This document shows positions 1 to 64,000 of a stretch of 64,000 bases of DNA, one piece after another. The position numbers and the translations under genes are program-made. The notes beneath the pieces were generated by a model that did no database searches, was not told the DNA's origin, and saw nothing but the letters and a program-made list of their open reading frames with translations. The DNA is from an uncultured virus (IMG/VR IMGVR_UViG_3300042880_000331). Taxonomy: Duplodnaviria > Heunggongvirae > Uroviricota > Caudoviricetes. Numbering within the stretch: position 1 is the first letter of the stretch; each line of letters begins with the position of its first letter. The stretch lies in IMG/VR virus record IMGVR_UViG_3300042880_000331. The stretch is one strand, 5' to 3'.

Positions 1-90
1 GATGCGGTACGTGCCGGACCATGCCCCGGCGCTGAGGCGGAATGACTGGCCGTCCGAAGACAGCACGGCGAAGGGAACAACGTCGGTCAT
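1..90 (-). CDS. Partial gene downstream of cro (runs off the window)
   Basis: ATG at 90 overlaps the cro stop (ATGA); frame open to window start (MTDVVPFAVLSSDGQSFRL...). Confidence 0.5.
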   Translation of the reverse strand, partial: MTDVVPFAVLSSDGQSFRLSAGAWSGTYRI

Positions 91-338
91 TCCGCTGCCC
101 CTTGCGCCAAGGGGGCCTGATCTTGACGATCAGCTAAGGTGTCCCCATGTGAGGTTGCGACGGCCCATGACCCGACAGGGACTTCACCGCCTGTCTCCGC
201 CTCGATCCGAACCATCAGATCGAAGCCGGGACGGCGATACCCCGAAAGGTACTGGCTAAGGACGTCTGCCCGGATTCCGATTTTCTTAGCAAAATCAGAC
301 TTGCGGCGGTGTTTTAGGTACTGGTTGAGTGTCTGCAT
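87..338 (-). CDS. cro: Cro-like HTH regulator
   Basis: Short HTH (KSDFAKKIGIRADVLSQYLSGYRRP...IEAETGGEV), divergent from an XRE repressor. Confidence 0.8.
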   Translation of the reverse strand: MQTLNQYLKHRRKSDFAKKIGIRADVLSQYLSGYRRPGFDLMVRIEAETGGEVPVGSWAVATSHGDTLADRQDQAPLAQGAAE

Positions 339-344
339 GGGGTG

Positions 345-373
345 ATTTTAGCCAATGGCTAAACGAAAGGCAA
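345..373 (-). promoter_or_regulatory. PR-like promoter for cro
   Basis: TTGCCT-N17-TAAAAT on minus strand; ATG follows 6 nt after the -10. Confidence 0.7.
348..362. promoter_or_regulatory. Repressor operator 1
   Basis: Palindrome TTAGC-CAATG-GCTAA inside the cro promoter. Confidence 0.7.
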
Positions 374-381
374 GAACATGT

Positions 382-396
382 TTTGCTATTCGCAAA
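382..396. promoter_or_regulatory. Repressor operator 2
   Basis: TTTGC-TATTC-GCAAA abutting the -35 of the cI promoter. Confidence 0.65.
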
Positions 397-425
397 TAGA
401 CGTAGCGCCGCCGCGCCGCCAAAAT
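397..425 (+). promoter_or_regulatory. PRM-like promoter for the repressor
   Basis: TAGACG-N17-CAAAAT; predicted start site coincides with ATG 432. Confidence 0.55.
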
Positions 426-431
426 GCCCCT

Positions 432-743
432 ATGCCGCTAAACATTCGCATACGGGAAATCCGCAAGGCCAGAAGGATGACGCTGGCCCAGCTTGCCGAC
501 GAGGTGTCGGTATCGACCCCGCACATTTCCGAGGTTGAACGCGGTCTGAAAAACCTGAACAATCACCTTCTGGAGCGCATCGCCCGCGCGCTTGGGGTCA
601 CCCCAAGTGATTTGATCTCAGACGGCAGAGACTCCATACAGATCAGTGAACTTGTCGCGCGTCTGGACGCCCGCGATAAGGCGCGTGTTGCCGCCTTTGC
701 GGAAGCTCTTCTGAAGTCTCAAGAAGAAACAAAGCAAAGCTGA
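432..743 (+). CDS. cI: CI-like XRE-family repressor (no peptidase domain)
   Basis: IREIRKARRMTLAQLADEVSVSTPHISEVERG XRE HTH; divergent from cro. Confidence 0.8.
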   Translation: MPLNIRIREIRKARRMTLAQLADEVSVSTPHISEVERGLKNLNNHLLERIARALGVTPSDLISDGRDSIQISELVARLDARDKARVAAFAEALLKSQEETKQS

Positions 744-996
744 TCACCGCAACGCGATGTTCGCCTGTAAGCGCCTCAAAAAGCGCTTCGGTCGTTTCGA
801 TTGTGCTGTCTTGCTGCACCATATCCCACCTCACTTCGGAACATTTAGAACAAATCACGAACCCGGCGCTGCGACAAGCCCGCAAATTGCAGTGCCGTCA
901 CAAAACAAGCCGTAAGGTTGCGGGCGCGGGACCGTGCCGGTGGATTTTCCATTGCAGCGCATAGCCTTACCGGGTGCCGCCGTCGCGTGGAAATTT

Positions 997-1048
997 TTTG
1001 CTCTAAGCTAAATTATCCGTTGCATACTGTTTAGCTAATCGCTAAAGT
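997..1048 (+). promoter_or_regulatory. PL-like early promoter with operators 3 and 4
   Basis: TTGCAT(1020)-N17-TAAAGT; TTTGC-N5-GCTAA at 997-1011 and TTAGC-N5-GCTAA at 1031-1045. Confidence 0.7.
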
Positions 1049-1095
1049 CATCCTCACAGGGCGCGACACATGAGCCGCCCGTTTCGGAGGAAACA

Positions 1096-1251
1096 ATGCA
1101 ACACCCTGACTTCATCGTTCACCAGCTTGCGGGCGTTCTGCGCGTTGCTGATCTGGTCGCGTACCGCCGCGCTCCTGCGCCGCGCATATCGCTGAAAACC
1201 CCGGTCGCCGTCCGCTATCTGGCAGACCTGACCGACACGGCGGGCCGCTAA
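1096..1251 (+). CDS. Small hypothetical protein (51 aa)
   Basis: GGAGG RBS at 1086-1090; MQHPDFIVHQLAG...; stop 2 nt before the next ATG. Confidence 0.55.
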   Translation: MQHPDFIVHQLAGVLRVADLVAYRRAPAPRISLKTPVAVRYLADLTDTAGR

Positions 1252-1252
1252 C

Positions 1253-1600
1253 ATGGGGGCCGTAGTCACATTCCCCCGCAATGAAACCGCGCTGGCCGAT
1301 GCCCGCGCCGTACTGCGCCGTGAGACGGTAAGCCCTGAAGAGTTGCGGGCCGCGTGCAACACGCTGATGCTGCTCGGCTCACCGACAGACGTTGAACTTG
1401 CCCGCATCGTGATGAAGGCCCGCATTGAAGCCGTACAGGCCGAAAGCGCGCGGCTGCGGCAGGAAATCGCGGCACGCCGCGCGTCCACACAGTACTACAT
1501 GGCCCCTGAAAAGCCGCGCCGGGTGTATTTGTCCGATGCGCTGCTCGTTGCCGGGTTCTTCGCGGCACTTTGGTTGATGCTGGCGGTGACGCAATCATGA
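1253..1600 (+). CDS. Hypothetical protein with C-terminal TM helix
   Basis: ORF in coupled operon; hydrophobic C-terminus. Confidence 0.6.
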   Translation: MGAVVTFPRNETALADARAVLRRETVSPEELRAACNTLMLLGSPTDVELARIVMKARIEAVQAESARLRQEIAARRASTQYYMAPEKPRRVYLSDALLVAGFFAALWLMLAVTQS

Positions 1601-1905
1601 GCGGGGTCAAGCATACGCCGGGGCCGTGGTTTCTTGAAGGCTATTGGGATGTCAAAAGCAAATTCGACCTTGGCGGATGGGTTTCAAGCAATCCGCCCGC
1701 AGGTTGCCCTATTTTTCAGTTGGAACCCAGCGTCGGGACAGCCGAAGAAATTGTTGCCAACGCCCGCCTTATCGCCGCCGCGCCCGATCTGCTGGCGGCT
1801 CTGAAAACCCTTTGCGCTGCTTATGATGCCTGCAACGGCGACGATCACCCGGCCTATGCACTGGCCCGCGCCGCAATCGCCAAGGCCGAAGGCGGTGCAG
1901 CATGA
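1597..1905 (+). CDS. Phage hypothetical protein (HTPGPW...ANARLIAAAPDLL family)
   Basis: Recognisable phage early-gene motifs; ATGA overlaps. Confidence 0.7.
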   Translation: MSGVKHTPGPWFLEGYWDVKSKFDLGGWVSSNPPAGCPIFQLEPSVGTAEEIVANARLIAAAPDLLAALKTLCAAYDACNGDDHPAYALARAAIAKAEGGAA

Positions 1906-2252
1906 CCGCGCGTGATGATGGTGGGCAGGCGTTCCCAACTGGATACCCTAGCCACCGTTCGCAGCACGGCATGTCCCTGCGCCAATACGCAGCGATCAAG
2001 CTATGCGTGCCGGACAGCGGCCTTGAATGGCTGGACGACATGATCCGGCAGGCGCAGCGCGACAGGTTTGCGGGGCAGGCGATAGCGGGGGCGATTGACG
2101 ATTACGACAGGATCACTCGCATCGGACGGGACAACACCCGATGCCTGCCCTATTCAAATTCGGTCCTTGGTTCTCGGGAAACAATCATCGCAACGCAGGC
2201 ATATAACTACGCCGACGCCGTGATTGCCGAGCGCAAAGGCGGTGCAGCATGA
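1902..2252 (+). CDS. Phage hypothetical protein (DGGxAFP...GMSLR family)
   Basis: Motifs DGGQAFP, GMSLRQYAA, AYNYADA. Confidence 0.7.
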   Translation: MTARDDGGQAFPTGYPSHRSQHGMSLRQYAAIKLCVPDSGLEWLDDMIRQAQRDRFAGQAIAGAIDDYDRITRIGRDNTRCLPYSNSVLGSRETIIATQAYNYADAVIAERKGGAA

Positions 2253-2455
2253 AGCCCCGTTACTATGCACGATCTGCGTCTGACCGCACCGACGATTGGC
2301 CCTACTGGTTCGTGGCAGACGCGCAGAAAGGCGGTTTGAACGTGACCGCAGAACTGGTGCGCCAGCATCGTAACGTGAACCCCGAAGGCGGGACGTTGTG
2401 CAGCCGTGCTTACGCAGAACGCTTGGCAATCATTGCTAATGGAGGTTTCGCATGA
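2249..2455 (+). CDS. Hypothetical protein
   Basis: ATGA overlaps at both ends. Confidence 0.55.
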   Translation: MKPRYYARSASDRTDDWPYWFVADAQKGGLNVTAELVRQHRNVNPEGGTLCSRAYAERLAIIANGGFA

Positions 2456-2727
2456 CCACAACCGAAACCCACTTCAACATCGAGGGCCCGCACGGCGGCG
2501 CTTGGTTTGAGGTCAAAATCCAATACGACTATTTTTGGGACGGCGAAAGCGGCGGCGTGTCGGTGTCGCGCATGTGGTTCCGGCACCCTGCTGTGAAGGG
2601 CAAGCCGGAATTTGAGTGGCAGGAAAATCCGCTGCTCGAACAACTGCTGGATACCGAAGACCTGCGCTTGTCGCTGCTCGAAGAATACGAAGGCGCGGCG
2701 CGGTCCTATGCGGAGGCGGCGGAATGA
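2452..2727 (+). CDS. Hypothetical protein
   Basis: GGAGG RBS; ATGA overlap. Confidence 0.6.
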   Translation: MTTTETHFNIEGPHGGAWFEVKIQYDYFWDGESGGVSVSRMWFRHPAVKGKPEFEWQENPLLEQLLDTEDLRLSLLEEYEGAARSYAEAAE

Positions 2728-2888
2728 AACACCGCATTGAAACATACACCATCTGGACCCCGTGGGGGATGCTGACCCGCGCCTATTCCGACACGCTCGG
2801 CGCGGACACCAGCCCCTGCGGCGAAGGCAAGACGCAGGAAGAAGCCATCGCCGATCTGCTGAAACGGATAGAGGAAACAGACGAATGA
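2724..2888 (+). CDS. Hypothetical protein
   Basis: MKHRIETY...GEGKTQEEAIADL; coupled overlaps. Confidence 0.55.
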   Translation: MKHRIETYTIWTPWGMLTRAYSDTLGADTSPCGEGKTQEEAIADLLKRIEETDE

Positions 2889-3034
2889 CACCCGCAACCG
2901 AAGCATTTGCCCGCGCTATGGCAATCCAAGCCATCGGCTATTGGCGCACGGGCAAGATGCCAAAGACGCGCGCCTATCACCGCCGCTATGCGCTGGCACT
3001 GCTCCGCATGATCCGCACAGGGGTCATCGAATGA
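2885..3034 (+). CDS. Hypothetical protein
   Basis: ATGA overlaps at both ends. Confidence 0.5.
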   Translation: MTPATEAFARAMAIQAIGYWRTGKMPKTRAYHRRYALALLRMIRTGVIE

Positions 3035-3279
3035 CCGGCCTGCCGCGCATCACACGCCTGTCCCGCCCCCGCACGCCTTGGGCAATCTTTGTCATTGGCG
3101 GGATGGAACGGCTGACCCGTTCCTTGATGGAAGGCGATGAATTTGACGCGGAAGCCCTGAATGACATGCACTCGCTGGCAATGCGGGCGAGTGCTTTTGT
3201 TAACGCGCTGGAAGCCCGGAAGCGGGCGGCTGGAATACAAGAACTGATCGAAGAACCTGCAACACAAGAGGACAAATAA
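3031..3279 (+). CDS. Hypothetical protein
   Basis: ATGA overlap; stop abuts next ATG. Confidence 0.5.
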   Translation: MTGLPRITRLSRPRTPWAIFVIGGMERLTRSLMEGDEFDAEALNDMHSLAMRASAFVNALEARKRAAGIQELIEEPATQEDK

Positions 3280-3924
3280 ATGGTCGGATATATCACCCCG
3301 TCTGCCGGTGGCGACTTTGCCCCCACCCCCGAAGGCCAACACACGATGGTCTGCACCCGCGTGATCGACCTTGGCACGCAAGTGACCGAGTTCCAGGGTG
3401 AAACCAAGCGCCAGCGCAAAGTGCTGATTGCTTGGGAAATCCCCGATCAGCGCGTCAAGTCGGACGCCGGGAACCTGCCCGTCTTGCATTCCGCGAAATA
3501 CACATGGTCATTTCACGAGAAGGCCAACCTGCGCAAAGACTTGGAAAGCTGGCGCGGGCGGAAATTCGTTGACGACGATTTCAAAGGTCCGCCGAACGGC
3601 TTCCACATCAAGAACCTGCTTGGCGTTCCATGCCTTGCACAGATCGTGCATGAAACGGGCGGCAACGGCAAAACGTATGCCAACCTTTCGGCCATTATGG
3701 CATTTCCCGGAAAGCGGGACGCTTGGCCGAAACCGGAAGGCGCGCTGATGTTCTTCGATCTGGACAATTACGATGCCACTATTTTCGGCCAGCTTTCCGA
3801 GTATTGGCAGGGCGTCATTAAGAACAGCCCGGAATGGCAGGCTCAATTCCTGCAGTCGCCAGACGGCTACAGCCCGCCGCCCCGTGATCAATTTGAAGAT
3901 GATCTGGAAAGCATCCCCTTCTGA
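3280..3924 (+). CDS. Putative phage ssDNA-binding/recombination protein
   Basis: GGDFAPTPEG...VIDLGTQ...ANLRKDLESWRG family; acidic SSB-like tail DDLESIPF. Confidence 0.6.
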   Translation: MVGYITPSAGGDFAPTPEGQHTMVCTRVIDLGTQVTEFQGETKRQRKVLIAWEIPDQRVKSDAGNLPVLHSAKYTWSFHEKANLRKDLESWRGRKFVDDDFKGPPNGFHIKNLLGVPCLAQIVHETGGNGKTYANLSAIMAFPGKRDAWPKPEGALMFFDLDNYDATIFGQLSEYWQGVIKNSPEWQAQFLQSPDGYSPPPRDQFEDDLESIPF

Positions 3925-3927
3925 ATA

Positions 3928-3992
3928 CCGCGCACGTCTCCTCCCCGTAGCGCGGGAAAACCCCCGGCACTGTCTCCTCCCCGGTGCCGGGG
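3928..3992 (+). ncRNA. Two-hairpin RNA with UCUCCUCCC loops (cuckoo/CcsR-like)
   Basis: Stems 3928-3955 and 3962-3992 differ in sequence but each closes an identical TCTCCTCCC loop. Confidence 0.6.
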
Positions 3993-3996
3993 TCAA

Positions 3997-4468
3997 CTGA
4001 AACGAAAGGAACGAATGATGACCTATGACCCCCGCGAAGCAAAGCTGCCCAAATGGGCGATTGACGTTCTGGCAGAAGCACGCCTTCGCGGTGATCTGGC
4101 ATGGCCGACAACCGACTGTCCCGAGCCAGACGTTGCCTTTGACGCCAATAACCGCCTTGTGAGTGGCGACCGTTCGCAGATCAAGAACAGGAAGGCATAC
4201 CACATTGTAGGCGGTTACAGCGGATTTTCCGTCGAATCTGTGTGGTTTGGCGACCATAACCATATTTGGAGTAATGCCGCAATGTCCGGCTTTGGGTCGC
4301 GCCCTTATGGGCCGTATTGGTGGTCGGAGCAGAATGCTTGGATTGCCGCATGGTGGCAAGAAGCGAACGCGGCGGCAAAAAAGATGCATCGCATTGCCCA
4401 AAAGGCAAGGGAAAGCAAATGCGCCGAGTAATCACCATCCGCGCCTGAAACGAAAGGAACGAATGATG
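3997..4468 (+). repeat. 24-bp direct repeat (RBS+start) at 3997-4020 and 4445-4468
   Basis: CTGAAACGAAAGGAACGAATGATG twice. Confidence 0.9.
4015..4431 (+). CDS. Hypothetical protein
   Basis: AAGGA RBS; ORF track. Confidence 0.65.
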   Translation: MMTYDPREAKLPKWAIDVLAEARLRGDLAWPTTDCPEPDVAFDANNRLVSGDRSQIKNRKAYHIVGGYSGFSVESVWFGDHNHIWSNAAMSGFGSRPYGPYWWSEQNAWIAAWWQEANAAAKKMHRIAQKARESKCAE

Positions 4469-4670
4469 CAATGGGAACCGATTGAAACTGCGCCGAAGGA
4501 CGGAAGCCCATTTATCGGTTTATGGGCTCGGTGCGATCAATCCCATGAAGTCCGAACGTGGTGGAATGATGGCCGATGGGAAAGCCCATTTGAAACCGAA
4601 GAAAGCGACAGCTTTCCGACTTTTTGGGTGCCACTGCCGGAGCCGCCATGCGCCGAGTAATCACCATCCG
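4419..4670 (+). repeat. 23-bp direct repeat (ninB start) at 4419-4441 and 4648-4670
   Basis: ATGCGCCGAGTAATCACCATCCG twice. Confidence 0.9.
4463..4660 (+). CDS. DUF551-like phage protein
   Basis: WEPIETAPKDG...PTFWVPLPEPP. Confidence 0.75.
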   Translation: MMQWEPIETAPKDGSPFIGLWARCDQSHEVRTWWNDGRWESPFETEESDSFPTFWVPLPEPPCAE

Positions 4671-5031
4671 GGGAATATCCGACCGCGCCAACCTGCACCG
4701 TTGGGTTGACGCCGCGCCCCTTGGGTTCCGCGTGGAGTTCAAAGAGCCGACGCGCAGCCTAGAACAAAATGACCGCATGTGGGCAATGCTGGCAATCATC
4801 GCCAAGGAAGCGCGCATTAACGGCATGGCCTATGACGCCGAGGCATGGAAGTGCATATTCATGAAGGCAATGGGCAAGGAAGCGCAATTCCTGCCGACGC
4901 TGGACGGGACACAATTCTTCCCGACCGGGTTTAGGTCATCGGATTTGTCGGTCAAGGAAATGACCGATCTGCAAACGTCGATTGAGGTATATGCGGCGGA
5001 ACAGGGGATTGAGTTGGAGAAGGCGGCATGA
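4648..5031 (+). CDS. ninB: NinB/Orf-family recombination protein
   Basis: VEFKEPTRSLEQNDRMWAML...RSSDLSVKEMTDL. Confidence 0.8.
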   Translation: MRRVITIRGISDRANLHRWVDAAPLGFRVEFKEPTRSLEQNDRMWAMLAIIAKEARINGMAYDAEAWKCIFMKAMGKEAQFLPTLDGTQFFPTGFRSSDLSVKEMTDLQTSIEVYAAEQGIELEKAA

Positions 5032-5300
5032 GCGACAACTTTGTGAAATACCCCGGACCCAATGGCGCAAACGCCGTTATTCCATGCCCGAAATGCGGCG
5101 GGCCTTTGAATAATGTGGTTGATAGCCGCCCAGGGCGCGCTCTTGATATGGACGTTATCCGGCGCAGGCGTCTTTGCCAATGCTGCGGTGAAAGGGCGTC
5201 CACCCTAGAGATACGCGCTGATGAGGTCGAAAACTTTGTTGCGCGCAGGAACAAGATGAATGAGATATTCGCCGCTCTTGCGGATGTGTTTTCAAAATGA
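5028..5300 (+). CDS. NrdR-type zinc-ribbon protein (no ATP cone)
   Basis: CPKCG...VVDSRP...IRRRRLCQCCGERAST. Confidence 0.7.
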   Translation: MSDNFVKYPGPNGANAVIPCPKCGGPLNNVVDSRPGRALDMDVIRRRRLCQCCGERASTLEIRADEVENFVARRNKMNEIFAALADVFSK

Positions 5301-5653
5301 CCTTCAACCGCTGGACCGAACCGCATTTCAAGCCGCCGAAAATCAAGAACGGCACGGCTGCTGGATTGAAGCACATGGGCCGGGTGAAGCAGCTTCCTTG
5401 CGTGTGTTGCGGGGCCACCCCGACAAGCGCGCATCATTGTATCAGCGGGCGCTATTCCCAAGCCAAGGCCAGCGACTATGACACGATTCCGCTGTGCTAC
5501 GAACACCACCAAGGGGCCACGGGTATCCACGCGAACAAGGCCGCATGGGAAGCGACGTATGGACTGGACACCGACTATCTTGCTGTGACGAGGGATATGC
5601 TGGCGGGCGAGTATGTATCGCCCTGGGCGGCAAAACGGAGGGAAGCCGAATGA
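5297..5653 (+). CDS. Ref/DUF968-like HNH-type nuclease
   Basis: PCVCCG...AHH...TIPLCYEHHQG..GIH. Confidence 0.65.
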   Translation: MTFNRWTEPHFKPPKIKNGTAAGLKHMGRVKQLPCVCCGATPTSAHHCISGRYSQAKASDYDTIPLCYEHHQGATGIHANKAAWEATYGLDTDYLAVTRDMLAGEYVSPWAAKRREAE

Positions 5654-6096
5654 GTGATGATCTGGTGAAGCGGCCTGTGCTGCGCATCTACACTGAGGCG
5701 ACATCGGACAAGGGCGGGATATGGGCGTTTCAGCCCTATGCCGTCGCGCATACCGTCTTTGTGGAGGAAAGCAATTACCGTGATCTGGAAGACCGCATCG
5801 AAGCCGCAGAGAAAGAGCTGCAAGAAATGCAGGCCCACATTGACCATGCCGATGCTTACCACAAGGCAATGCTGGCCGCAGAGGCAGACAACGCGCGGCT
5901 GCAAGGCATGGTGGACAAGTGCCAAAGCATTGCCAAAGACGCAGTGAGCATGTGCAACGAGGGTATCCCTGTTAGCGCCAAAAATGTTGCAATGGCCGTT
6001 CTTCGCGCCCTCACCGGGAATGTCACTGTCGGCGGTGGGCGGGTGGATTGGGGCGATCAGCCGGTTTCCGCCCCCACCGGAAAGGCTGACACATGA
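5650..6096 (+). CDS. Hypothetical protein (MSDDLVKR family)
   Basis: ATGA overlap; coiled-coil region. Confidence 0.6.
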   Translation: MSDDLVKRPVLRIYTEATSDKGGIWAFQPYAVAHTVFVEESNYRDLEDRIEAAEKELQEMQAHIDHADAYHKAMLAAEADNARLQGMVDKCQSIAKDAVSMCNEGIPVSAKNVAMAVLRALTGNVTVGGGRVDWGDQPVSAPTGKADT

Positions 6097-6431
6097 CTGA
6101 TGATCTGGTGAAGCGGCTGCTGGATGTTGCCCTGCGCCAGCGGGCACAGCTTGACTCAATCCAGAAGGCAAACCGCAACCACTTTCCCATGATGCGCGGA
6201 CTGCAAAGGCGGGTGGCAGAGTTGGAGGCAGAGCGTGACCGGAACGCAGAGTACGTCGATCTTGTCTCGCAATACCGCGCTGAACGGGATGCCGCGAAAG
6301 CAGACAACACGCGGCTGCTCAAGATAATTGACGCAATCGTGGATGAATACGACGGGCAGATGCATGGCCCTATTTTGCACACCATCAACGACGCCCGCGC
6401 CGCCCTCAACACCGGAAAGGAAACCAAATGA
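6093..6431 (+). CDS. Hypothetical protein (MTDDLVKR family)
   Basis: ATGA overlap; start duplicated from previous gene. Confidence 0.6.
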   Translation: MTDDLVKRLLDVALRQRAQLDSIQKANRNHFPMMRGLQRRVAELEAERDRNAEYVDLVSQYRAERDAAKADNTRLLKIIDAIVDEYDGQMHGPILHTINDARAALNTGKETK

Positions 6432-7450
6432 GTGACGATGATATGATCCGCGCCCTTCCCGCCGTGCAGCCCAGGGTGAAGCCGCTGGTGTGGACAGCTT
6501 TCAGTAAAGAGTGTCTTCGCGCTGAAAGCATTTTTGGCATATACGAACTGATGTGGGGTTTCAAAAACGGGCAGGCGTTTCTTAGCAGCCCGCACCTTTG
6601 CCGAATTGATACATGGCACCCCGACATTGAGTTTGCCAAGGCTTATGCCGCAACTGACTATGAAGCGCGCATCCTGTCCGCGCTGGAACCCGCCGTGCAG
6701 CCCGACGCCGCTGCACATGGCGCTGAACATTGGGACACCTTAGCGCCTTGGTCGAAATACAGTTCCGATGTCGTGCTTGTCGTGCATCATATCCTGACAG
6801 AGCCTGCCGTACCGACAGCCACCGTCCGCTTTGAACTGCCGGAGCGTGCCGGATCAGGTGTGCTTGGTCACTGCGCCGCCGACACTGTTGAGGAAGCCGT
6901 GATGGGGGCGATAGATGCGGCACAAGCCAAGCTACGCGCCCTGATCGACAACGCCGGAAAGGAGGTGATGCCAGATGCCGCACAAAGCCCGCCCGCAGGA
7001 CATGACATAGGCCCCGGCGATCAAGCGGTTGCCGGGGCCGCGCCTCGCCGCGCCAGTGGACCTATCGACTCGGATGCAGGCTTTGCCACGAGCGGCGCAG
7101 AAGCGCGCTGGATCGCGGACATAGACGCCGGGGTTTATGATGACGCCCAGCCCGCGCCTTGGCCCTCAGCCGCGATAAGGGAAGCGGCGCTGCGGGAGGC
7201 GGCTGATAGCCTGCTAGAGTGCAGCGTCTGGTGTGACGGCCAAGAACGCACAGACGATGGCTGGCGCAACGGCGTGGCGGACGCCCGCAAGCATCACACG
7301 GCCCGCATCCTCGCCCTGATCGACAACCCCAGAAAGGAGGTGATGCCACCTGTACCCGTCATCGACGCCACCAACGCATCTGACATAGGCCCCGGCGATC
7401 AAGCGGTTGCCGGGGCCGCGCCGAAAGGAGACAGCCATGAGTGCGTTTAA
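6428..7450 (+). CDS. Mosaic hypothetical protein with internal duplications
   Basis: Repeated PAVQP, ALIDNxxKEVMP and DIGPGDQAVAGAAP segments. Confidence 0.55.
   Translation: MSDDDMIRALPAVQPRVKPLVWTAFSKECLRAESIFGIYELMWGFKNGQAFLSSPHLCRIDTWHPDIEFAKAYAATDYEARILSALEPAVQPDAAAHGAEHWDTLAPWSKYSSDVVLVVHHILTEPAVPTATVRFELPERAGSGVLGHCAADTVEEAVMGAIDAAQAKLRALIDNAGKEVMPDAAQSPPAGHDIGPGDQAVAGAAPRRASGPIDSDAGFATSGAEARWIADIDAGVYDDAQPAPWPSAAIREAALREAADSLLECSVWCDGQERTDDGWRNGVADARKHHTARILALIDNPRKEVMPPVPVIDATNASDIGPGDQAVAGAAPKGDSHECV
6938..7422 (+). repeat. Duplicated SD+hairpin module (6938-7044 and 7313-7422)
   Basis: GAAAGGAGGTGATGCCA twice; identical 42-mers at 7003-7044 and 7381-7422. Confidence 0.85.
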
Positions 7451-7712
7451 CAACACGCGATGCAGAGGCGTGTGTACCTGTCTCGCAACGGGACGAAAGA
7501 AGCCCAAACCTGATTGCCTTTGGCCAATCAAAAAGCCCAAGCCTAAACGCTCGAGTGACAGCCAGTGGCGTCTTTCGGACCAGCATCAAGCCTTGCTCCG
7601 CTTAATGCTAGAAGAGCCAACTCCAAAAGTCTCGGCGGCGTTCAAGGAACAACTAGCCGCCTATGTGGCGAATGTTCCAGTAAATCTTACTGCGAACCGG
7701 AGACAGCCATGA
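7437..7712 (+). CDS. Hypothetical protein
   Basis: AAGGAG RBS; flanked by 17-bp repeat GGAGACAGCCATGAGTG (7427-7443, 7699-7715). Confidence 0.55.
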   Translation: MSAFNNTRCRGVCTCLATGRKKPKPDCLWPIKKPKPKRSSDSQWRLSDQHQALLRLMLEEPTPKVSAAFKEQLAAYVANVPVNLTANRRQP

Positions 7713-8080
7713 GTGACCGCCGCCCTACGATGCAAGACGAGGCTGACGCGCAACTGAAATGGATACGCGAAAACATGAGTGACGCAATACCGGACGAGGC
7801 ATTTCCCGAACGGCTGAATATTTTCCGCCGCGACCGGAGGATGACGTGTAACGATCACGTGAACCGCGATCCTGTTGATTGGTGTGACTACATTCGCAAG
7901 GACATCGCAGACGCGGCTGTGAAGGCGGAGCGGGAGCGCATCGCCACCATGATCGAAGCGACCTCATACACTGTCAACGGGGCTGTCCGCAGCCTGGAAC
8001 CCGTCAGTCCTGCATTTGTCGGCATGGACATGCACCACGCCACTATCGCCGCCGCTATCCGCAAGGGGGAACAGCCATGA
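7709..8080 (+). CDS. Hypothetical protein
   Basis: GGAG RBS; AERERIA...IAAAIRKGE phage motif. Confidence 0.6.
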   Translation: MSDRRPTMQDEADAQLKWIRENMSDAIPDEAFPERLNIFRRDRRMTCNDHVNRDPVDWCDYIRKDIADAAVKAERERIATMIEATSYTVNGAVRSLEPVSPAFVGMDMHHATIAAAIRKGEQP

Positions 8081-8121
8081 CCATAGGCAAGCTGATCGAA
8101 GCGGTGGAAGCGGAGTAAGTA

Positions 8122-8268
8122 ATGATTATCCTAAAGCGCTCAGTTACACGGTTCCAAGATGATAGCGGTTATTGGTATCTAAGAGCTCATGTTTGGACTA
8201 TTGATGGCTATTCAAGCAAAACTTTCACAACCCCTGCTGAAGCTAATAATTGGAAACCAAAATCATGA
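8122..8268 (+). CDS. Small hypothetical protein (48 aa)
   Basis: GGAG RBS; MIILKRSV...; ATGA overlap. Confidence 0.45.
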   Translation: MIILKRSVTRFQDDSGYWYLRAHVWTIDGYSSKTFTTPAEANNWKPKS

Positions 8269-8474
8269 CAAAGCCCAGCGTGCCAACAGACTATGACCTG
8301 TTTATTATGGCATCCGCTGTTGAGTGGACTTGCGTCCGGGGTATCGGGCGCAGGCGCACTGTGACGCGGCACGCGACAGAGGCGGAGGCAATGGGTGCAG
8401 CAACCCGTGACGGAAGAACGATGATCTACGCTATCAGCGACGGAGGCTTGTCCGCCCACGTTCGGAACGTATAA
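8265..8474 (+). CDS. Hypothetical protein
   Basis: MTKPSVPTDY...; ATGA overlap. Confidence 0.55.
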   Translation: MTKPSVPTDYDLFIMASAVEWTCVRGIGRRRTVTRHATEAEAMGAATRDGRTMIYAISDGGLSAHVRNV

Positions 8475-8500
8475 AGTTCGCGCATGACGCAAAATAGTTC

Positions 8501-8529
8501 TTGAACTCCACCGCTGTCCGTGCTAGTTT
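8501..8529 (+). promoter_or_regulatory. Sigma70-like promoter
   Basis: TTGAAC-N17-TAGTTT with TG extension. Confidence 0.45.
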
Positions 8530-8567
8530 TGTTCATGGGCAATGGTGCCCGCCAGATGGAGAAACAA

Positions 8568-8777
8568 ATGACACGTACAAACCTGCAAGACTTGCGCCAA
8601 GCCGTCGCTTTTCACGTACAGATGGAACTACGGGCGCAAAGCGGCGACGATGCAACCCCCCGGCAACTGATTGATGGGGCATTTCTTGTGCTGCGCGGCG
8701 CATTGAATCAGGGGCAACCGATTCAGTCGGCAATCGGGGCAGTTGAAGCGAATGCTTATCGTCTTTCGCTTGCTTGA
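8568..8777 (+). CDS. Hypothetical protein
   Basis: GGAG RBS. Confidence 0.55.
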   Translation: MTRTNLQDLRQAVAFHVQMELRAQSGDDATPRQLIDGAFLVLRGALNQGQPIQSAIGAVEANAYRLSLA

Positions 8778-8809
8778 CGCATTGCAGCTTGCCCGAGGAG
8801 GAATAAAAA

Positions 8810-8944
8810 ATGTGGTTAGTTATCCACGCGCCATTTTCTGGTTCCAAAGTTGCTTACAATTTTGATTGTCCGTTCTTTGCTTGGGAATTTGCGAGTTGCG
8901 CAGATCCTGGTCCAGTATGTATTTTTCGAAAGGTAACAGAATGA
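8810..8944 (+). CDS. Small hypothetical protein (44 aa)
   Basis: GAGGAGG RBS; ATGA overlap. Confidence 0.45.
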   Translation: MWLVIHAPFSGSKVAYNFDCPFFAWEFASCADPGPVCIFRKVTE

Positions 8945-9079
8945 CGAAGCCCAACGTCCCGACAGAGGTGGCGGACACTCAAAGGTGAGTTCGTTACCCT
9001 TGCTGAAGCAAAAGAAGTTGGAGAGACGTTTCTTCGGAAAAATCCAGAAATTCTAGGTGAACAAAAGAAAATAGATTAA
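8945..9079 (+). pseudogene. 5'-truncated gene fragment at putative segment junction
   Basis: Start-less frame ...QRWRTLKGEFVTLAEAKEVGETFLRKNPEILGEQKKID*. Confidence 0.4.
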
Positions 9080-9113
9080 AGCTGAAGCCCTGCATTTTGT
9101 CGCAAAACGGCCG

Positions 9114-9142
9114 TTGCGATGTGTAAGCGGTGGCGCTATGCT
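9114..9142 (+). promoter_or_regulatory. Promoter of replication arm
   Basis: TTGCGA-N17-TATGCT. Confidence 0.6.
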
Positions 9143-9170
9143 CACAGCTTATGTACTTTCCGGAGTCGCC

Positions 9171-9404
9171 ATGCCTACACCGCAAGAAGAGTTTGACGCC
9201 GTCTATATTACCTCGACTGAGATCCGGGAATACCTGCAAATCAGCCGTTCCACTGTCCTCCAAGGTAAGGGGCGCGGGCTACTGCCTGACCCCATCACCG
9301 TCAACGGCGCCCAGATACAGGTTTGGCGACGGGAGCAGGTAAAACCGTTCATTGAGGCTTGGCGTCTGATGTTACAGGCCCGTAGAGGGGAACTGCGCGC
9401 ATGA
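9171..9404 (+). CDS. AlpA/excisionase-like HTH DNA-binding protein
   Basis: YITSTEIREYLQISRSTV...LPDPI...VWRREQV; GGAG RBS. Confidence 0.65.
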   Translation: MPTPQEEFDAVYITSTEIREYLQISRSTVLQGKGRGLLPDPITVNGAQIQVWRREQVKPFIEAWRLMLQARRGELRA

Positions 9405-11923
9405 AGGACAGGTCAGCAGGTTGGGTGACCATTCCTGAAGAAATGCGTGCTTTGGACCAATGGTGTGTTGCAGGTGCAAACAAAGCCCCCATGAGTATCA
9501 ATGATGCGGGCAACCTATATAACGCATCGGTCACGCAACCAAGCAACTGGATGCCGTTTGAGAAAGCGGCCAGGTTCGCCTGGGCCAACAAGGATGCTGT
9601 CACCCGCCACACCGACCGCGATGGGAACCTGATCGAGCAGACTGGTTACGACGTTGGATTTGTGCTGCACCAAGATGACCCATTCACCTGCATTGACCTT
9701 GATGTTAAAGACGCCCAAAGCCATCCGAGCAAGCCCCAACTGTGGACAAGCCCGGAGCAATGGGATCGATACACAAGTATTGTAAACCAGTTTGACAGTT
9801 ATACGGAGCTCAGCCGTGGAGGCAAGGGTGCCCACATCTGGATCTATGGCGCGGTGGGCAGGGGTTTCCGCCGTGACGGCGTTGAGGTTTACAGCCAGGA
9901 ACGCTTTATCATCAGCACTGGCAAGACCCTGCTAGCCCGTCCCCTGCGAGATAACAGGCTGATGTTGGCGAACCTTGTATCGCGAATGATGCCTGCACCC
10001 ACAGAGTTCCACTTGGAAGAGCTTCCGGAACGCGAAGACGATTGGGCGGTTCTGGAGACCGCGTTCAACGCTTCCAACAGTGACAAGTTCATTGCACTGT
10101 GGCAGGGGAGGTGGCAGGATTTAGGGTTCCCATCGCAGTCCGAAGCGGACCTTGCGCTGATGTCCATGTTTACGTTCTACAGTCCGTCGAATGAACAGTG
10201 CAGGCGGTTGTTCCGCGATAGCCAGCTAGGCAAGCGGGAGAAGGCTGTCAAGGACAACCGTTATATCAACCTCACCCTGACCACAATCCGGGAACGTGAG
10301 GCTCGGGAGCAGCGGGCGGACATCAGCATGATGGTCCTCCAGGCGGAACAGTTCGCGGAAGCAGCCCGCACCAGCCAACAGCGTGCGGCAGCAGAGATAC
10401 AAAGGTTGACAGGGGTTAGTTCCCCGATGCAAGAATTCGGCATTGCGAAAAGCCGCAGCGAGGCACCCTTGCACATTGCCAGCAGTGGGGCACCAGCACT
10501 GGCACCAGCCCCCGAGGCAGTGCAGCTAGCAGCACTGGCACCAGTTGCTGAAGGCGCAGTGCTAGCCGGGGAGCAGGGGCTACCGTGGCCGCCGGGTTTC
10601 ACCGGGCATATTGCACGATACGTCTTCAGCTCTGCACCCCGTCCAGTTAAGGAGGTTGCGGTCGTTGCGGCGCTTGGACTTCTTGCGGGAATATGTGGTA
10701 AAGCATGGCACATTCCGAAGTCGGGTTTGAACCTCTACGTCATCCTAGTAGCGAAGTCCGCTATTGGCAAGGAAGCGATGCACAATGGTATTAGCGAGAT
10801 CACCAAGGCGTGCAAGCGGGAGAACCCCGCGTTCGAGAAGTTTATTGATTTCACCGAGTATGCCTCCGGACCTGCACTTATCAAGGCCTGCGTTGCCAAC
10901 CCCTGCTTTGTCAACGTGTCAGGGGAATGGGGTCGCAAGCTGAAGCGCCTTGGGTTGGAGGATGGACGGGACGGACCGTTGCAGACTCTTCGGACGCAAA
11001 TGACGAACCTATACCAGAAGTCCGGTCCGACATCCATGGTGGGCGGGATAGGGTATAGCGCAACCGATAACAACGTCGCGTCGGTGGGCGGCGTCAGCTA
11101 CAGTATGATCGGGGAAACGACTCCCGGCACGTTTTACGACTCCTTAACTGAGAGCATGATGGAGGACGGGTTCATGTCCCGCTTCCTTGTCATTGAATAT
11201 GACGGGTTGAGGCCGGAACCGAACAAGCTACCTCTGACGGCTCCGGATGAATACACGAAGCAGGCGCTCAACTCCATTGCCCAGCAAGCAGACGCAATGA
11301 CATCGCGGGACTATTCGCAGCTCGTCACCAAGACGGAAGACGCACGGCTGTTGATGGAACAGTTCGAGCAGGAGTGCGACGACAAGATTAACGGGACAAA
11401 CGATGAGTCCCGTAGGCAGATGTGGAACCGGGCTGCACTTAAATCGCTCAGGGTTGCAGCACTGCTGGCGGTGGCGGACAACTGGATGACCCCGTGCATA
11501 ACGCTCGAGCAGATACAGTGGGCGCAGCTTGTAGTCAGAAATGACATTGCTATCATGGGCAAGCGCCTTGACAGCGGTGAGGTTGGGCAGAGCGATAACA
11601 CGCGGGAACGCAGAGTTGTGTCGATCATGCGGGATTACCTGTCCAAGCCCGTGCCGTCCAGCTATAAGGTTCCGGAAGCTATGCGGTTGAACTCCATTGT
11701 TCCGCGCAGCTATCTGCAGATCCGGACACAGAAGGCAAGCGCCTTCAATAACCACAAGGCCGGGTCCAACCGTGCTCTGGATGAAGCCATTGCGTCCATG
11801 GTGGCGTCGGGTTACATACTGGAAGCACAGAAGGACAAGGTTGCGGAGGCGTATAACTTCCACGGGAAGGCTTACAGGATTTTGAGACTGCCTGATAGCC
11901 AGTCTGAAGATTCTGCTGACTGA
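9401..11923 (+). CDS. Primase-polymerase (NrS-1-like) fused to DUF3987-like helicase domain
   Basis: IPEEMRALDQW, CIDLD, YTELSRGGKGAHI, VEVYSQERF, SQSEADLAL; C-terminal AKSAIGKE P-loop-like and DGFMSRFL. Confidence 0.8.
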   Translation: MKDRSAGWVTIPEEMRALDQWCVAGANKAPMSINDAGNLYNASVTQPSNWMPFEKAARFAWANKDAVTRHTDRDGNLIEQTGYDVGFVLHQDDPFTCIDLDVKDAQSHPSKPQLWTSPEQWDRYTSIVNQFDSYTELSRGGKGAHIWIYGAVGRGFRRDGVEVYSQERFIISTGKTLLARPLRDNRLMLANLVSRMMPAPTEFHLEELPEREDDWAVLETAFNASNSDKFIALWQGRWQDLGFPSQSEADLALMSMFTFYSPSNEQCRRLFRDSQLGKREKAVKDNRYINLTLTTIREREAREQRADISMMVLQAEQFAEAARTSQQRAAAEIQRLTGVSSPMQEFGIAKSRSEAPLHIASSGAPALAPAPEAVQLAALAPVAEGAVLAGEQGLPWPPGFTGHIARYVFSSAPRPVKEVAVVAALGLLAGICGKAWHIPKSGLNLYVILVAKSAIGKEAMHNGISEITKACKRENPAFEKFIDFTEYASGPALIKACVANPCFVNVSGEWGRKLKRLGLEDGRDGPLQTLRTQMTNLYQKSGPTSMVGGIGYSATDNNVASVGGVSYSMIGETTPGTFYDSLTESMMEDGFMSRFLVIEYDGLRPEPNKLPLTAPDEYTKQALNSIAQQADAMTSRDYSQLVTKTEDARLLMEQFEQECDDKINGTNDESRRQMWNRAALKSLRVAALLAVADNWMTPCITLEQIQWAQLVVRNDIAIMGKRLDSGEVGQSDNTRERRVVSIMRDYLSKPVPSSYKVPEAMRLNSIVPRSYLQIRTQKASAFNNHKAGSNRALDEAIASMVASGYILEAQKDKVAEAYNFHGKAYRILRLPDSQSEDSAD

Positions 11924-11936
11924 GTGCATTTTTATG

Positions 11937-11965
11937 TTGCAATCGAACTGAAGGTGCTTTAGGGT
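11937..11965 (+). promoter_or_regulatory. Promoter
   Basis: TTGCAA-N17-TAGGGT. Confidence 0.5.
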
Positions 11966-12006
11966 TAGTTCTGTGGGGTGCTCCCGCGTGCAAAGGAGTG
12001 AGGAAG

Positions 12007-12234
12007 ATGAACGACAAAGGACGCAAGCTGATTGCGAAGTGGATCCAGGCGTTGGAGGACATCCAAAGTGAAATGGAAACTATGGTCGAAGAAGAACAGG
12101 AAAAGTTTGACAACCTGTCCGAAGGCCTACAGCAAGCCGAATCCGGTCAGGCAATGGAGGCCGCCGCGGCGACCTTGGGTGACGTGCTGACGATGCTGGA
12201 AAATGTCATCAGTGAGCTTGGGGAGCTTGCTTAA
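12007..12234 (+). CDS. Conserved phage hypothetical protein
   Basis: EEQEKFDNLSEGLQQAESGQAME motif. Confidence 0.65.
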   Translation: MNDKGRKLIAKWIQALEDIQSEMETMVEEEQEKFDNLSEGLQQAESGQAMEAAAATLGDVLTMLENVISELGELA

Positions 12235-12235
12235 C

Positions 12236-12475
12236 ATGAAAACGCTCCTCCAGCGGGCAGACGGTTCCAAGGAGGAGCTTGTGGTGCCCGACAATGCAAT
12301 TGCCAACGTCGCTATCATCCAGCGGGGCGCGGTGTTCTACATATTTGATGGCTATTTGGGCGGCTATGCTCACACAGCCCTCTTTACAGAATGCCCCGCC
12401 CCGCTTATACTGCAAGAACAGAACCAGAAACCTGCACCCAGGCGCTTCCTGGGGCACAACCCGAAAGGTGAATGA
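12236..12475 (+). CDS. Hypothetical protein
   Basis: GGGGAG RBS; ends FLGHNPKGE. Confidence 0.55.
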   Translation: MKTLLQRADGSKEELVVPDNAIANVAIIQRGAVFYIFDGYLGGYAHTALFTECPAPLILQEQNQKPAPRRFLGHNPKGE

Positions 12476-12476
12476 C

Positions 12477-12944
12477 ATGGCACAGATTGACGCAGACCCC
12501 GTAACCCCGGGCGAGCTTGCACAATGGTATGAGCTTCGCGAGACGCTCGCAAAGGTGAAGCAGGCAGAAGCTCTGCTCCGCGCCCGCATCTACCGGCACT
12601 ATTTCAAGGACCCCAAAGAAGGCACCAACAGCTTCGATATTGACGACGGGACCGGCGCGGTGTTGAAGGCGCAGCGGGTGATCGACCGCAAGGTTGACGT
12701 CGGTGCTTTTGATGCGCTCCGCAAGGTGCAGAACGAGCAATGGGGCGACGAACGGATCCCCGGGGCGGTGCCGGGTGTTCCCCTGCTGAAGCTGGACGAA
12801 CTGGTAAAGTGGAAACCCGAAGTTTCCATTACCGAATACCGGAAACTGACCGACAACGAGCGGGCCTACTTTGAACAGTGCCTGGTCATTAAAGACGGGT
12901 CCCCGCAGTTGGATGTTGTGATTCCGAAACGAGCGAAGGTGTGA
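12477..12944 (+). CDS. Conserved siphophage hypothetical protein
   Basis: AAGGTG RBS; FKDPKEGTN...LVKWKPE...GSPQL. Confidence 0.65.
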   Translation: MAQIDADPVTPGELAQWYELRETLAKVKQAEALLRARIYRHYFKDPKEGTNSFDIDDGTGAVLKAQRVIDRKVDVGAFDALRKVQNEQWGDERIPGAVPGVPLLKLDELVKWKPEVSITEYRKLTDNERAYFEQCLVIKDGSPQLDVVIPKRAKV

Positions 12945-13588
12945 TGCAGGTCACACTGATGGTTGATGGTTCCTTCTGCCCCGAGACAGGGGCAGGAGGT
13001 TTCGGTTACTGGATTGCCAGTTACCGAGGGAAACTAGGCGGGGGAGGTCCGATGCAAGCGATAGCGGATAACCCGACAGAAGTGGAAATGAAAGCGATAT
13101 GCAACTCGCTTGTTATTGCAATGAACAAGGGTCTTGTGCAGACCGGAGACACTGTTCTGGTGCAGACCGACAGCAAGAATTCAATTGCGGCGTTTGAACA
13201 TCGCCGCATTCCTGGAGTAGAAGCAGAGCGTAGGGCGGTCACTTTCCTTGACCGCTATAAGCAAGAGCGCGGGCTGACTATGGTCTTCCGGTATGTGAAA
13301 GGTCACAGCACGCAAGCGGGGGCACGTTACGCCGCCAACAACCATTGTGACGAACGGGCGAAGCGTGCGATGCGTAAGGTCCGGGCGCAGCTAAGAAAGG
13401 ATAAGACCAGTGTTCAAGCAACTCGTGGGACAGAGTGCTGTTGTTCGGAACCGTGGCGTCTACAAGACCTGCGACCTATACGAATTCCGGGGGCAGATGT
13501 TCGTGAAGTATGGCGGAGGCTTTGTCCGCCTGAATTCCAACGGGAGCTCCAGCATGGACAACCTGGCGTTGGACCTGCTGGCGTATGA
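12941..13588 (+). CDS. rnhA: Ribonuclease HI
   Basis: VDGS, EMKAI, QTDS, VKGH, NNHCDERAK catalytic motifs. Confidence 0.85.
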   Translation: MMQVTLMVDGSFCPETGAGGFGYWIASYRGKLGGGGPMQAIADNPTEVEMKAICNSLVIAMNKGLVQTGDTVLVQTDSKNSIAAFEHRRIPGVEAERRAVTFLDRYKQERGLTMVFRYVKGHSTQAGARYAANNHCDERAKRAMRKVRAQLRKDKTSVQATRGTECCCSEPWRLQDLRPIRIPGADVREVWRRLCPPEFQRELQHGQPGVGPAGV

Positions 13589-13709
13589 GGGTCCGCTGTT
13601 CCAGGACAAGTTCGGGCGCCTCTGCGTGCAAGCGGGTGAGGGGTTCAAAGCTCTTACAGCGAACCCCGACGGCACCATTGCGCCTATGATGTTGGAGGCA
13701 CCGAAATGA
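13410..13709 (+). CDS. Hypothetical protein
   Basis: AAGGA RBS, GTG start, ATGA overlap with ligase. Confidence 0.6.
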   Translation: MFKQLVGQSAVVRNRGVYKTCDLYEFRGQMFVKYGGGFVRLNSNGSSSMDNLALDLLAYEGPLFQDKFGRLCVQAGEGFKALTANPDGTIAPMMLEAPK

Positions 13710-14644
13710 AACCGATGCTCGCAGACGACTGGGACGAATCAAAGGTCCGCTTCCCCGTGCTGGTGGAGCCCAAGATTGACGGGGTTCGTGCCACCAGTCT
13801 TTTCGGAAAGCTGACCGGGCGCAGCTTGAAGCCCTTCGGGAACAAGCATGTGACACGTATCTTCAGCCACAGCATGTTCCTCGGGTTCGACGGAGAAATG
13901 GCTGCGGAGAATGAGTGCCACCCCGATTTGTGCAGGTTGACCACAAGTGCGCTCGCATCGCACGAAGGTGAACCGTGGATCATGTGGCACCTGTTTGACC
14001 TTGTTCGGTCGGACACCAAGGCGCTCCCCTATGTTCAGCGGATGCAACTGCTAGCGCAGGAGGTTTCCCGCATCAAGGCCCTGGACCCTGTGATGGGCGC
14101 TCACCTTCGTGTGGTGGATTACGTTGTCTGTAACACCTTGGAAGAACTTCAGCAGCACATTGCTATCCACAGGATTGCGGGATATGAAGGGTCAATTATA
14201 CGTGACCCAAGCGGGGCTCACAAGTCTGGGCGCAGCACAATCCGCGAGGGTGGCCTGCTGCGGATTAAGATGTTCAAGGACGCTGAGATTGTGGTCACCC
14301 GTGTAGTTGAGGGGCGGACTAACCTTAACGAAGCGAAGACGAACGCCCTGGGCCACACCGAGCGCAGCACGCATCAGGACAACATGGTGCCCAACGGAAT
14401 GGTCGGAGGTATCTACGGGAACCTCCTGGAGGACATTGTTATCGGGGGCAAGGTGTGGGCCAAGGGGCAAGAGATCCTCGTTGCTCCCGGTCGCATGACG
14501 GATGAGGAAGCGAAGTTTTACCTGTTGCACCCCGCCGCCATAGCTGGTAAGGTTGTGAAATTCCAATACTTCGCTCACGGGGTGAAAGACAAATTGCGGT
14601 TCCCGACCTTCCAATCTATCCGCATGAAAGAGGACATGGCATGA
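13706..14644 (+). CDS. ATP-dependent DNA ligase
   Basis: EPKIDGVR, FDGE, HLFD, YEGSIIR, LRIK, LRFPTF. Confidence 0.92.
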   Translation: MKPMLADDWDESKVRFPVLVEPKIDGVRATSLFGKLTGRSLKPFGNKHVTRIFSHSMFLGFDGEMAAENECHPDLCRLTTSALASHEGEPWIMWHLFDLVRSDTKALPYVQRMQLLAQEVSRIKALDPVMGAHLRVVDYVVCNTLEELQQHIAIHRIAGYEGSIIRDPSGAHKSGRSTIREGGLLRIKMFKDAEIVVTRVVEGRTNLNEAKTNALGHTERSTHQDNMVPNGMVGGIYGNLLEDIVIGGKVWAKGQEILVAPGRMTDEEAKFYLLHPAAIAGKVVKFQYFAHGVKDKLRFPTFQSIRMKEDMA

Positions 14645-15483
14645 ACCAAAGTATCCTGGCGGGCGTCACCAGTGGCGTCACCAGATCGGGTCTACGAATT
14701 CTGATTGCGGGGCAGGAGAAGCTCGGCAAGACAACCCTTTGCAGCAACGCCCCCGGGGCGCTGTTGATACCGCTCGAAGTGGGCTTTGCTGGTGTAAGCG
14801 TCGCCAAGACGCAGAAGCTGGATTCGCTCGCGCAGGTCCACAGCCTTGTGGATGAGATCACCCTGTATGCCCAGCGCGGGCAGTTACCGTTCAAGACCCT
14901 TGTGTTCGACAGCGCAACCGCGCTTGAGCGCATGATCCATGACTCGGTGATCGAGCGCGACCCGCTCTACAAGCCCGGTGGCAAGAAGCAGATTACGATG
15001 GAAAGCTGCCACGGGGGCTACGGCAAGGGATACAACCTTGCCAACGAGGACCTTGACGCCCTCCTTGTGAAGTTTGATAACCTCGCTGTCTACGGTGGCC
15101 TGAACATCGTGCTCACCTGCCATGTGTTCTCCAGCAAGGTGATGGACCCGACAGCGGGTGAATACGACTCGTGGGACTTGCTTCTGCACTCCCCGAAGAA
15201 TCAGAAAACCTACGGCAAGCGGGAACGCTTGACGCAATGGGCTGACATCATTGGCTTCCTCTATGAGCCTGTGTTCGTCAGCAAGACCGATAACCTGTCC
15301 AAGGCGATGTCCCAGAACAAAGGGCGCGTCTTGGGTCTGAGCAGGACTCCCGGATACGTTGCCGGGAACAGGTTTGGCATCGTGGGGGAGGTTCCGATTC
15401 CGGCTCCACCACAGAACGGATGGAACGCGCTCGCTCACGCGGTCTACACGCAGACCGGAATTGACATCTACAACCGCCAGTAA
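14641..15483 (+). CDS. AAA_24-type phage ATPase (Sak4-like)
   Basis: GQEKLGKT Walker A; TLVFDSATALE; GGYGKGY; QWADIIGF. Confidence 0.8.
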   Translation: MNQSILAGVTSGVTRSGLRILIAGQEKLGKTTLCSNAPGALLIPLEVGFAGVSVAKTQKLDSLAQVHSLVDEITLYAQRGQLPFKTLVFDSATALERMIHDSVIERDPLYKPGGKKQITMESCHGGYGKGYNLANEDLDALLVKFDNLAVYGGLNIVLTCHVFSSKVMDPTAGEYDSWDLLLHSPKNQKTYGKRERLTQWADIIGFLYEPVFVSKTDNLSKAMSQNKGRVLGLSRTPGYVAGNRFGIVGEVPIPAPPQNGWNALAHAVYTQTGIDIYNRQ

Positions 15484-15495
15484 AGGAACACCTCC

Positions 15496-16365
15496 ATGGC
15501 AGAACTGCATTTTGACGCAACGAGCGTTGAACCAGACAATGGGATTGAAACCGTCCCGGCTGGCTGGTATAACGCCTCGATCGACGAGAGCTCCAACAAG
15601 CCGACGAAGGATGGCGTGAACTCTTACACGCAATTCCGGTTCAACATCCTTGATGGGCAATACAAGGGCCGGAAGCTGTTCGCACGCTTCAACCTGAAGC
15701 ACACGAACGCACAGACGTCCGAGATTGCCCAGCGCCAGCTGTCGGCCTTGTGCCACGCGGCCCAGGTTCTGCAACTGTCGGACACGCAACAGCTTCACAA
15801 CGTCCCGATGAAGGTGAAGGTGACGATCAAGAAGGACGAGGGTTACGAACCGTCTAACGAGATCCGCAGCTTCAAGAACATCAACGAGGTTGTTGACGGT
15901 TCGGCACCGGCGTCCACTGCGGTTGGCGCACCTCCGCCTCCGGCAGCGATGCTTCCGCCTGCTCAGCCCTGGGCTCAGCAGCAGGCATCCGCTCCGGTTG
16001 CAGCTCCGCCGGCCGCTCCGCCCCCTGTTGCTCCGCCTGCACCCGTTGCGCCGGCCCCGGCACCTTTCCCGCCGGCAGGTTGGACCGCCCACCCCTCCGC
16101 TCCCGGATACTACTATGCCGGACAAGAGGTTTTGGCGGAAGCAGACTTGCGGGCGAAGTTCGCTGCACCTATTGCTCCGACAGCACCCGAAGTTTCAACA
16201 GGCCAAGCTGGCACGGCTGGCGGTTGGCAACCGCCAGCCGGTCAGCAGCCTTGGGGGCAGCCGGGTGGCGCAGCGCCTGCAGCGGGGCCCGCAGCCTCGC
16301 CGGCAGCAACCGCGCCGCACCCCGCCCAAGGGTTCGCTCCCCCGTGGGCGCAGCCTGCAGGCTGA
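15496..16365 (+). CDS. DUF669 ssDNA-binding-like protein with Pro/Ala/Gln-rich tail
   Basis: FDATSVEP..VPAGWY...GQYKGRKLF..EIAQRQLSALCHA. Confidence 0.75.
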   Translation: MAELHFDATSVEPDNGIETVPAGWYNASIDESSNKPTKDGVNSYTQFRFNILDGQYKGRKLFARFNLKHTNAQTSEIAQRQLSALCHAAQVLQLSDTQQLHNVPMKVKVTIKKDEGYEPSNEIRSFKNINEVVDGSAPASTAVGAPPPPAAMLPPAQPWAQQQASAPVAAPPAAPPPVAPPAPVAPAPAPFPPAGWTAHPSAPGYYYAGQEVLAEADLRAKFAAPIAPTAPEVSTGQAGTAGGWQPPAGQQPWGQPGGAAPAAGPAASPAATAPHPAQGFAPPWAQPAG

Positions 16366-16372
16366 CACTATC

Positions 16373-16400
16373 CAAGCGGTCCCGAAAGGGGCCGCTTGTT
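16373..16400 (+). terminator. Hairpin/possible terminator
   Basis: CAAGCGGTCCC-GAAA-GGGGCCGCTTG; short T run. Confidence 0.5.
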
Positions 16401-16404
16401 CAGC

Positions 16405-16471
16405 GGGTCCACTGCACTAGTGCCCTCCCCTCCCGGGAATGCTAGCCCCACTCCTCCCTCGCAGTGGGCCC
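16405..16471 (+). ncRNA. Structured intergenic RNA with C-rich anti-SD-like loops
   Basis: 11-bp outer stem; inner stem with TCCCCTCCC loop; CTCCTCCC in a bulge. Confidence 0.4.
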
Positions 16472-16489
16472 ACTCAACAAGCGGGGATT

Positions 16490-17455
16490 ATGATGGGAAC
16501 TATCACTGTTGCACTTGCGACAATCAGAGCAATTGACGCCCAAGTGGCAGCAGACGGTGGCGCATCCTTTCGCGGGTGGCTTGGTAAAGTTATCCCCCAT
16601 ATGGCTGACGCATACCGCACCGACGAGGAAGAACACCGCTCGCACTTAGGCGCTTCTATCCTTGGACAGGAATGCAGCCGTGCCATCTGGTATAACTTTC
16701 ACTGGATAACAAAGGGCGCATTCGAAGGCCGGATGCTGCGCCTATTCAACCGGGGGCACCTGGAGGAAGCTCGTTTCCTTGCTATGCTTCTGATGATTGG
16801 TTGCCAGGTCTACCAACAGGATGAGAACGGGAAGCAGTTTCGAATTCACTTTGGGGACGGGCATGGGGGAGGCAGCGGTGACGGCATCGCTGTTGGCATT
16901 CCAGACTTGCCCGCCGGGTTGGCCACGCTGAGCGAGTTTAAGACCCACAGCGAGAAGTCTTTTATCGAGCTGGCAGGTCCCCTAAAGGACTGGAGAGCAT
17001 ACGTTGCTGGAACAGGAAAGTTCACGGGCAAGGGCGTCAAGGAAGCAAAGTTTGAACACTTCGTTCAGATGAACCTCTATATGTATAAGATGGGCCTAAC
17101 CCATGCACTCTATATGGCGGTCAACAAGAACACCGACGACATCTATGCTGAGATTTTGACGGTTGACCCGCTGTTGGCACAGATGTATCTGAACAAGGGT
17201 GAAAAGATTATCTGGATGCAAACGCCCCCGGAAAAGATAAACCCGAGCCCAGGTTTCTGGAAGTGCCGTTTTTGTGACCACAGGCCTGTCTGCCACCTGT
17301 CCGCTGCACCTGATACCAATTGCCGAACGTGCCGCTTCGCAGACCCCGCACCTGGAGGGGTGTGGCAATGCAGCAACGATGTCTGCCCAGGTCCGATTGA
17401 CAAAGTAACTCAGCTCAAGGGTTGCAGCCACTATGAGCGTTCGCGGGTTATCTGA
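16490..17455 (+). CDS. Cas4-like PD-(D/E)XK exonuclease
   Basis: HLGAS..G.ECSRAIWY, GSGDG, EFKT, QMNLYM, CRFCDHRPVC. Confidence 0.8.
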   Translation: MMGTITVALATIRAIDAQVAADGGASFRGWLGKVIPHMADAYRTDEEEHRSHLGASILGQECSRAIWYNFHWITKGAFEGRMLRLFNRGHLEEARFLAMLLMIGCQVYQQDENGKQFRIHFGDGHGGGSGDGIAVGIPDLPAGLATLSEFKTHSEKSFIELAGPLKDWRAYVAGTGKFTGKGVKEAKFEHFVQMNLYMYKMGLTHALYMAVNKNTDDIYAEILTVDPLLAQMYLNKGEKIIWMQTPPEKINPSPGFWKCRFCDHRPVCHLSAAPDTNCRTCRFADPAPGGVWQCSNDVCPGPIDKVTQLKGCSHYERSRVI

Positions 17456-19341
17456 TGCAGATTATTGACAGAGACTATCAGGTTGAGGCTGTCAAGTCCT
17501 TGTGGGACTACTTCCGGGTGAACTCGGGAAACCCTGTTGTTGCTATGCCCACGGGCACGGGGAAGTCCATTGTGATTGCTCGGTTCCTGCAATCGGTCTA
17601 CGCATACTATCCGAACCAGAAGGTGATGATCCTTACCCATGTCAAGGAGCTTATCCAGCAGAACTATGAGAAGCTGATGATGGTTTGGCAGTTCGCGCCC
17701 GCTGGTATCTATAGCGCGGGCTTGAACCAGAAGGTCCACAACCGTCAGATCACCTTCGCGGGCATTGCGTCCGTCGCAAAGAAACCATCGCTGTTCGGGC
17801 ACATAGACCTTGTCCTAATTGACGAGGCGCATCTGGTAAGCCCCAGCGAAGCAACCATGTATCAGGCCTTCATAGGCGCCTTGCGTGCAATGAATCCCTT
17901 CCTAAAGGTGATCGGGTTGACTGCAACCCCTTGGCGCTTGGGGCATGGGCACATCACCGAACCTGTGGTTAACTCAAACGGATCGGAAACCCCAAGCATC
18001 TTCACCGACGTATGTTTCGACATCACCAGTGTGCTGCCATTCAACCGTCTGATCAGCGAAGGCTATCTTGTGCCGCTCGTGCCTAGGCGGACCGTTGTTA
18101 AATTAGATGTCGATAATGTTCATATGCGAGGCGGGGAATACATAGAAAGTGAACTCCAGCAAGCGGTCGACAAAGACGAAACAACCATGGCGGCGCTTCG
18201 AGAAGCGATGGAGCTTGGGCATGACCGTCGCAAGTGGCTGATCTTTGCATCCGGGACGGACCATGCTGACCACATTGCTGACATGCTGAACATGCTCGGG
18301 ATTGAAACGGGTTGCGTCCATAGCAAACGGGAAGGACGCGACAGCGCCATTGCGGACTTCAAGGCGGGCAAGCTGCGAGCACTGGTGAACAATAACGTCC
18401 TGACAACCGGATTTGACGAACCGGAGATCGACATGATTGTGGTGCTGCGCCCAACTGCTTCCGCCGTGCTATGGGTGCAGATGCTTGGCAGAGGGACACG
18501 CCCGTTCTATGTCAATCCAATGATTGGGCACAACGGCGGGCCAACCTTTGACCTTAACACAACAGAAGGCCGCCTGGCGTGCATTGCAGCAAGCCCGAAG
18601 CAGAACTGCCTAGTGCTGGACTACGCTCAGAACACGAAGCGTCTTGGGCCAGTCAACGACCCTGTAATTCCGAAGCGTAAGGGTGAAAAAGGCGGGGAAG
18701 CACCTGTCAAAGAGTGTCCGGTCTGCCACTGCTACTGCCACACGAGCGTCCGCATCTGTGAGGGGTTGCTCAGCAGCGGTGACACCTGCGGGCATGAGTT
18801 TAAGTTCGAGAACAAGCTAAAAGACCAAGCGGGTTCCGACCAGCTTATCCGGGGTGACTTCCCTGTGATGGAAATCTTTGCGGTTGACCATGTGGTTGCG
18901 AAGAAGCATATCAAGATAGGCAGTCCCCCGATGGTTAAGCTGTCCTATTATTGCGGCCGGCGTATCTTTAGCGAATACGTCTGCCCCGAGCATGATAAAT
19001 ATGCCTTGCGGCGTGCTCAGCTATGGTGGAAAGAACGAAGCAGGGATCCCGTCCCAACATCGACAGATGTTCTACTTGGACTGCTTAAGACCTTGCCAGT
19101 TGCGACACACTTGCGGGTCTGGACGAATAAGCAGTATCCTGAGATTATGGCCACATGCCTGGACGGGACCGCATTCGGCGCAACTGAGCGCTCGGACTAT
19201 GACGAAGGTCCAAGCATTGAACTAGAGATTGATCGTTCCCCGATTGCAGGTTATGTCGCAAGCCTTAAGGGGCCAACAGACTCCAGCTTACCGATTGTGA
19301 ACGACTACCAAGTTATTGACGACGATGACATTCCGTTCTGA
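17455..19341 (+). CDS. SF2 DNA helicase (RadD/YejH-like) with Zn finger
   Basis: PTGTGKS, DEAH, GLTATP, QMLGRGTR, CPVC...C..C. Confidence 0.9.
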   Translation: MQIIDRDYQVEAVKSLWDYFRVNSGNPVVAMPTGTGKSIVIARFLQSVYAYYPNQKVMILTHVKELIQQNYEKLMMVWQFAPAGIYSAGLNQKVHNRQITFAGIASVAKKPSLFGHIDLVLIDEAHLVSPSEATMYQAFIGALRAMNPFLKVIGLTATPWRLGHGHITEPVVNSNGSETPSIFTDVCFDITSVLPFNRLISEGYLVPLVPRRTVVKLDVDNVHMRGGEYIESELQQAVDKDETTMAALREAMELGHDRRKWLIFASGTDHADHIADMLNMLGIETGCVHSKREGRDSAIADFKAGKLRALVNNNVLTTGFDEPEIDMIVVLRPTASAVLWVQMLGRGTRPFYVNPMIGHNGGPTFDLNTTEGRLACIAASPKQNCLVLDYAQNTKRLGPVNDPVIPKRKGEKGGEAPVKECPVCHCYCHTSVRICEGLLSSGDTCGHEFKFENKLKDQAGSDQLIRGDFPVMEIFAVDHVVAKKHIKIGSPPMVKLSYYCGRRIFSEYVCPEHDKYALRRAQLWWKERSRDPVPTSTDVLLGLLKTLPVATHLRVWTNKQYPEIMATCLDGTAFGATERSDYDEGPSIELEIDRSPIAGYVASLKGPTDSSLPIVNDYQVIDDDDIPF

Positions 19342-19350
19342 ATTTAGCTG

Positions 19351-19379
19351 TTGCACTCTTGGCGGGGTTGTGCTAGGTT
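19351..19379 (+). promoter_or_regulatory. Promoter
   Basis: TTGCAC-N17-TAGGTT with TG extension. Confidence 0.6.
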
Positions 19380-19403
19380 AGTTCAGTCACAAGGAGAACT
19401 GAC

Positions 19404-19601
19404 ATGCGAGTTATAAGCGTTAAGACTGAAATCGAGTTTAACCTTAGCTGGGCAGAACAGAACACAGCTCTGTTCACTGGTGCGATCAATGACATTGCAA
19501 AGGAATATTCTTACCTTGAATATAAACACAGTATTGATTTTTCCCGTAAGGGCTTTGTCACAATCACTTGCACCCGGAGGGCAGATGCGCGTCGCATTTG
19601 A
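19404..19601 (+). CDS. Hypothetical protein
   Basis: AAGGAG RBS. Confidence 0.55.
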   Translation: MRVISVKTEIEFNLSWAEQNTALFTGAINDIAKEYSYLEYKHSIDFSRKGFVTITCTRRADARRI

Positions 19602-20328
19602 CATGACCCATTATAGGATCGTCGGACTGCACTGGTTCCAGGACATACTTCACAGCCTTGTCTACCTTGAATGTGGTAACGTGAAGGACGTTCTGTTTGC
19701 AGATACGGAAAGCCCTTACTTCCTGGCGGGGTTGAAACCCTTACAGATGCAACACCTGTTCAACAACATCACAGGTGAAACCAAGAACCTGACGTTTGAC
19801 GAAGCACGAGCGGCGGTGCTGGTCGCGGTTGAAACGATGAAGCCTATGCTCGTAGACGACCAGGAACTTGACAAACAGATTGCAGCAGTCGAGAAGCAAC
19901 TGGAAGGCAAGCCCGGTGAAATACCCTTCTTCCGATATGCCCTTGGTGGCAGGGTGCCAAAGGTTGCGGACAGCCAATTTATTCGGACCGTGGTGCGGGA
20001 TGACAAACAACGCTATGCCGCTATAACGGCCGCGCAGCGCCTGCAACCGTTGCCAGCGGTGTTACCCTATACACCCCGCCCCGCTGGCACTGTGGGGCAA
20101 AAAACAGGGGTTCCCCGTGCTACTGGTGCTGAGCCCACCGGGGGCGTTGCGGGTCAGGTATGGGAAACCGCGGATGCCATGTGGAAAGCTGCGGGAAGCC
20201 CAAAAGATGTGAAAGTTGTCCTTGCACTTCGCATGGAGATGATGAAGGTTCTGGAAACAGAACACGACGTAAAACGCACCACGTCGTCGAACACTTTAGG
20301 GCAATGGATGAAAGCCAGATTGTCCTAA
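19585..20328 (+). CDS. Hypothetical protein, paralogous C-terminal domain
   Basis: GGAGG RBS; GGVAGQVWETAD...NTLGQWMK. Confidence 0.65.
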   Translation: MRVAFDMTHYRIVGLHWFQDILHSLVYLECGNVKDVLFADTESPYFLAGLKPLQMQHLFNNITGETKNLTFDEARAAVLVAVETMKPMLVDDQELDKQIAAVEKQLEGKPGEIPFFRYALGGRVPKVADSQFIRTVVRDDKQRYAAITAAQRLQPLPAVLPYTPRPAGTVGQKTGVPRATGAEPTGGVAGQVWETADAMWKAAGSPKDVKVVLALRMEMMKVLETEHDVKRTTSSNTLGQWMKARLS

Positions 20329-20346
20329 GTTTTCTTAAATTCCCCC

Positions 20347-20376
20347 TTGCGTAACTGTGGGGAGGAATGCTACGGT
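20347..20376 (+). promoter_or_regulatory. Promoter
   Basis: TTGCGT-N18-TACGGT with TG extension. Confidence 0.45.
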
Positions 20377-20423
20377 GCAGAACCGCCACCTATAATGGGG
20401 GGCCCACACAGAAGGAACTGGAA

Positions 20424-21074
20424 ATGAAACGACTGTTGATGTTCGCATCCATGCCGCTGGCCGGCGTTTGCTTTGCTCCCTCCGATGAAACCGGCGCCGG
20501 TGTGCTGCCCGATGCTGTTCCCGACGCACCGCCTGCCCAGGTGGACCCGGCGGTCGCTGCCGCGCAGAAGGCTGAAGCCGCTGCCGCTGCAAAGGCGCTG
20601 AAGGAAACGCAGAAGGCTGAAGCCAAGGCCAAGCGCGACGCTGACGCTGCTGAGAAGAAGGCTGCGAAGGAAAAGGCCGCTGCCGACGCGAAGGCTGCCA
20701 AGGACAAGGAAAAGGCCGACAAGGAAGCTGCCAAGGTTGCTGCGAAGGCCGACGCTGAGAAGGCGAAGGAAGCCAGCAAGATGCCCGAGCAGAACGGCGT
20801 CCGGCGTCCGAAGCCCGACACCCTGTGTGGCAAGGCCTGGGCCATCTTTGACCAAGTCTCTGCCAAGAACCAGGCGACCGCGTCCATTGGTGAATCCATG
20901 GAAGCTGCACGCACCCAGGGCCTGAACGAAGCGAACGTCCGTGCTGAATACGCCCGGTGGCGCAAGTTCTACGGTGTGACAGGCCGTGTTGCTGCGCCGA
21001 AGCCGGCTGAAGTTCCGCCCGCTCCGCCTGCTCCGGAAGTTTCTACAACCCCGGAAACCGTTCCCGCCGAATAG
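20424..21074 (+). CDS. Ala/Lys-rich protein with conserved C-terminal domain
   Basis: AAGGA RBS; KA-rich repeats; PEQNGVRRPKPDTLCGKAW...EYARWRKF. Confidence 0.7.
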   Translation: MKRLLMFASMPLAGVCFAPSDETGAGVLPDAVPDAPPAQVDPAVAAAQKAEAAAAAKALKETQKAEAKAKRDADAAEKKAAKEKAAADAKAAKDKEKADKEAAKVAAKADAEKAKEASKMPEQNGVRRPKPDTLCGKAWAIFDQVSAKNQATASIGESMEAARTQGLNEANVRAEYARWRKFYGVTGRVAAPKPAEVPPAPPAPEVSTTPETVPAE

Positions 21075-21101
21075 GCTGGAACAACTATCCCCCGCAACCT
21101 C

Positions 21102-21127
21102 CTAGGGGTGCAACCCTGCACCCCTAG
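21102..21127 (+). other. Perfect 11-bp hairpin upstream of queE
   Basis: CTAGGGGTGCA-ACCC-TGCACCCCTAG; no U-tract. Confidence 0.55.
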
Positions 21128-21144
21128 AAACCTCCGGAGGGCTC

Positions 21145-21861
21145 ATGCAGCTCAACAAACAACCAATCGAAAAACGTGTCTCCCGGGCTGATGGTTGCCT
21201 GGAAGTGCATAGCAGCTTCTACACCATCCAAGGTGAAGGCCCGTTCTGCGGAACCCCTTCCATGTTCGTGCGCCTTGCGGGCTGCAACCTCCAGTGTCCG
21301 TTCTGTGACACGGAATACAGCGACAAGCGAACCCTGCTTGACCCTTACGAGATCCTGGCGCACATTGCTGACGCGATGCCCAAGCCCGGACTTGTGGTCA
21401 TTACAGGCGGTGAACCTTTCCGCCAGAACCTGACCCCGCTGTTGGAGCTACTAACGGCCCGGGGTTACTACGTCCAGATCGAAACGAATGGGACGTTGGA
21501 ACCATCCACTTTCATTTATTCTTGGGACATCAGCAAGAGGCAGGGTGCCTACATCGTTTGCAGCCCCAAGACGGGCAAGGTGCATCCGTTTGTCTGGGCC
21601 CAAGCGTGCTGCGCCAAGTACGTGATGGACGCTGAGGAAGTTGGGTATGACGGTCTGCCCGTGACCGCACTGGGACACACCGCGAACCCGCGTCTTGCCC
21701 GACCGCCTATCCTGTGGCCCAACCACATGATCTATCTGCAACCCATGGACGCGCAGGATTACGAAGAGAACCAGCGCAACATCCAGGCGGTTCGCGAGTC
21801 GTGCATGGAGCACGGTTACATCCTGCAACTGCAAATCCACAAGCTGATTGGAGTAGAATGA
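21145..21861 (+). CDS. queE: 7-carboxy-7-deazaguanine synthase (radical SAM)
   Basis: FYTIQGEG, FVRLAGCNLQCPFCDT, VITGGEP, IETNG, CSPK, LQP, QIHK. Confidence 0.95.
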   Translation: MQLNKQPIEKRVSRADGCLEVHSSFYTIQGEGPFCGTPSMFVRLAGCNLQCPFCDTEYSDKRTLLDPYEILAHIADAMPKPGLVVITGGEPFRQNLTPLLELLTARGYYVQIETNGTLEPSTFIYSWDISKRQGAYIVCSPKTGKVHPFVWAQACCAKYVMDAEEVGYDGLPVTALGHTANPRLARPPILWPNHMIYLQPMDAQDYEENQRNIQAVRESCMEHGYILQLQIHKLIGVE

Positions 21862-22640
21862 TGAAGAAAGCACTTGTCGTCCTTTCTGGAGGGCAGGACT
21901 CAACGACCTGTCTTTTCTGGGCGTTGCAGTTCTATGACGAGGTCCATGCGATCACGTTCGACTACGGGCAGCGGCACCGGATTGAGATCCAGGCTGCAAT
22001 GCGGGTTGCTCGGATGGCTGGGGTTATTGATCGGCACGAAATCTGCACGGTTGGCGACCTTCTTGACAGCACCAGCCCGCTGACCAGCGGAAACGAGCTG
22101 GAGCAATACACCGACCCGGAACAAATGGAAGCGGTGATCGGCGACCGCCGCGAGAAGACGTTTGTCCCCATGCGTAACGCCCTGTTCCTGACCATCGCTG
22201 CCAACCGCGCGGAGGCGCATGGAATCACGGACATCATTACCGGCGTCTGTCAGATGGACAATGCGAATTACGACGACTGCCGGGAGGTGTTTATCCGGGC
22301 GACCGAAGCCTACATCAACACGGCGCTCGGGCATGACCACAGAGGCACGCCCGCCATCCGGATTGTGACCCCGCTGATGCACGCGACCAAGGAACAGACG
22401 GTTCACATCGCGTTTGCGAATCAGAAGTGCTGGGAAGCGTTGGCCTACAGCCACACCAGCTACGACGGCAAGTATCCGCCAACCGACATGAACCATGCCA
22501 ACGTCCTGCGGGCTGACGGATTCGCTAAAGCTGGGCGACCCGACCCGCTTGTGGTGCGGGCGTGGCGGGAGGGTTTGATGGAGCTTCCGCTGACCGACAA
22601 CTACAGTCCCGCGTCAATGCGCGACGCCAGGTTCGGTTGA
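21858..22640 (+). CDS. queC: 7-cyano-7-deazaguanine (preQ0) synthase
   Basis: LSGGQDSTT, FDYGQRH, FVPMRN, YDDCR, TPLM. Confidence 0.93.
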   Translation: MMKKALVVLSGGQDSTTCLFWALQFYDEVHAITFDYGQRHRIEIQAAMRVARMAGVIDRHEICTVGDLLDSTSPLTSGNELEQYTDPEQMEAVIGDRREKTFVPMRNALFLTIAANRAEAHGITDIITGVCQMDNANYDDCREVFIRATEAYINTALGHDHRGTPAIRIVTPLMHATKEQTVHIAFANQKCWEALAYSHTSYDGKYPPTDMNHANVLRADGFAKAGRPDPLVVRAWREGLMELPLTDNYSPASMRDARFG

Positions 22641-22652
22641 GCGGAGTAACCC

Positions 22653-23660
22653 ATGGAACAAGGTGCGGGCAACCAGCTGACCGACGCAGCCGGTGTGAAA
22701 TGGATGGACATGCTGAGCGGGATATTGAACTGCTCGCTCGGGCATGGTTCTTCCGTTGTATCAGAAGCACTTTGCGAGGTCGCAAATAGCGGCCTCGTTA
22801 ACAGCTATGACAGGACAACCCTTAACGCGCAAGCGTTGATGTCCCTTCTTGGAGAATACGACAACCGATACACCTGGAAGCTACTGAATACGGGCGCTGA
22901 AGCGGTTGAGCGGGCGGTGCAACTGTGGGCAGCGGTGGTTGGCGGTCGCCCTGTAGTCGCAGTCCTCAAGGACAGCTTCCACGGGAAGAGCATCACCATG
23001 TCCGGCATCCGGTATAACGTTCCATGGGGCAACCCGTTTGACGTTCTTACCATTGACCCGGATGGGGTCGTGCCCCATTTCGACATGCTGTTCTTTGAAC
23101 CCGTCAAGGGGTGGAACGGTGAGCGTCCAGACGAGGAAAAGCTTCTGGCGTTGTGCAATGAACGGTCTGCCATACTGGTGGCCGACGAGATGATTACAGG
23201 CTTCGGGCGGTGTGGTCAACGCTTCCTGAGTAAGCACGCGGACATGATTATTTCCGGGAAGGGTCTGGCGCAAGGAGTTCCGCTTGCGGTCCTGGGCGCA
23301 CGGCACGCAATCAGCCCAGCGAAGTTTGCCATCGGGTGGAACACAACCTGTGGCGGGAACAACCTGTCAGCGACGGTGGGCCTGCATGTCCTGCGCCACC
23401 TGATGCAGCACGAAGGGGAATTGCGGAACAAGGCGGGATGGATAGAAGACCGCCTTGTGAGCATGGGTTTCAGCGCAACCGGGGCGCTAGGCTTTAAGAC
23501 CATGAAGCGCCCGCATTCAGAAATGCGACCCGTGTTCGAACAGAACCGTGTAATCGCATCCTGGCATGACCCATTCCTGCGGGTCGGTCCCTCCTTTGCA
23601 ACCGTAAAGCGGGACATGGACCACCTGGAAGCTGTTCTCAAACTGGCGGAGATGCGCTGA
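22653..23660 (+). CDS. Class-III PLP-dependent aminotransferase
   Basis: DMLSG..SLGH, NTGAEAVE, SFHG, EPVKG, DEMITGFGRCG, DMIISGKG (Lys203), TTCGGN. Confidence 0.9.
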   Translation: MEQGAGNQLTDAAGVKWMDMLSGILNCSLGHGSSVVSEALCEVANSGLVNSYDRTTLNAQALMSLLGEYDNRYTWKLLNTGAEAVERAVQLWAAVVGGRPVVAVLKDSFHGKSITMSGIRYNVPWGNPFDVLTIDPDGVVPHFDMLFFEPVKGWNGERPDEEKLLALCNERSAILVADEMITGFGRCGQRFLSKHADMIISGKGLAQGVPLAVLGARHAISPAKFAIGWNTTCGGNNLSATVGLHVLRHLMQHEGELRNKAGWIEDRLVSMGFSATGALGFKTMKRPHSEMRPVFEQNRVIASWHDPFLRVGPSFATVKRDMDHLEAVLKLAEMR

Positions 23661-24667
23661 TGGCTGTTATCGGAATTGACATTGACGGCACCCTGTCCAA
23701 GGGCGGGGAGTGGCAGGGTGGTGACTATATCCCTGCACCTAATGCGCTGATGGCAGCACTGGTGGCGGAGCTTGCGACACGGGGTCACCGCTTGTTCGCG
23801 TGGACCTGCCGCGCTGACTACGTTGTGTCCAAGTGGCTGGCGGAGCACAACCTCATTCAGTATTTCGAAGGGGTAAACTACTCGCCGTATCCCACCGAGA
23901 GTGGCAAGGCGAGCTTTGACTTCTACATCGGGGACGAGGCAATTCGCTGGGACGAAAACCCGGAGCGCATCCTGGAGCTGATCCACATCAACTCTGTTGG
24001 CAAAGGCCCCGCTGACTTTGACCGGGACCATTTCTTCAGCAGCCACAACCCAAGGCCATACCTTGCAGGGGTGGGCGTTGCGTATGTGGACCAGTTTGAA
24101 GGGCACTGGAAAGCAGCATGGACCCGGCACCAGCAGAGCGGGAAGACTATCGCGTTCCTGACCATCTGTTCCCATGCAAAACCTTACAGCAAGTCCTTCA
24201 TCCACACGTCTATCCGGGCAGCGTTGTTCCGGGACGGCTACCTTGGAGCGTGTGATTACATCCATATTTCAAACGCGGGAATTATTCCCGCGAGTGCGGA
24301 AATGGACTACCCTTTCAACGCCTACGATTGGAACGGTGACCTCTGCACTCCGGAGGTGAAGCAATACCACATCGAAGCAATCAAGCGCCGCTTCACTGAG
24401 TGGCTGCGGATAAAGGATTGCAGCTACGACCGCATCGTCGTTTATCTGCGCGAGGGTGGCAACACCATCGGAGCAGTCCGGGCAGCTCTACAGGAGTTTG
24501 AGTCCGGCGCGAGTCACCGCCCGTGGTCGACCAAAGTGACGGTCGTTGCTGCATCCGCAGACGAAGAACATTATCCGCAGTTTGTCCAGACCCGTGACCC
24601 GGACGACTGTCTCACCAGTGCAGGCAACCTGCATCATCTTACTGTTGCAATCAGAGGGCACAAATGA
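23660..24667 (+). CDS. HAD-phosphatase::ArcS (DUF5591)-like fusion
   Basis: N-terminal DIDGT, WTCR, K, IGDEA; C-terminal ICSHAKPYSKSFIH, GIIP..E..YP..YD as in archaeosine synthase ArcS. Confidence 0.8.
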   Translation: MAVIGIDIDGTLSKGGEWQGGDYIPAPNALMAALVAELATRGHRLFAWTCRADYVVSKWLAEHNLIQYFEGVNYSPYPTESGKASFDFYIGDEAIRWDENPERILELIHINSVGKGPADFDRDHFFSSHNPRPYLAGVGVAYVDQFEGHWKAAWTRHQQSGKTIAFLTICSHAKPYSKSFIHTSIRAALFRDGYLGACDYIHISNAGIIPASAEMDYPFNAYDWNGDLCTPEVKQYHIEAIKRRFTEWLRIKDCSYDRIVVYLREGGNTIGAVRAALQEFESGASHRPWSTKVTVVAASADEEHYPQFVQTRDPDDCLTSAGNLHHLTVAIRGHK

Positions 24668-25137
24668 CATACCGTTCCAGCAAAACCTACGGCCACGAGA
24701 TTGGTCTTTCGTGTTGCTTTCGCCAGTGGCGGGCCCAGAGCCATTGCCGCTTCCTGCATGGATACGCGCTGTCCGTGCATGTTGAGTTCGAAGCTACCGA
24801 GCTCGACCACCAGAATTGGGTTGTCGACTTTGGTTCGCTGAAGTCTTTCAAGGGCGCCCTGGAGGCCACGTTTGACCACAAGACGCTTGTTGCTAAGGAT
24901 GACCCTCAAATGATGGTTTTCCAAGAGCTTGTGGATCAAGGACTTGCTCAAGTTATGGTTGTTGCTGCTACAGGCTGCGAAGCATTTGCCAAGCTGATCT
25001 ACGACCACACGGGCTGGTGGCTGAAGAACAACGGATACGCTCCCCGCGTCCGGTGCCACCATGTCACAGTCCGGGAGCACGGGGCGAACAGCGCCAGTTT
25101 CTATGCACCCCTGAGCGTGGAAGGCATCGAGCAATGA
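24664..25137 (+). CDS. queD: 6-carboxy-5,6,7,8-tetrahydropterin synthase
   Basis: HCRFLHGY, WVVDFG, FDH, GCE.FA, VREHGANSA. Confidence 0.92.
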   Translation: MTYRSSKTYGHEIGLSCCFRQWRAQSHCRFLHGYALSVHVEFEATELDHQNWVVDFGSLKSFKGALEATFDHKTLVAKDDPQMMVFQELVDQGLAQVMVVAATGCEAFAKLIYDHTGWWLKNNGYAPRVRCHHVTVREHGANSASFYAPLSVEGIEQ

Positions 25138-25736
25138 CCCAGGACTTCAAGAGTGCGGCGCACATTGCCCGCCGTGAGAGAATGTCCAAAAGCATCCGCG
25201 ATCTGTTACTGGACATTGAAGACGTCCACATCCATGACAATCTGCGGGGTGGCTTGGTTGAAACCCCGGACAGGGTTGCCAAGGCATGGGAATTCTGGAC
25301 GTCGGGTTACGGGGTTGACCCCGCTGACGTGCTGAAGACGTTCGAAGACGGTGCGGAGGGTGTGGACGAGATGGTCTTGGTGAAAGACATCCCGTTCTAT
25401 TCCCAGTGCGAGCACCATTTGGCGCCGTTCTTTGGGACAGCAACTATCGCTTACATTCCGCAAGGGCGCGTCGTAGGGTTGAGCAAGCTGTCCCGCCTGC
25501 TGAACATATTCGCCCGCCGGTTGCAGGTGCAGGAGCGTCTGACCTGCCAAGTTGCGGATGCAATGATGGACCATCTTAATCCGCTGGGCTGCGGTGTGGT
25601 CATCAAGGCGCGACACCTTTGCATGGAGTCCCGGGGCGTCTGCCAGCAGGGGCACCACACTGTGACAAGCGCCTTGCGAGGTATGTTCAAAGATGACGCT
25701 ATCGTTCGAGCTGAATTTTTGCAGCTTGCACGCTAG
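25134..25736 (+). CDS. folE: GTP cyclohydrolase I
   Basis: ETPDRVAK, CEHHLAPF, GLSKLSR, RRLQVQERLT, HLCMESRG. Confidence 0.96.
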   Translation: MTQDFKSAAHIARRERMSKSIRDLLLDIEDVHIHDNLRGGLVETPDRVAKAWEFWTSGYGVDPADVLKTFEDGAEGVDEMVLVKDIPFYSQCEHHLAPFFGTATIAYIPQGRVVGLSKLSRLLNIFARRLQVQERLTCQVADAMMDHLNPLGCGVVIKARHLCMESRGVCQQGHHTVTSALRGMFKDDAIVRAEFLQLAR

Positions 25737-25754
25737 CCTGCCACCTGCTATACT
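25726..25754 (+). promoter_or_regulatory. Promoter for dpdA-clamp-polB
   Basis: TTGCAC-N17-TATACT with TG extension. Confidence 0.7.
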
Positions 25755-25758
25755 ACAT

Positions 25759-25784
25759 GGAGCGTCTTCGGACGCTTCCTTTTT
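25759..25784 (+). terminator. Intrinsic terminator
   Basis: GGAGCGTC-TTCG-GACGCTTCC followed by TTTTT. Confidence 0.65.
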
Positions 25785-25795
25785 CGAGGGAACTA

Positions 25796-26755
25796 ATGGA
25801 CATCTATATGGCAGCGGTCTATTCTAACAGCTACATGCCTGGAATGAACCGATATGTGAAGCTGACAGAACGCGAACGCGATGTTGTGACTACACTGCCC
25901 AACATTCTGGAGTCCTGGCACTACGTCGGGAAGCAAAGTTTCGTAGACCACATGAGGAAGAACCAAGCGCGTATCTTCCTTGACAGCGGAGCGTTCTCCG
26001 CATACTCCCTGGGCGTTGAGTTGTCCGTGAGTGAATACTGCGATTATATTGTTCGGAACCAAGACATCCTAAGGGTGGAAGGGAACGACATTATGGCGTC
26101 GGTGTTGGACGGTATTGGTGACCCGTTGCAGACGTGGCGCAACCAGAACGAAATGGAAATGCGGTTCAAGGCGGACTACGGTTTGAACCTGCGGCCCCTG
26201 CCCTGCTTCCACGCGGGTGAGGACGAGCGGTATCTGGAGCACTACGTTGCGAACTACGAATATATCACACTGGGCGGTATGGTGGGTAGCTCCACGAAGC
26301 AGTTGATGGTCTGGTTGGACCGCATCTGGGACCGCTTCCTGACCGACGGTGCAGGGAACCCGAGGCTGAAGGTGCATGGGTTCGGGATTACCTCGGTTCC
26401 CATTATGAACGAATATCCGTGGTATAGCTGCGACTCATCCTCCTGGATCCAGTCGGCAGCATTCGGGTCCGTTATTATGCCTGGGGTGAGCGCCAACGCA
26501 CCCGCGTGGCCTATTAACGTGTCCGAAAAGTCCCCAAGCAGACACGACGCCAACCAGCACATGACAACCCTGTCCCCGGTTGAGGTGGACTACCTGTTCC
26601 AAGTGCTGGAGAAGAATGGGTTTACCTACGAGCGCCTGTCCTCCGTCTACGAGTCCCGCGCTGCCTACAACCTGTGGGCGTTCGGCGTAGTCAACGCAAT
26701 GATCAACGCGTCCGGAAATGAACGGTTCAAGGCGCAAGTTAGGGAGCTGTTCTAA
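25796..26755 (+). CDS. dpdA: DNA 7-deazaguanine transglycosylase (TGT-fold)
   Basis: FLDSGAFSA, LDGIGD, PCFH.GE, LGGMV, VHGFG, SCDSSSW; lies between que genes and DNA polymerase. Confidence 0.88.
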   Translation: MDIYMAAVYSNSYMPGMNRYVKLTERERDVVTTLPNILESWHYVGKQSFVDHMRKNQARIFLDSGAFSAYSLGVELSVSEYCDYIVRNQDILRVEGNDIMASVLDGIGDPLQTWRNQNEMEMRFKADYGLNLRPLPCFHAGEDERYLEHYVANYEYITLGGMVGSSTKQLMVWLDRIWDRFLTDGAGNPRLKVHGFGITSVPIMNEYPWYSCDSSSWIQSAAFGSVIMPGVSANAPAWPINVSEKSPSRHDANQHMTTLSPVEVDYLFQVLEKNGFTYERLSSVYESRAAYNLWAFGVVNAMINASGNERFKAQVRELF

Positions 26756-27711
26756 TGCTGAAGGAGTTGAAGTTTGTTCAGGGTGCGATTGCCAAGCGAG
26801 ACCTAATGCCCGCGATGACTCACTTCCGCATAGAGGGCGGGTTCGTGCGATCGTATAACGGGGTCCTGGCGTTGTGCAGCCCCATTGACTGCGACATTGA
26901 CTGCATCCCCAAGGCCGACAAGTTGGTGAAAGCGATTGCCCGGTGCAAGGATGTTATGACGATGACGCTATGCGATAACGGCAAGCTGGAGATTTCCAGC
27001 GGTCCGTTCCATGTCTTTGTGGACTGCATTGACGGGGAGACGCACCATGTTGAACCCGCTGGCGAGCGAGTAGATTTTGATGGGGAAGCCCTTCTGAAAG
27101 CCCTAAAGGTGATTGCACCCTTTATCGGAGATGACGCATCCAGACCCTGGACGAATGGGGTTCTGCTGAAAGGACAATCTGCGTTCGCTACGAACAACGT
27201 CTGCCTGATTGAGTATTGGCTGGCAACCGACTTCCCTGTTGTGGTAAACATTCCGGAAGTTGCGATTGACGAAATGGTGCGGATTAATGAACCTCCGACG
27301 CACGGGCAGATGGACAGCAACTCTATGACGTTCCACTACAGCAACGGGCGCTGGATTCGGACGCAACTGTTGGAAGTTACGTGGCCCGAGCTGACCCGTA
27401 TCCTAAACGTGACGTCCAACCCCACACCCATTGACCCGCGCCTGTTTGAGGCGCTCACCAGTTTGGAGGGCTTTACCGACAAAATGGGCAGGGTGTATAT
27501 CCGAAACGGGGTGCTGCGGACAGAGGGCGATGACTCTATGAGCGGTGCGGGCTATGTGGTGGGCGGGCTTGGGATTGAAGGTGCCTACCAGATTAAGATG
27601 CTAGGGCTTCTGAACGGCATTGCAACTCATGCGGACTTCACCCGCTTTCCGGAAGCGACAATGTTCTTTGGGGAACGGTTGCGCGGCGCCATTCTTGGGA
27701 TGCGTATATAA
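26755..27711 (+). CDS. DNA polymerase processivity factor (beta-clamp-like)
   Basis: Size, repeated clamp-like domains (SRPWTNGVLL..FATN), position before PolB. Confidence 0.65.
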   Translation: MLKELKFVQGAIAKRDLMPAMTHFRIEGGFVRSYNGVLALCSPIDCDIDCIPKADKLVKAIARCKDVMTMTLCDNGKLEISSGPFHVFVDCIDGETHHVEPAGERVDFDGEALLKALKVIAPFIGDDASRPWTNGVLLKGQSAFATNNVCLIEYWLATDFPVVVNIPEVAIDEMVRINEPPTHGQMDSNSMTFHYSNGRWIRTQLLEVTWPELTRILNVTSNPTPIDPRLFEALTSLEGFTDKMGRVYIRNGVLRTEGDDSMSGAGYVVGGLGIEGAYQIKMLGLLNGIATHADFTRFPEATMFFGERLRGAILGMRI

Positions 27712-29963
27712 TGGCGCGGAACGATATGGTCGGACTGTTTTGGGACGACACCCCGCCCCCCAAGGCAGAGAAAGCTGAGAAGCAGAAGAGGCAACCGCCC
27801 AACCCCATATGGCTGGACCCGTCCTACCTGCCCGGGCTGGAGGAAGCAAAGCAGTTCCCCGTCAAGCAGATGACAATTGGTGAGGTGAGCGATGCTATTG
27901 CACGCCGCGAGCACTTCATCTTTGACGTGGAGTCCTATCCGAACTACTTTCTTGTCGTGTTCACCCATACCGTAACAGGTGCAGTCTTCTACCTGGAAGA
28001 GGTTGCGGGCGTTGTTTCGTTGGACTGCCAGCTACTGGCTTGGATGCTGAAGTCTGCCACGCTCGTAGGGTTTAACTCCATCAACTATGACATGCCAATC
28101 TGCCAGTTAGCTGCCCACGGCTGGGGCCCTGCGAAGCTATGGGAAGCGACCCACAACATTATCGTCAACGGGTTCCGCGGTTCCGATATTATGAAGGAAG
28201 CTAAGGCTAAGGCTATCCCATGTGACCACATTGACTTGATTGAGGTCGCTCCACTGGTGGCATCGTTGAAGACTTATGCGGGCCGGTTGCACGCCTACCG
28301 GATGCAGGACCTGCCCTTTGCGCCCGGGACCATGCTGACACCGGACCAGATTACAATTACTCGATGGTATTGCGTAAACGATACTTTTAACACTGAGATT
28401 TTACGAAACGAACTTTCTGAACAGATTGATTTGCGTTATACCCTGTCAAATGAATACAGGATTGATTTGCGCAGTAAGTCTGATGCGCAAATTGCGGAAG
28501 CAATTATTGGAAAAGAGTATCATCGCATTACAGGGGTTCGGGCGCAGCGGCCCAGCATTGACATTGGGACCGTCTACCGTTACAACGTCCCGCATTTTAT
28601 CCAGTTTCAGTCCCCGTTGCTACAGTGGGCGCTCGAAACGGTTCGCATGGCGCTGTTCATTGTAGACGAGAGCGGGTCTGTTGGGATGCCCGAGGAGGTA
28701 AAGGCGCTCAAGCTACAGGTGAACGGATCAACTTATCGCATGGGGATTGGCGGGTTGCATAGCTCGGAGAAAAGCGCCGCTCACTATACGGACGCTAACA
28801 ACATTCTTTTTGACAAGGACGTCACCAGTTACTATCCGTTTATCATTCTAAATCAAGCTCTGGCACCTAAGCACTTGGGCGAACCTTTCCTGCGAGTCTA
28901 TCGCGGTATTGTCGACCGGCGTATTGCAGCTAAGAAAGCTAAAAACAAGGTTGTGGCTGACTCACTCAAGATTGTTATCAATGGTTCGTTTGGTAAGTTG
29001 GGCAGCCAGTATTCAATCCTTTACGCTCCGGACTTGCTAATCCAAGTAACCGTGACAGGTCAACTGTCTTTACTAATGCTGATTGAGCGGTTAGAGCTAG
29101 CGAGCATCCCTGTGGTCAACGCGAACACCGACGGGATCGTGATTAAGTGCCCACGCCACATGCAAGACGTCATGAACGCGGTTGTCGCGAAATGGGAAGT
29201 TGATACAGGGTTCGGCACCGAGGAAAGCAGATACATGGGCGTCTTTTCCCGCGACGTTAACAACTACATTGCGGTGAAGCAGAAGTTTGACGAAGAGAAA
29301 AAAGTATGGGTTGAGGTTCCAGATGGAACCAAAGGGAAAGGTGATTATGCTAATCCCTGGGCATCTAAAAAGAAGAGTGAAGAGAAACTTAAGAAAAATC
29401 CAGTAGCTACTATCTGCGTTGATGCTGTGAACGCTTTTCTAATTGCAGGCACCCCAATTGCAACCACAATCAGTTCATGTCGTGATATTACTAAGTTTGT
29501 TAGTGTGCGCAGCGTTACTGGCGGAGCTGTAAAGGTGTGGGACCGCTTACCACCACCACCGCACGAGACTGAAGAAGATCTTATCCGCATGGCGGGGTTC
29601 ACAGAGATTAACCCGGGCGCATGGGTTGCGGAAGGTGAGACCGTTCGCAAGGCTAAGTACGCCAAGGAAGCTTATCGCATTGCGGTGGACCAGTTAAGCC
29701 CGCCTGGGCGTACTGATTATATCGGTAAGACGGTTCGCTGGTATTATGCCAGGAACGTTGTGGGAGAACTGGTTTACGCCAAGACAGGAAATAAGGTGCC
29801 CCGTTCGGATGGTGCGAAGCCTATTATGGTATTTCAAGAAAAGTTCCCTGACGACATTGATTTTGAATGGTATGAGACTGAAACTTATCGCATTTTAGAA
29901 AAAATTGGCGTCATACCGCCCAGCCTACTGGGCCACAATGGCGGACCTGATCTTGAAAACTGA
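27711..29963 (+). CDS. Family B DNA polymerase
   Basis: FDVESY and GFNSINYD exo motifs; DVTSYYP, KIVINGSFGK, NANTDG, DVNNY. Confidence 0.92.
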   Translation: MARNDMVGLFWDDTPPPKAEKAEKQKRQPPNPIWLDPSYLPGLEEAKQFPVKQMTIGEVSDAIARREHFIFDVESYPNYFLVVFTHTVTGAVFYLEEVAGVVSLDCQLLAWMLKSATLVGFNSINYDMPICQLAAHGWGPAKLWEATHNIIVNGFRGSDIMKEAKAKAIPCDHIDLIEVAPLVASLKTYAGRLHAYRMQDLPFAPGTMLTPDQITITRWYCVNDTFNTEILRNELSEQIDLRYTLSNEYRIDLRSKSDAQIAEAIIGKEYHRITGVRAQRPSIDIGTVYRYNVPHFIQFQSPLLQWALETVRMALFIVDESGSVGMPEEVKALKLQVNGSTYRMGIGGLHSSEKSAAHYTDANNILFDKDVTSYYPFIILNQALAPKHLGEPFLRVYRGIVDRRIAAKKAKNKVVADSLKIVINGSFGKLGSQYSILYAPDLLIQVTVTGQLSLLMLIERLELASIPVVNANTDGIVIKCPRHMQDVMNAVVAKWEVDTGFGTEESRYMGVFSRDVNNYIAVKQKFDEEKKVWVEVPDGTKGKGDYANPWASKKKSEEKLKKNPVATICVDAVNAFLIAGTPIATTISSCRDITKFVSVRSVTGGAVKVWDRLPPPPHETEEDLIRMAGFTEINPGAWVAEGETVRKAKYAKEAYRIAVDQLSPPGRTDYIGKTVRWYYARNVVGELVYAKTGNKVPRSDGAKPIMVFQEKFPDDIDFEWYETETYRILEKIGVIPPSLLGHNGGPDLEN

Positions 29964-30061
29964 ACCCCTGTTTTTTGCCGTTACAGCCGCGCAACAGTGC
30001 GCCGCTAGGGTAGGTACGGCCAACGCCATAGCTGGCGCGCTGCGGCAAAAAAGCGGGGTTC
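29962..30061. terminator. Long inverted repeat where the two arms converge
   Basis: GAACCCCTGTTTTTTGCCG ... CGGCAAAAAAGCGGGGTTC. Confidence 0.55.
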
Positions 30062-30122
30062 TAGCGTGCATCACAACGTGATCAGGGTTAAGGGTTTAAC
30101 GGTTAACATATTGCAGCTTCGT

Positions 30123-32303
30123 TTACGGGATCTGAATTTCAATATACTGCCTTTGGAAACTTTCTAGACCATTTCTAACTGAGAATAACTCCACAAACAA
30201 TTTGTCATTTCGTGCTCCAATAATGGCACTAGTTATAGTAAACGTAGACGTAGTGATGCCAGTTGTGGTGTGAAACAAAGTTCCAGTTTTATCAAACAAA
30301 CGAATGGTGACGGTCGCACCAACTTCCGGTGTCAATGGGCCATCCACAAAGCCAACCAAAGTTCCGCCAGTCTGGAGCAATCTATTCCGCTCAGCCCATG
30401 TTACAATGATAGGCGCTGACAGGTCATTTGCAGGGTAACTTACACCATTGAATTCAATACGACCGGGAGGGAAAGGTCTTGCAGCGCGCCCAGCGACGTT
30501 AACGGTCATCGGTGTTGCGCCCGCTAAATCTGAAACACCGGACCCGTTAACTGTGGTTATTTTGGCAGCAACCACGTCGGAGCTAACATACTCTGTTGGA
30601 TCACTTGCTGGGAACTCGCTCCAGAACATCACGGTTGCTCCTGCCAAATGCAGTCGCGGAACAGTGTCCAAAACGCCCCTTTTCACTGTGACCACACTGC
30701 CAGAGATTCCGGTCACTGCCATTAGTTCATTGTCTACCTGAAGCCAACTGTTTAGGACAACTTGGTCAAGCCCAACTCCCGCTGAAATGTTAAGAGTTGT
30801 TCCTGTAAGGCTAATATCAGATAGCAAGACTCCTGACGGTGAGAAGTTTAGAATGCTAGCTTGTTCATAGCCGCTTCCATCATCCGTGTAAAGAAGACCG
30901 TTAATAGCAGGAACAACGGATGATGAAGCAGCGCCAGCAACATAGCCGACAAAAGCGTTCGCTGCAATCTCAGCATCAACAGCAGCCTGTCCTATAACAC
31001 GAACAAGGCTGTAATATGGGAGTTCGAACGCTATTTGATACAACGGATTACCGGGAGGACTTACAGGGTTGGCCCATCCGCTTGGAGGTGTTGCAATGTA
31101 AGCACTGGAAGGATAACCGAAAACGTCTTGAATACACTGAATACGAACGCGGCGTGTCTTGCCATTACCATACGCTATCCCCGTGACTCGCATTACAAGT
31201 TCGGTCAACTGGTAGTCGGGCCAGGTAAGCTTAAAGGCATCCCCAACTTTCAGGTTTCGAGCTACCTTGTTGGCGTAAATGGTGCAGGCGGCAAGGGGTG
31301 TAGATAATGAGATAAGATCACGTTGCCCAACCCGGGAAGCTGTCTCCGCATCTACAAAACCTTCATAAGTGACGGTCGTTGAGTTCTCACCTCCTTGCTC
31401 AAGCAGTAACGCAATATCTTGCACTGTAAGTGAAGCAGGGAGATTGTCTGGAAGATTCCAATAATTGACAGTGACAGAATTATTGAGCTCGCCGAAAACT
31501 GAACGCTTAAAATCATCTACCCTATCAATGTTAGATGGATCAAGTGTAAGAAGGGAGCCTGGAAGATAATCATTTCGAATAAGCTTCAAAACAAACTGCC
31601 CACTTCTCCTGTCAACATAAATGACCGCATCAATATGTTGACAAATAATTTTTAGAAAGTCTTCAATGCTCTTCTGTGTATCCCACAGAAGGCAGATTCC
31701 CATTCTTTCAGCCTTAAGGGTAATAGCGGCGGAAGAGAATGACGCGTCATTGATGTCAGATGGATTGTAACCCATACCCCACAACTTATTCGTTAAGCAT
31801 TCACGAATGATATGAGCAGGATTCATTGCCGCTGCGGTTGTAGCTGCGCCCGTGCTGTCATAGACTGTCACGTCAATTTGGGAATTTGCGTCGTTCCATT
31901 GCGGTTCACCATCTTGTTGAACATGAATACGCTGCACCTGAAAGTTCCAGGTCTTAAGGTAAGGATTCATTCCAAGATACATTTGGTTCAGAACAATTGA
32001 CGCAACACCTCGAAAGCCCGAAACCAATCCCCCAAGGCGGCTGAACAGGTAGGAGTTCCTTGCTTGCGTCCGCCCCCCAGGAAGGAAATCAAAGGTTCCT
32101 GTGATGCCACCCTCCCGTGTGTCTCCTCCAAATAAGTCTGGTTGGTTTACAGTAATAGCCCCGCCTGTGCTTCCCGCTGACCACAGCAGCCTGTCATCAA
32201 CTTTCACGCGGTTTATACGGTCAATTGGACCGTGGCAGAGAACCATATGGACGCCTGCGTAATAGCGGTATCCAACTGTCTGCTCACTTGAACCTCCGGT
32301 CAT
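30123..32303 (-). CDS. Central tail/host-specificity protein
   Basis: HMVLCHGP, LFGGDTREGG, NPAHIIRECLTN..WGMG, RGVLDTVP. Confidence 0.8.
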   Translation of the reverse strand: MTGGSSEQTVGYRYYAGVHMVLCHGPIDRINRVKVDDRLLWSAGSTGGAITVNQPDLFGGDTREGGITGTFDFLPGGRTQARNSYLFSRLGGLVSGFRGVASIVLNQMYLGMNPYLKTWNFQVQRIHVQQDGEPQWNDANSQIDVTVYDSTGAATTAAAMNPAHIIRECLTNKLWGMGYNPSDINDASFSSAAITLKAERMGICLLWDTQKSIEDFLKIICQHIDAVIYVDRRSGQFVLKLIRNDYLPGSLLTLDPSNIDRVDDFKRSVFGELNNSVTVNYWNLPDNLPASLTVQDIALLLEQGGENSTTVTYEGFVDAETASRVGQRDLISLSTPLAACTIYANKVARNLKVGDAFKLTWPDYQLTELVMRVTGIAYGNGKTRRVRIQCIQDVFGYPSSAYIATPPSGWANPVSPPGNPLYQIAFELPYYSLVRVIGQAAVDAEIAANAFVGYVAGAASSSVVPAINGLLYTDDGSGYEQASILNFSPSGVLLSDISLTGTTLNISAGVGLDQVVLNSWLQVDNELMAVTGISGSVVTVKRGVLDTVPRLHLAGATVMFWSEFPASDPTEYVSSDVVAAKITTVNGSGVSDLAGATPMTVNVAGRAARPFPPGRIEFNGVSYPANDLSAPIIVTWAERNRLLQTGGTLVGFVDGPLTPEVGATVTIRLFDKTGTLFHTTTGITTSTFTITSAIIGARNDKLFVELFSVRNGLESFQRQYIEIQIP

Positions 32304-32524
32304 TACTGATCCCCTGTTGTATAGTATAATCGAGCGGCAGCACAAACTTGCCTGGCCATATCACAGTCAATGGCTTCCAGCTCTTCAATGGGATAACCAT
32401 CGGTAATGAACTTGTCATAGTCCAAATTGCGCAGGCGGAACCATCCTTGCGTCCCCCGCCCGCACATAAGAGCTCGCCTGATATCTGGCATTCGGATGAT
32501 AATACCGGGCGAACCTGTGGTCAT
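32303..32524 (-). CDS. Small tail assembly protein
   Basis: MCGRGTQGWF...FITDG motif in tail module. Confidence 0.6.
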   Translation of the reverse strand: MTTGSPGIIIRMPDIRRALMCGRGTQGWFRLRNLDYDKFITDGYPIEELEAIDCDMARQVCAAARLYYTTGDQ

Positions 32525-32586
32525 TTCTTTTTCCCGCCTTTGGTAGCAGGAGCAGGCTTACTCGGTTTCGGATATGGCTTCTTCAT
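32521..32586 (-). CDS. 21-aa basic minigene
   Basis: MKKPYPKPSKPAPATKGGKRK*; ATGA overlaps at both ends. Confidence 0.4.
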   Translation of the reverse strand: MKKPYPKPSKPAPATKGGKKK

Positions 32587-32804
32587 TTTTTACCTCCTTT
32601 CTTTCTCACAGCTTCAGTTTTTATATCACCGTACCAGACAACATTCGTCTGTCTAATCCAACGTGTCCCAAACAGGACAGGGATCGGACGACCTGCTTCC
32701 GCGGTTGGTGATCGTACAGTGCCCAACTCGGGAGCAGTGGGCTTGGGCATTGTTGCATACGCAATTGCAAATGCAACAACAAAAACAACAAAAAACCAGA
32801 ACAT
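32583..32804 (-). CDS. Small tail assembly protein
   Basis: PTAEAGRPIPVLFGT...NVVWYGD. Confidence 0.7.
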   Translation of the reverse strand: MFWFFVVFVVAFAIAYATMPKPTAPELGTVRSPTAEAGRPIPVLFGTRWIRQTNVVWYGDIKTEAVRKKGGKK

Positions 32805-32813
32805 TTTGTTCTC

Positions 32814-33632
32814 CTAAACGAGTGATGTTCCGTCAAACGGATTCTTTTTCGGCATGAAGGGAAACCCTCCGTGGTTTAAGATGTTATTGAATTTAGTATT
32901 GCAAGTCCCAGCTGATCGATCACATCCTGGAAAAATTCGGCATGTAAGTCCGCTGTAACCTAATTGTGAGACACGGTCAATTAGATCGTTCATTGGTCGG
33001 ATAAGAGTAAGTGAGTTTCCAACATGCGCTGTGATAAAACGAAGCGTGCCGTTCATGTCTTCAAAAATCCCTGAGGTAAAATAGCCTAAGGGGTAACTTG
33101 CTGCGACAGGCATTGTTATGGCATTGTTGACCACAAGGGTGACAGGGCCGCTCACGGCCCACTGTTCTTTATTCAGGTTGCAGCCTTTGGAGTAAAGTGC
33201 ATGAGGGCACGTGATCTGATACAACTGCCTCAAGCCTATACGTCGCATGGATGTGAACACACTTTCAAAAATAAAGTCAAACTGGTTCTTTTTTGGGGAC
33301 ACTGAAGACAAGCGCCCTTTCCATTCAATCTCTACGCCATCAGAGATTGACTTGCTGAAGATGGTAACAGTAAGGGGGAAGTCAACGGATGAAGCAAACC
33401 AACGGCGGGCGACCGGGTTATCAATTGGAAAACTAAGCGTCAAATTTTGCTTAGTCATTTCTCCTTTACCTTGTACCTCGTCACGACCGATAGCCAAAGG
33501 TATATAATTTTCGTTTCCAAAACCTGCATTATAGGCTTCAGCCCGATCGGAGCTGGTGACAGTGTAGATAAATGTTCCATTGTTTTCAACAAAACGATAG
33601 AGTTCTTTAACAGCGTCTCTGCCAGTTGTCAT
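32814..33632 (-). CDS. Tail hub protein (DUF2163/BR0599-like)
   Basis: CPHALY..C, PGCD....C..KFNN..N.GGFPFMP..NPF. Confidence 0.8.
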   Translation of the reverse strand: MTTGRDAVKELYRFVENNGTFIYTVTSSDRAEAYNAGFGNENYIPLAIGRDEVQGKGEMTKQNLTLSFPIDNPVARRWFASSVDFPLTVTIFSKSISDGVEIEWKGRLSSVSPKKNQFDFIFESVFTSMRRIGLRQLYQITCPHALYSKGCNLNKEQWAVSGPVTLVVNNAITMPVAASYPLGYFTSGIFEDMNGTLRFITAHVGNSLTLIRPMNDLIDRVSQLGYSGLTCRIFPGCDRSAGTCNTKFNNILNHGGFPFMPKKNPFDGTSLV

Positions 33633-36445
33633 TTGTTAATCTCCACCATGTTGATTGACATGGTGACGGCACGGTTGCCTATCCACTGCATTTCAATCCG
33701 ATCGGTTTCAAACCTGCTTAAACCCATATAGCTGATCTGGCGGACTTCCGCTAGCCCTTTCCGCAAGGCGTGAGCAAAGGTTATCAGCCACCCTCCAAAC
33801 AAATCTGCTGAAATTGATACAATGCGATTTCCTTGCCAAATCCCATCAGAAAATTCAATAACAACATCAGCCCTGTCTGCATTAAAGCTCCGGATGTCTA
33901 AATTAGGAACATTGATTTGAGTTCGGTTAGTGCTGATGGCGTATGCAGGCAAATCGTGTTGGAAAGTTGGCATATAGAAAAGACGCGCCGCTCCTTGCCT
34001 GCGATAAAGAAAATGCCGAATAGCAACGGACTCTTCTCCACTTTCAAACAGAAACTGATGGTTCGACTTTATTCGCGACTGATTCCAAGGGCTTCTGCTT
34101 ACATATGGCGCAAGTTCAGTGTCATAAATATCTTGACGCTGCGTGATCGCTTTGGAAAACTGACTGTTGGAATTGGGGTGTATTGTAAGAACTTCGTATC
34201 CATTAAAATAATATCCAATTTCTTGCGCAAGAGCGCTAGCAAATCTGTCAGACATTGCAAATGGCGTAACGTCGTTCACATTCGAGTAAATGCCTTCACT
34301 GGCATTGTCAACTTTTATGAATTGAGCTGTACTATTAATGCCCATTCCGATAGCATAAATATCAACAGCCCTGCGGCCATCGTATGGAGGAAGCCCTGTA
34401 ATCAAGTTGAATGCAGTGGTACGAGAACTATCTAAACTTGTTACTGTAGCAGCGGAGAAAAACATAATGTTCTTTCGCTCATTACGATTGCGAAAATTTG
34501 TTCCAAAAAAGGTCACGGCTCGCTCAAATGCCCTGTAAGAATTAGTTCCGCCAAGAGAACCAATTGAAGCAACCGCAGCAATAGCGGTGTCAATGTTAGC
34601 AGCAGTTGCATCAAAATAAGTCAATACACTTTCACTTGAACCCCAAAAGGATAAACACAAGTCCAAACGAACACCGGAATTGACTACAGCACCCCGAAGG
34701 TCTTGTAGTGCTCGCGTTAGATCTGACTTAAGAGCTGTTAACTTTGCACTATCGCCTGCCACTGATGATGATACTTCACAAGCAAACAAAACAGCTAGCC
34801 TGGTGGGGTATATTTTTGGTTTAATGATATTTGCATCGAAGTTAAAATTTGAACTAAAACTTCCAACTTCAAAATCAATATCGCCACGAAGTTGTGCAGC
34901 GTTAACAGGAACAATATGGGCATAAGGCCTTGCGTCAAAAGGGCTTTCGAGTGTAATGCTTTTTGCACCAATAGCACTCACTCCGGACATGTTAGCAATA
35001 CTGCCTACCGTTAAATTTCCAGTGTTAATTGGAACCAGTGGCGCGCCGTCAATTGACGCTGCGTCAGGTATACTTGAAATTATTACGGTCGCTCCGCTTG
35101 TCGTTGCTGAATAATCCGGATCTGACACAAAGCTGTTAATTGCAGCGGCAACTTGAGTTGCTGTCGTAGAATTGTTTCCCGTGTGGGGAACAGCATACCC
35201 CATAACGGGCAGCCCGTCAATTTCAATGTTCTTGATAGTACCGCCAGGTGCAAATTCCCTAATACGACCGCTATCGCCTTGTACCAAATAAAATTGAGTT
35301 CCATCAGGCTTCCATGTAAATCCAAATTCGTAAGGTTGAAACGATCTGCTGTATCCGTCCGCTGTAGCACCTGCCAAACTCCATGGGGTAGGTAGAGTTA
35401 AGCTAAAGAATATCCCAGGATTGCCGCCTTTAACAACGAACAGTTTTGTTCCGTCGGATTTGAACTCAAATGATATTGGTTGTTGAGTATTTCCGTTCAA
35501 AGAAGATAGGTCTAGCGCCACACCGTTGGCAGTTGGCGTCAGTGCTGCATAAGGAGTAGGGAGAGTGTATTCCCTGATAAGATTACCCTGACCAACAAAC
35601 AGTTTTGTCCCGTCAGCGTTAAAGTCTATTCCAAAGCCAGCGCCGTGGGCAGGAAGCTGAAAAGAACCATTTTGATTTGCATTACCCGTCGTCCAAGGTG
35701 CAACAGGGGTGTATTGCAGCAACCTTGTGTTCGTGCTAAAGTCTTGCAGTGAAAGCAGAAAGAACTTACTCCCGTCAGGAATCCATGCTTGACCGACATA
35801 GGTTTGGGAAAACTCAAACATGCTAAAATTGTCAATTACGGCAGTTGCAGGGTTCCATGGTGTTGTCAGGGTATGTGAGGGCGCATAATTCCCGGAAGCA
35901 AGAATCATTCTTGTGCCATCAGGGCTAAACTTAATAGTACGCCCGATTGCGTATGATGGGAAGAAAGTAATTCCAGTTGGAAAAAGTTCCTGTAGCCCCC
36001 ACGGTACGGCTATTGTTCCGCCTGTAATTGTAAAAGAGCCTATTGCTGGAACTGAAGCAATTTTTCGAATTTGCCAATCGTCGTTATTAACAAAAGCTAG
36101 AGCAAGACTTCCAGCTCTAAAATCAGATAGATAAGGATCCACAGGGAGATTTACTGTTGCGGTCAGCGGAGTAAGAGTTTGAACGTCTGACCACATGGGC
36201 ACAGCCCAATCACCGCGGATATTCTGTTCGCCTAAATTAAACGGGAACTGTCTGTTAAACAAGTTTGCATCAACGCTGTAAGACAAAGTGTGTCTGGCTA
36301 TTGTTCGGCCAACACTTCTGCTTTCGGATCCGTCCTGTGAAGTAACGATATCAGTATAGAACTCAAATGCTTCCCGCATTTTGTCAGTCGGAGGCAAGTG
36401 TAAGAAGGCAAACGTCTCAAATCCCTCGATGTTATTTAGCTTCAT
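33629..36445 (-). CDS. Distal-tail-like virion protein with beta-propeller and vWA-like insertions
   Basis: Follows tape measure; F.PDGT/W repeats; EVSSS, GGTN, IYAIG vWA-like; FLYRRQG...FYMPT. Confidence 0.7.
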   Translation of the reverse strand: MKLNNIEGFETFAFLHLPPTDKMREAFEFYTDIVTSQDGSESRSVGRTIARHTLSYSVDANLFNRQFPFNLGEQNIRGDWAVPMWSDVQTLTPLTATVNLPVDPYLSDFRAGSLALAFVNNDDWQIRKIASVPAIGSFTITGGTIAVPWGLQELFPTGITFFPSYAIGRTIKFSPDGTRMILASGNYAPSHTLTTPWNPATAVIDNFSMFEFSQTYVGQAWIPDGSKFFLLSLQDFSTNTRLLQYTPVAPWTTGNANQNGSFQLPAHGAGFGIDFNADGTKLFVGQGNLIREYTLPTPYAALTPTANGVALDLSSLNGNTQQPISFEFKSDGTKLFVVKGGNPGIFFSLTLPTPWSLAGATADGYSRSFQPYEFGFTWKPDGTQFYLVQGDSGRIREFAPGGTIKNIEIDGLPVMGYAVPHTGNNSTTATQVAAAINSFVSDPDYSATTSGATVIISSIPDAASIDGAPLVPINTGNLTVGSIANMSGVSAIGAKSITLESPFDARPYAHIVPVNAAQLRGDIDFEVGSFSSNFNFDANIIKPKIYPTRLAVLFACEVSSSVAGDSAKLTALKSDLTRALQDLRGAVVNSGVRLDLCLSFWGSSESVLTYFDATAANIDTAIAAVASIGSLGGTNSYRAFERAVTFFGTNFRNRNERKNIMFFSAATVTSLDSSRTTAFNLITGLPPYDGRRAVDIYAIGMGINSTAQFIKVDNASEGIYSNVNDVTPFAMSDRFASALAQEIGYYFNGYEVLTIHPNSNSQFSKAITQRQDIYDTELAPYVSRSPWNQSRIKSNHQFLFESGEESVAIRHFLYRRQGAARLFYMPTFQHDLPAYAISTNRTQINVPNLDIRSFNADRADVVIEFSDGIWQGNRIVSISADLFGGWLITFAHALRKGLAEVRQISYMGLSRFETDRIEMQWIGNRAVTMSINMVEINK

Positions 36446-39400
36446 CTTCCAATTGCCCTAAGCTGATCACCGTTCTTCCGAATGACGTTCATAAGAAGCT
36501 GTTCACCCTCCGCGGTTGCAAGATAATCCCCCATTAACTCGGGATCGATTACGTTAATGATTCGCGTGTTGACTTGGGGCGGTGCAGCACCCTGACTATC
36601 GCCCGCACCAGCAGCAACACTACCGTGGCGCACTTGCGTTGGCGTTTGCACGGTCACCCGCTCACCCGGACTCGCGCGTAACGCGACAACCTGTGAGTCC
36701 ACCCCACCCATTCCGCCTGGCATTGTGAATGAACCGCCAGTTGCAAAGTTTGTGTTGGTGGACAAGATAGATGCGACGTTGGCTGCCGTGGTCACTCCGA
36801 TAGCCGCGGCCATTGCATAGTTCATCGGAGGAGGGTGGCTTGCAAGCGCCTTCTGGATTGCAAGATAACCATCGATTGTTGCTTGCGTAACAGCAGCCGC
36901 CTTTCCAATAGCACCTAGCACACGGTTTCCGTTGGATGACAACTTGGCAAGCTCTTTGAACAAATCACTCTGACCTTGCAAACGAAATTCGCGGTATTGT
37001 GCATCAACATTGGCCTTTGCCATTGCTGCACTTTGCTCGCTGATAATATCAGCCTGGCGGAGCATATCAATTTGTTCATACATGAGCCGGAACTTTTCCA
37101 CCTGAGCGTCCAGGGCTTCCTGGGTTCCAGCAAACAACTCCGCCCCAATATCTGCTGACAGTGCTTCAAATGCGTCCGATTTTGTGTATCCGCTAGCAGC
37201 GTCAGCAAGCAGGGCATTCACCTCATTCAGTTTGGTTGTGAACTCCTCTCTGCGTCCAATGGCCCGCTCAATAAGAGAGTTTTGCAATTCCATTGATTCA
37301 CTAATTTCAGGAGTTCCGCCACCAGCGGATCCGCCCGATCCACCGGAAGCAGGGGCATTTGCAAGTCGCTCACGCTCAGCAGCCACAGCTTGAAGTTCGG
37401 TAATCTCTTGAGCTTGGTCGACGCCACGCAAACGAGCTGCCCGTTCTAACCACACAACGCCGCGTTCAAAAATGTTTCCGGCTGCCATCTCCCGAGCATC
37501 CATTTCGGTATTGATTTCATGCTTTGTTGCTGCAATGCGAGCTTCCGCAATGGTGGATCCTGCTCTAAGCGCGTTGATTTCCACCTGTCTGGATGCGTTT
37601 GCAATAACAGTTCCACCCAAGCTGGACAAGGCGGACATGATACCGTTAATTCGCACGGCCACACCTGCCATTGCGCTAGACCATGCGTTAGTAGCATTGA
37701 TAGTGCGATTCGTTGCGTCATAAGACGCCAATATCTGCGCCTTGATATTTGCAGCAACCGGAAGCTGATCTACCTGGGCTTGTAGAACTGCCCTCTCAGC
37801 AGCTTGCCTGGCTTGTGCAACTTGGACGCTGTCTTCCCCATATTGGGCAATCAACTGGAGCATTCGGTTCTGCTCATTATAAGTCTGAATCATTGCATTA
37901 GCTTCAGACAGTGCAGCATTGCTTGCAGTTCTGCTCTGAGCGTATTGCTGCATCGCAAGGGTAAGGTTCCGTTGGCGGGCCGAAGCAATCTTCTCTTCCG
38001 TTGATAAAATTGTTCCACCTTGCCGAGCAACTTCACCTGCAGAGATTGCCATGTTTTGAAACGCAACCGGAACAGCGGACGCGGAACCATAGATTGTTAT
38101 TAGAATCTGGTTAAATCGCTCAGACGCTGCAATTGCCTCTGTGGGTGTAGCTGCGAGCGACATAGCTTCAAGTGCAAGAGTCAGCTGAGCGGCCGATTTG
38201 TCGGTAAGGTCAAACTCTTCTCTAAGATCGGAGTAGGTTGCTTCAATCTCTTTCATTATGCCACCAGAGGTTGAAACTAACGCAGTTCTACTAAACCCCC
38301 CAAACTCTTCGGACAAAGCGCTAATACTAGACTTCATTTCATCAATGGCTTTTGTTTGCAGGAAATCAGAAAGAAGCTGTGAGGTGCGACCAATTTGTTC
38401 CCCAGCTGAACCGAACCGGTCACGAAGCTCGGAAGTTGTCGCAGATGCAATAGTCGCTACATCAACGTAGTTGGAAACAGCAGTAGCCATTTTCTCAAGT
38501 CTTTGTTCAAGAGTTAAAGTCTCAGGAATGAGCTTCATAATCCACTGGAATGCAGTGGCGCCAAATGCAATAATGCCAATTGTCAGAAGTGTGATCGGGT
38601 TAATCAAAGACATGAAGCCTGCTGCCAGAGCACTGAACATTCCACGAAGCCCACCGCCCGCAACCGAGATCCCCGTCAGCACTTGGCTGATCTGCGTGCC
38701 CTGTTGCAGTGCAAGCTGAATGGGGTTCTGCCCCGCTGCCAGCATGACACCAATGTCGTTGAACTGGGCAAACAAGTTCGCGCTGTTCGCGGACGCAACC
38801 CCAAGGCCCTTGCCCATCATGCCTGCTTGGTTGCCTGTCAGTAGCATCTGTTGGCCTAAGTTCTCTAGCATTGCATCATATTGCGCTGCAGATATAATGC
38901 CTGCCCGCTGAGCTTGATTCAGTGTTTCAAGTGCAGCCTCATACCGCTTAGACGAAGCAAAAAGCGGGTCATAGGACGCCCGCAGTGCATCAACCTTTGT
39001 CGTCAGAGCGGCGTTCGTTGCAGCAAGCTCTCTAGCTGCGCCACCCGCCCCGTTGTAATCCCTGATGAGTAACTCGAGCGTCTTGCTGTATTGCTCAGTT
39101 TTGATAGCACCGCTTGCAAGGGCACTCTCCAGCAGCTCAAAAGCGCTATTGAACTTCATTTGCGCTGCATAAGCAGGGTCAAGCGAAGCGCGCAATGCGT
39201 CGACGTTGTCCCGTGCGGTCAGTATCTCCCGGAAAGCTGACGCGCTGTCACGGACAGACTTCATCATGTTGCCACTGACGCCAGTGACGGTCTGGATGCG
39301 GCGCTGCATTTCGGTAAGTGACGGGTTGACTTGCTGGATACTTGTGGTCATTGTGCCAAGCGCCATCTTGACAGCGTTAATGCCCTTGGACGCAGTTGTG

Positions 39401-39489
39401 CCAGCAGCACCCATGGACTCCAGGTTCCGCTTGACCACAAGGGCGCCGTCTTCCCGGACAGTGATTACGACTGCTTCATTAACTGCCAT
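36442..39489 (-). CDS. Tape measure protein
   Basis: 1015 aa, Ala-rich helical; QFNDIGV..AAGQNP...QQGTQI; FATGGSF. Confidence 0.9.
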   Translation of the reverse strand: MAVNEAVVITVREDGALVVKRNLESMGAAGTTASKGINAVKMALGTMTTSIQQVNPSLTEMQRRIQTVTGVSGNMMKSVRDSASAFREILTARDNVDALRASLDPAYAAQMKFNSAFELLESALASGAIKTEQYSKTLELLIRDYNGAGGAARELAATNAALTTKVDALRASYDPLFASSKRYEAALETLNQAQRAGIISAAQYDAMLENLGQQMLLTGNQAGMMGKGLGVASANSANLFAQFNDIGVMLAAGQNPIQLALQQGTQISQVLTGISVAGGGLRGMFSALAAGFMSLINPITLLTIGIIAFGATAFQWIMKLIPETLTLEQRLEKMATAVSNYVDVATIASATTSELRDRFGSAGEQIGRTSQLLSDFLQTKAIDEMKSSISALSEEFGGFSRTALVSTSGGIMKEIEATYSDLREEFDLTDKSAAQLTLALEAMSLAATPTEAIAASERFNQILITIYGSASAVPVAFQNMAISAGEVARQGGTILSTEEKIASARQRNLTLAMQQYAQSRTASNAALSEANAMIQTYNEQNRMLQLIAQYGEDSVQVAQARQAAERAVLQAQVDQLPVAANIKAQILASYDATNRTINATNAWSSAMAGVAVRINGIMSALSSLGGTVIANASRQVEINALRAGSTIAEARIAATKHEINTEMDAREMAAGNIFERGVVWLERAARLRGVDQAQEITELQAVAAERERLANAPASGGSGGSAGGGTPEISESMELQNSLIERAIGRREEFTTKLNEVNALLADAASGYTKSDAFEALSADIGAELFAGTQEALDAQVEKFRLMYEQIDMLRQADIISEQSAAMAKANVDAQYREFRLQGQSDLFKELAKLSSNGNRVLGAIGKAAAVTQATIDGYLAIQKALASHPPPMNYAMAAAIGVTTAANVASILSTNTNFATGGSFTMPGGMGGVDSQVVALRASPGERVTVQTPTQVRHGSVAAGAGDSQGAAPPQVNTRIINVIDPELMGDYLATAEGEQLLMNVIRKNGDQLRAIGR

Positions 39490-39949
39490 CGTCGGTATAG
39501 CTCCCCGTTATGATGGGCGCGGCGCTTTTGACATAAGCGGAGCCTGCCAAGACTGCACTCTCAACGAACCCTGCGGGCGCTTGCGTGGACGAACCTGCGT
39601 TCAGGCGGTCGATATAAGGCGCAGTGTTCTTGAGGTAAATGATTTCGCCCCGAGCGACAAAGAACCCCGGAATGACAGCGCGGGCGTTCTGGAGCATTGC
39701 GCGAGCGTTAGCTTGCCCCGTGCTGCCTTTTGTTCCAGGGAAGTAAGGGGGAAGTCTGCTTGTGGGCGCACCTGACAAGCTGACCTGCCAGTTAGACACC
39801 GCTTCACCAGTATCCTTAGGCGTGGCCACAGCAAGGCGGTTGATGATTGCCCGCGTCGTGTTTCGGGTCAGGACGCTGAGGTTTTTCATCAGGGCATCGA
39901 CATGGGCGGTGATACGAACCTCCAAGTCTCCAATGTCGATGCCCGCCAT
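39479..39949 (-). CDS. HK97 gp10-like tail completion protein
   Basis: TPKDTG..SNW, N.APYI..LN.GSS.QAPAGFV. Confidence 0.8.
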   Translation of the reverse strand: MAGIDIGDLEVRITAHVDALMKNLSVLTRNTTRAIINRLAVATPKDTGEAVSNWQVSLSGAPTSRLPPYFPGTKGSTGQANARAMLQNARAVIPGFFVARGEIIYLKNTAPYIDRLNAGSSTQAPAGFVESAVLAGSAYVKSAAPIITGSYTDDGS

Positions 39950-40314
39950 TACCTCTTTCCTCGCTTCGGTGGGGGCTTGTTTGCCGCCGCCAGTTTCTTT
40001 GTCTTATAGTTCAGGTAGGCGTTATCCATTTGCCCAACTAGATACAAAAGGTCGTCTTCCTGTTCCTCGTCCAACTCATACTTCTCAGCCCACCGGACCG
40101 TGTCTTTCCAACTGATTGGACCTTCTGTCCCGTAACCCGCTGTCCTGCACGATGTCAGGTCAAGGAAAGCGCGGTAATAAAGTCCTAGACCCAAAAGCAA
40201 TTCAGGAGCGTTTTGGATCTTGTCGGGCAGGGGCATCCCCGCCCGATAGCATTGTTCAAGGATTGCCTTCTCTACCGGACCTTGTTCAAGCAGGTAAAGA
40301 AGACACTCGGTTAG
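39949..40314 (-). CDS. Tail assembly chaperone, -1 frameshift extension (gpT-like)
   Basis: Open -1 frame from slippery GGGAAAC (40314-40320) into ORF 39949-40236. Confidence 0.75.
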   Translation of the reverse strand, partial: LTECLLYLLEQGPVEKAILEQCYRAGMPLPDKIQNAPELLLGLGLYYRAFLDLTSCRTAGYGTEGPISWKDTVRWAEKYELDEEQEDDLLYLVGQMDNAYLNYKTKKLAAANKPPPKRGKR

Positions 40315-40730
40315 TTTCCCGCAGCGATGTCCAGGTTGGCCTGGCGGAACAACGTGGCCTTGCGGGCCTGCTCCTGGATGTCACTGAACAGGTCGGGCAG
40401 GTCCACGAACAGCTGAATGCAGTTGTCGACGCTGAACGAAATGTCCTTGCCATCCTTGCTCTGCACGTTCTCCCAGCCAAGCACAACGGTCTCGGCGTAA
40501 ACGCGGCGCATGATGGTTTCGATCTGGGCCGCGTCCACAATGTCGTTCTGAAGCTGCCGGCGGATGGGCTTGGTGAGCGCCTCCAGTCGCTTGTCGAATT
40601 GTTTGTTGGAACCACCTGCCCGGGCAATGCGGATGCAGATTGGCTTCCCCTCGGCGGTCGTGCCATATTCCAACAGGATGCCGGTCTTTTCCAGCTTCTC
40701 GTTGGTTTCGAATTGTTTGAACAGCGACAT
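40311..40730 (-). CDS. Tail assembly chaperone (gpG-like)
   Basis: IRIARAGGSN...VLGWEN...LPDLF; ends GCG GGA AAC TAA. Confidence 0.85.
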   Translation of the reverse strand: MSLFKQFETNEKLEKTGILLEYGTTAEGKPICIRIARAGGSNKQFDKRLEALTKPIRRQLQNDIVDAAQIETIMRRVYAETVVLGWENVQSKDGKDISFSVDNCIQLFVDLPDLFSDIQEQARKATLFRQANLDIAAGN

Positions 40731-40788
40731 GCGTTAACTCCAGGTTGCGAGCGCGGGACGTTGTGCCCCGCGCTGCCTTAGCATACCC

Positions 40789-42693
40789 TTAGCCAGCGAG
40801 ATCAGGCAAGTAGGAAAAGCTGGAGAATTGCATGGTGTGGCCATACGAACTTTCCGCTGCGGAGGTCTCGAGCGGCATCGTAATTGGCTGGTTCTGCTCC
40901 ACCGCCAACCGTCCGTCGCCCAGTGCGATCAGCGGGATGTCAAAGATCATCCCCTGATTCTTTTTCACCAGAGCGAAGTCCAGAGTGATGTCGTCGTTGT
41001 TCCGAACCGCCCGTGTGGCCACAAGGTCCGCGAAGTATGCGGTCATGGACCCACCCACTTCGAAGCTGCCCACTGAGATGTCGAATCCACCAAGAACGCC
41101 GATCGCCTTGTTCGGGCTTGCGTTGTTGTTGATGGTGATGGACATTTCCGTTGCGAACGCGAACAACGGGGTCACCGCGGAGTTGGTGGCGCTGACCGCA
41201 GACAGCTTGATTCGCGAGAAATCGGAACTGGTGTTGAACGCGTCCCCTGCTGCCAGTGCCGGGCGGTTCCCCGCCTTGACACCCTGCAACCCGTCACGCT
41301 GTTCGTTGTCCATTGCAATGAAGGCCATATCCACAGTCACCTTGTCCGCCATGGAGACGTTCAGGGTGAACTCGTTGCAGACTGCGCCCACAAGGTATTC
41401 GGACATGACACCATCACCATCGCTGCCAAGCGTCCGTTCGACTTGGTAGGTCCGGCGCTTGATCAGGTTCGCACTGGATTCGTTCTTAATCATGTCCCCA
41501 AAGAACAACCGGATAGTCTTGCCTGTTCCGGTTTCCGCTTGCGGGGTCCAGCTCGTCTTGTCCAGGGTGATGGCCGTTGCGGTGATTGCCATCACCCGTG
41601 CGAACCCCGAGTTGTTGTTGAAGCGGTTTCCGATAGCGTCTCCGCCAAGGAAGATCCACTCACCGGGAATAAGGCCGAGCGTGGTGAAGTCGAATACGCC
41701 GCTTGCACGGGTCAGCACCGGCAGCAAACCGGACATCACAACGTTCAGTGTAGCGGAAGCAAATTCATACCCGACAGCATCAAGGAACGCGGTTGCAGGC
41801 GGAGTTTCAGACACAAGCCCGTCACCGACCGTCAGAACGGTTGCGGTGGAAGCGGATGCCGCAACCTTCAGACCGTTGTTGGCTGGATCAGTAAACCCCG
41901 AAGCGAACACCAGTTGGTTAGCAAGGAAGCCCAGCATCCCCGAACCTGCCGTATAAGTATCAGCGGCGGCATTGGTGGCGGTGATCGGAATCTGCGCCGT
42001 GTTCAGGGGCTTGGTCGTTTTCTTCTCCCGAATGTCCGCGAACAGAAAACCCTGCATCAGGCGCGTAGTGTTTTCGAACGTCAGGTCCTGGTTAAAGCCA
42101 CCTGATGCGTCCAGGTCGGTGATCACGCCTTTCTTGCGCTGGCGCGTCGGGTTGATCGGGTTCCGCGCAATGGTGCTGATGGAACCACCGAAGTCCGCAT
42201 AACTGTTCGGCTCAAGTGGCCACCAGTTGTTGGCAATGCCAACCGCATCAGCACCGCCAAGCAGTGTGGCAGCAGCAAAAGTTCCAGCAGCCATGGTCTC
42301 GGTTGTTGCAATTGCGTTACCCGCTGCACCAGGCGTTAGTGCTGTCACCGTAACAACCGAACCAATAGCTGACGCCGATACTTGAGTATTGGCGGTCGTG
42401 CTTGAACCATAGATCGTTCCTGAACCTGCGCCAAGCATCACGGCCGCTACAAGGTTCGCCGCTGACGCGGCGGCTGTGGCACCAATCAAAATTTCGTTTG
42501 CGGTCGCCGCAATCGTAGCTCGCCAGGTGTAGGTACGGGCACCGATAGTGACCGTTTCTGCAGCAACTGGCAGACCGCCGATGGTGAGCGTACCTGTTGC
42601 TGCCACTGCGGGGGTAAAAGATGCAAGGGTCCGGAGCGCGGATTCTTCCGTGAAGCGCAGACCTGTGACGTCTGAATCAATCTTATCGGGCAT
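40789..42693 (-). CDS. Major tail tube protein with N-terminal insertion
   Basis: KIDS..TGLRF.EE, WPLEPNSY.DFGG, ARNPINP.RQRKKG. Confidence 0.85.
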   Translation of the reverse strand: MPDKIDSDVTGLRFTEESALRTLASFTPAVAATGTLTIGGLPVAAETVTIGARTYTWRATIAATANEILIGATAAASAANLVAAVMLGAGSGTIYGSSTTANTQVSASAIGSVVTVTALTPGAAGNAIATTETMAAGTFAAATLLGGADAVGIANNWWPLEPNSYADFGGSISTIARNPINPTRQRKKGVITDLDASGGFNQDLTFENTTRLMQGFLFADIREKKTTKPLNTAQIPITATNAAADTYTAGSGMLGFLANQLVFASGFTDPANNGLKVAASASTATVLTVGDGLVSETPPATAFLDAVGYEFASATLNVVMSGLLPVLTRASGVFDFTTLGLIPGEWIFLGGDAIGNRFNNNSGFARVMAITATAITLDKTSWTPQAETGTGKTIRLFFGDMIKNESSANLIKRRTYQVERTLGSDGDGVMSEYLVGAVCNEFTLNVSMADKVTVDMAFIAMDNEQRDGLQGVKAGNRPALAAGDAFNTSSDFSRIKLSAVSATNSAVTPLFAFATEMSITINNNASPNKAIGVLGGFDISVGSFEVGGSMTAYFADLVATRAVRNNDDITLDFALVKKNQGMIFDIPLIALGDGRLAVEQNQPITMPLETSAAESSYGHTMQFSSFSYLPDLAG

Positions 42694-42698
42694 GTTGT

Positions 42699-43109
42699 TT
42701 ATCTCACCTCATCGTAGGAGAATGTTGCTGTGACGTTGATCTGACGGAATGCTCCGCTTGTGCCAATCTCGTTGAGCTGCACATTGCGGAACCATAGTTC
42801 ACCGTCGCGTGCATCTCGATACGCATCTCGCACAAGCTTCGCAAGCCGGTAACACGCCGTTGAGCCATCTCCTACTGGCGTGAAAACTTGAACAAATAGA
42901 GTTCCAGTTTCTGTAAACCGTTTCGTCCCAGACGACCCGGCAAGACTTGACTGTTGCCCCGTTGCGTGCTGGATGGTAGCACGAGCCCACGGGACATCGC
43001 TAGTGGGAATTTCACCTGTTTTGTCATCGTAAAACGCGGGGTAACCTGTCGTGTCCCAAGCAGCTTTGAAGATAGCCAGGATTCTATCGACTGCATCTTC
43101 CGTTATCAT
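42699..43109 (-). CDS. Tail terminator protein
   Basis: PWARATIQH...G...VQVFTP.G.G; position before tail tube. Confidence 0.7.
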   Translation of the reverse strand: MITEDAVDRILAIFKAAWDTTGYPAFYDDKTGEIPTSDVPWARATIQHATGQQSSLAGSSGTKRFTETGTLFVQVFTPVGDGSTACYRLAKLVRDAYRDARDGELWFRNVQLNEIGTSGAFRQINVTATFSYDEVR

Positions 43110-43528
43110 CTGACCAGCCCCAACGCATAGACAATCGCGGTGTTCCCCGGAACTAGGGATTTGCGGGCATGGATACGCCAGCGGCTGCCGTCGGTGTCAA
43201 TCATGATGTTAGCAAGCGCGAACGTCTTGTTCGGGTCAAACACGGGTTGCGCCACAAGGACAATTAGCTCGGACATCATAAACAGGTCGTCCGTCTTACC
43301 CATAGCACCGAACCCGCTGCCACCAATCAGGCCAAGGGTCATGTCCGGAAGCTGGGCAATGTCACAGGTGAAGGTGTCTTCCAGATCTTCCGTGGAACCG
43401 GAACCCTTCCAAGGTTTCTCCGGGTCTGCAGCACGCTTTGAAATCCGGCCAAACGTAACGGTCCGACCAGCGCCGCTGATCAGCTCGTGCGCCAGTGCGC
43501 GAAAGTCTAGGTCGTCTGCAAGAGCCAT
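43106..43528 (-). CDS. Head closure/neck protein
   Basis: LI...GR.VT, DP.KPW; neck module position. Confidence 0.6.
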   Translation of the reverse strand: MALADDLDFRALAHELISGAGRTVTFGRISKRAADPEKPWKGSGSTEDLEDTFTCDIAQLPDMTLGLIGGSGFGAMGKTDDLFMMSELIVLVAQPVFDPNKTFALANIMIDTDGSRWRIHARKSLVPGNTAIVYALGLVR

Positions 43529-44022
43529 TAGCGATATGTCCTTCCGCTAGCAGGGTTGAGCAGTGTGGTCAGCAGTATGTCCGCCGCGGGGTAGCTTCGA
43601 AGCAGAGGCGCAGTGGAATCCGTGTTGCCAACCGCTTTGAATTTCTTCTCGAGCGGCCCCAGTTTTTTCTCTGTGACCACAAGGGTCATTCCATTTTCAT
43701 CTACAACGGGGTCCGGTGCAAGCGGTGCAACCAGTGCGCGGAGCGCGTACTCTGATTGAGCGCGCTTGAGCATAACAGGAATCGTTCCGTTAAACGTGTA
43801 GAGCTTGTCAGGTTCCACAGCATCTTCGCCAACCGTGATCCAGCGGGATCCAAAACGGTTGTGGATGTAATCCGCTGCCTTGATTAGTGCAGCTTGTTTC
43901 ACAGTGTTGGGGTCTGACCAGGCAGTGATCCCGCGCTCGGAAAAGTAGTTGTCAGCAAAGGCAACATCAATCCAGGAGTTGGCGTTCTGAACACCTGCAC
44001 CAGTCTCCACGGTGAACGGCAT
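43528..44022 (-). CDS. Head-tail adaptor (DnaT-like family)
   Basis: VETGAGV.NANS...ADNYF..RG...ALIKAADYI. Confidence 0.75.
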   Translation of the reverse strand: MPFTVETGAGVQNANSWIDVAFADNYFSERGITAWSDPNTVKQAALIKAADYIHNRFGSRWITVGEDAVEPDKLYTFNGTIPVMLKRAQSEYALRALVAPLAPDPVVDENGMTLVVTEKKLGPLEKKFKAVGNTDSTAPLLRSYPAADILLTTLLNPASGRTYR

Positions 44023-44342
44023 TACGCACCTCCAACCTTTGCGACCTTGCCTAGGCCCATATCAATGAGAATGTCAAAGCCTACAAACGGGGTCAGCGAG
44101 GTGGACTTTTCCACGACGCCCACGAGCATCGCTTGCCCAGCTGCCAACAGGGGTGTCCGGATAGTGCGCCCGCGGAAAGTGCAGGCGGTAGTCCCAGCGG
44201 CGCAACCGGAAACACTCCTAGCATAAACGGTTGCGTTCGCAGGGAATACAAAGACGCCAACTGCGGGCGTCGTGATCAGCGAAGCGAAAGCCTTTCGGTC
44301 CCGCTTCGCGTTGTTGCTTTTCTTGGTGCCGATTGTTTGCAC
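44022..44342 (-). CDS. Hypothetical virion protein
   Basis: Fills head operon; TAATG overlap. Confidence 0.55.
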   Translation of the reverse strand: MQTIGTKKSNNAKRDRKAFASLITTPAVGVFVFPANATVYARSVSGCAAGTTACTFRGRTIRTPLLAAGQAMLVGVVEKSTSLTPFVGFDILIDMGLGKVAKVGGA

Positions 44343-44343
44343 C

Positions 44344-45054
44344 TCAGATCACCGTCGGTCGTTTCGTCCCGCGACTGGTTCGACGCGCCATTGCAGCGTC
44401 AATCGGGGCGGTCAGCGAACGGGTCAGCTCTTTGATGTCCAGTCCGCCTTCCACAAGAATACGCCGTCGCCCAGCGCGCGCAGCCGCCGCCGCATCGACA
44501 CTTGCGAAGTAGTCCTGGACAGCAAGCGCATTGGAGTTGGCAGGTTGTGCCTCCTCATACTTGAGCCGCACGGCATCAGCGTGAGCAACACGAGCGTTCA
44601 GCTCGTCGGTCACCTTCACCATAATTGCACGGACCTCTTCAACCCGCGCATCTGCCTCTTCCAGCTCCTCGGCCAGCGTTTGGACTTCATTGGCTGGATC
44701 TCCAGCGAGTTCGTCCACCTCGGGCTGTTCGGCGACCTGCGGTGAAAAGGTTGCGCCACTGTTACCCTCACCCTGCCCCGTAGCCTCGGGCGCTGCCGGG
44801 GTGTCAGTTGCGGGGGCGGTTGCACCCACCGGCGCAGCGTTGCTGGCTTGCTGGGCCTGCGCTGCGGGCGGGGTGTAGGTGGCAGCGGTCACACGGGTGA
44901 ACCCGGGCGCAGCAGCATCAACGAGCTCCCTCGTGATCGCGGGGTTGCCCGCCAACATCTTGACCGTGTCGAGGCGAGGTTGGCCGTCAGCGGTCCAATG
45001 GTTGTCGTTTGCGACATCCATCTTCCGCAGGACCTCAAGGATCTTTTCTTCCAT
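44344..45054 (-). CDS. Virion structural/hypothetical protein
   Basis: LD..ND.HWTADG.P motif; GGGAG RBS. Confidence 0.65.
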   Translation of the reverse strand: MEEKILEVLRKMDVANDNHWTADGQPRLDTVKMLAGNPAITRELVDAAAPGFTRVTAATYTPPAAQAQQASNAAPVGATAPATDTPAAPEATGQGEGNSGATFSPQVAEQPEVDELAGDPANEVQTLAEELEEADARVEEVRAIMVKVTDELNARVAHADAVRLKYEEAQPANSNALAVQDYFASVDAAAAARAGRRRILVEGGLDIKELTRSLTAPIDAAMARRTSRGTKRPTVI

Positions 45055-45079
45055 ATTGGACTCCCGTCAGGGTTGAGGG

Positions 45080-45601
45080 TTAGTCGTCCCCGAGGACGAT
45101 GTAGGACAGTTGCACCGTGCCGTTGATGACCATGTCCGCGGTCCCGGAGATCGACGCGTCGTCAATCAGAAGGTTCACGTTCAGGTTCAGCGTGTTGTCG
45201 GTGTTGTCAAAGATGACGCCAGTTGAGGCAGAAGCGGAAACGCCCCGCGTGTTCGGCGACGTCCGGGCGGTGGCAGCAGCGAGGGTCGTCTGTGGGATGA
45301 TGTCCACTTCAGCACCCGCAAGGGTGGAGTCAGCGGTGATCGCAGTGCCTATAGAGAAGGCCCCGGTCCAGGTTGCAATCACATCCGCGTCAGCGGTCGG
45401 GGAGCTGACTTGCAGGTAGGCGACACCGCCCAGGAACAGGACGTTGCCCGGGGGCAGGCCACCGACGATAACACCTGCGAAACCGATACCAGTGGTGCCA
45501 ACCACCGCAATCGGAAGGTTCCGCAGGACATAGGTTTCTTTGACGATCGGGGCCTGGAACTGGTCCCCGCGTCCGATGGATCTTGCAAGACCCTTGGTCA
45601 T
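45080..45601 (-). CDS. Putative head decoration protein
   Basis: MTKGL.RS family; beta-rich; directly after capsid gene. Confidence 0.6.
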   Translation of the reverse strand: MTKGLARSIGRGDQFQAPIVKETYVLRNLPIAVVGTTGIGFAGVIVGGLPPGNVLFLGGVAYLQVSSPTADADVIATWTGAFSIGTAITADSTLAGAEVDIIPQTTLAAATARTSPNTRGVSASASTGVIFDNTDNTLNLNVNLLIDDASISGTADMVINGTVQLSYIVLGDD

Positions 45602-45638
45602 GGCGTTTCTCCTTCAGGAGATTAAATGGGAGGGAAGG

Positions 45639-45660
45639 ACGGGGCGTTTTCACGCCCCGC
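45639..45660 (-). terminator. Hairpin after capsid gene
   Basis: GCGGGGCGT-GAAA-ACGCCCCGT followed by pyrimidine tract. Confidence 0.5.
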
Positions 45661-45665
45661 TATAA

Positions 45666-46703
45666 TCAGAATTCGCGGGTGATGAGACGCGCGATGCGGA
45701 TTTGCTTCCGCTCCGGGTAGACCCGCGACCAGGACGCGGCAGCGGCCAGATTGTTCGCGGTGGCAGCGTTCGACGGACCACCAGCGGCAGCGGTGCCGAT
45801 GTAGGAGCAGCCGACGGGGTGCATTGCCCATTCAACGCGGTTGTAGAGAATGTCCTGACCCGAACCGTTACCGGCCGACGGAGCCCGCCAAACTTCGGTC
45901 GGGGTCTTGGGGGAACCGGCGCCCATGCGAACAGCGCCTGCACCGAACAGCCAGGTGTTGAACACACCGCCGGTCCGCGGAACACCATCGTCAACAATCA
46001 CTTCCCGGCCCAGGAAGGTCGGAATGTTGACCGCCATGCCGTTGGAACTGTCAACAATGAAGTCGATCAGGTTGTTCTTCTGCATCCGAGCATAGACCAG
46101 CGAGTGAACCATGACCATCGTCAGCTCGCCCATCGAGTCACCCATCGTCGCGGTTGCGTCAATGAACGCTTCTGCGCTGAAGTTGGTAACCCCATCCACG
46201 AAGCCTGCGCCGGAAATGTCCCGCGTCATGTCGTTGATGGTGTGGGTGTCCAAACCCGACGGAGCGGCAGCGTTGTCAGCGAACACGCCGTTCAGGGTCG
46301 CAACGAACACGAGCTGCATCCGGCGAACCCAATAATCCGCAACGCGGGTCGAGATCGCTTGCAGCGGGTCAGCCCCAGCCAGGTCGCCGGTCAGGTCCAT
46401 GCTTGACCAGGAGTTGTTCCGCGAAAGGCGGACCTGGATCTCGGTGGACGTACCGATCTTGTTCGGGGTGGAGTTGGCCGCCGGATCATCCGAGCTGATG
46501 TTCTCAGCGTCGTTGTCCAGGTCGCGGAAGGACGGTTCGTTGAACGTCAGACCGCCGCCAGCCAGAGCTGTGGTCAGTGCGCCGTCAACCGTGATCGCGC
46601 CCGAGCGGATCAGGCGGGACTTCTCTTGGGTCAGCTGTTGCGTGTAGCTGGTGAAGATTTGCGGGACAACAATGTCCGAGATACGAGTGACGCCCGATGA
46701 CAT
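45666..46703 (-). CDS. Major capsid protein
   Basis: TRISDIVVPQIF, P.F.DL, MVHS.VY, FLGREVIVDD, HPVG. Confidence 0.9.
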   Translation of the reverse strand: MSSGVTRISDIVVPQIFTSYTQQLTQEKSRLIRSGAITVDGALTTALAGGGLTFNEPSFRDLDNDAENISSDDPAANSTPNKIGTSTEIQVRLSRNNSWSSMDLTGDLAGADPLQAISTRVADYWVRRMQLVFVATLNGVFADNAAAPSGLDTHTINDMTRDISGAGFVDGVTNFSAEAFIDATATMGDSMGELTMVMVHSLVYARMQKNNLIDFIVDSSNGMAVNIPTFLGREVIVDDGVPRTGGVFNTWLFGAGAVRMGAGSPKTPTEVWRAPSAGNGSGQDILYNRVEWAMHPVGCSYIGTAAAGGPSNAATANNLAAAASWSRVYPERKQIRIARLITREF

Positions 46704-46810
46704 GGGTTGTGTCTCCTTTTGAGTTTCAGGGGGATAACAGGCACAAACGCGAACCCATGCTCGCCCTATAGCCCATCAGAGAAAGTTGGCCCATGCCACC
46801 TTGTGGAGCA

Positions 46811-46840
46811 AGAGTAGCATGGACCGCCGTAATCGCGCAA
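46811..46840 (-). promoter_or_regulatory. Capsid promoter
   Basis: TTGCGC-N18-TACTCT with TG extension. Confidence 0.5.
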
Positions 46841-46862
46841 GCCCCCTTTTTAGGGCATTACG

Positions 46863-47675
46863 TTAGGTCTTTTTCGGGGGACGCTGTCCACCCACCGTCG
46901 TCCCAGCAGCCTTGGCCATCTGTTCCGCCTTTGCAGGGCTCTCAGTGTAGATCGCGCCCTGCTTCGTCATGTTCCAGTTTTCGTAGCTGAACGGGTTCTC
47001 GGTGAAAGAGTTTCCGCCACGGTTGCCACCTGCGCCACCGCCGACGTTCGGGCCCCACCAATGCTTCCGCGTCTGTTGGAGATCGGTGAACCATGCAGCG
47101 GGGTCCAGCCCGGGCGTGATCCCGATGTTGTCCTTGGTGACCACACGGCCCGCCTCGTCCAGCTCAAAATGGCGCTCAGCAAGGATCAGCGCATCTTCCA
47201 AAGCCTCGGGAACCACCTTGGCCGTCGTTGCAGCCTTACGAACTGAATCGTGGATGGCGCGGGTCTTGTCCTTGCCTTGGTATTCGCCAATCACCTTGTC
47301 CTTTTCCGCCAGCTGAGTCTTCAACTGGTCCCGCTCACGCTCGATCGGCGCAACCCGGCCTTTCAGGCGGTTCTCGACAAGCGTGTTGATTGCGTTGTCG
47401 TCCAGCTTGCCGCCTGCAGCAGCTTCCAGCTCGGTGATGCGGTCCAGCTGAGTGACGATGTCCTCAACCTTCTTGCCCGCCAGCGGAGCGAACTGTGTTT
47501 TGAAGGCGCTGAAGTCACTCTTTTCTTTGCGAAGAGCTTCTTGTACGCGCGCAACGTCGGCCGTGGTCTTCATGCCCTCCACTTGGAGCTCGAACTTACC
47601 ATCCTTCTCAACGTATTCGCTCTTGAGCGCATCGGGCAGATCATCGATTGCGTCAAGTATTGCTTTCAGTGCCAT
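46863..47675 (-). CDS. Scaffolding protein
   Basis: LK...D..D.LP..LK.EY.EKDGKF.L; coiled coil; GGGAGG..NPF...WN.T.QG. Confidence 0.8.
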   Translation of the reverse strand: MALKAILDAIDDLPDALKSEYVEKDGKFELQVEGMKTTADVARVQEALRKEKSDFSAFKTQFAPLAGKKVEDIVTQLDRITELEAAAGGKLDDNAINTLVENRLKGRVAPIERERDQLKTQLAEKDKVIGEYQGKDKTRAIHDSVRKAATTAKVVPEALEDALILAERHFELDEAGRVVTKDNIGITPGLDPAAWFTDLQQTRKHWWGPNVGGGAGGNRGGNSFTENPFSYENWNMTKQGAIYTESPAKAEQMAKAAGTTVGGQRPPKKT

Positions 47676-47686
47676 TGTTCAATTCC

Positions 47687-49231
47687 TCATTCGGGTTTCG
47701 GCGCATTCCCCGCCGCGGGATCTTTCGGTTCCGGGGTCGTTTGCGACCCAGGCGTTCCGGAAGCTGGTGCAGGAGGGGGCATCTCTGCATCCTCTTTCTT
47801 GATGGTTGCCATCTCGGTCTTGAAGTCCATCCGGGTAAGGCCTTGGTCTGCCATAAGCCCGTGGATGGATTCCTTACTGATCGGTGCGCCCTCTTTGCGA
47901 GCGGTCATCAGCTTGACCAGATTGTCACCTGTCATATCGTAATCTGAGAACTCAAGGTTCGGGTCTACCTTGACTTCGTCGGGGTTAGCCCCTGCCCACT
48001 TCGCAGCTATCTTTAGGATAGCTTCAACTGCCGCTGCACTGGTGAGCGCAATCAGTGTCAGTGTTGCGGTCTGTGCCGCAACCCGCGTCTTGAGCGCGTC
48101 GCCAGATTCAACCCCGTTGGCCTTGGTGTTAATAAGCTGCCCAGCACGGGACGCTGCCCGCTGATGGTCGTCTTGCAAGGTCTGCCGTTGCTCGGAAAGG
48201 CCGTTTGCAGTGACGCCGACGTATTGTGCGGTTCCGCCCTGCTCCATCTCAATCATGCTGCCCGCGCCGGTGCGAAGCGAAGTGTCTCCAATTGCAGCGT
48301 CGGCAGACTTCTTGCGCTCACCCGCCAGAACAAGGGTGTCTTGCCCTTGCATGAACAGGTTTTGCCGAAGGTCAGCTTCCCCATTGTAGATTGCACGGCA
48401 CAACCGCGCCAACCCCATGATCGGAGGTTCATCCGCGTCAGGGGTAATGTCCTTGGAGTTGACAAACACGAAGGGGATCTGGTCCAAGGAAGTTCCCTTC
48501 CACAAAGCCTCTTTCATTTCTGACTGCACATAAGCGGGCGTCCCGTTGCCTTCTTCCGTAAACACCCCAAAGCGATAAACAGGTTCACCGATCGGGTTCC
48601 CTGTTTCGTCCACATTGCGATACAGTTCCAGGACACGGTATTTCGACCACGGAACCCAATCAAAGTTGATGTTCCGCTTGTTCGTGCTTTCGTCCATGAC
48701 CACAAGGGTCAATTTGGCGGGTCCTTCGCCCAGTTCGTCAGCGTCCCAATTGCCCACGGACTCAGCGATGTAAGTTGCAATATAAGGCATAACCGTCGGA
48801 TCGGTTGTTCCTGCGGGGAGGTCAAAGAACAACCCCATCCGCCCGCTGACAAGTTGTTCTTCGTTGATGCGCCGGATAAGCATTTCCAGCGACTCGCCGA
48901 ACAGTGTTGCTTTCTCCCGCAAGGGTTCTAGCACCTTTGGCAAACGAATGGTGGGCGCTTTCTGGTGCAGTAGACCAATGTAGGCTTCCACCGCTTCCTT
49001 GACGTAATCCGGAAACAACGCCCGCGTCAAGTAAGCATTGTAAGCTTCTTGTCCGATGTTCTGCTTACCAGATCCCGTGCGCCCCATCCCATCAATGATC
49101 ATCCCGGACGTTGCGGGCAGGTAAGTTGTCGTCTTGCTCTTAACAACTCGCTCCCCCGCATAGAAATCGCGCATCATTGCCCAATCTTCACGACGGGCAA
49201 TGTATTCCGGATGCTTTGCGTCAAGTCCCAT
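47687..49231 (-). CDS. Portal protein (DUF4055-like)
   Basis: HPEY...W, YLP, Y..YL.RA, IPFVF, ESG.AL; follows terL. Confidence 0.88.
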   Translation of the reverse strand: MGLDAKHPEYIARREDWAMMRDFYAGERVVKSKTTTYLPATSGMIIDGMGRTGSGKQNIGQEAYNAYLTRALFPDYVKEAVEAYIGLLHQKAPTIRLPKVLEPLREKATLFGESLEMLIRRINEEQLVSGRMGLFFDLPAGTTDPTVMPYIATYIAESVGNWDADELGEGPAKLTLVVMDESTNKRNINFDWVPWSKYRVLELYRNVDETGNPIGEPVYRFGVFTEEGNGTPAYVQSEMKEALWKGTSLDQIPFVFVNSKDITPDADEPPIMGLARLCRAIYNGEADLRQNLFMQGQDTLVLAGERKKSADAAIGDTSLRTGAGSMIEMEQGGTAQYVGVTANGLSEQRQTLQDDHQRAASRAGQLINTKANGVESGDALKTRVAAQTATLTLIALTSAAAVEAILKIAAKWAGANPDEVKVDPNLEFSDYDMTGDNLVKLMTARKEGAPISKESIHGLMADQGLTRMDFKTEMATIKKEDAEMPPPAPASGTPGSQTTPEPKDPAAGNAPKPE

Positions 49232-49280
49232 TTTTGGAATCCTTTTACTTTATTTATTATCACAGCGTCCGTTGCTATCC

Positions 49281-50603
49281 CTAGAAGTTTCCAGCCACCT
49301 TGCCATTGCCACCGAGCGAACGTCCTGATGGCCAGTGCCAGTCAATGAAATACCCGATTGCCGTGGTGATATGCTGATACTTGTTCGAATCATCTTCCTG
49401 GAAGGTGGATCCTTCCTTGTGCTGCACTGTTGCCAAACCCTTGTGGCTCCAGGGGGCTTTCTTGGGGTTAACGAACAAACTTACTTCGTCCTTTGCATTG
49501 CAAATCTTAGCCCGGACAGCGTTCTGCCGGTCTTTGATGGATGGGTGCGCTAAACGGACCCGGCGCTCAAACATCCAGCCAGCCAACCGAAGCACTTCTT
49601 CAATCTCGGTGTAATCCGACTTGTGGCCATGCTTCTCACCAGCACGGCCCGCGGGGTCACCGTAGATGTAGACCTTCTTGTTTGCATGATCTTTGAATCG
49701 CTCCACGAACTCAACTGCGGACTGCCTGCTGATGGCGCTTTCCAGAACGATCTCTTCCAGTAAGTGCGGGACGTTGTTCCGAATGACCACAATAGCAGAA
49801 CTCAGCGGTGTGAAGTTCTGGTCGTGCGTCCAGTGAATGATCTCATGATCCATAATGGTGGCAGCGGTATAGTTCCGCACCCCATAGTCTTCGTAGATAC
49901 GCCCACCAGCAGTTTCGAACGTCGCACAGTATTCTTGTTGATACTGTTTCTTTGACATGGTCCGCTTCGCAGCTTCAATAACGTCCGGGGGCAGAATCTC
50001 TTCGGACTTCCAGTGAAACAATCCGTAATCGGAATCGCCGCTAGTCCGCGCATATTCTGCCATATCGTAATAATGGTTTAGGCCGTCCGGAACGCCAATA
50101 AACCAGCACCACGCTCGATAAAACGGTCTGCGCGGGTCAACCGTATTAAGTGCGGGCATGATGTTGGCTTCAAGGGCTTCGGACTTAATGTCCGCAATCT
50201 CGTCAATGACCCCGCCAGTCCAGTTGATACCTTCAATCCGCTGGGGCTGATCCAATCCAATAATGTGGATCTCAGTTCCATTTGGCAGGAACAGTTTCAG
50301 TTCACTTTCGCTAGGCTTGCGCTCATGCACCGAGCTCAAGGTGAGCAGCTTCAAGTCGTCCCACCAAATCTTCTTGGCTTGCGTGTAGGTTGGTGCCGCT
50401 GCGAAGTATTTCTCTTCGGGATACCACATTGCCTGGCGGGACAGAAACCGCTTGGCACGTTCTGTCTTGCCCGAGCGTCGTCCTGCCGGGACAATAGGAA
50501 AACGGATTCCATTCTCCACAGCTTCGACAAGTGCCCTCTGGACGGGATGCTCCTTGAGTGCATACCATCTTGACATCTGGCGCTCAAGGGCAAGGTTTCC
50601 CAT
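49281..50603 (-). CDS. terL: Terminase large subunit
   Basis: AGRRSGKT, VIDE, QEY.ATF, DQN..P, YGDPAG. Confidence 0.92.
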   Translation of the reverse strand: MGNLALERQMSRWYALKEHPVQRALVEAVENGIRFPIVPAGRRSGKTERAKRFLSRQAMWYPEEKYFAAAPTYTQAKKIWWDDLKLLTLSSVHERKPSESELKLFLPNGTEIHIIGLDQPQRIEGINWTGGVIDEIADIKSEALEANIMPALNTVDPRRPFYRAWCWFIGVPDGLNHYYDMAEYARTSGDSDYGLFHWKSEEILPPDVIEAAKRTMSKKQYQQEYCATFETAGGRIYEDYGVRNYTAATIMDHEIIHWTHDQNFTPLSSAIVVIRNNVPHLLEEIVLESAISRQSAVEFVERFKDHANKKVYIYGDPAGRAGEKHGHKSDYTEIEEVLRLAGWMFERRVRLAHPSIKDRQNAVRAKICNAKDEVSLFVNPKKAPWSHKGLATVQHKEGSTFQEDDSNKYQHITTAIGYFIDWHWPSGRSLGGNGKVAGNF

Positions 50604-51022
50604 CAGACAGGAGCCCTCTGTGCAAATTCACGCATCACGTTTGCCAGCTCAGCAGCAGCATCGCCAACAGTGTCTGGCTTCTCAAACCCGCGCATCAGCG
50701 CCAAAGAACGAGCGGCTGCAACCTGTTCAGATTTGCTTCCGGTTGCAATGACGCTACGGTAAGTATTCGCGATCAGTTCTTTATCAGCTTCCGCAGCTTT
50801 CGCAGGATCTTCCGGTGGTCTGCGAGTCAGCTCAAGGACTTTCTTCTGGACATACGCGTCCTCAAGCAAACGCTTGCCCCATTCGACAGAGTGGGCAGCA
50901 ATGAAGCCACAACGGATCGCTGCCAGGAAGGGGTTGAAGTCCTGCATATACTCCCCAATGAAGGAATCGCGGAGTGCGATTTCATCCTGCGTTAGGACTT
51001 GTGCTTCGGCTTTATCCTGCAT
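50603..51022 (-). CDS. terS: Terminase small subunit
   Basis: FIGEYMQDFN...AAIRCGF...LL...YVQ HTH; abuts terL. Confidence 0.75.
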   Translation of the reverse strand: MQDKAEAQVLTQDEIALRDSFIGEYMQDFNPFLAAIRCGFIAAHSVEWGKRLLEDAYVQKKVLELTRRPPEDPAKAAEADKELIANTYRSVIATGSKSEQVAAARSLALMRGFEKPDTVGDAAAELANVMREFAQRAPV

Positions 51023-51145
51023 AGGATTCCCCATAAGTAGTAATAGACCGGAGTTATTGGCCCTGAGTATAGGGCAAGCGGGGCAGTCTTTGCAACGAGG
51101 GATTATACAAATTGCATTAGAAGTTTTCCACAGTTGCTGAATCAC

Positions 51146-51487
51146 CTATGCGGGGGACCTTAGACTGCGGTTAACGACAATTTTGATCTTGGGTTCGGTG
51201 TTAGGATAAGTGGCGCGCTTTCCGTTTGCGAATAAAATGTCAAACTGACCTTCATAGTTTTCAACTGTGTCTGCATCTCCTTGTGCCCAGTCATAGCGTA
51301 CGACACCTGGATTTGCAACCTCCGTGGTTGCAAGTTGATTATCAATCTTTCTTTGTTCCGTGTCTGGCGCGCCTTCCCGCACCATCGTGAACCAAACTGT
51401 CGCCCCGACCAAACTTACAGGCGGATAAAGCGTATAAATCAGCGAGGGTGTTGTATTGCCCTGCCCAATCATGAAAATTTCGGCCAT
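51146..51487 (-). CDS. BppU-like Ig-fold virion protein
   Basis: IGQGNT.P, SLVGATVWF.M, GVVRYDW..GD, TYP. Confidence 0.6.
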   Translation of the reverse strand: MAEIFMIGQGNTTPSLIYTLYPPVSLVGATVWFTMVREGAPDTEQRKIDNQLATTEVANPGVVRYDWAQGDADTVENYEGQFDILFANGKRATYPNTEPKIKIVVNRSLRSPA

Positions 51488-51906
51488 CTTTCAACCTTTC
51501 CTGTGTTTGGTGAAGCCAGACTGATCAAGCCCGCGGCAGGTCCGGGCAAGAACAAGAAGCCCGTGAGCGTAGGTGTGGTCAAGACGCCAGTGAGCGCCGT
51601 CACGGCCAATCTACCCGTCAACAGATCAGCGTTTGTCAAAGCGCCCGTTTGAGGGTCTTGCAGTACAATTGAACCGCACAGCGGTTTAGCGTTAAGCGTC
51701 CCGAAGGTTAGCCCGTCATCCGTCAGCACCCCGCTAAAGAAGCGGACGGCAAGCGTGCCTGCGCGGTTGCCCCGGTCCTGAAGCCTGCCACTGGTGACGC
51801 TTTCGCCCGGCTCCGCGGTTGGCCCGGAAGATTCGGGTTCAAGGCCAAGCCATGACTCTGTCGCCCATGCTCCTTCCGCCCATACACCCAGAGCCCAAGT
51901 TGTCAT
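51469..51906 (-). CDS. Hypothetical protein
   Basis: W-rich N-terminus; ATGA overlap. Confidence 0.5.
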   Translation of the reverse strand: MTTWALGVWAEGAWATESWLGLEPESSGPTAEPGESVTSGRLQDRGNRAGTLAVRFFSGVLTDDGLTFGTLNAKPLCGSIVLQDPQTGALTNADLLTGRLAVTALTGVLTTPTLTGFLFLPGPAAGLISLASPNTGKVERWPKFS

Positions 51907-52430
51907 GGGGCTGGCCTCCAATTGTCACCAGTCACGCCTGAACCCGCAACCTCGACGTCATTGATGCGCCGCACATCAGAGTGAATCGGAGTCGCCTGCG
52001 CTGCCGCCAGCACTGCCGCTGCGTTCTGCGCCGCAGTTGGCACGCTGCCGCCTGCCGTTACCACAGTAGACGCGGCGGACTGGATTAGAAGGGTTTGGAG
52101 ACCGGCAGTATATGCGATTGAATCTCCGCCGGGGCCTCCGATAAGGTTTCCGCCAGCAACACTGGCGATGTAGCCTTCTGGACCTCCCTCCGGAAAACGC
52201 AGTTGCCAAGACCCCAATAGTTCGACGGTGAGACCGACTTGGACTCCTGGCCCGAGGCTGTTAAGTCCTGATCCGCGTGCAATTTGACCATAGATAATCC
52301 CCTCAATGCTGGCCTGTGCGGCTTTTATCGCAGTGTAAAGCGTCGCGCAGTCAACATCGACCACCCCCGAATCCACATCAATGCGGGACACCACAAAATC
52401 AAAGGTGAATGGCGCGGTGTAATAGGCCAT
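51903..52430 (-). CDS. Putative fibre-associated protein
   Basis: Beta-rich; coupled to neighbours. Confidence 0.6.
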   Translation of the reverse strand: MAYYTAPFTFDFVVSRIDVDSGVVDVDCATLYTAIKAAQASIEGIIYGQIARGSGLNSLGPGVQVGLTVELLGSWQLRFPEGGPEGYIASVAGGNLIGGPGGDSIAYTAGLQTLLIQSAASTVVTAGGSVPTAAQNAAAVLAAAQATPIHSDVRRINDVEVAGSGVTGDNWRPAP

Positions 52431-53872
52431 TACACATCACTGTTTCGGCTTGCGTTCACGCTACCGCCCGCGTTGGTGATCGAAAGCGTTGTTGAAAACG
52501 GCACGATAGGCGATCCGCCGCTTCCGTTGCGCACATCGACGCGGGTGTTGAAGTTGGCCGAGTAGATGAAGGTGACGCTTTCGGCTGCACCCGTCGCCTG
52601 CCGGTCAATGAAAGGCACAAACACATCATCCGCCGTGACAATGTTACTCGCCAGTGCCGGGGACAGACCTGAGAAGGTCTTGGTGCCAGCGTTGAAGGAC
52701 GAGTATGTGTACCGCAGCCCCTTGATCCGGATGACACCCGTTGAAGGCGTGTCGGTCTTGATGCTTTCCACAATTTGCAGGGCCGTGGCCCCCGAGGACG
52801 CCGCAACGGGCGTGTATTCGTCTTTCAGCAGCCCGCCTGATCCGTTGTCCCGCGCCACAAGCACCCGGTCGCCGGACACAAGGTTGCCCACGGTGATGCC
52901 CACCACGGTCGGCGGAACCTGCGTTGTGCCATCATGGGCGATAAGCTGGTAGCGTGTTGCCTCCGCCGGAAGAACGCCGGTAATCCACCAGCCTTGCGCA
53001 AGGAAGAATGTACCCCCCGCGAAGGTGCCGAAGGGTGCCGCAGGAATTTCGGTGTAGGCCGCGTTCAGCACCCGGTAGCGCCATCCGGGGACGCTGTTCA
53101 GGGTGGCCGCGCTGTTTTCCCGCGTGAGGTATTGCAGGTATTGGTAGGCTTCTGACAACGTGGCACCGCCAGACAGCGTGATGGTGCCTTTATACAGCTT
53201 GCCGCCGTTGCCATTGCCGAGGTCCTGCGTGGTATCGCCGAAGGTCACAGCGACCTTCGCAGAAAGCGCGGCCGCTTGAATTTCGGTCAACAGGATATTG
53301 CTGTCCAGGGCTGTTGAAAGAGCCGCGTTGCTTTCGCCACCCGCCGCAAGGTTCACGTCAAAGTGCGAATATGCTTGCCCCCATTTCCGGCTGAATGCGG
53401 TGACGTTGCCGCTGTCGATAAGGGAGCCGCCCGTGCGGACCTTGACGAGGATTTGCACGTGACCGTTCGGCCAGAAACTTGTAATCTTGCTGCCGCTTTG
53501 AACAACATAGATCGGACTGCCTGCGACAATGCCGCCGATGGTTTTCAGGCCGGAGTATTGGACCGCCGCCCCGGTTTGCTTGATCGAGCCGAAGTTGACA
53601 AACTGCGCGGCAGTGTCGTCAAGATTGAAGGCAACCGCGCCCTCAGTCAGCAGGTTCAAGCGCGAAGCAACTGCCGCATCGCGCGGGCCGTCCAGCTTCG
53701 ACGGGTTCGGCGCGATAATATCAAGCAGGTCATTGCCCGTTGCCGCCGCATCATCTGCCAAGTCCTGCAACCACTGGTGCAGTTCCAGCACCGAGTAGAC
53801 CGTTGTCCCGGCCCCCGCTTGGCGGCGGATGTCACCCGTTGCGGATATGGTGAAATCGGTTTGTATCAGCAT
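52430..53872 (-). CDS. Putative fibre/virion structural protein
   Basis: Beta-rich; AAAGGA RBS. Confidence 0.65.
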   Translation of the reverse strand: MLIQTDFTISATGDIRRQAGAGTTVYSVLELHQWLQDLADDAAATGNDLLDIIAPNPSKLDGPRDAAVASRLNLLTEGAVAFNLDDTAAQFVNFGSIKQTGAAVQYSGLKTIGGIVAGSPIYVVQSGSKITSFWPNGHVQILVKVRTGGSLIDSGNVTAFSRKWGQAYSHFDVNLAAGGESNAALSTALDSNILLTEIQAAALSAKVAVTFGDTTQDLGNGNGGKLYKGTITLSGGATLSEAYQYLQYLTRENSAATLNSVPGWRYRVLNAAYTEIPAAPFGTFAGGTFFLAQGWWITGVLPAEATRYQLIAHDGTTQVPPTVVGITVGNLVSGDRVLVARDNGSGGLLKDEYTPVAASSGATALQIVESIKTDTPSTGVIRIKGLRYTYSSFNAGTKTFSGLSPALASNIVTADDVFVPFIDRQATGAAESVTFIYSANFNTRVDVRNGSGGSPIVPFSTTLSITNAGGSVNASRNSDV

Positions 53873-53887
53873 TCATCGGTTCCTTTA

Positions 53888-56800
53888 TTAGTCGGATTCT
53901 TGAAGGGCGACGACATTTGCCGCTGCCGAAGGGGAAATGGACGCCTGCGTGACCCAGGGCCTATAGGCGGTCGCGCCGCTGGCGTTTCTCGCCTCGATCT
54001 CGACCGATCCTGTGTATTGGAAGTCGAAGTTAAGGGTCGTTCCCGCCCCGCAAAACGCCTGTTGCAGCAAGGCCCCCGTGTCCACCCGTGTCACCTTCAC
54101 CCGCGATTGCGGGACAAGATTGGTGATGTTGACCAGTGACCCCGGAAGGGGATGCGGGATTTGCTGATCTGTCGCGTTGGTCTGGATACCCGCCGAAAAC
54201 CCGGTTGTAAGCGTACCCGCTGCGGCCACAATCGCGCGGCACCGGATTTGCAAGAGATAGCCATTGGTCGGGCTGACCGCGACGTTAACCGGCGAGAAGC
54301 TGATTGTGCCGTTTGCGCCAAGCGGGCTGGAAATGAAAGCGTTGGAGACAGTAATCACGTCCCCGACGATGTTCGTGATTGTCGTATCCTGCGGCAGGCG
54401 GAAGGTGCTGTGCTGGATAAAATCCCCGATCTGCGGCTGGCGTGTCAGTGCAGCCCTGTCGGCAGAGTTCATTGTGACCGTGGTAGCGCCGTTTGCCGGG
54501 TCGCCGTTGGTGCGCACCGTATTTGCAAGGAACGTCCAAGACGCGCCGAAACCGCCGCCCGTGTCGATCTTGTATTCCCAGATCAGGTTTTGCGTGGCCG
54601 TCCCGCCGGGTGATCCACCGCCACCGAAAGCGGTGTGACCATAAAACCGATAGGGCGAGGTCCAGACTGCTTCATCCGTCAGCTTTGAAAGAACAATGCT
54701 GCCCGAGCCGGTATAGCCGGAGCCGATCCCGAACGTGCCGGAAAACTGGCTTGCGGAAGCGGCTGTAGGCTCGTTTGCCATGACCGAAATGCGCCCGGTC
54801 GTGGTGGAGTTATAAGCATCATCCCAATGCGTGCCGTTTGCGTTCGCAAATCCACGCCGGAAATTCGACCAGCGACCGCCTCGGCTGGTGATGGAAGGGC
54901 CGCTTAAATCAATGAATTGCGATCCAGTCGCCCAGACATCGAACATTTGGACCAACGGCATGGTTGTGACGAAATTCACCGCCCCGGTGCGATTATTCGT
55001 GGTGTAGATACGCCGGAACGTGGCCTCGGAACCCGGCCCCCCGTTTACGATAAACCCCATAGGATTTGCTGAACCGCAGTCGTATGGAGCAGTGGGGGTG
55101 CCGATGTTGGAGATTTTCAGGTTGGAGAAGTACCCGGCAGCAAGGTTAACGATGTGGTCATAGGGATGTACATTGGACAGCCCGCCGAGCGATGAAAAGC
55201 CGTCAAGCTCGATGTTTGTGCCAGTGAAGGCGAAAGCCGAACTTGCCACTGCGGGGGTGCCGCCAGTCATCACATCGGCGTATTTGAAGTTCTTGATCAG
55301 GCCGTTTGAGTTTCCCGCGCCAATTGTCGTCTGCCCATTGATGACTTCGCAATCCTCGAACACGAAGTTGGACATACCCAAGTTCACAATGCCAAACTGC
55401 CCCGGCCCGGTCGTCTGCCTTTGCGACAGGCCCTGCCAGCGGGCAATCAGGTCAAACCGGCACCGACGAAAGGCGACATTCGTGGTGGACGTTGCTGAGA
55501 AAACCAAAGTGTTACTGCGGCGGGTAAACCGGCTATCCGTTGCACCCCCGGCAAAGGCGTTTGCAAATGCTAGAGCGGTCGTGCTTGAAGGCATCAGGCC
55601 CACACCGACGCAAGAGTTGGTGATTGCGGTGCTGCTAATATACTGTGTGGTGCAGCTATCGGAAATTACCATGTTCCCGGTATTGAACCAATTCAGCACA
55701 GCCCCTTTAACCGTGGGGCCGGGATTGCCGGAGTTGAAGTAATACCGCGTGTTCAGCGCGGTCAGCATCGGCGCGGCGCTATCTACCGGCTGCGTGGTGG
55801 ACAGGAAGACGTTCGGTATCCTGACCTTGCAGCCTGACGGTGGCTTGAAACCGGAATTGTTCGCCCCGCGAAGCGCAATCTGCACAGTTCCCGCTATCGG
55901 GTCCACGCCGCAATGCTTTCCGCGCACATCGGTCGGGATGAAGGAGAAAGTCGCCATTTCCAGCCGCGACAGGGCGATATTGACACCCTCGGAGGCGCTG
56001 CCAGTGAAGGACGGCAGGCCGTTCACATAGGTAGGGGTTGCGGAGTTGGAGGTCGCAATAGTTATCGCGCCGGTCCCCGTGTGGTTTACTGAGACCTTGA
56101 CCTCATAAATCCCGCCGCCAAGCGCCGTGATGGAAGATGCTGTCCCGGTCGGACTCCCGACATTAGGGACGGCGCTGAGTGTACCTGCCACAAAGTCCAC
56201 CAACACACCGAAGCGGTCGGCACTGTTGTTCGTGGCAAACTGCACCACGACCCACTGCCGCGTGTCGCGCAGTATCCGCGCAGTGAAGGTGGCGGCTCCA
56301 GCCGGGAAGCTGGTGTTGTTCGCACCAAGCGCAAAGGACGCACTGTGAACCCCTGCTACCGCCGTTTCCCGGATACGTTCTGCGGCTGGATAGGGAAACG
56401 CCGAAATAGCATTCCTTGTCAGGGTCGCATTGGTGGCGGTCAGCCCTTCATTGACGGTGTGGTGGCCGTTCCAAATGTCGCCTGCGTTGGCATACCACTC
56501 ATAAACGCCCGATCCGGGGGCAGTCTCAATCTGGACGCCCCCCAATTCCTCGCGCACAGGCAGCGTGAAAGTCTGGTTATCCGCGCCGTTCGTTGTTCCA
56601 AGGTCGTACCAGTCGCCATCGACAACACAAGAGGACAGGCGAGGCACTGCCATAAAGACGCTGGTGCCGCCAATGGTGCGGGCGATGACCTGAATAGCGC
56701 CCCGCTTGCCCGCATTGCTGGCAACGATAGTCGCACCACCCGGCAGCGTGATTGTCTCGCCCGCTTGGAAGTTGCCGGTCTTGGACCGCAGCTTGATGTA

Positions 56801-57982
56801 GCCCGCCGCAGGCATTGCAGCGCCCGCTACAGCCGGGTCAAACGATCCGCTGGCCCATACACGGGTCAACTCGCCCGTCGCGCCACTGGTGCCCCCTGTG
56901 ACCGTGTTAGACCCAAGGGCAGCTTGTGTAGGCACGTTGCCGGGAGAAGACGTTCCGGACAATAGGTCGTACTGAAACACTGTGTTAGAATTGGTTCCAG
57001 CGACATACATGCGGGAACCGTCCGGCTTGAAAGCCAAACCAGCGGGAGAAGTGTCCTGCCCGGCAACATTGAACGATAAACCGCTGTAAGACGCAGACCC
57101 TACATTCCATGCAGTTGAAAGAGAGTATTGGTAGACCGTATCCGCCGTTCTCCCAACGACATACATGCGCGATCCGTCCGGCTTGAAGGCAATGGCTGCT
57201 GGCTGTGCCTCCTGCCCGGCAACACTGAACGATGTACCACTAAAGGATGCCGAAGTTAAATTCCATGCCGTCGAAAGAGAGTATTGGTAGACCGTATCGT
57301 TATTAATCCCAGCAACATACATCTTTGTGCCATCGGCACTGAAGGCAATGGCTCTTGGCTGCCCCTCCTGCCCGGTAACACTGAACGATATGCCGCCATA
57401 AGACGCTGTGTTGATATTCCATGCCGTCGAAAGAGAGTATTGGTATACTTTACCCGATCCTCTTCCAACAACGTACATTTTTGTGCCGTCGGCACTGAAA
57501 GCTAAGTCTGTCAGATTACGGTCTTGGGAGGAGGTCAAAAAGTAAGCGGTCCAGGATGCCGAACCAATATCCCACGCTGTGGAAAGTGCATATTGTTGTA
57601 CTGCAGAATCAAATTCATCAAAATCAGTGCCGACAGTGTACATCTTTGTGCCGTCGGCACTGAAGGTAACACCATCTGGATAGATACCTTCTCCATTGAC
57701 ATTGCGCGACACCCCACCATAGGAGGCACCCGCAACATCCCAAGGTGTGCCTGTGGAAGACTCGAAAGGCACTTCCCAAACTTTGGTGCCGTCGATCAAG
57801 ACCGATCCACCCAACGTCGATGAGAGCGTGACAATACCAAACGCAGCCGCCTGCTGATTGATCTGCGTATCAGCATCAATCGTCAGCGCCCCGCCGTTAA
57901 TCGTGATGGACTCGCCGTCAAGCAAGCCCGAAATGGCGGCGTCGTCATAGTTGACGGCAGTGGTGATGGTCTGGTTTGCCAA
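53888..57982 (-). CDS. Large fibre/adhesin-like protein (beta-propeller repeats + beta-helix-like region)
   Basis: 1364 aa; TTG start with AGGA RBS; five F(S/K)(A/P)DG..MY...YxLSTAW repeats. Confidence 0.75.
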   Translation of the reverse strand: MANQTITTAVNYDDAAISGLLDGESITINGGALTIDADTQINQQAAAFGIVTLSSTLGGSVLIDGTKVWEVPFESSTGTPWDVAGASYGGVSRNVNGEGIYPDGVTFSADGTKMYTVGTDFDEFDSAVQQYALSTAWDIGSASWTAYFLTSSQDRNLTDLAFSADGTKMYVVGRGSGKVYQYSLSTAWNINTASYGGISFSVTGQEGQPRAIAFSADGTKMYVAGINNDTVYQYSLSTAWNLTSASFSGTSFSVAGQEAQPAAIAFKPDGSRMYVVGRTADTVYQYSLSTAWNVGSASYSGLSFNVAGQDTSPAGLAFKPDGSRMYVAGTNSNTVFQYDLLSGTSSPGNVPTQAALGSNTVTGGTSGATGELTRVWASGSFDPAVAGAAMPAAGYIKLRSKTGNFQAGETITLPGGATIVASNAGKRGAIQVIARTIGGTSVFMAVPRLSSCVVDGDWYDLGTTNGADNQTFTLPVREELGGVQIETAPGSGVYEWYANAGDIWNGHHTVNEGLTATNATLTRNAISAFPYPAAERIRETAVAGVHSASFALGANNTSFPAGAATFTARILRDTRQWVVVQFATNNSADRFGVLVDFVAGTLSAVPNVGSPTGTASSITALGGGIYEVKVSVNHTGTGAITIATSNSATPTYVNGLPSFTGSASEGVNIALSRLEMATFSFIPTDVRGKHCGVDPIAGTVQIALRGANNSGFKPPSGCKVRIPNVFLSTTQPVDSAAPMLTALNTRYYFNSGNPGPTVKGAVLNWFNTGNMVISDSCTTQYISSTAITNSCVGVGLMPSSTTALAFANAFAGGATDSRFTRRSNTLVFSATSTTNVAFRRCRFDLIARWQGLSQRQTTGPGQFGIVNLGMSNFVFEDCEVINGQTTIGAGNSNGLIKNFKYADVMTGGTPAVASSAFAFTGTNIELDGFSSLGGLSNVHPYDHIVNLAAGYFSNLKISNIGTPTAPYDCGSANPMGFIVNGGPGSEATFRRIYTTNNRTGAVNFVTTMPLVQMFDVWATGSQFIDLSGPSITSRGGRWSNFRRGFANANGTHWDDAYNSTTTGRISVMANEPTAASASQFSGTFGIGSGYTGSGSIVLSKLTDEAVWTSPYRFYGHTAFGGGGSPGGTATQNLIWEYKIDTGGGFGASWTFLANTVRTNGDPANGATTVTMNSADRAALTRQPQIGDFIQHSTFRLPQDTTITNIVGDVITVSNAFISSPLGANGTISFSPVNVAVSPTNGYLLQIRCRAIVAAAGTLTTGFSAGIQTNATDQQIPHPLPGSLVNITNLVPQSRVKVTRVDTGALLQQAFCGAGTTLNFDFQYTGSVEIEARNASGATAYRPWVTQASISPSAAANVVALQESD

Positions 57983-58125
57983 GGTTTGTTCCTAGCTATT
58001 GCTCAGTTTTCCAGCCGCATAACTAAAGACGCAAGGTGTTACCACGAGTATAGGCAGTCAGGGCAGGCTTTGCAACGGGATTATACAAATCACGTTTTGG
58101 AAGTTTTGTTTCCAGCTATTTATAT

Positions 58126-58377
58126 CTAACTTTTTAATTCTGCCCTGATCAGAATTTCGTCTATAGTTTCTATCTTGCCGTTAGCACGGGACAGCGCCCG
58201 CGTCGTGGTCAGCAGCGCATCAACCATTTCGCCTTCTGTTACTGGTGCGCCTCTCGTCCAGCCAGGTTCGGGCTGACGTAGTTCCAACGGTACGTCGGTC
58301 ACAATTACCGTTGTTCTTCCGTTACTGGCCCCACAGGCGCTCAGCAGTAGTACGAAGCAAAGGGGATAACGGCGCAT
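58126..58377 (-). CDS. o-spanin (Rz1-like lipoprotein)
   Basis: Lipobox LLLSAC; overlaps end of i-spanin. Confidence 0.75.
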   Translation of the reverse strand: MRRYPLCFVLLLSACGASNGRTTVIVTDVPLELRQPEPGWTRGAPVTEGEMVDALLTTTRALSRANGKIETIDEILIRAELKS

Positions 58378-58627
58378 CTCTTCCCTCCATTTTTCGCAAA
58401 TCAGCATCCAGATCACGCCACTGTGCATCTTCGTCAGTGATACGAGCGAAATGGGCGCGTAGCACGGCAGCAGCCTCATCCGATTGCGCCCGTGCCGCTC
58501 GTTCCGCACTAAGGTCAGTTTGCAGTATCTGTAGTTCGCCCCGGGCCGCGATCGCTTGGCCACGCTGCCACAGGCCCCATGTGGCCAGAAGCGCGATGAC
58601 GGCCGCAGCAGCCAGCCAGCGTATCAC
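58322..58627 (-). CDS. i-spanin (Rz-like)
   Basis: N-terminal TM then coiled coil; follows endolysin. Confidence 0.7.
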   Translation of the reverse strand: MIRWLAAAAVIALLATWGLWQRGQAIAARGELQILQTDLSAERAARAQSDEAAAVLRAHFARITDEDAQWRDLDADLRKMEGRDAPLSPLLRTTAERLWGQ

Positions 58628-59232
58628 GGCGCCACCGCATCGGGACGGGCCTGCCAGGCCTTAAACGCCGCCGCCAGCTTGGTATGATAGCCGTGCTTGG
58701 CATAGCCCGGCCCGTTGTACCCACGGGCGAACCCGCGCCAGTCGTGGTTTCGCAATTCGTCGTCCAGCGCCTCGGAAATAATGAACCTCACCATCGCGAT
58801 CAGGTGCTTTTCCTCGTCGTCCAGGAAGTCGGAGATCATGTCTTCGGCGGTGGCGTAGCCCGCCGATTTGGCGTTAAACCCCATGATCTGCGCCAGCCCC
58901 CAGGACGCGCTTCTCAGCGCGCCCGGCCGGTCAATCTTGATTGCCGCCAGAAGGCGCGGGTAGCTGTCGGCGGGGTAGGGCCGCTCCCCCCAGCGCTCAT
59001 AGGCAAGGCCCTGTGTCACTGCCAGTTCGCGCTTGCGTTCGCCCAACTCTCGATAGAACCTGTGTGGCTCGAAAAGCATCTTCAGCCGGCCCTGCGCATC
59101 AAAGCCTGAACCGGACGCTTCTACGGCAACTACGGCGCGCAACTCATCCTCACCGACGCCGATCAGTTTGGCGGCACGGCCAAAATCCCAGGCATCAAGC
59201 CGCTTCGCCTTACCTCTGAACGAGTTTGTCAT
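58624..59232 (-). CDS. Endolysin, N-acetylmuramidase (DUF3380)
   Basis: AV..VEASG.GF, LFEPH.F, SASWGLAQIMGFN, FARGYNGPGY. Confidence 0.92.
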   Translation of the reverse strand: MTNSFRGKAKRLDAWDFGRAAKLIGVGEDELRAVVAVEASGSGFDAQGRLKMLFEPHRFYRELGERKRELAVTQGLAYERWGERPYPADSYPRLLAAIKIDRPGALRSASWGLAQIMGFNAKSAGYATAEDMISDFLDDEEKHLIAMVRFIISEALDDELRNHDWRGFARGYNGPGYAKHGYHTKLAAAFKAWQARPDAVAP

Positions 59233-59245
59233 GTCAGTGCTCCGG

Positions 59246-59389
59246 TTAGAACAGGAACGGAAGAACGAGGAACAGAAAAGCCGCGATAGGCAGGCCGATT
59301 TTCAGCGTGTGCCAGAAATCGTCACAGGGCCGCTCCTTCTCCCGCCGAAACAGCGGTTTTGGGTCCGCAACCAAGTCATTATTTTGCAT
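59246..59389 (-). CDS. Small membrane protein in lysis cassette (47 aa)
   Basis: MQNNDLV...IGLPIAAFLFLVLPFLF. Confidence 0.5.
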   Translation of the reverse strand: MQNNDLVADPKPLFRREKERPCDDFWHTLKIGLPIAAFLFLVLPFLF

Positions 59390-59729
59390 CGGTATTGCTT
59401 TCCGGCCCGATGCTTTTGCCCGCAGCCATGCGCTCGATCAGGGTAACGGCCATCAGCCCGATCAGAAAAGCCGCAGCACAAAGCGTGCCAAGCGCCCCGG
59501 CCATGCCATCCGGCAGATCGCCAATCCACGGGCGCAGAAGGTGCGGGGCCAGAACCCCGACCCCAAATGCGGTGGATGAGCCAATAAACATCACGCGCAG
59601 ACCTTCGCGCCACGACGTTTTCAACGCAGCTGACCGCACGGCCCCTCCCAGGGCACCAAAGAACGCGAGGATCACTCCTCGTTCGTTAAAGATTGAATGC
59701 CAATCGCTCACACGAGATACCCCAGACAA
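59379..59729 (-). CDS. Putative holin
   Basis: Multiple TM segments; upstream of endolysin; start uncertain. Confidence 0.7.
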   Translation of the reverse strand: MSGVSRVSDWHSIFNERGVILAFFGALGGAVRSAALKTSWREGLRVMFIGSSTAFGVGVLAPHLLRPWIGDLPDGMAGALGTLCAAAFLIGLMAVTLIERMAAGKSIGPESNTDAK

Positions 59730-59802
59730 TCAATCAATCTGCTCATTGGCATATCCTTAGCGCGGTTGATACACCGTGTCGCCATCGACCGACGGTAGAC
59801 AA

Positions 59803-59831
59803 CCCATAGCATAGGAAACCCCACCACGCAA
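59803..59831 (-). promoter_or_regulatory. Lysis-cassette promoter
   Basis: TTGCGT-N17-TATGGG with TG extension. Confidence 0.45.
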
Positions 59832-59951
59832 GGGGTGATCGCAAAAATGCAGCAGCGGCCGCAGGGGGCGTTGCATAATGCAGGGCGGTTAAGGGTGCGG
59901 CCATAGCGAGCACTGGCCCACTGCGGCGTTTTTCAGGGGTGCGGTGGCATT

Positions 59952-60143
59952 CTAGCGGGTTCGCGCTTGCAGTACCAGCTTTGGCTCAAGGCCACCTTGC
60001 ACCTTCACATTTTCGATTTCCATTTCAGGACCAAAGTCCCCAACCCGGATCACGACGGGAGAGTGCGGGCTGATCCCGTGTTGCTGGACAGCCATCTTGA
60101 CGGCGTCGATGACCCATCCAATCTTCTTAGGTTCAGTTGACAT
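59952..60143 (-). CDS. Hypothetical protein
   Basis: AAAGGA RBS. Confidence 0.55.
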   Translation of the reverse strand: MSTEPKKIGWVIDAVKMAVQQHGISPHSPVVIRVGDFGPEMEIENVKVQGGLEPKLVLQARTR

Positions 60144-60474
60144 TCTTGTGTCCTTTCTGTATGACAAAGTGGCGCAGCTTGCCCACCTTTCTGGATTCTT
60201 CAGCGACAATGGTTTCGATACCGAACAGGCGGAAGACCCGCAAGATTTCGAAGTCTTTGGGACGTTCTTTTGTGGACGAAAAAGACAGCTCTAGTTGGCC
60301 GTCTGCATCTAATGTGGCGATCCAGTGCAGGCCGCAGGTTTCCCCGCTGGACAGCTCACCCTTCATACCCTTGCGGGCCATAACGTCCTTGAGGGTTGCA
60401 ATGCGGACAGGATTAGTTTCCGCATACTTCGCAAAGTTTGTCAGGTCATATTTCTTGATTGGCCCAGGCGTCAT
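60133..60474 (-). CDS. Hypothetical protein
   Basis: GAGG RBS; ATGA overlap. Confidence 0.55.
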   Translation of the reverse strand: MTPGPIKKYDLTNFAKYAETNPVRIATLKDVMARKGMKGELSSGETCGLHWIATLDADGQLELSFSSTKERPKDFEILRVFRLFGIETIVAEESRKVGKLRHFVIQKGHKNVN

Positions 60475-60938
60475 ACCTTGACCTCATACCCATTCTTGAG
60501 CTTCGCTTCCACCCAAAGCCCAAACCAAGCCTTGAACGTTTCGATGTCTGTTTCGCCCACCGCGACCATATGGTTTACGAACTGCCCTTGGATAGGCAAG
60601 TGAATAGGCAAGCGGACATGCCAAGCTTTTCGGTTCTGCCTATAGATAAGAACAGGGACCTCGTTGTTCCGAGAAGCAGCAGCAACCGTCTGGCGCCACC
60701 ATTCCGGAATCGCCAACGTCTCCTGGCGCTTAACTTCTACTGACAAACCGAAGCAGTTGGTGAGGTCATTTCCGCCGACCGCGCTCTGCATCTGGTTGCG
60801 CTGGACGGTCCGCATACCTTTAAGGCAGTCTGGCTCGTCATAGCCCATTCGCTTCATTGTGGTATAGATAGCGTAATTAAGCATGTCAGCAATCTCACGC
60901 TCGCCAGTTTGCCCTTTCGTTCTTGCGTTTAGGGTCAT
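60471..60938 (-). CDS. Holliday junction resolvase (PD-(D/E)XK)
   Basis: RTKGQTGERE, GGNDL, VEVKRQE, WW.Q. Confidence 0.8.
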   Translation of the reverse strand: MTLNARTKGQTGEREIADMLNYAIYTTMKRMGYDEPDCLKGMRTVQRNQMQSAVGGNDLTNCFGLSVEVKRQETLAIPEWWRQTVAAASRNNEVPVLIYRQNRKAWHVRLPIHLPIQGQFVNHMVAVGETDIETFKAWFGLWVEAKLKNGYEVKV

Positions 60939-61017
60939 GTCGTCTCCTTGCGGTGAACACCTTCGCCGAGCAGCTTGCCACAAACGAGGTTAAACAAGTC
61001 TTCGAATGCTGGATCGC

Positions 61018-61497
61018 TCATAGTGCTAGCACTTTTTCCGGGTCGTACGCCCACTGGAGCAGACCTTGCTTCACAACTGGTGAACACCAGCCCCGCGCCT
61101 TAATTTGGTTGCGCCCATAGCGCCCCCACCGATCCGCGAAATTCACCCATCGCTGGATTTGCCAGCTGTCACGGGTATGCCTACGACCGCTAGCATATCG
61201 GCAATACCAGTGGAACCATCCAAGCGGATCTTCTGGTTTCAACCACCCTTGCGCTGCCCACGCTTCAAAACTATCACCACTCTTTGCGTTGTATTGGTTT
61301 CGTGCCTTGGAGAACTTGCCAATTTGCGTTTCAGCAGCGCATCGGATGCCAATTGCCATTCCAGAAAAGTCTTCATCCGTAGCTTTGTTGAAGTAGCTGC
61401 CCCCAAAGACACCACGGGCCATCATTTCTTCTGGCGTAAGCTGTGGTAAGAATGGGTTCACCGCAGACTTAAACATCTCGTCAAACAGGTCAGGCAT
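61018..61497 (-). CDS. Conserved uncharacterised protein
   Basis: P.LTP.EM...G.FGG.YF, W...GW, DP.GWF.WYCRY..GRR...D..QI.RW. Confidence 0.7.
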   Translation of the reverse strand: MPDLFDEMFKSAVNPFLPQLTPEEMMARGVFGGSYFNKATDEDFSGMAIGIRCAAETQIGKFSKARNQYNAKSGDSFEAWAAQGWLKPEDPLGWFHWYCRYASGRRHTRDSWQIQRWVNFADRWGRYGRNQIKARGWCSPVVKQGLLQWAYDPEKVLAL

Positions 61498-61688
61498 TAA
61501 CAGAACCACCAAATAGGCCCAACAGTCGTAACCACAACGAACAGCAAAGTTCCGAGCGTCACAAGCATGTTCCACTTTCTTCCGTCACCACCACAAACCT
61601 CACAAGTCATTGGCGTAACACATTCAGTTAGATGATACCCGCGCCCTTTGCACGCCTTGCAGGGCGGTGGCTCAAAGTAATCTCGCAT
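61497..61688 (-). CDS. Small DnaJ-type Zn-finger membrane protein
   Basis: CKACKGRG...CEVCGGDG plus TM; GGAG RBS. Confidence 0.6.
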   Translation of the reverse strand: MRDYFEPPPCKACKGRGYHLTECVTPMTCEVCGGDGRKWNMLVTLGTLLFVVVTTVGPIWWFC

Positions 61689-61721
61689 TGTACGAACTCC
61701 AAAAGAACAACATTTGGTGAG

Positions 61722-61813
61722 CGTATAGCAGGGGCACGGTTCATCGCAAGTATAAAATTGCGTTCTTTACAGGCGTTTTTTTGCTTGCATATAGCGCCCC
61801 CGCCGTTTACTGT
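61722..61813. promoter_or_regulatory. Divergent promoter pair
   Basis: Minus TTGCGA-N16-TATACG; plus TTGCAT(61785)-N17-TACTGT. Confidence 0.5.
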
Positions 61814-61841
61814 GGTTCAAAGAGTAATGGAAGGAAGATAG

Positions 61842-62039
61842 ATGCGCTGGTTCGTGGAAGAAAAGACCTTCAAAGGAACTTGGTCACCCGCAATCTACTA
61901 CAGCAAAGAACCTCCCACTGAAAAAGGGCTTTCCGGTAGCAGAACTTTCCGAAAACCTCCTATTGCTTTGCCTGCAGAACACAATTGTCTGTCATTAAGT
62001 GAAGTCATTGCGCTTTATGGTGGGAAAGAAGTAGCATGA
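61842..62039 (+). CDS. Hypothetical protein
   Basis: GGAAGGA RBS. Confidence 0.55.
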   Translation: MRWFVEEKTFKGTWSPAIYYSKEPPTEKGLSGSRTFRKPPIALPAEHNCLSLSEVIALYGGKEVA

Positions 62040-62203
62040 GTGCAGGCAAAGTGATGGGCGCAGCTTGGCACGCCATGGCAGGCACCATAGGCGAAATGGC
62101 GCTTGCACTGGAACGGAAACAACCAGTTCCAAAAGCGCAAGTGATACGTTGGATCATGCGGTTGCGTAAGGCAGCCGACATATTGGAGGAGCTAACGAAG
62201 TGA
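62036..62203 (+). CDS. Hypothetical protein (55 aa)
   Basis: MSAGKVMG...; overlaps at both ends. Confidence 0.5.
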   Translation: MSAGKVMGAAWHAMAGTIGEMALALERKQPVPKAQVIRWIMRLRKAADILEELTK

Positions 62204-62517
62204 AACTCAAGGCCGAACGCTACAGCCAACGCATGGGCTCCCGCATTTCCGTCATGAAGGATGGCGAGCGGGTTGCTATGCTGGAGGTCAAGATTGTGCG
62301 CCAGGGCACGCAGACCGTCGAAGAGGCGTCTGAAACTGTGGTCACCTACGTCAGCAGCTTGCAACCCGCAACCCTGCTGAACGAGGCGTTTGATCGGCTA
62401 TTCGACATTATGCTTGGGGATGACGGTGAAGCTTATTTCCAAGCTGAACGGTTCCTGAAAGCACACCGCCCTGACCTCTACAACCGTATAAGCCAAGTAA
62501 AGGAACTTCTAAAATGA
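62200..62517 (+). CDS. Hypothetical protein
   Basis: GGAGGAG RBS; GTGA overlap. Confidence 0.6.
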   Translation: MKLKAERYSQRMGSRISVMKDGERVAMLEVKIVRQGTQTVEEASETVVTYVSSLQPATLLNEAFDRLFDIMLGDDGEAYFQAERFLKAHRPDLYNRISQVKELLK

Positions 62518-62681
62518 CCACAATATCGACGATATGCGTCACGGCTCTTGGAATATTCTTGATATACCTGTATTTCCTGCCGTTACAGTTTGAAGAAGTA
62601 ATGCCAAATTGGCTTGACCGAACCCGGTTCATGTGCGCCACTAGCGAAAGCCAAGCAGAAAAGGACTTTTGGTGCAACTAA
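62514..62681 (+). CDS. Small membrane protein (55 aa)
   Basis: AAGGA RBS; N-terminal TM. Confidence 0.5.
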   Translation: MTTISTICVTALGIFLIYLYFLPLQFEEVMPNWLDRTRFMCATSESQAEKDFWCN

Positions 62682-62915
62682 GCTCGATATAGGTCAAAAT
62701 ATGGGGCGCGCTGTCTGTGTAGGCATACGGGGGCCGGGTGATTTTTCGGGTGGGGGCGATGTATCGGAATAGAATAAGAAGAGAGTAGTGGCTAGTTGGA
62801 TAAGACTTAAAAATGGGGCGGGCTGGTCGGGTTCCGAGCCTCGCCAATCTCGGTCGAGCACAGAGGGAGGAGGGGACCGGAGAGGTGCCCCATCTCGACC
62901 CCTAACCCCTTTACC

Positions 62916-63116
62916 TTACGCGGGGTTTACCACAGTGGGCAGGCGCGTTTGTACCGGGCAAACGTCAACTGTGTAGCCGTCAGCTAGTAGGTCAGCGTAG
63001 CCTTGTGCGTTGTACGCATAGCCATGCGTAGCAAGCCACCGCCTTGCAACACGGTAACATTCAAACACCTGCACCAAACCTGTTTCGGCGTGTGTAACTA
63101 CGGTAACTTTTTCCAC
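62916..63116 (-). CDS. Hypothetical protein
   Basis: GTG start with leader matching that of ORF 63313. Confidence 0.55.
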   Translation of the reverse strand: MEKVTVVTHAETGLVQVFECYRVARRWLATHGYAYNAQGYADLLADGYTVDVCPVQTRLPTVVNPA

Positions 63117-63163
63117 GGTGTAAACCCCTGTTTGCGGTGTAGCACAGCGCTACCCTGTACCGC

Positions 63164-63265
63164 ACCATAGCAAAGGAGCTGAACTATTGCAAGCAAAATA
63201 AATTCCGAATTTATTTTATATCGATGCAAAAATCCCTTGCATGTGGGTCAGTAAGCTGCTATGCA
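63164..63265. promoter_or_regulatory. Divergent early promoters
   Basis: Minus TTGCAA-N17-TATGGT (63164-63192); plus TTGCAT-N17-TATGCA (63237-63265); AT-rich spacer. Confidence 0.65.
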
Positions 63266-63312
63266 TTAGCTATGCGGTAGCACGGTGCTACCCAACAGCA
63301 AAGGGTTACACC

Positions 63313-63453
63313 ATGCAACACATCAAAAACCACATTGCGCTTTACCTACTTTGTACCAAGTATCTTTACAATTGGTTGCCCAAAGCGTGCAGCTATGGTG
63401 CCTTAACCAAAACCAAAAAGGGTGACACCATGCAACCGCAACCACTCCGCTAA
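63313..63453 (+). CDS. Small hypothetical protein
   Basis: AAAGGGTTACACC-ATG leader. Confidence 0.4.
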   Translation: MQHIKNHIALYLLCTKYLYNWLPKACSYGALTKTKKGDTMQPQPLR

Positions 63454-63551
63454 CAGGGTGTAGCGTTTAGGGGGCGCCCAGCGTCCCCATTACGCTGCGC
63501 CTTAGCAGCTAACCCGGACCCGCTAGGGGTCCACCACTAGGAGAGACGACC

Positions 63552-64000
63552 ATGGAACTTTCGACCATGAACAAGGTTGCACTGCGCAATGCTTGCAAAA
63601 CTGCTCGCATTTCATACGGCGGGATGAACAACGACGCAATGCGCGATGCACTGCAGGCGCACTATGACACACTCACAGAAGCAACGCTGGACACACCGGC
63701 CGTGCAAGATGCGCCCCCGGCCGTGCAAGATGCGCCGAAACCCGCTAGCACCATGGAAGTGAGGGGAAAGGGGTTGAAAATCCAGGTCGACCGCATTGAG
63801 CGCAACGGGATTAAGCAGCCGAGCATCGGTGGCGCTTGCCGCAGCGTATGGGACGCCTGCACCGAGATGCAGGCGCTCGACCCCGCAACCCCGCTGAAGG
63901 TGAAACAGGTGAAAGCCCACTCACTGACGATGGGGTGGAACGAAAACAACGCGGTAATCGAGTTCTACCGCTGGAAGAAGTGGAGCGCACCGACCATGGA
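63552..64000 (+). CDS. Early protein (partial); small helical N-domain plus paralogous C-domain
   Basis: AGGAG RBS; MELSTMNKVALRNACK...ERNGIKQPSIGGACRSVWD...IEFYRWKKW; PAVQDAP tandem repeat. Confidence 0.7.
   Translation, partial: MELSTMNKVALRNACKTARISYGGMNNDAMRDALQAHYDTLTEATLDTPAVQDAPPAVQDAPKPASTMEVRGKGLKIQVDRIERNGIKQPSIGGACRSVWDACTEMQALDPATPLKVKQVKAHSLTMGWNENNAVIEFYRWKKWSAPTM

What the first reader, a model, noticed from the sequence alone, without database searches (positions are those of the whole stretch)
21145..26755. Candidate new phage DNA hypermodification: preQ0 pathway plus self-made amine and ArcS-like ligase
Seen: a contiguous queE-queC-[class-III aminotransferase]-[HAD::ArcS-like]-queD-folE-dpdA cluster. 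The two extra genes sit in the middle and are coupled by TGATG/ATGA overlaps, and the cluster is followed by the clamp and PolB genes. Established: FolE/QueD/QueE/QueC make preQ0, DpdA exchanges it into DNA, and archaeal ArcS adds an amine (lysine) to the preQ0 nitrile, which the radical SAM enzyme RaSEA then trims to archaeosine. No QueF, QueF-like, Gat-QueC or RaSEA gene is visible; QueE is the only CxxxCxxC protein. Inference: the aminotransferase aminates a phosphorylated carbonyl metabolite, the HAD domain removes the phosphate, and the ArcS domain joins the amine to (d)preQ0. The product would be an untrimmed N-substituted amidine, an archaeosine derivative I do not recognise among described phage bases. 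One concrete candidate is DHAP -> serinol-phosphate -> serinol, by analogy with the RtxA DHAP aminotransferase.
Basis: partly seen in the sequence, partly recalled or inferred. Interest (0 to 1): 0.93.

Follow-up and report, generated by a model that had tools for sequence, protein, structure and literature searches.

The report
Phage deazaguanine cluster with amine-making module
A phage that replaces guanine in its DNA with a 7-deazaguanine also carries a conserved, undescribed trio of enzymes (aminotransferase, phosphatase, nitrile-to-amidine enzyme) that probably builds a DNA base not yet described, though only chemistry can show this.

Summary
Window 21145-26755 (+) holds seven tightly packed genes, four junctions overlapping: queE, queC, a short class-III aminotransferase (335 aa), a capless HAD phosphatase fused to an ArcS2/DUF5591 core, queD, folE and dpdA, followed by the clamp and PolB genes. 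The replicon is a siphophage distantly related to NP1-like phages.

New here:
- The aminotransferase lies directly upstream of the HAD::ArcS2 gene in 10 of 10 related loci where the upstream DNA is visible. Two of these records are cultured Synechococcus phages.
- Two relatives with ArcS2 but no HAD also lack the aminotransferase.
- In another phage lineage (L101), a different class-III aminotransferase and a SurE phosphatase, an unrelated fold, sit beside ArcS2.
- ArcS2 cores also occur fused to RaSEA and to an AdoMet-decarboxylase-like domain, each in its own clade.
- The window has no RaSEA, QueF-like or Gat-QueC gene.

Best reading (about 0.5): the aminotransferase and phosphatase make an amino-(poly)ol from a phosphorylated carbonyl metabolite, and ArcS2 adds it to dPreQ0 in DNA, leaving an untrimmed N-substituted archaeosine. 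Plain dG+ is not excluded (about 0.25). The amine is unknown; serinol is one candidate among several.

My literature searches found no description of this module. This scan noted it before on other DNA (e1-3486182, e1-6137022).

The parts
21145..21861 (+). queE, 7-carboxy-7-deazaguanine synthase (radical SAM); the only CxxxCxxC protein of the window
   Evidence: Pfam Radical_SAM 1.3e-09. TIGR04322 at 5.5e-25, below its cut-off. PHROG 2076 at 7.5e-57. Motif scan.
21861..22640 (+). queC, preQ0 synthase, 259 aa, with no glutamine amidotransferase domain
   Evidence: Pfam QueC 7e-48. TIGR00364 at 158.4 bits against a cut-off of 150.3. TGATG overlap with queE.
22653..23660 (+). Short ('mini') class-III PLP aminotransferase, 335 aa. 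Proposed to aminate a phosphorylated carbonyl metabolite.
   Evidence: PF00202 at 101.2 bits. The best NCBIfam hit is the argD subfamily at 98 bits against a cut-off of 410. K203, D178 and R310 are invariant in alignment A2. AF2 pLDDT is 92.7. TM-score to acetylornithine aminotransferases is 0.84-0.89. It belongs to a distinct family of 34 clusters, after which scores fall from 215 to 84 bits.
23660..23995 (+). N-terminal capless (C0) HAD phosphatase domain of the fusion protein, about residues 1-112
   Evidence: D7, D9, T11, R51 and K83 are invariant and D92 nearly so in 30 sequences. Profile hit to 2obb at 1.6e-05. Foldseek to 2obb: probability 1.00, TMt 0.68. PHROG 1238 at 4.6e-11 on residues 3-102. 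No Pfam HAD hit at E<=0.01.
24059..24667 (+). C-terminal ArcS2 (DUF5591, archaeosine-synthase core) domain of the fusion protein, about residues 134-335. Proposed nitrile-to-amidine amine ligase acting on dPreQ0 in DNA.
   Evidence: PF17884 at 36.2 bits against a cut-off of 26. ArcS alpha NF040592 at 5.4e-07. The C1 motif C-x3-KPY-x2-S-x2-H (C170 to H182) is invariant. Foldseek to 2q07, probability 1.00. ATGA overlap with queD.
24664..25137 (+). queD, 6-carboxytetrahydropterin synthase
   Evidence: Pfam PTPS 2.9e-18. PHROG 2389 at 7.5e-43.
25134..25736 (+). folE, GTP cyclohydrolase I
   Evidence: Pfam 3.3e-65. NF006825 at 222.8 bits against a cut-off of 174. In-frame ATG at 25134 overlapping the queD stop.
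25757..26755 (+). dpdA, DNA guanine transglycosylase (by homology)
   Evidence: PHROG 887 at 2.3e-86. NCBIfam DpdA only 18 bits against a cut-off of 200. 74% identical to the annotated DpdA of MMDA13.

Best explanation
This is a tailoring module for a 7-deazaguanine DNA modification. Each step below is marked as homology-based or inferred.

1. FolE, QueD, QueE and QueC make preQ0, and DpdA exchanges it for guanine in phage DNA. This rests on homology to characterised phage systems.
2. The short class-III aminotransferase moves an amino group from an amino acid donor onto an aldehyde or ketone of a phosphorylated metabolite. The arginine that usually binds the donor's alpha-carboxylate is kept, so the donor is probably glutamate. 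The substrate would be a triose, tetrose or pentose phosphate, and the product an amino-(poly)ol phosphate. This is inferred.
3. The HAD domain removes the phosphate, either from the free amine or from the adduct already on DNA. This is inferred.
4. In the fused ArcS2 domain, the invariant cysteine attacks the nitrile of dPreQ0 in DNA, and the amine then displaces it to give an amidine. This is inferred from the lysine-transfer activity of archaeal ArcS.
5. No RaSEA-type radical SAM enzyme is encoded, so the substituent stays. The product would be an N-substituted 2'-deoxyarchaeosine, which is not among the eight described phage 7-deazaguanines.
For: Linkage of the aminotransferase, phosphatase and ArcS2:
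- The aminotransferase lies directly upstream of HAD::ArcS2 in 10 of 10 loci with visible upstream DNA: L002, L004-L007, L010, L012-L014 and L016. L011 starts at the gene itself.
- In the cultured cyanophages Yong-L2-223 and Ssp-JY38, the pair sits apart from the que genes, behind the clamp and polymerase. It is followed there by a translationally coupled RpiB-type sugar-phosphate isomerase (PF02502 1e-39; NF004051 at 139.7 bits against a cut-off of 135).
- L008 and L009 have ArcS2 without HAD in the same slot and have no aminotransferase.
- L101 has a different class-III aminotransferase lineage, then a SurE phosphatase (PF01975 4.6e-18), then ArcS2, then QueC. An unrelated phosphatase fold therefore fills the same position.

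Catalytic residues are kept:
- HAD D7, D9, T11 and K83, and the ArcS motif C170 to H182, are invariant in 30 sequences.
- The aminotransferase residues K203, D178 and R310 are invariant.

The ArcS family takes amines and works on polymer-bound preQ0:
- T. kodakarensis ArcS transfers lysine to preQ0 in RNA, to the nucleoside and to the 5'-nucleotide, but not to the free base.
- The lysine adduct needs RaSEA to become G+ (PMC11298593: abstract and sections 7 and 12 read).

Partner and clade go together among ArcS2 cores:
- RaSEA::ArcS2 fusions were seen in 10 of 10 proteins of 402-488 aa that I scanned. TIGR01210 scores were 1e-29 to 1e-41 for the five N-terminal RaSEA fusions scanned.
- AdoMetDC-like::ArcS2 fusions exist (PF02675 2.2e-13).
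- Most HAD::ArcS2 proteins fall in one clade of 72 rows with SH-aLRT 91.

The window has no RaSEA, QueF-like, Gat, SurE or AdoMetDC gene.
Against: - There is no chemistry. The product is inferred only.
- ArcS-family enzymes can make G+ without a carrier amine. Vibrio phage nt-1 ArcS2 with DpdA2 gave dG+ in E. coli at 4-7 per 10^6 nt (PMC10516641). M. jannaschii ArcS is reported to use NH4+, Asn or Gln (PMC11298593).
- The nearest characterised aminotransferases act on unphosphorylated semialdehydes or amines (acetylornithine, ornithine, GABA). Every NCBIfam hit is far below its cut-off, so a phosphorylated substrate is deduced only from the neighbouring phosphatase.
- In L015 the gene between the aminotransferase and ArcS2 is a dTMP-kinase-like P-loop protein, not a phosphatase.
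- SurE and many capless HADs are nucleotide-directed families, so the phosphate could belong to a nucleotide-like substrate.
- RpiB was found in only one lineage and could be an unrelated metabolic gene.
- The HAD domain has no Pfam hit.
Confidence: 0.5

Rival explanations
1. The end product is ordinary dG+, or dADG. Either the aminotransferase and phosphatase supply a nitrogen carrier whose carbon skeleton is later lost, spontaneously or through a host enzyme. Or ArcS2 uses ammonium, and the two partners only raise efficiency.
For: - nt-1 ArcS2 alone gives dG+ in E. coli (PMC10516641).
- M. jannaschii ArcS is reported to use NH4+, Asn or Gln.
- In related phages the same genomic slot holds Gat-QueC (NP1-like phages) or a QueF-like gene (MMDA13). 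Both are known or presumed routes to dG+ or dPreQ1.
- nt-1 dG+ levels are very low, so a helper for nitrogen delivery could be selected.
Against: - An amine made by transamination of an aldehyde or ketone gives an N-alkyl amidine with a stable C-N bond. Archaea need the radical SAM enzyme RaSEA to cleave it. ArcS2 cores that presumably use that route carry RaSEA as a fusion. The window has none.
- This reading gives the invariant phosphatase no role.
- ArcS2-only relatives do without both partners.
Confidence: 0.25
2. The order is reversed. ArcS2 first joins a host amine with a second functional group (lysine, ornithine, a diamine or a phospho-amine) to dPreQ0 in DNA. The aminotransferase and the capless HAD then remodel the DNA-bound side chain. 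The product is still a new base, but the aminotransferase works on the polymer.
For: - The aminotransferase lacks the N-terminal segment and a loop of about 20 residues found in canonical class-III enzymes. This may open the active site.
- Its closest structural relatives include enzymes for bulky or tethered substrates, and LysJ models appear among the NCBIfam hits.
- By my recollection, capless HADs often act on macromolecular substrates; T4 Pnkp appears among the fold matches.
- ArcS acts on polymer-bound preQ0 and not on the free base.
Against: - No host amine bearing a phosphate is an obvious candidate.
- The coupled RpiB in the cyanophages fits a small-molecule sugar-phosphate supply better.
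- There is no evidence that any class-III aminotransferase acts on DNA.
Confidence: 0.15
3. The aminotransferase and HAD are auxiliary metabolic genes unrelated to DNA modification, and their place in the cluster is incidental.
For: - Phages carry many metabolic genes.
- Small standalone viral HADs of unknown role resemble this domain.
Against: - The HAD is covalently fused to ArcS2 in a family of 59 clusters.
- Aminotransferase adjacency holds in 10 of 10 loci.
- The mini-aminotransferase family is separated from cellular enzymes by a drop from 215 to 84 bits. Among 50,697 phage records, close relatives were found only in the two cyanophages that also carry the fusion.
Confidence: 0.05

Closest known systems
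Phage ArcS2 (DUF5591-only archaeosine synthase core) of Vibrio phage nt-1 and Sulfolobus virus STSV-2; Cui et al., NAR 2023, PMC10516641 (passages read)
   Same: - It has the DUF5591 core without TGT-like or PUA domains.
- It carries the ArcS C1 motif.
- It is encoded with dpdA and preQ0 genes and is presumed to act on the nitrile of (d)preQ0.
   Different: - Here the core is fused to a HAD phosphatase and always paired with a dedicated aminotransferase. That paper mentions no aminotransferase (0 occurrences in the main text; none in the one supplementary file held as text).
- The nt-1 protein was not retrieved by tblastn with the fusion at E<=1e-3, so the two are distant.
Archaeal ArcS-RaSEA archaeosine pathway; Fujita et al., JBC 2024, PMC11298593 (abstract and sections 7 and 12 read). 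The original RaSEA paper by Yokogawa et al. 2019 is recalled, not read.
   Same: - An amine (lysine) is added to the preQ0 nitrile after the base is in the polymer.
- The free base is not a substrate.
- The adduct cannot be removed by the transglycosylase.
   Different: - The substrate is tRNA, not DNA.
- The amine is a host amino acid, not a self-made one.
- RaSEA trims the adduct to G+; here no RaSEA is encoded.
- The canonical TGT-like and PUA domains are absent.
Gat-QueC (phage 9g, NP1-like Pseudomonas phages) and QueF-like genes in the same slot of related phages; Hutinet et al. 2019, PMC6884629 (passages read)
   Same: - The phage backbone and the position between queC and queD are the same.
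- The role is the same: modify preQ0 further.
   Different: - The enzymes are unrelated.
- Their products are dG+ or dPreQ1.
- They involve no aminotransferase or phosphatase.
Aminotransferase plus phosphatase pairs that make amino alcohols in primary metabolism: HisC with HisB-N (histidinol phosphate to histidinol) and SerC with SerB. All are recalled, not tested.
   Same: The logic is the same: transaminate a phosphorylated carbonyl compound, then remove the phosphate with a HAD-type enzyme.
   Different: - The aminotransferase classes differ (I/II or V against III).
- There is no sequence relationship beyond superfamily level.
- Their products are not joined to a nucleobase.
Thymidine hypermodification pathways of phages, in which amino acids are appended to 5-hmdU and remodelled by PLP enzymes (recalled). 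A 2026 paper on a diaminopropane-modified thymine, PMC13458397, was seen in a search listing only.
   Same: Post-replicative, multi-enzyme decoration of a DNA base with an amine-bearing side chain; PLP enzymes take part.
   Different: The base, the attachment chemistry (pyrophosphate displacement against nitrile addition) and the enzyme families all differ.

Membership tests
ArcS2 (phage DUF5591-only archaeosine synthase core) | DUF5591 / PF17884 domain | tested here: met
   36.2 bits against a cut-off of 26, E 6.5e-09, residues 155-271. Foldseek to the DUF5591 protein 2q07, probability 1.00.
ArcS2 (phage DUF5591-only archaeosine synthase core) | C1 motif PC-x3-KPY-x2-S-x2-H, as quoted in PMC10516641 | tested here: met
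   C170-x3-K174-P175-Y176-x2-S179-x2-H182 is invariant in 30 family members. The leading P is replaced by I169.
ArcS2 (phage DUF5591-only archaeosine synthase core) | Core domain stands alone, with no other catalytic domain | tested here: not met
   About 112 N-terminal residues form a HAD phosphatase domain. The protein is therefore a fused variant, not a plain ArcS2.
ArcS2 (phage DUF5591-only archaeosine synthase core) | Converts dPreQ0 to dG+ | not testable with these tools
   This needs LC-MS of DNA.
Canonical archaeal ArcS / ArcS-RaSEA system | TGT-like N-terminal domain and PUA domain | tested here: not met
   No TGT or PUA Pfam hit. NF040592 scores 28.6 bits against a cut-off of 440.
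Canonical archaeal ArcS / ArcS-RaSEA system | Partner radical SAM enzyme RaSEA | tested here: not met
   QueE is the only radical SAM protein. tblastn with two RaSEA::ArcS2 fusions hits only the ArcS2 part.
HAD phosphatase superfamily | Four catalytic motifs: DxDxT, S/T, K and an acidic motif | tested here: met
   D7, D9, T11 and K83 are invariant. T/S49 sits in the WT/SxR motif. D92 is kept in 90% or more of sequences.
HAD phosphatase superfamily | Rossmann-like HAD fold | tested here: met
   Foldseek to 2obb: E 4.7e-04, probability 1.00, TMt 0.68. KDN-9-P and KDO-8-P phosphatases and T4 Pnkp phosphatase are further down the list. Profile hit to 2obb at 1.6e-05. No Pfam HAD model hit at E<=0.01.
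HAD phosphatase superfamily | Phosphatase activity and its substrate | not testable with these tools
   An enzyme assay is needed.
Class-III (fold-type I) PLP aminotransferases | PF00202 domain, Schiff-base lysine, and the aspartate that binds the pyridine nitrogen | tested here: met
   101.2 bits against a cut-off of 30.5. K203 and D178 are invariant. TM-score 0.84-0.89 to acetylornithine aminotransferases.
ArgD / GabT / OAT orthologues | Score above the NCBIfam family cut-off | tested here: not met
   The best hit is argD at 98.2 bits against 410, and all 66 hits are below their cut-offs. The protein is 335 aa, lacks the N-terminal segment and a loop of about 20 residues, and has HGK in place of HGR.
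Phage DpdA (DNA guanine transglycosylase) | Homology to DpdA/TGT and a place in a preQ0 gene cluster | tested here: met
   PHROG 887 at 2.3e-86. 74% identical to the MMDA13 DpdA. The NCBIfam bacterial DpdA model scores only 18 bits against 200.

The most novel reading that the evidence does not exclude
ArcS2 is the common ligase of a combinatorial system. Interchangeable amine-generating partners would programme different N-substituted archaeosine bases in phage, and perhaps bacterial, DNA. The partners seen are an aminotransferase with a fused HAD, an aminotransferase with SurE, an AdoMet-decarboxylase-like domain, and, according to an earlier unchecked note of this scan, an aminotransferase with a PHP phosphatase. 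RaSEA-fused forms would trim back to dG+. This would be a guanine counterpart of the thymidine hypermodification families, and the window phage would carry an amino-polyol-substituted base.
Probability: 0.35. Interest if true: 0.9.

Novelty: new variant of a known kind. Interest (0 to 1): 0.78.

Why it matters
- Eight 7-deazaguanine derivatives are described in phage DNA (PMC10516641), and none carries a substituent on the amidine nitrogen. A bulky, hydrophilic N-substituted archaeosine would be a new class of DNA base.
- Such a base could affect evasion of restriction, CRISPR and glycosylase defences, and how these genomes behave in sequencing.
- The module offers an enzyme that joins chosen amines to a nitrile in DNA.
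- The prediction can be tested directly. Two cultured Synechococcus phages (Yong-L2-223, on PCC 7002, and Ssp-JY38) carry the same pair.
- The comparison also suggests that the partner of an ArcS2 core predicts its chemistry: alone, RaSEA-fused, phosphatase plus aminotransferase, or decarboxylase-fused.

Tried and rejected
- **Complex prediction.** The aminotransferase (A3) with HAD::ArcS2 (A1) scored 0.00 against a mark of 0.32. The verdict was 'no answer', so it is not used either way.
- **Whole genome of the window.** None is held. No terminal repeat of 20-mers lies more than 30 kb apart.
- **Further loci.**
  - The viral-contig scan with the mini-aminotransferase alignment returned only contigs already in hand.
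  - The scan with the long aminotransferase alignment returned only L101's contig.
  - The metagenome scan gave 6 loci, most under 5 kb.
  - The genome-contig scan listed 80 loci. Only L016 matches the whole protein, and the other 79 match within residues 1-133, the HAD part only.
- **Context for AdoMetDC::ArcS2 and RaSEA::ArcS2.**
  - No viral contig was found.
  - 0 of 301 sampled genomes of the family of G001 matched.
  - No phage record matched beyond the ArcS2 part of PhiF1.
- **Matching contig lengths** between the long aminotransferase lineage and the ArcS2-only clade: only the L101 contig matched.
- **Protein atlas on the HAD domain.** It returned only small viral HADs of unknown function, with scores of 0.88 or less.
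- **RpiB and the L015 kinase in other loci.** Neither was found outside its own locus, so neither belongs to the core module.
- **Idea rejected: the aminotransferase makes preQ1 from a 7-formyl intermediate.** This needs a two-electron reduction, and no reductase is encoded.
- **Idea rejected: the aminotransferase is a phospho-lyase releasing ammonia.** This would leave the phosphatase without a role.

Full report
**1. What is in the window.**

The 64-kb window is a tailed-phage genome or most of one. It encodes primase, ligase, a Cas4-like exonuclease, a RadD-like helicase, clamp and PolB on the + strand. Tail, head, portal, terminase and lysis genes lie on the - strand.

It is only distantly related to sequenced phages. 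blastn of 21145-26755 matched 171 of 50,697 phage records, none over 80% or more of the query. The best match was Sphingomonas phage MMDA13 at 51% coverage and 68.6% identity, followed by NP1-like Pseudomonas phages. No whole genome is held for the window.

**2.

- queE, 21145-21861
- queC, 21861-22640, with no Gat domain
- a class-III aminotransferase, 22653-23660
- a HAD::DUF5591 fusion, 23660-24667
- queD, 24664-25137
- folE, 25134-25736
- dpdA, 25757-26755

The clamp and PolB genes follow. The junctions queE/queC and aminotransferase/fusion are TGATG. The junctions fusion/queD and queD/folE are ATGA.

Only queE carries CxxxCxxC in a gene with family support. tblastn with a QueF-like protein, RaSEA::ArcS2 fusions, a SurE and an AdoMetDC::ArcS2 protein found nothing in the window beyond the ArcS2 part itself.

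**3. The two extra proteins.**

*The fusion (P0002, 335 aa).*
- Its N-terminal domain of about 112 residues carries all four HAD motifs. D7, D9, T11 and K83 are invariant in 30 homologues and D92 nearly so.
- It matches the capless HAD 2obb by profile (1.6e-05) and by fold (probability 1.00, TMt 0.68). No Pfam HAD model hits it.
- A poorly predicted linker (residues 123-135, pLDDT below 50) joins it to a DUF5591 domain.
- That domain carries the ArcS C1 motif, C170-x3-KPY-x2-S-x2-H182, invariant in the family. It resembles the DUF5591 protein 2q07.

*The aminotransferase (P0001, 335 aa).*
- It is a complete class-III fold: pLDDT 92.7 and TM-score 0.84-0.89 to acetylornithine and ornithine aminotransferases.
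- The Schiff-base lysine K203, D178 and the C-terminal arginine R310 are invariant.
- It is 50-100 residues shorter than its relatives. It lacks the N-terminal segment and a loop of about 20 residues, and has HGK where canonical enzymes have HGR.
- All 66 NCBIfam hits are far below their cut-offs.

**4. Both belong to tight, phage-borne families.**

The fusion has 59 homologous clusters at E<=1e-3 in 5.8 billion proteins. Nearly all are 308-367 aa and full length.

The aminotransferase has 34 close clusters (215-730 bits), after which scores drop to 84 bits for ordinary cellular enzymes.

Among 50,697 phage records, only Synechococcus phages Yong-L2-223 and Ssp-JY38 carry either protein at family level. 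In one genome per 185,579 species, only one contig holds the whole fusion: L016, a 24-kb phage-like contig binned into a MAG. The other 79 listed hits cover the HAD part only.

**5. Linkage.**

I hold eleven distinct loci with a full-length fusion: L002, L004-L007, L010-L014 and L016.
- The aminotransferase lies directly upstream in 10 of the 10 where upstream DNA is present. L011 begins at the gene.
- 10 of the 11 also show at least one que or dpdA gene. L010 is a 1.9-kb contig.
- In the cyanophages the pair has left the que cluster and lies behind the clamp and polymerase genes. It is followed there by a start/stop-coupled RpiB-family isomerase. The pair therefore travels as a unit.

L008 and L009 belong to the same phage group. 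They have ArcS2 without HAD in the same slot and have no aminotransferase. In MMDA13 the slot holds a YdjM-like and a QueF-like gene, and in NP1-like phages queC carries a Gat domain. The slot between queC and queD is thus a variable position for the preQ0-tailoring function.

**6. A second, independent version of the trio.**

L101 is a PolA phage. It has folE, an unassigned 313-aa ORF, a 395-aa class-III aminotransferase, a SurE-family phosphatase (PF01975 4.6e-18, with NDDG and GHN motifs present), ArcS2 (224 aa), queC and queD.

L015 has a related aminotransferase (37% identity to L101's, but only about 27% to the window's). It is followed by a dTMP-kinase-like P-loop protein, ArcS2, a YhhQ-type transporter and queC.

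An aminotransferase of a different lineage therefore again sits with ArcS2, and in L101 an unrelated phosphatase fold replaces HAD. This non-orthologous replacement is the strongest comparative argument that a phosphatase step belongs to the pathway.

The kinase-like gene in L015 is unexplained. It may be an ordinary phage nucleotide kinase, or it may show that the phosphate chemistry differs there.

I did not check it.

**7. ArcS2 architectures.**

A profile of the ArcS2 domain (A4) found 211 proteins at E<=1e-3 among 1.84 billion representatives. I scanned 28 of the best 150 with Pfam and 8 with NCBIfam.
- Ten of ten proteins of 402-488 aa are Radical_SAM::DUF5591. The five N-terminal fusions scanned with NCBIfam (four of these plus the 635-aa P0239) hit the RaSEA model best (1e-29 to 1e-41, below its cut-off).
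- P0301 is an AdoMet-decarboxylase-like::DUF5591 fusion (PF02675 2.2e-13). Its cluster contains proteins that NCBI names from Microbacterium chromosomes.
- Two proteins are TGT::DUF5591, the canonical ArcS type.

I then built a quick maximum-likelihood tree of 164 domain rows. These were kept from 217 after dropping rows covering fewer than 130 profile positions and exact duplicates. The HAD label was set by a motif pattern and an N-terminal extension of 95 aa or more, not by Pfam.
- 67 of 71 HAD-labelled rows fall in one 72-row clade (SH-aLRT 91). The other five rows in it are 138-271 aa and look truncated, which is my inference.
- All 12 RaSEA fusions lie in an 18-row clade (95).
- The 6 AdoMetDC rows form one clade (99).
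- Three divergent HAD fusions (P0193, P0201, P0220) lie in neighbouring clades. One HAD-labelled row (P0284) lies far away and may be a false label.

Partner and clade therefore go together.

**8. What is known.**

Cui et al. 2023 (PMC10516641, passages read) named the phage DUF5591-only protein ArcS2. They showed that nt-1 ArcS2 with DpdA2 gives dG+ in E. coli at 4-7 per 10^6 nt. Their text mentions no aminotransferase, and the one supplementary file held as text mentions no aminotransferase or phosphatase. Other supplements may exist that I could not see.

Fujita et al. 2024 (PMC11298593, abstract and sections 7 and 12 read) report the following:
- T. kodakarensis ArcS transfers lysine to preQ0 in RNA, to the nucleoside and to the 5'-nucleotide, but not to the free base.
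- RaSEA converts the lysine adduct to G+.
- ArcTGT cannot remove the adduct.
- M. jannaschii ArcS uses NH4+, Asn or Gln directly.

The family therefore varies in its nitrogen donor, and it acts after the base is in the polymer.

Searches for ArcS2, DUF5591, the two cyanophage names, and combinations of deazaguanine or archaeosine with aminotransferase or phosphatase found no description of this module.

**9. Mechanism proposed.**

Steps resting on homology:
- preQ0 synthesis.
- Insertion by DpdA. DpdA stays 57-95% identical across relatives whatever fills the tailoring slot. This fits a common substrate, preQ0, with tailoring done on DNA.

Steps that are inferred:
- The aminotransferase aminates a phosphorylated aldehyde or ketone.
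- The HAD domain removes the phosphate, before or after ligation.
- ArcS2 C170 forms a thioimidate with the nitrile, and the amine resolves it to an N-substituted amidine.
- Without RaSEA, the substituent stays.

The amine is unknown. The candidates are the transamination products of GAP or DHAP, erythrose-4-P, and ribose-5-P or ribulose-5-P. The cyanophage isomerase scores for both the RpiB and the erythrulose-4-P isomerase models.

**10. Rivals.**
- dG+ by a traceless route, or from ammonium (0.25).
- Remodelling of a DNA-bound adduct by the aminotransferase and HAD (0.15).
- Incidental metabolic genes (0.05).

The sum of readings that give a new base is about 0.65.

**11. Verdict.**

This is a real, conserved and so far undescribed tailoring module inside a known kind of system. 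It is a new variant of phage 7-deazaguanine DNA modification. The scan has met it before on other DNA (e1-3486182, e1-6137022). Those notes agree with this reading but are not independent evidence. The decisive test is mass spectrometry of DNA from the two cultured cyanophages.

Noticed in passing
P0226, P0228, P0229, P0232-P0236, P0238, P0246 (402-488 aa); P0239; P0242: RaSEA-like radical SAM domains are fused to ArcS2/DUF5591 cores. This is a single-chain version of the archaeal ArcS-RaSEA complex. All 12 N-terminal RaSEA fusions in the tree lie in an 18-row ArcS2 clade (SH-aLRT 95); P0242 (ArcS2 before RaSEA) lies elsewhere. Their genomic context and hosts were not obtained.
   Followed up: partly
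P0301 and P0268, with cluster members P0322-P0328: An AdoMet-decarboxylase-like (PF02675) domain is fused to ArcS2. Some members are named by NCBI from Microbacterium chromosomes. This would be another ArcS2 with a built-in amine-generating partner. No context was obtained.
   Followed up: partly
L101:4066-6660: A PolA phage contig carries a 395-aa class-III aminotransferase, a SurE-family phosphatase and a stand-alone ArcS2 next to queC, queD and folE. The unassigned 313-aa ORF upstream (2941-3882) might be a divergent DpdA. This was not tested.
   Followed up: partly
L015:309-4286: The locus runs aminotransferase, dTMP-kinase-like P-loop protein, ArcS2, an unassigned 113-aa ORF, a YhhQ-type (Vut_1) transporter and QueC. 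A kinase fold sits where other loci have a phosphatase. This is unexplained.
   Followed up: partly
L002:7990-8433 and L103:3490-3933: In the two Synechococcus phages, an RpiB/LacAB-family sugar-phosphate isomerase is start/stop-coupled to the HAD::ArcS2 gene. It scores for both the ribose-5-P isomerase B and the erythrulose-4-P isomerase models. It was not found in any other locus.
   Followed up: yes
L001:4495-5180 (Sphingomonas phage MMDA13): The same slot between queC and queD holds a YdjM-like membrane protein and a 98-aa gene annotated as QueF-like. The QueF-like gene gave no Pfam hit at E<=0.01.
   Followed up: no
L007:1066-3963 and L007:9908-10717: The RadD-like helicase match is split into two pieces about 1.1 kb apart, which suggests an intein or an inserted gene. 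A ThyX-like gene lies between folE and dpdA.
   Followed up: no
window 53888-57982 (-): A 1364-aa protein has a lactonase/SGL beta-propeller region (PF10282 7.4e-12) and no PHROG match. It lies between the lysis genes and the terminase-side genes.
   Followed up: no
window 28001-38000: G+C falls to 0.44-0.50 from about 0.56-0.59 elsewhere. The drop covers the end of PolB and the distal tail genes, which suggests a recently exchanged host-range module.
   Followed up: no
window 1-8900: A block of ORFs has no Pfam or PHROG match: 2410-2934, 2986-3489, 3508-4401, 4952-5869, 6428-7450 and 7565-8080. It lies beside a small HTH regulator at 378-743.
   Followed up: no
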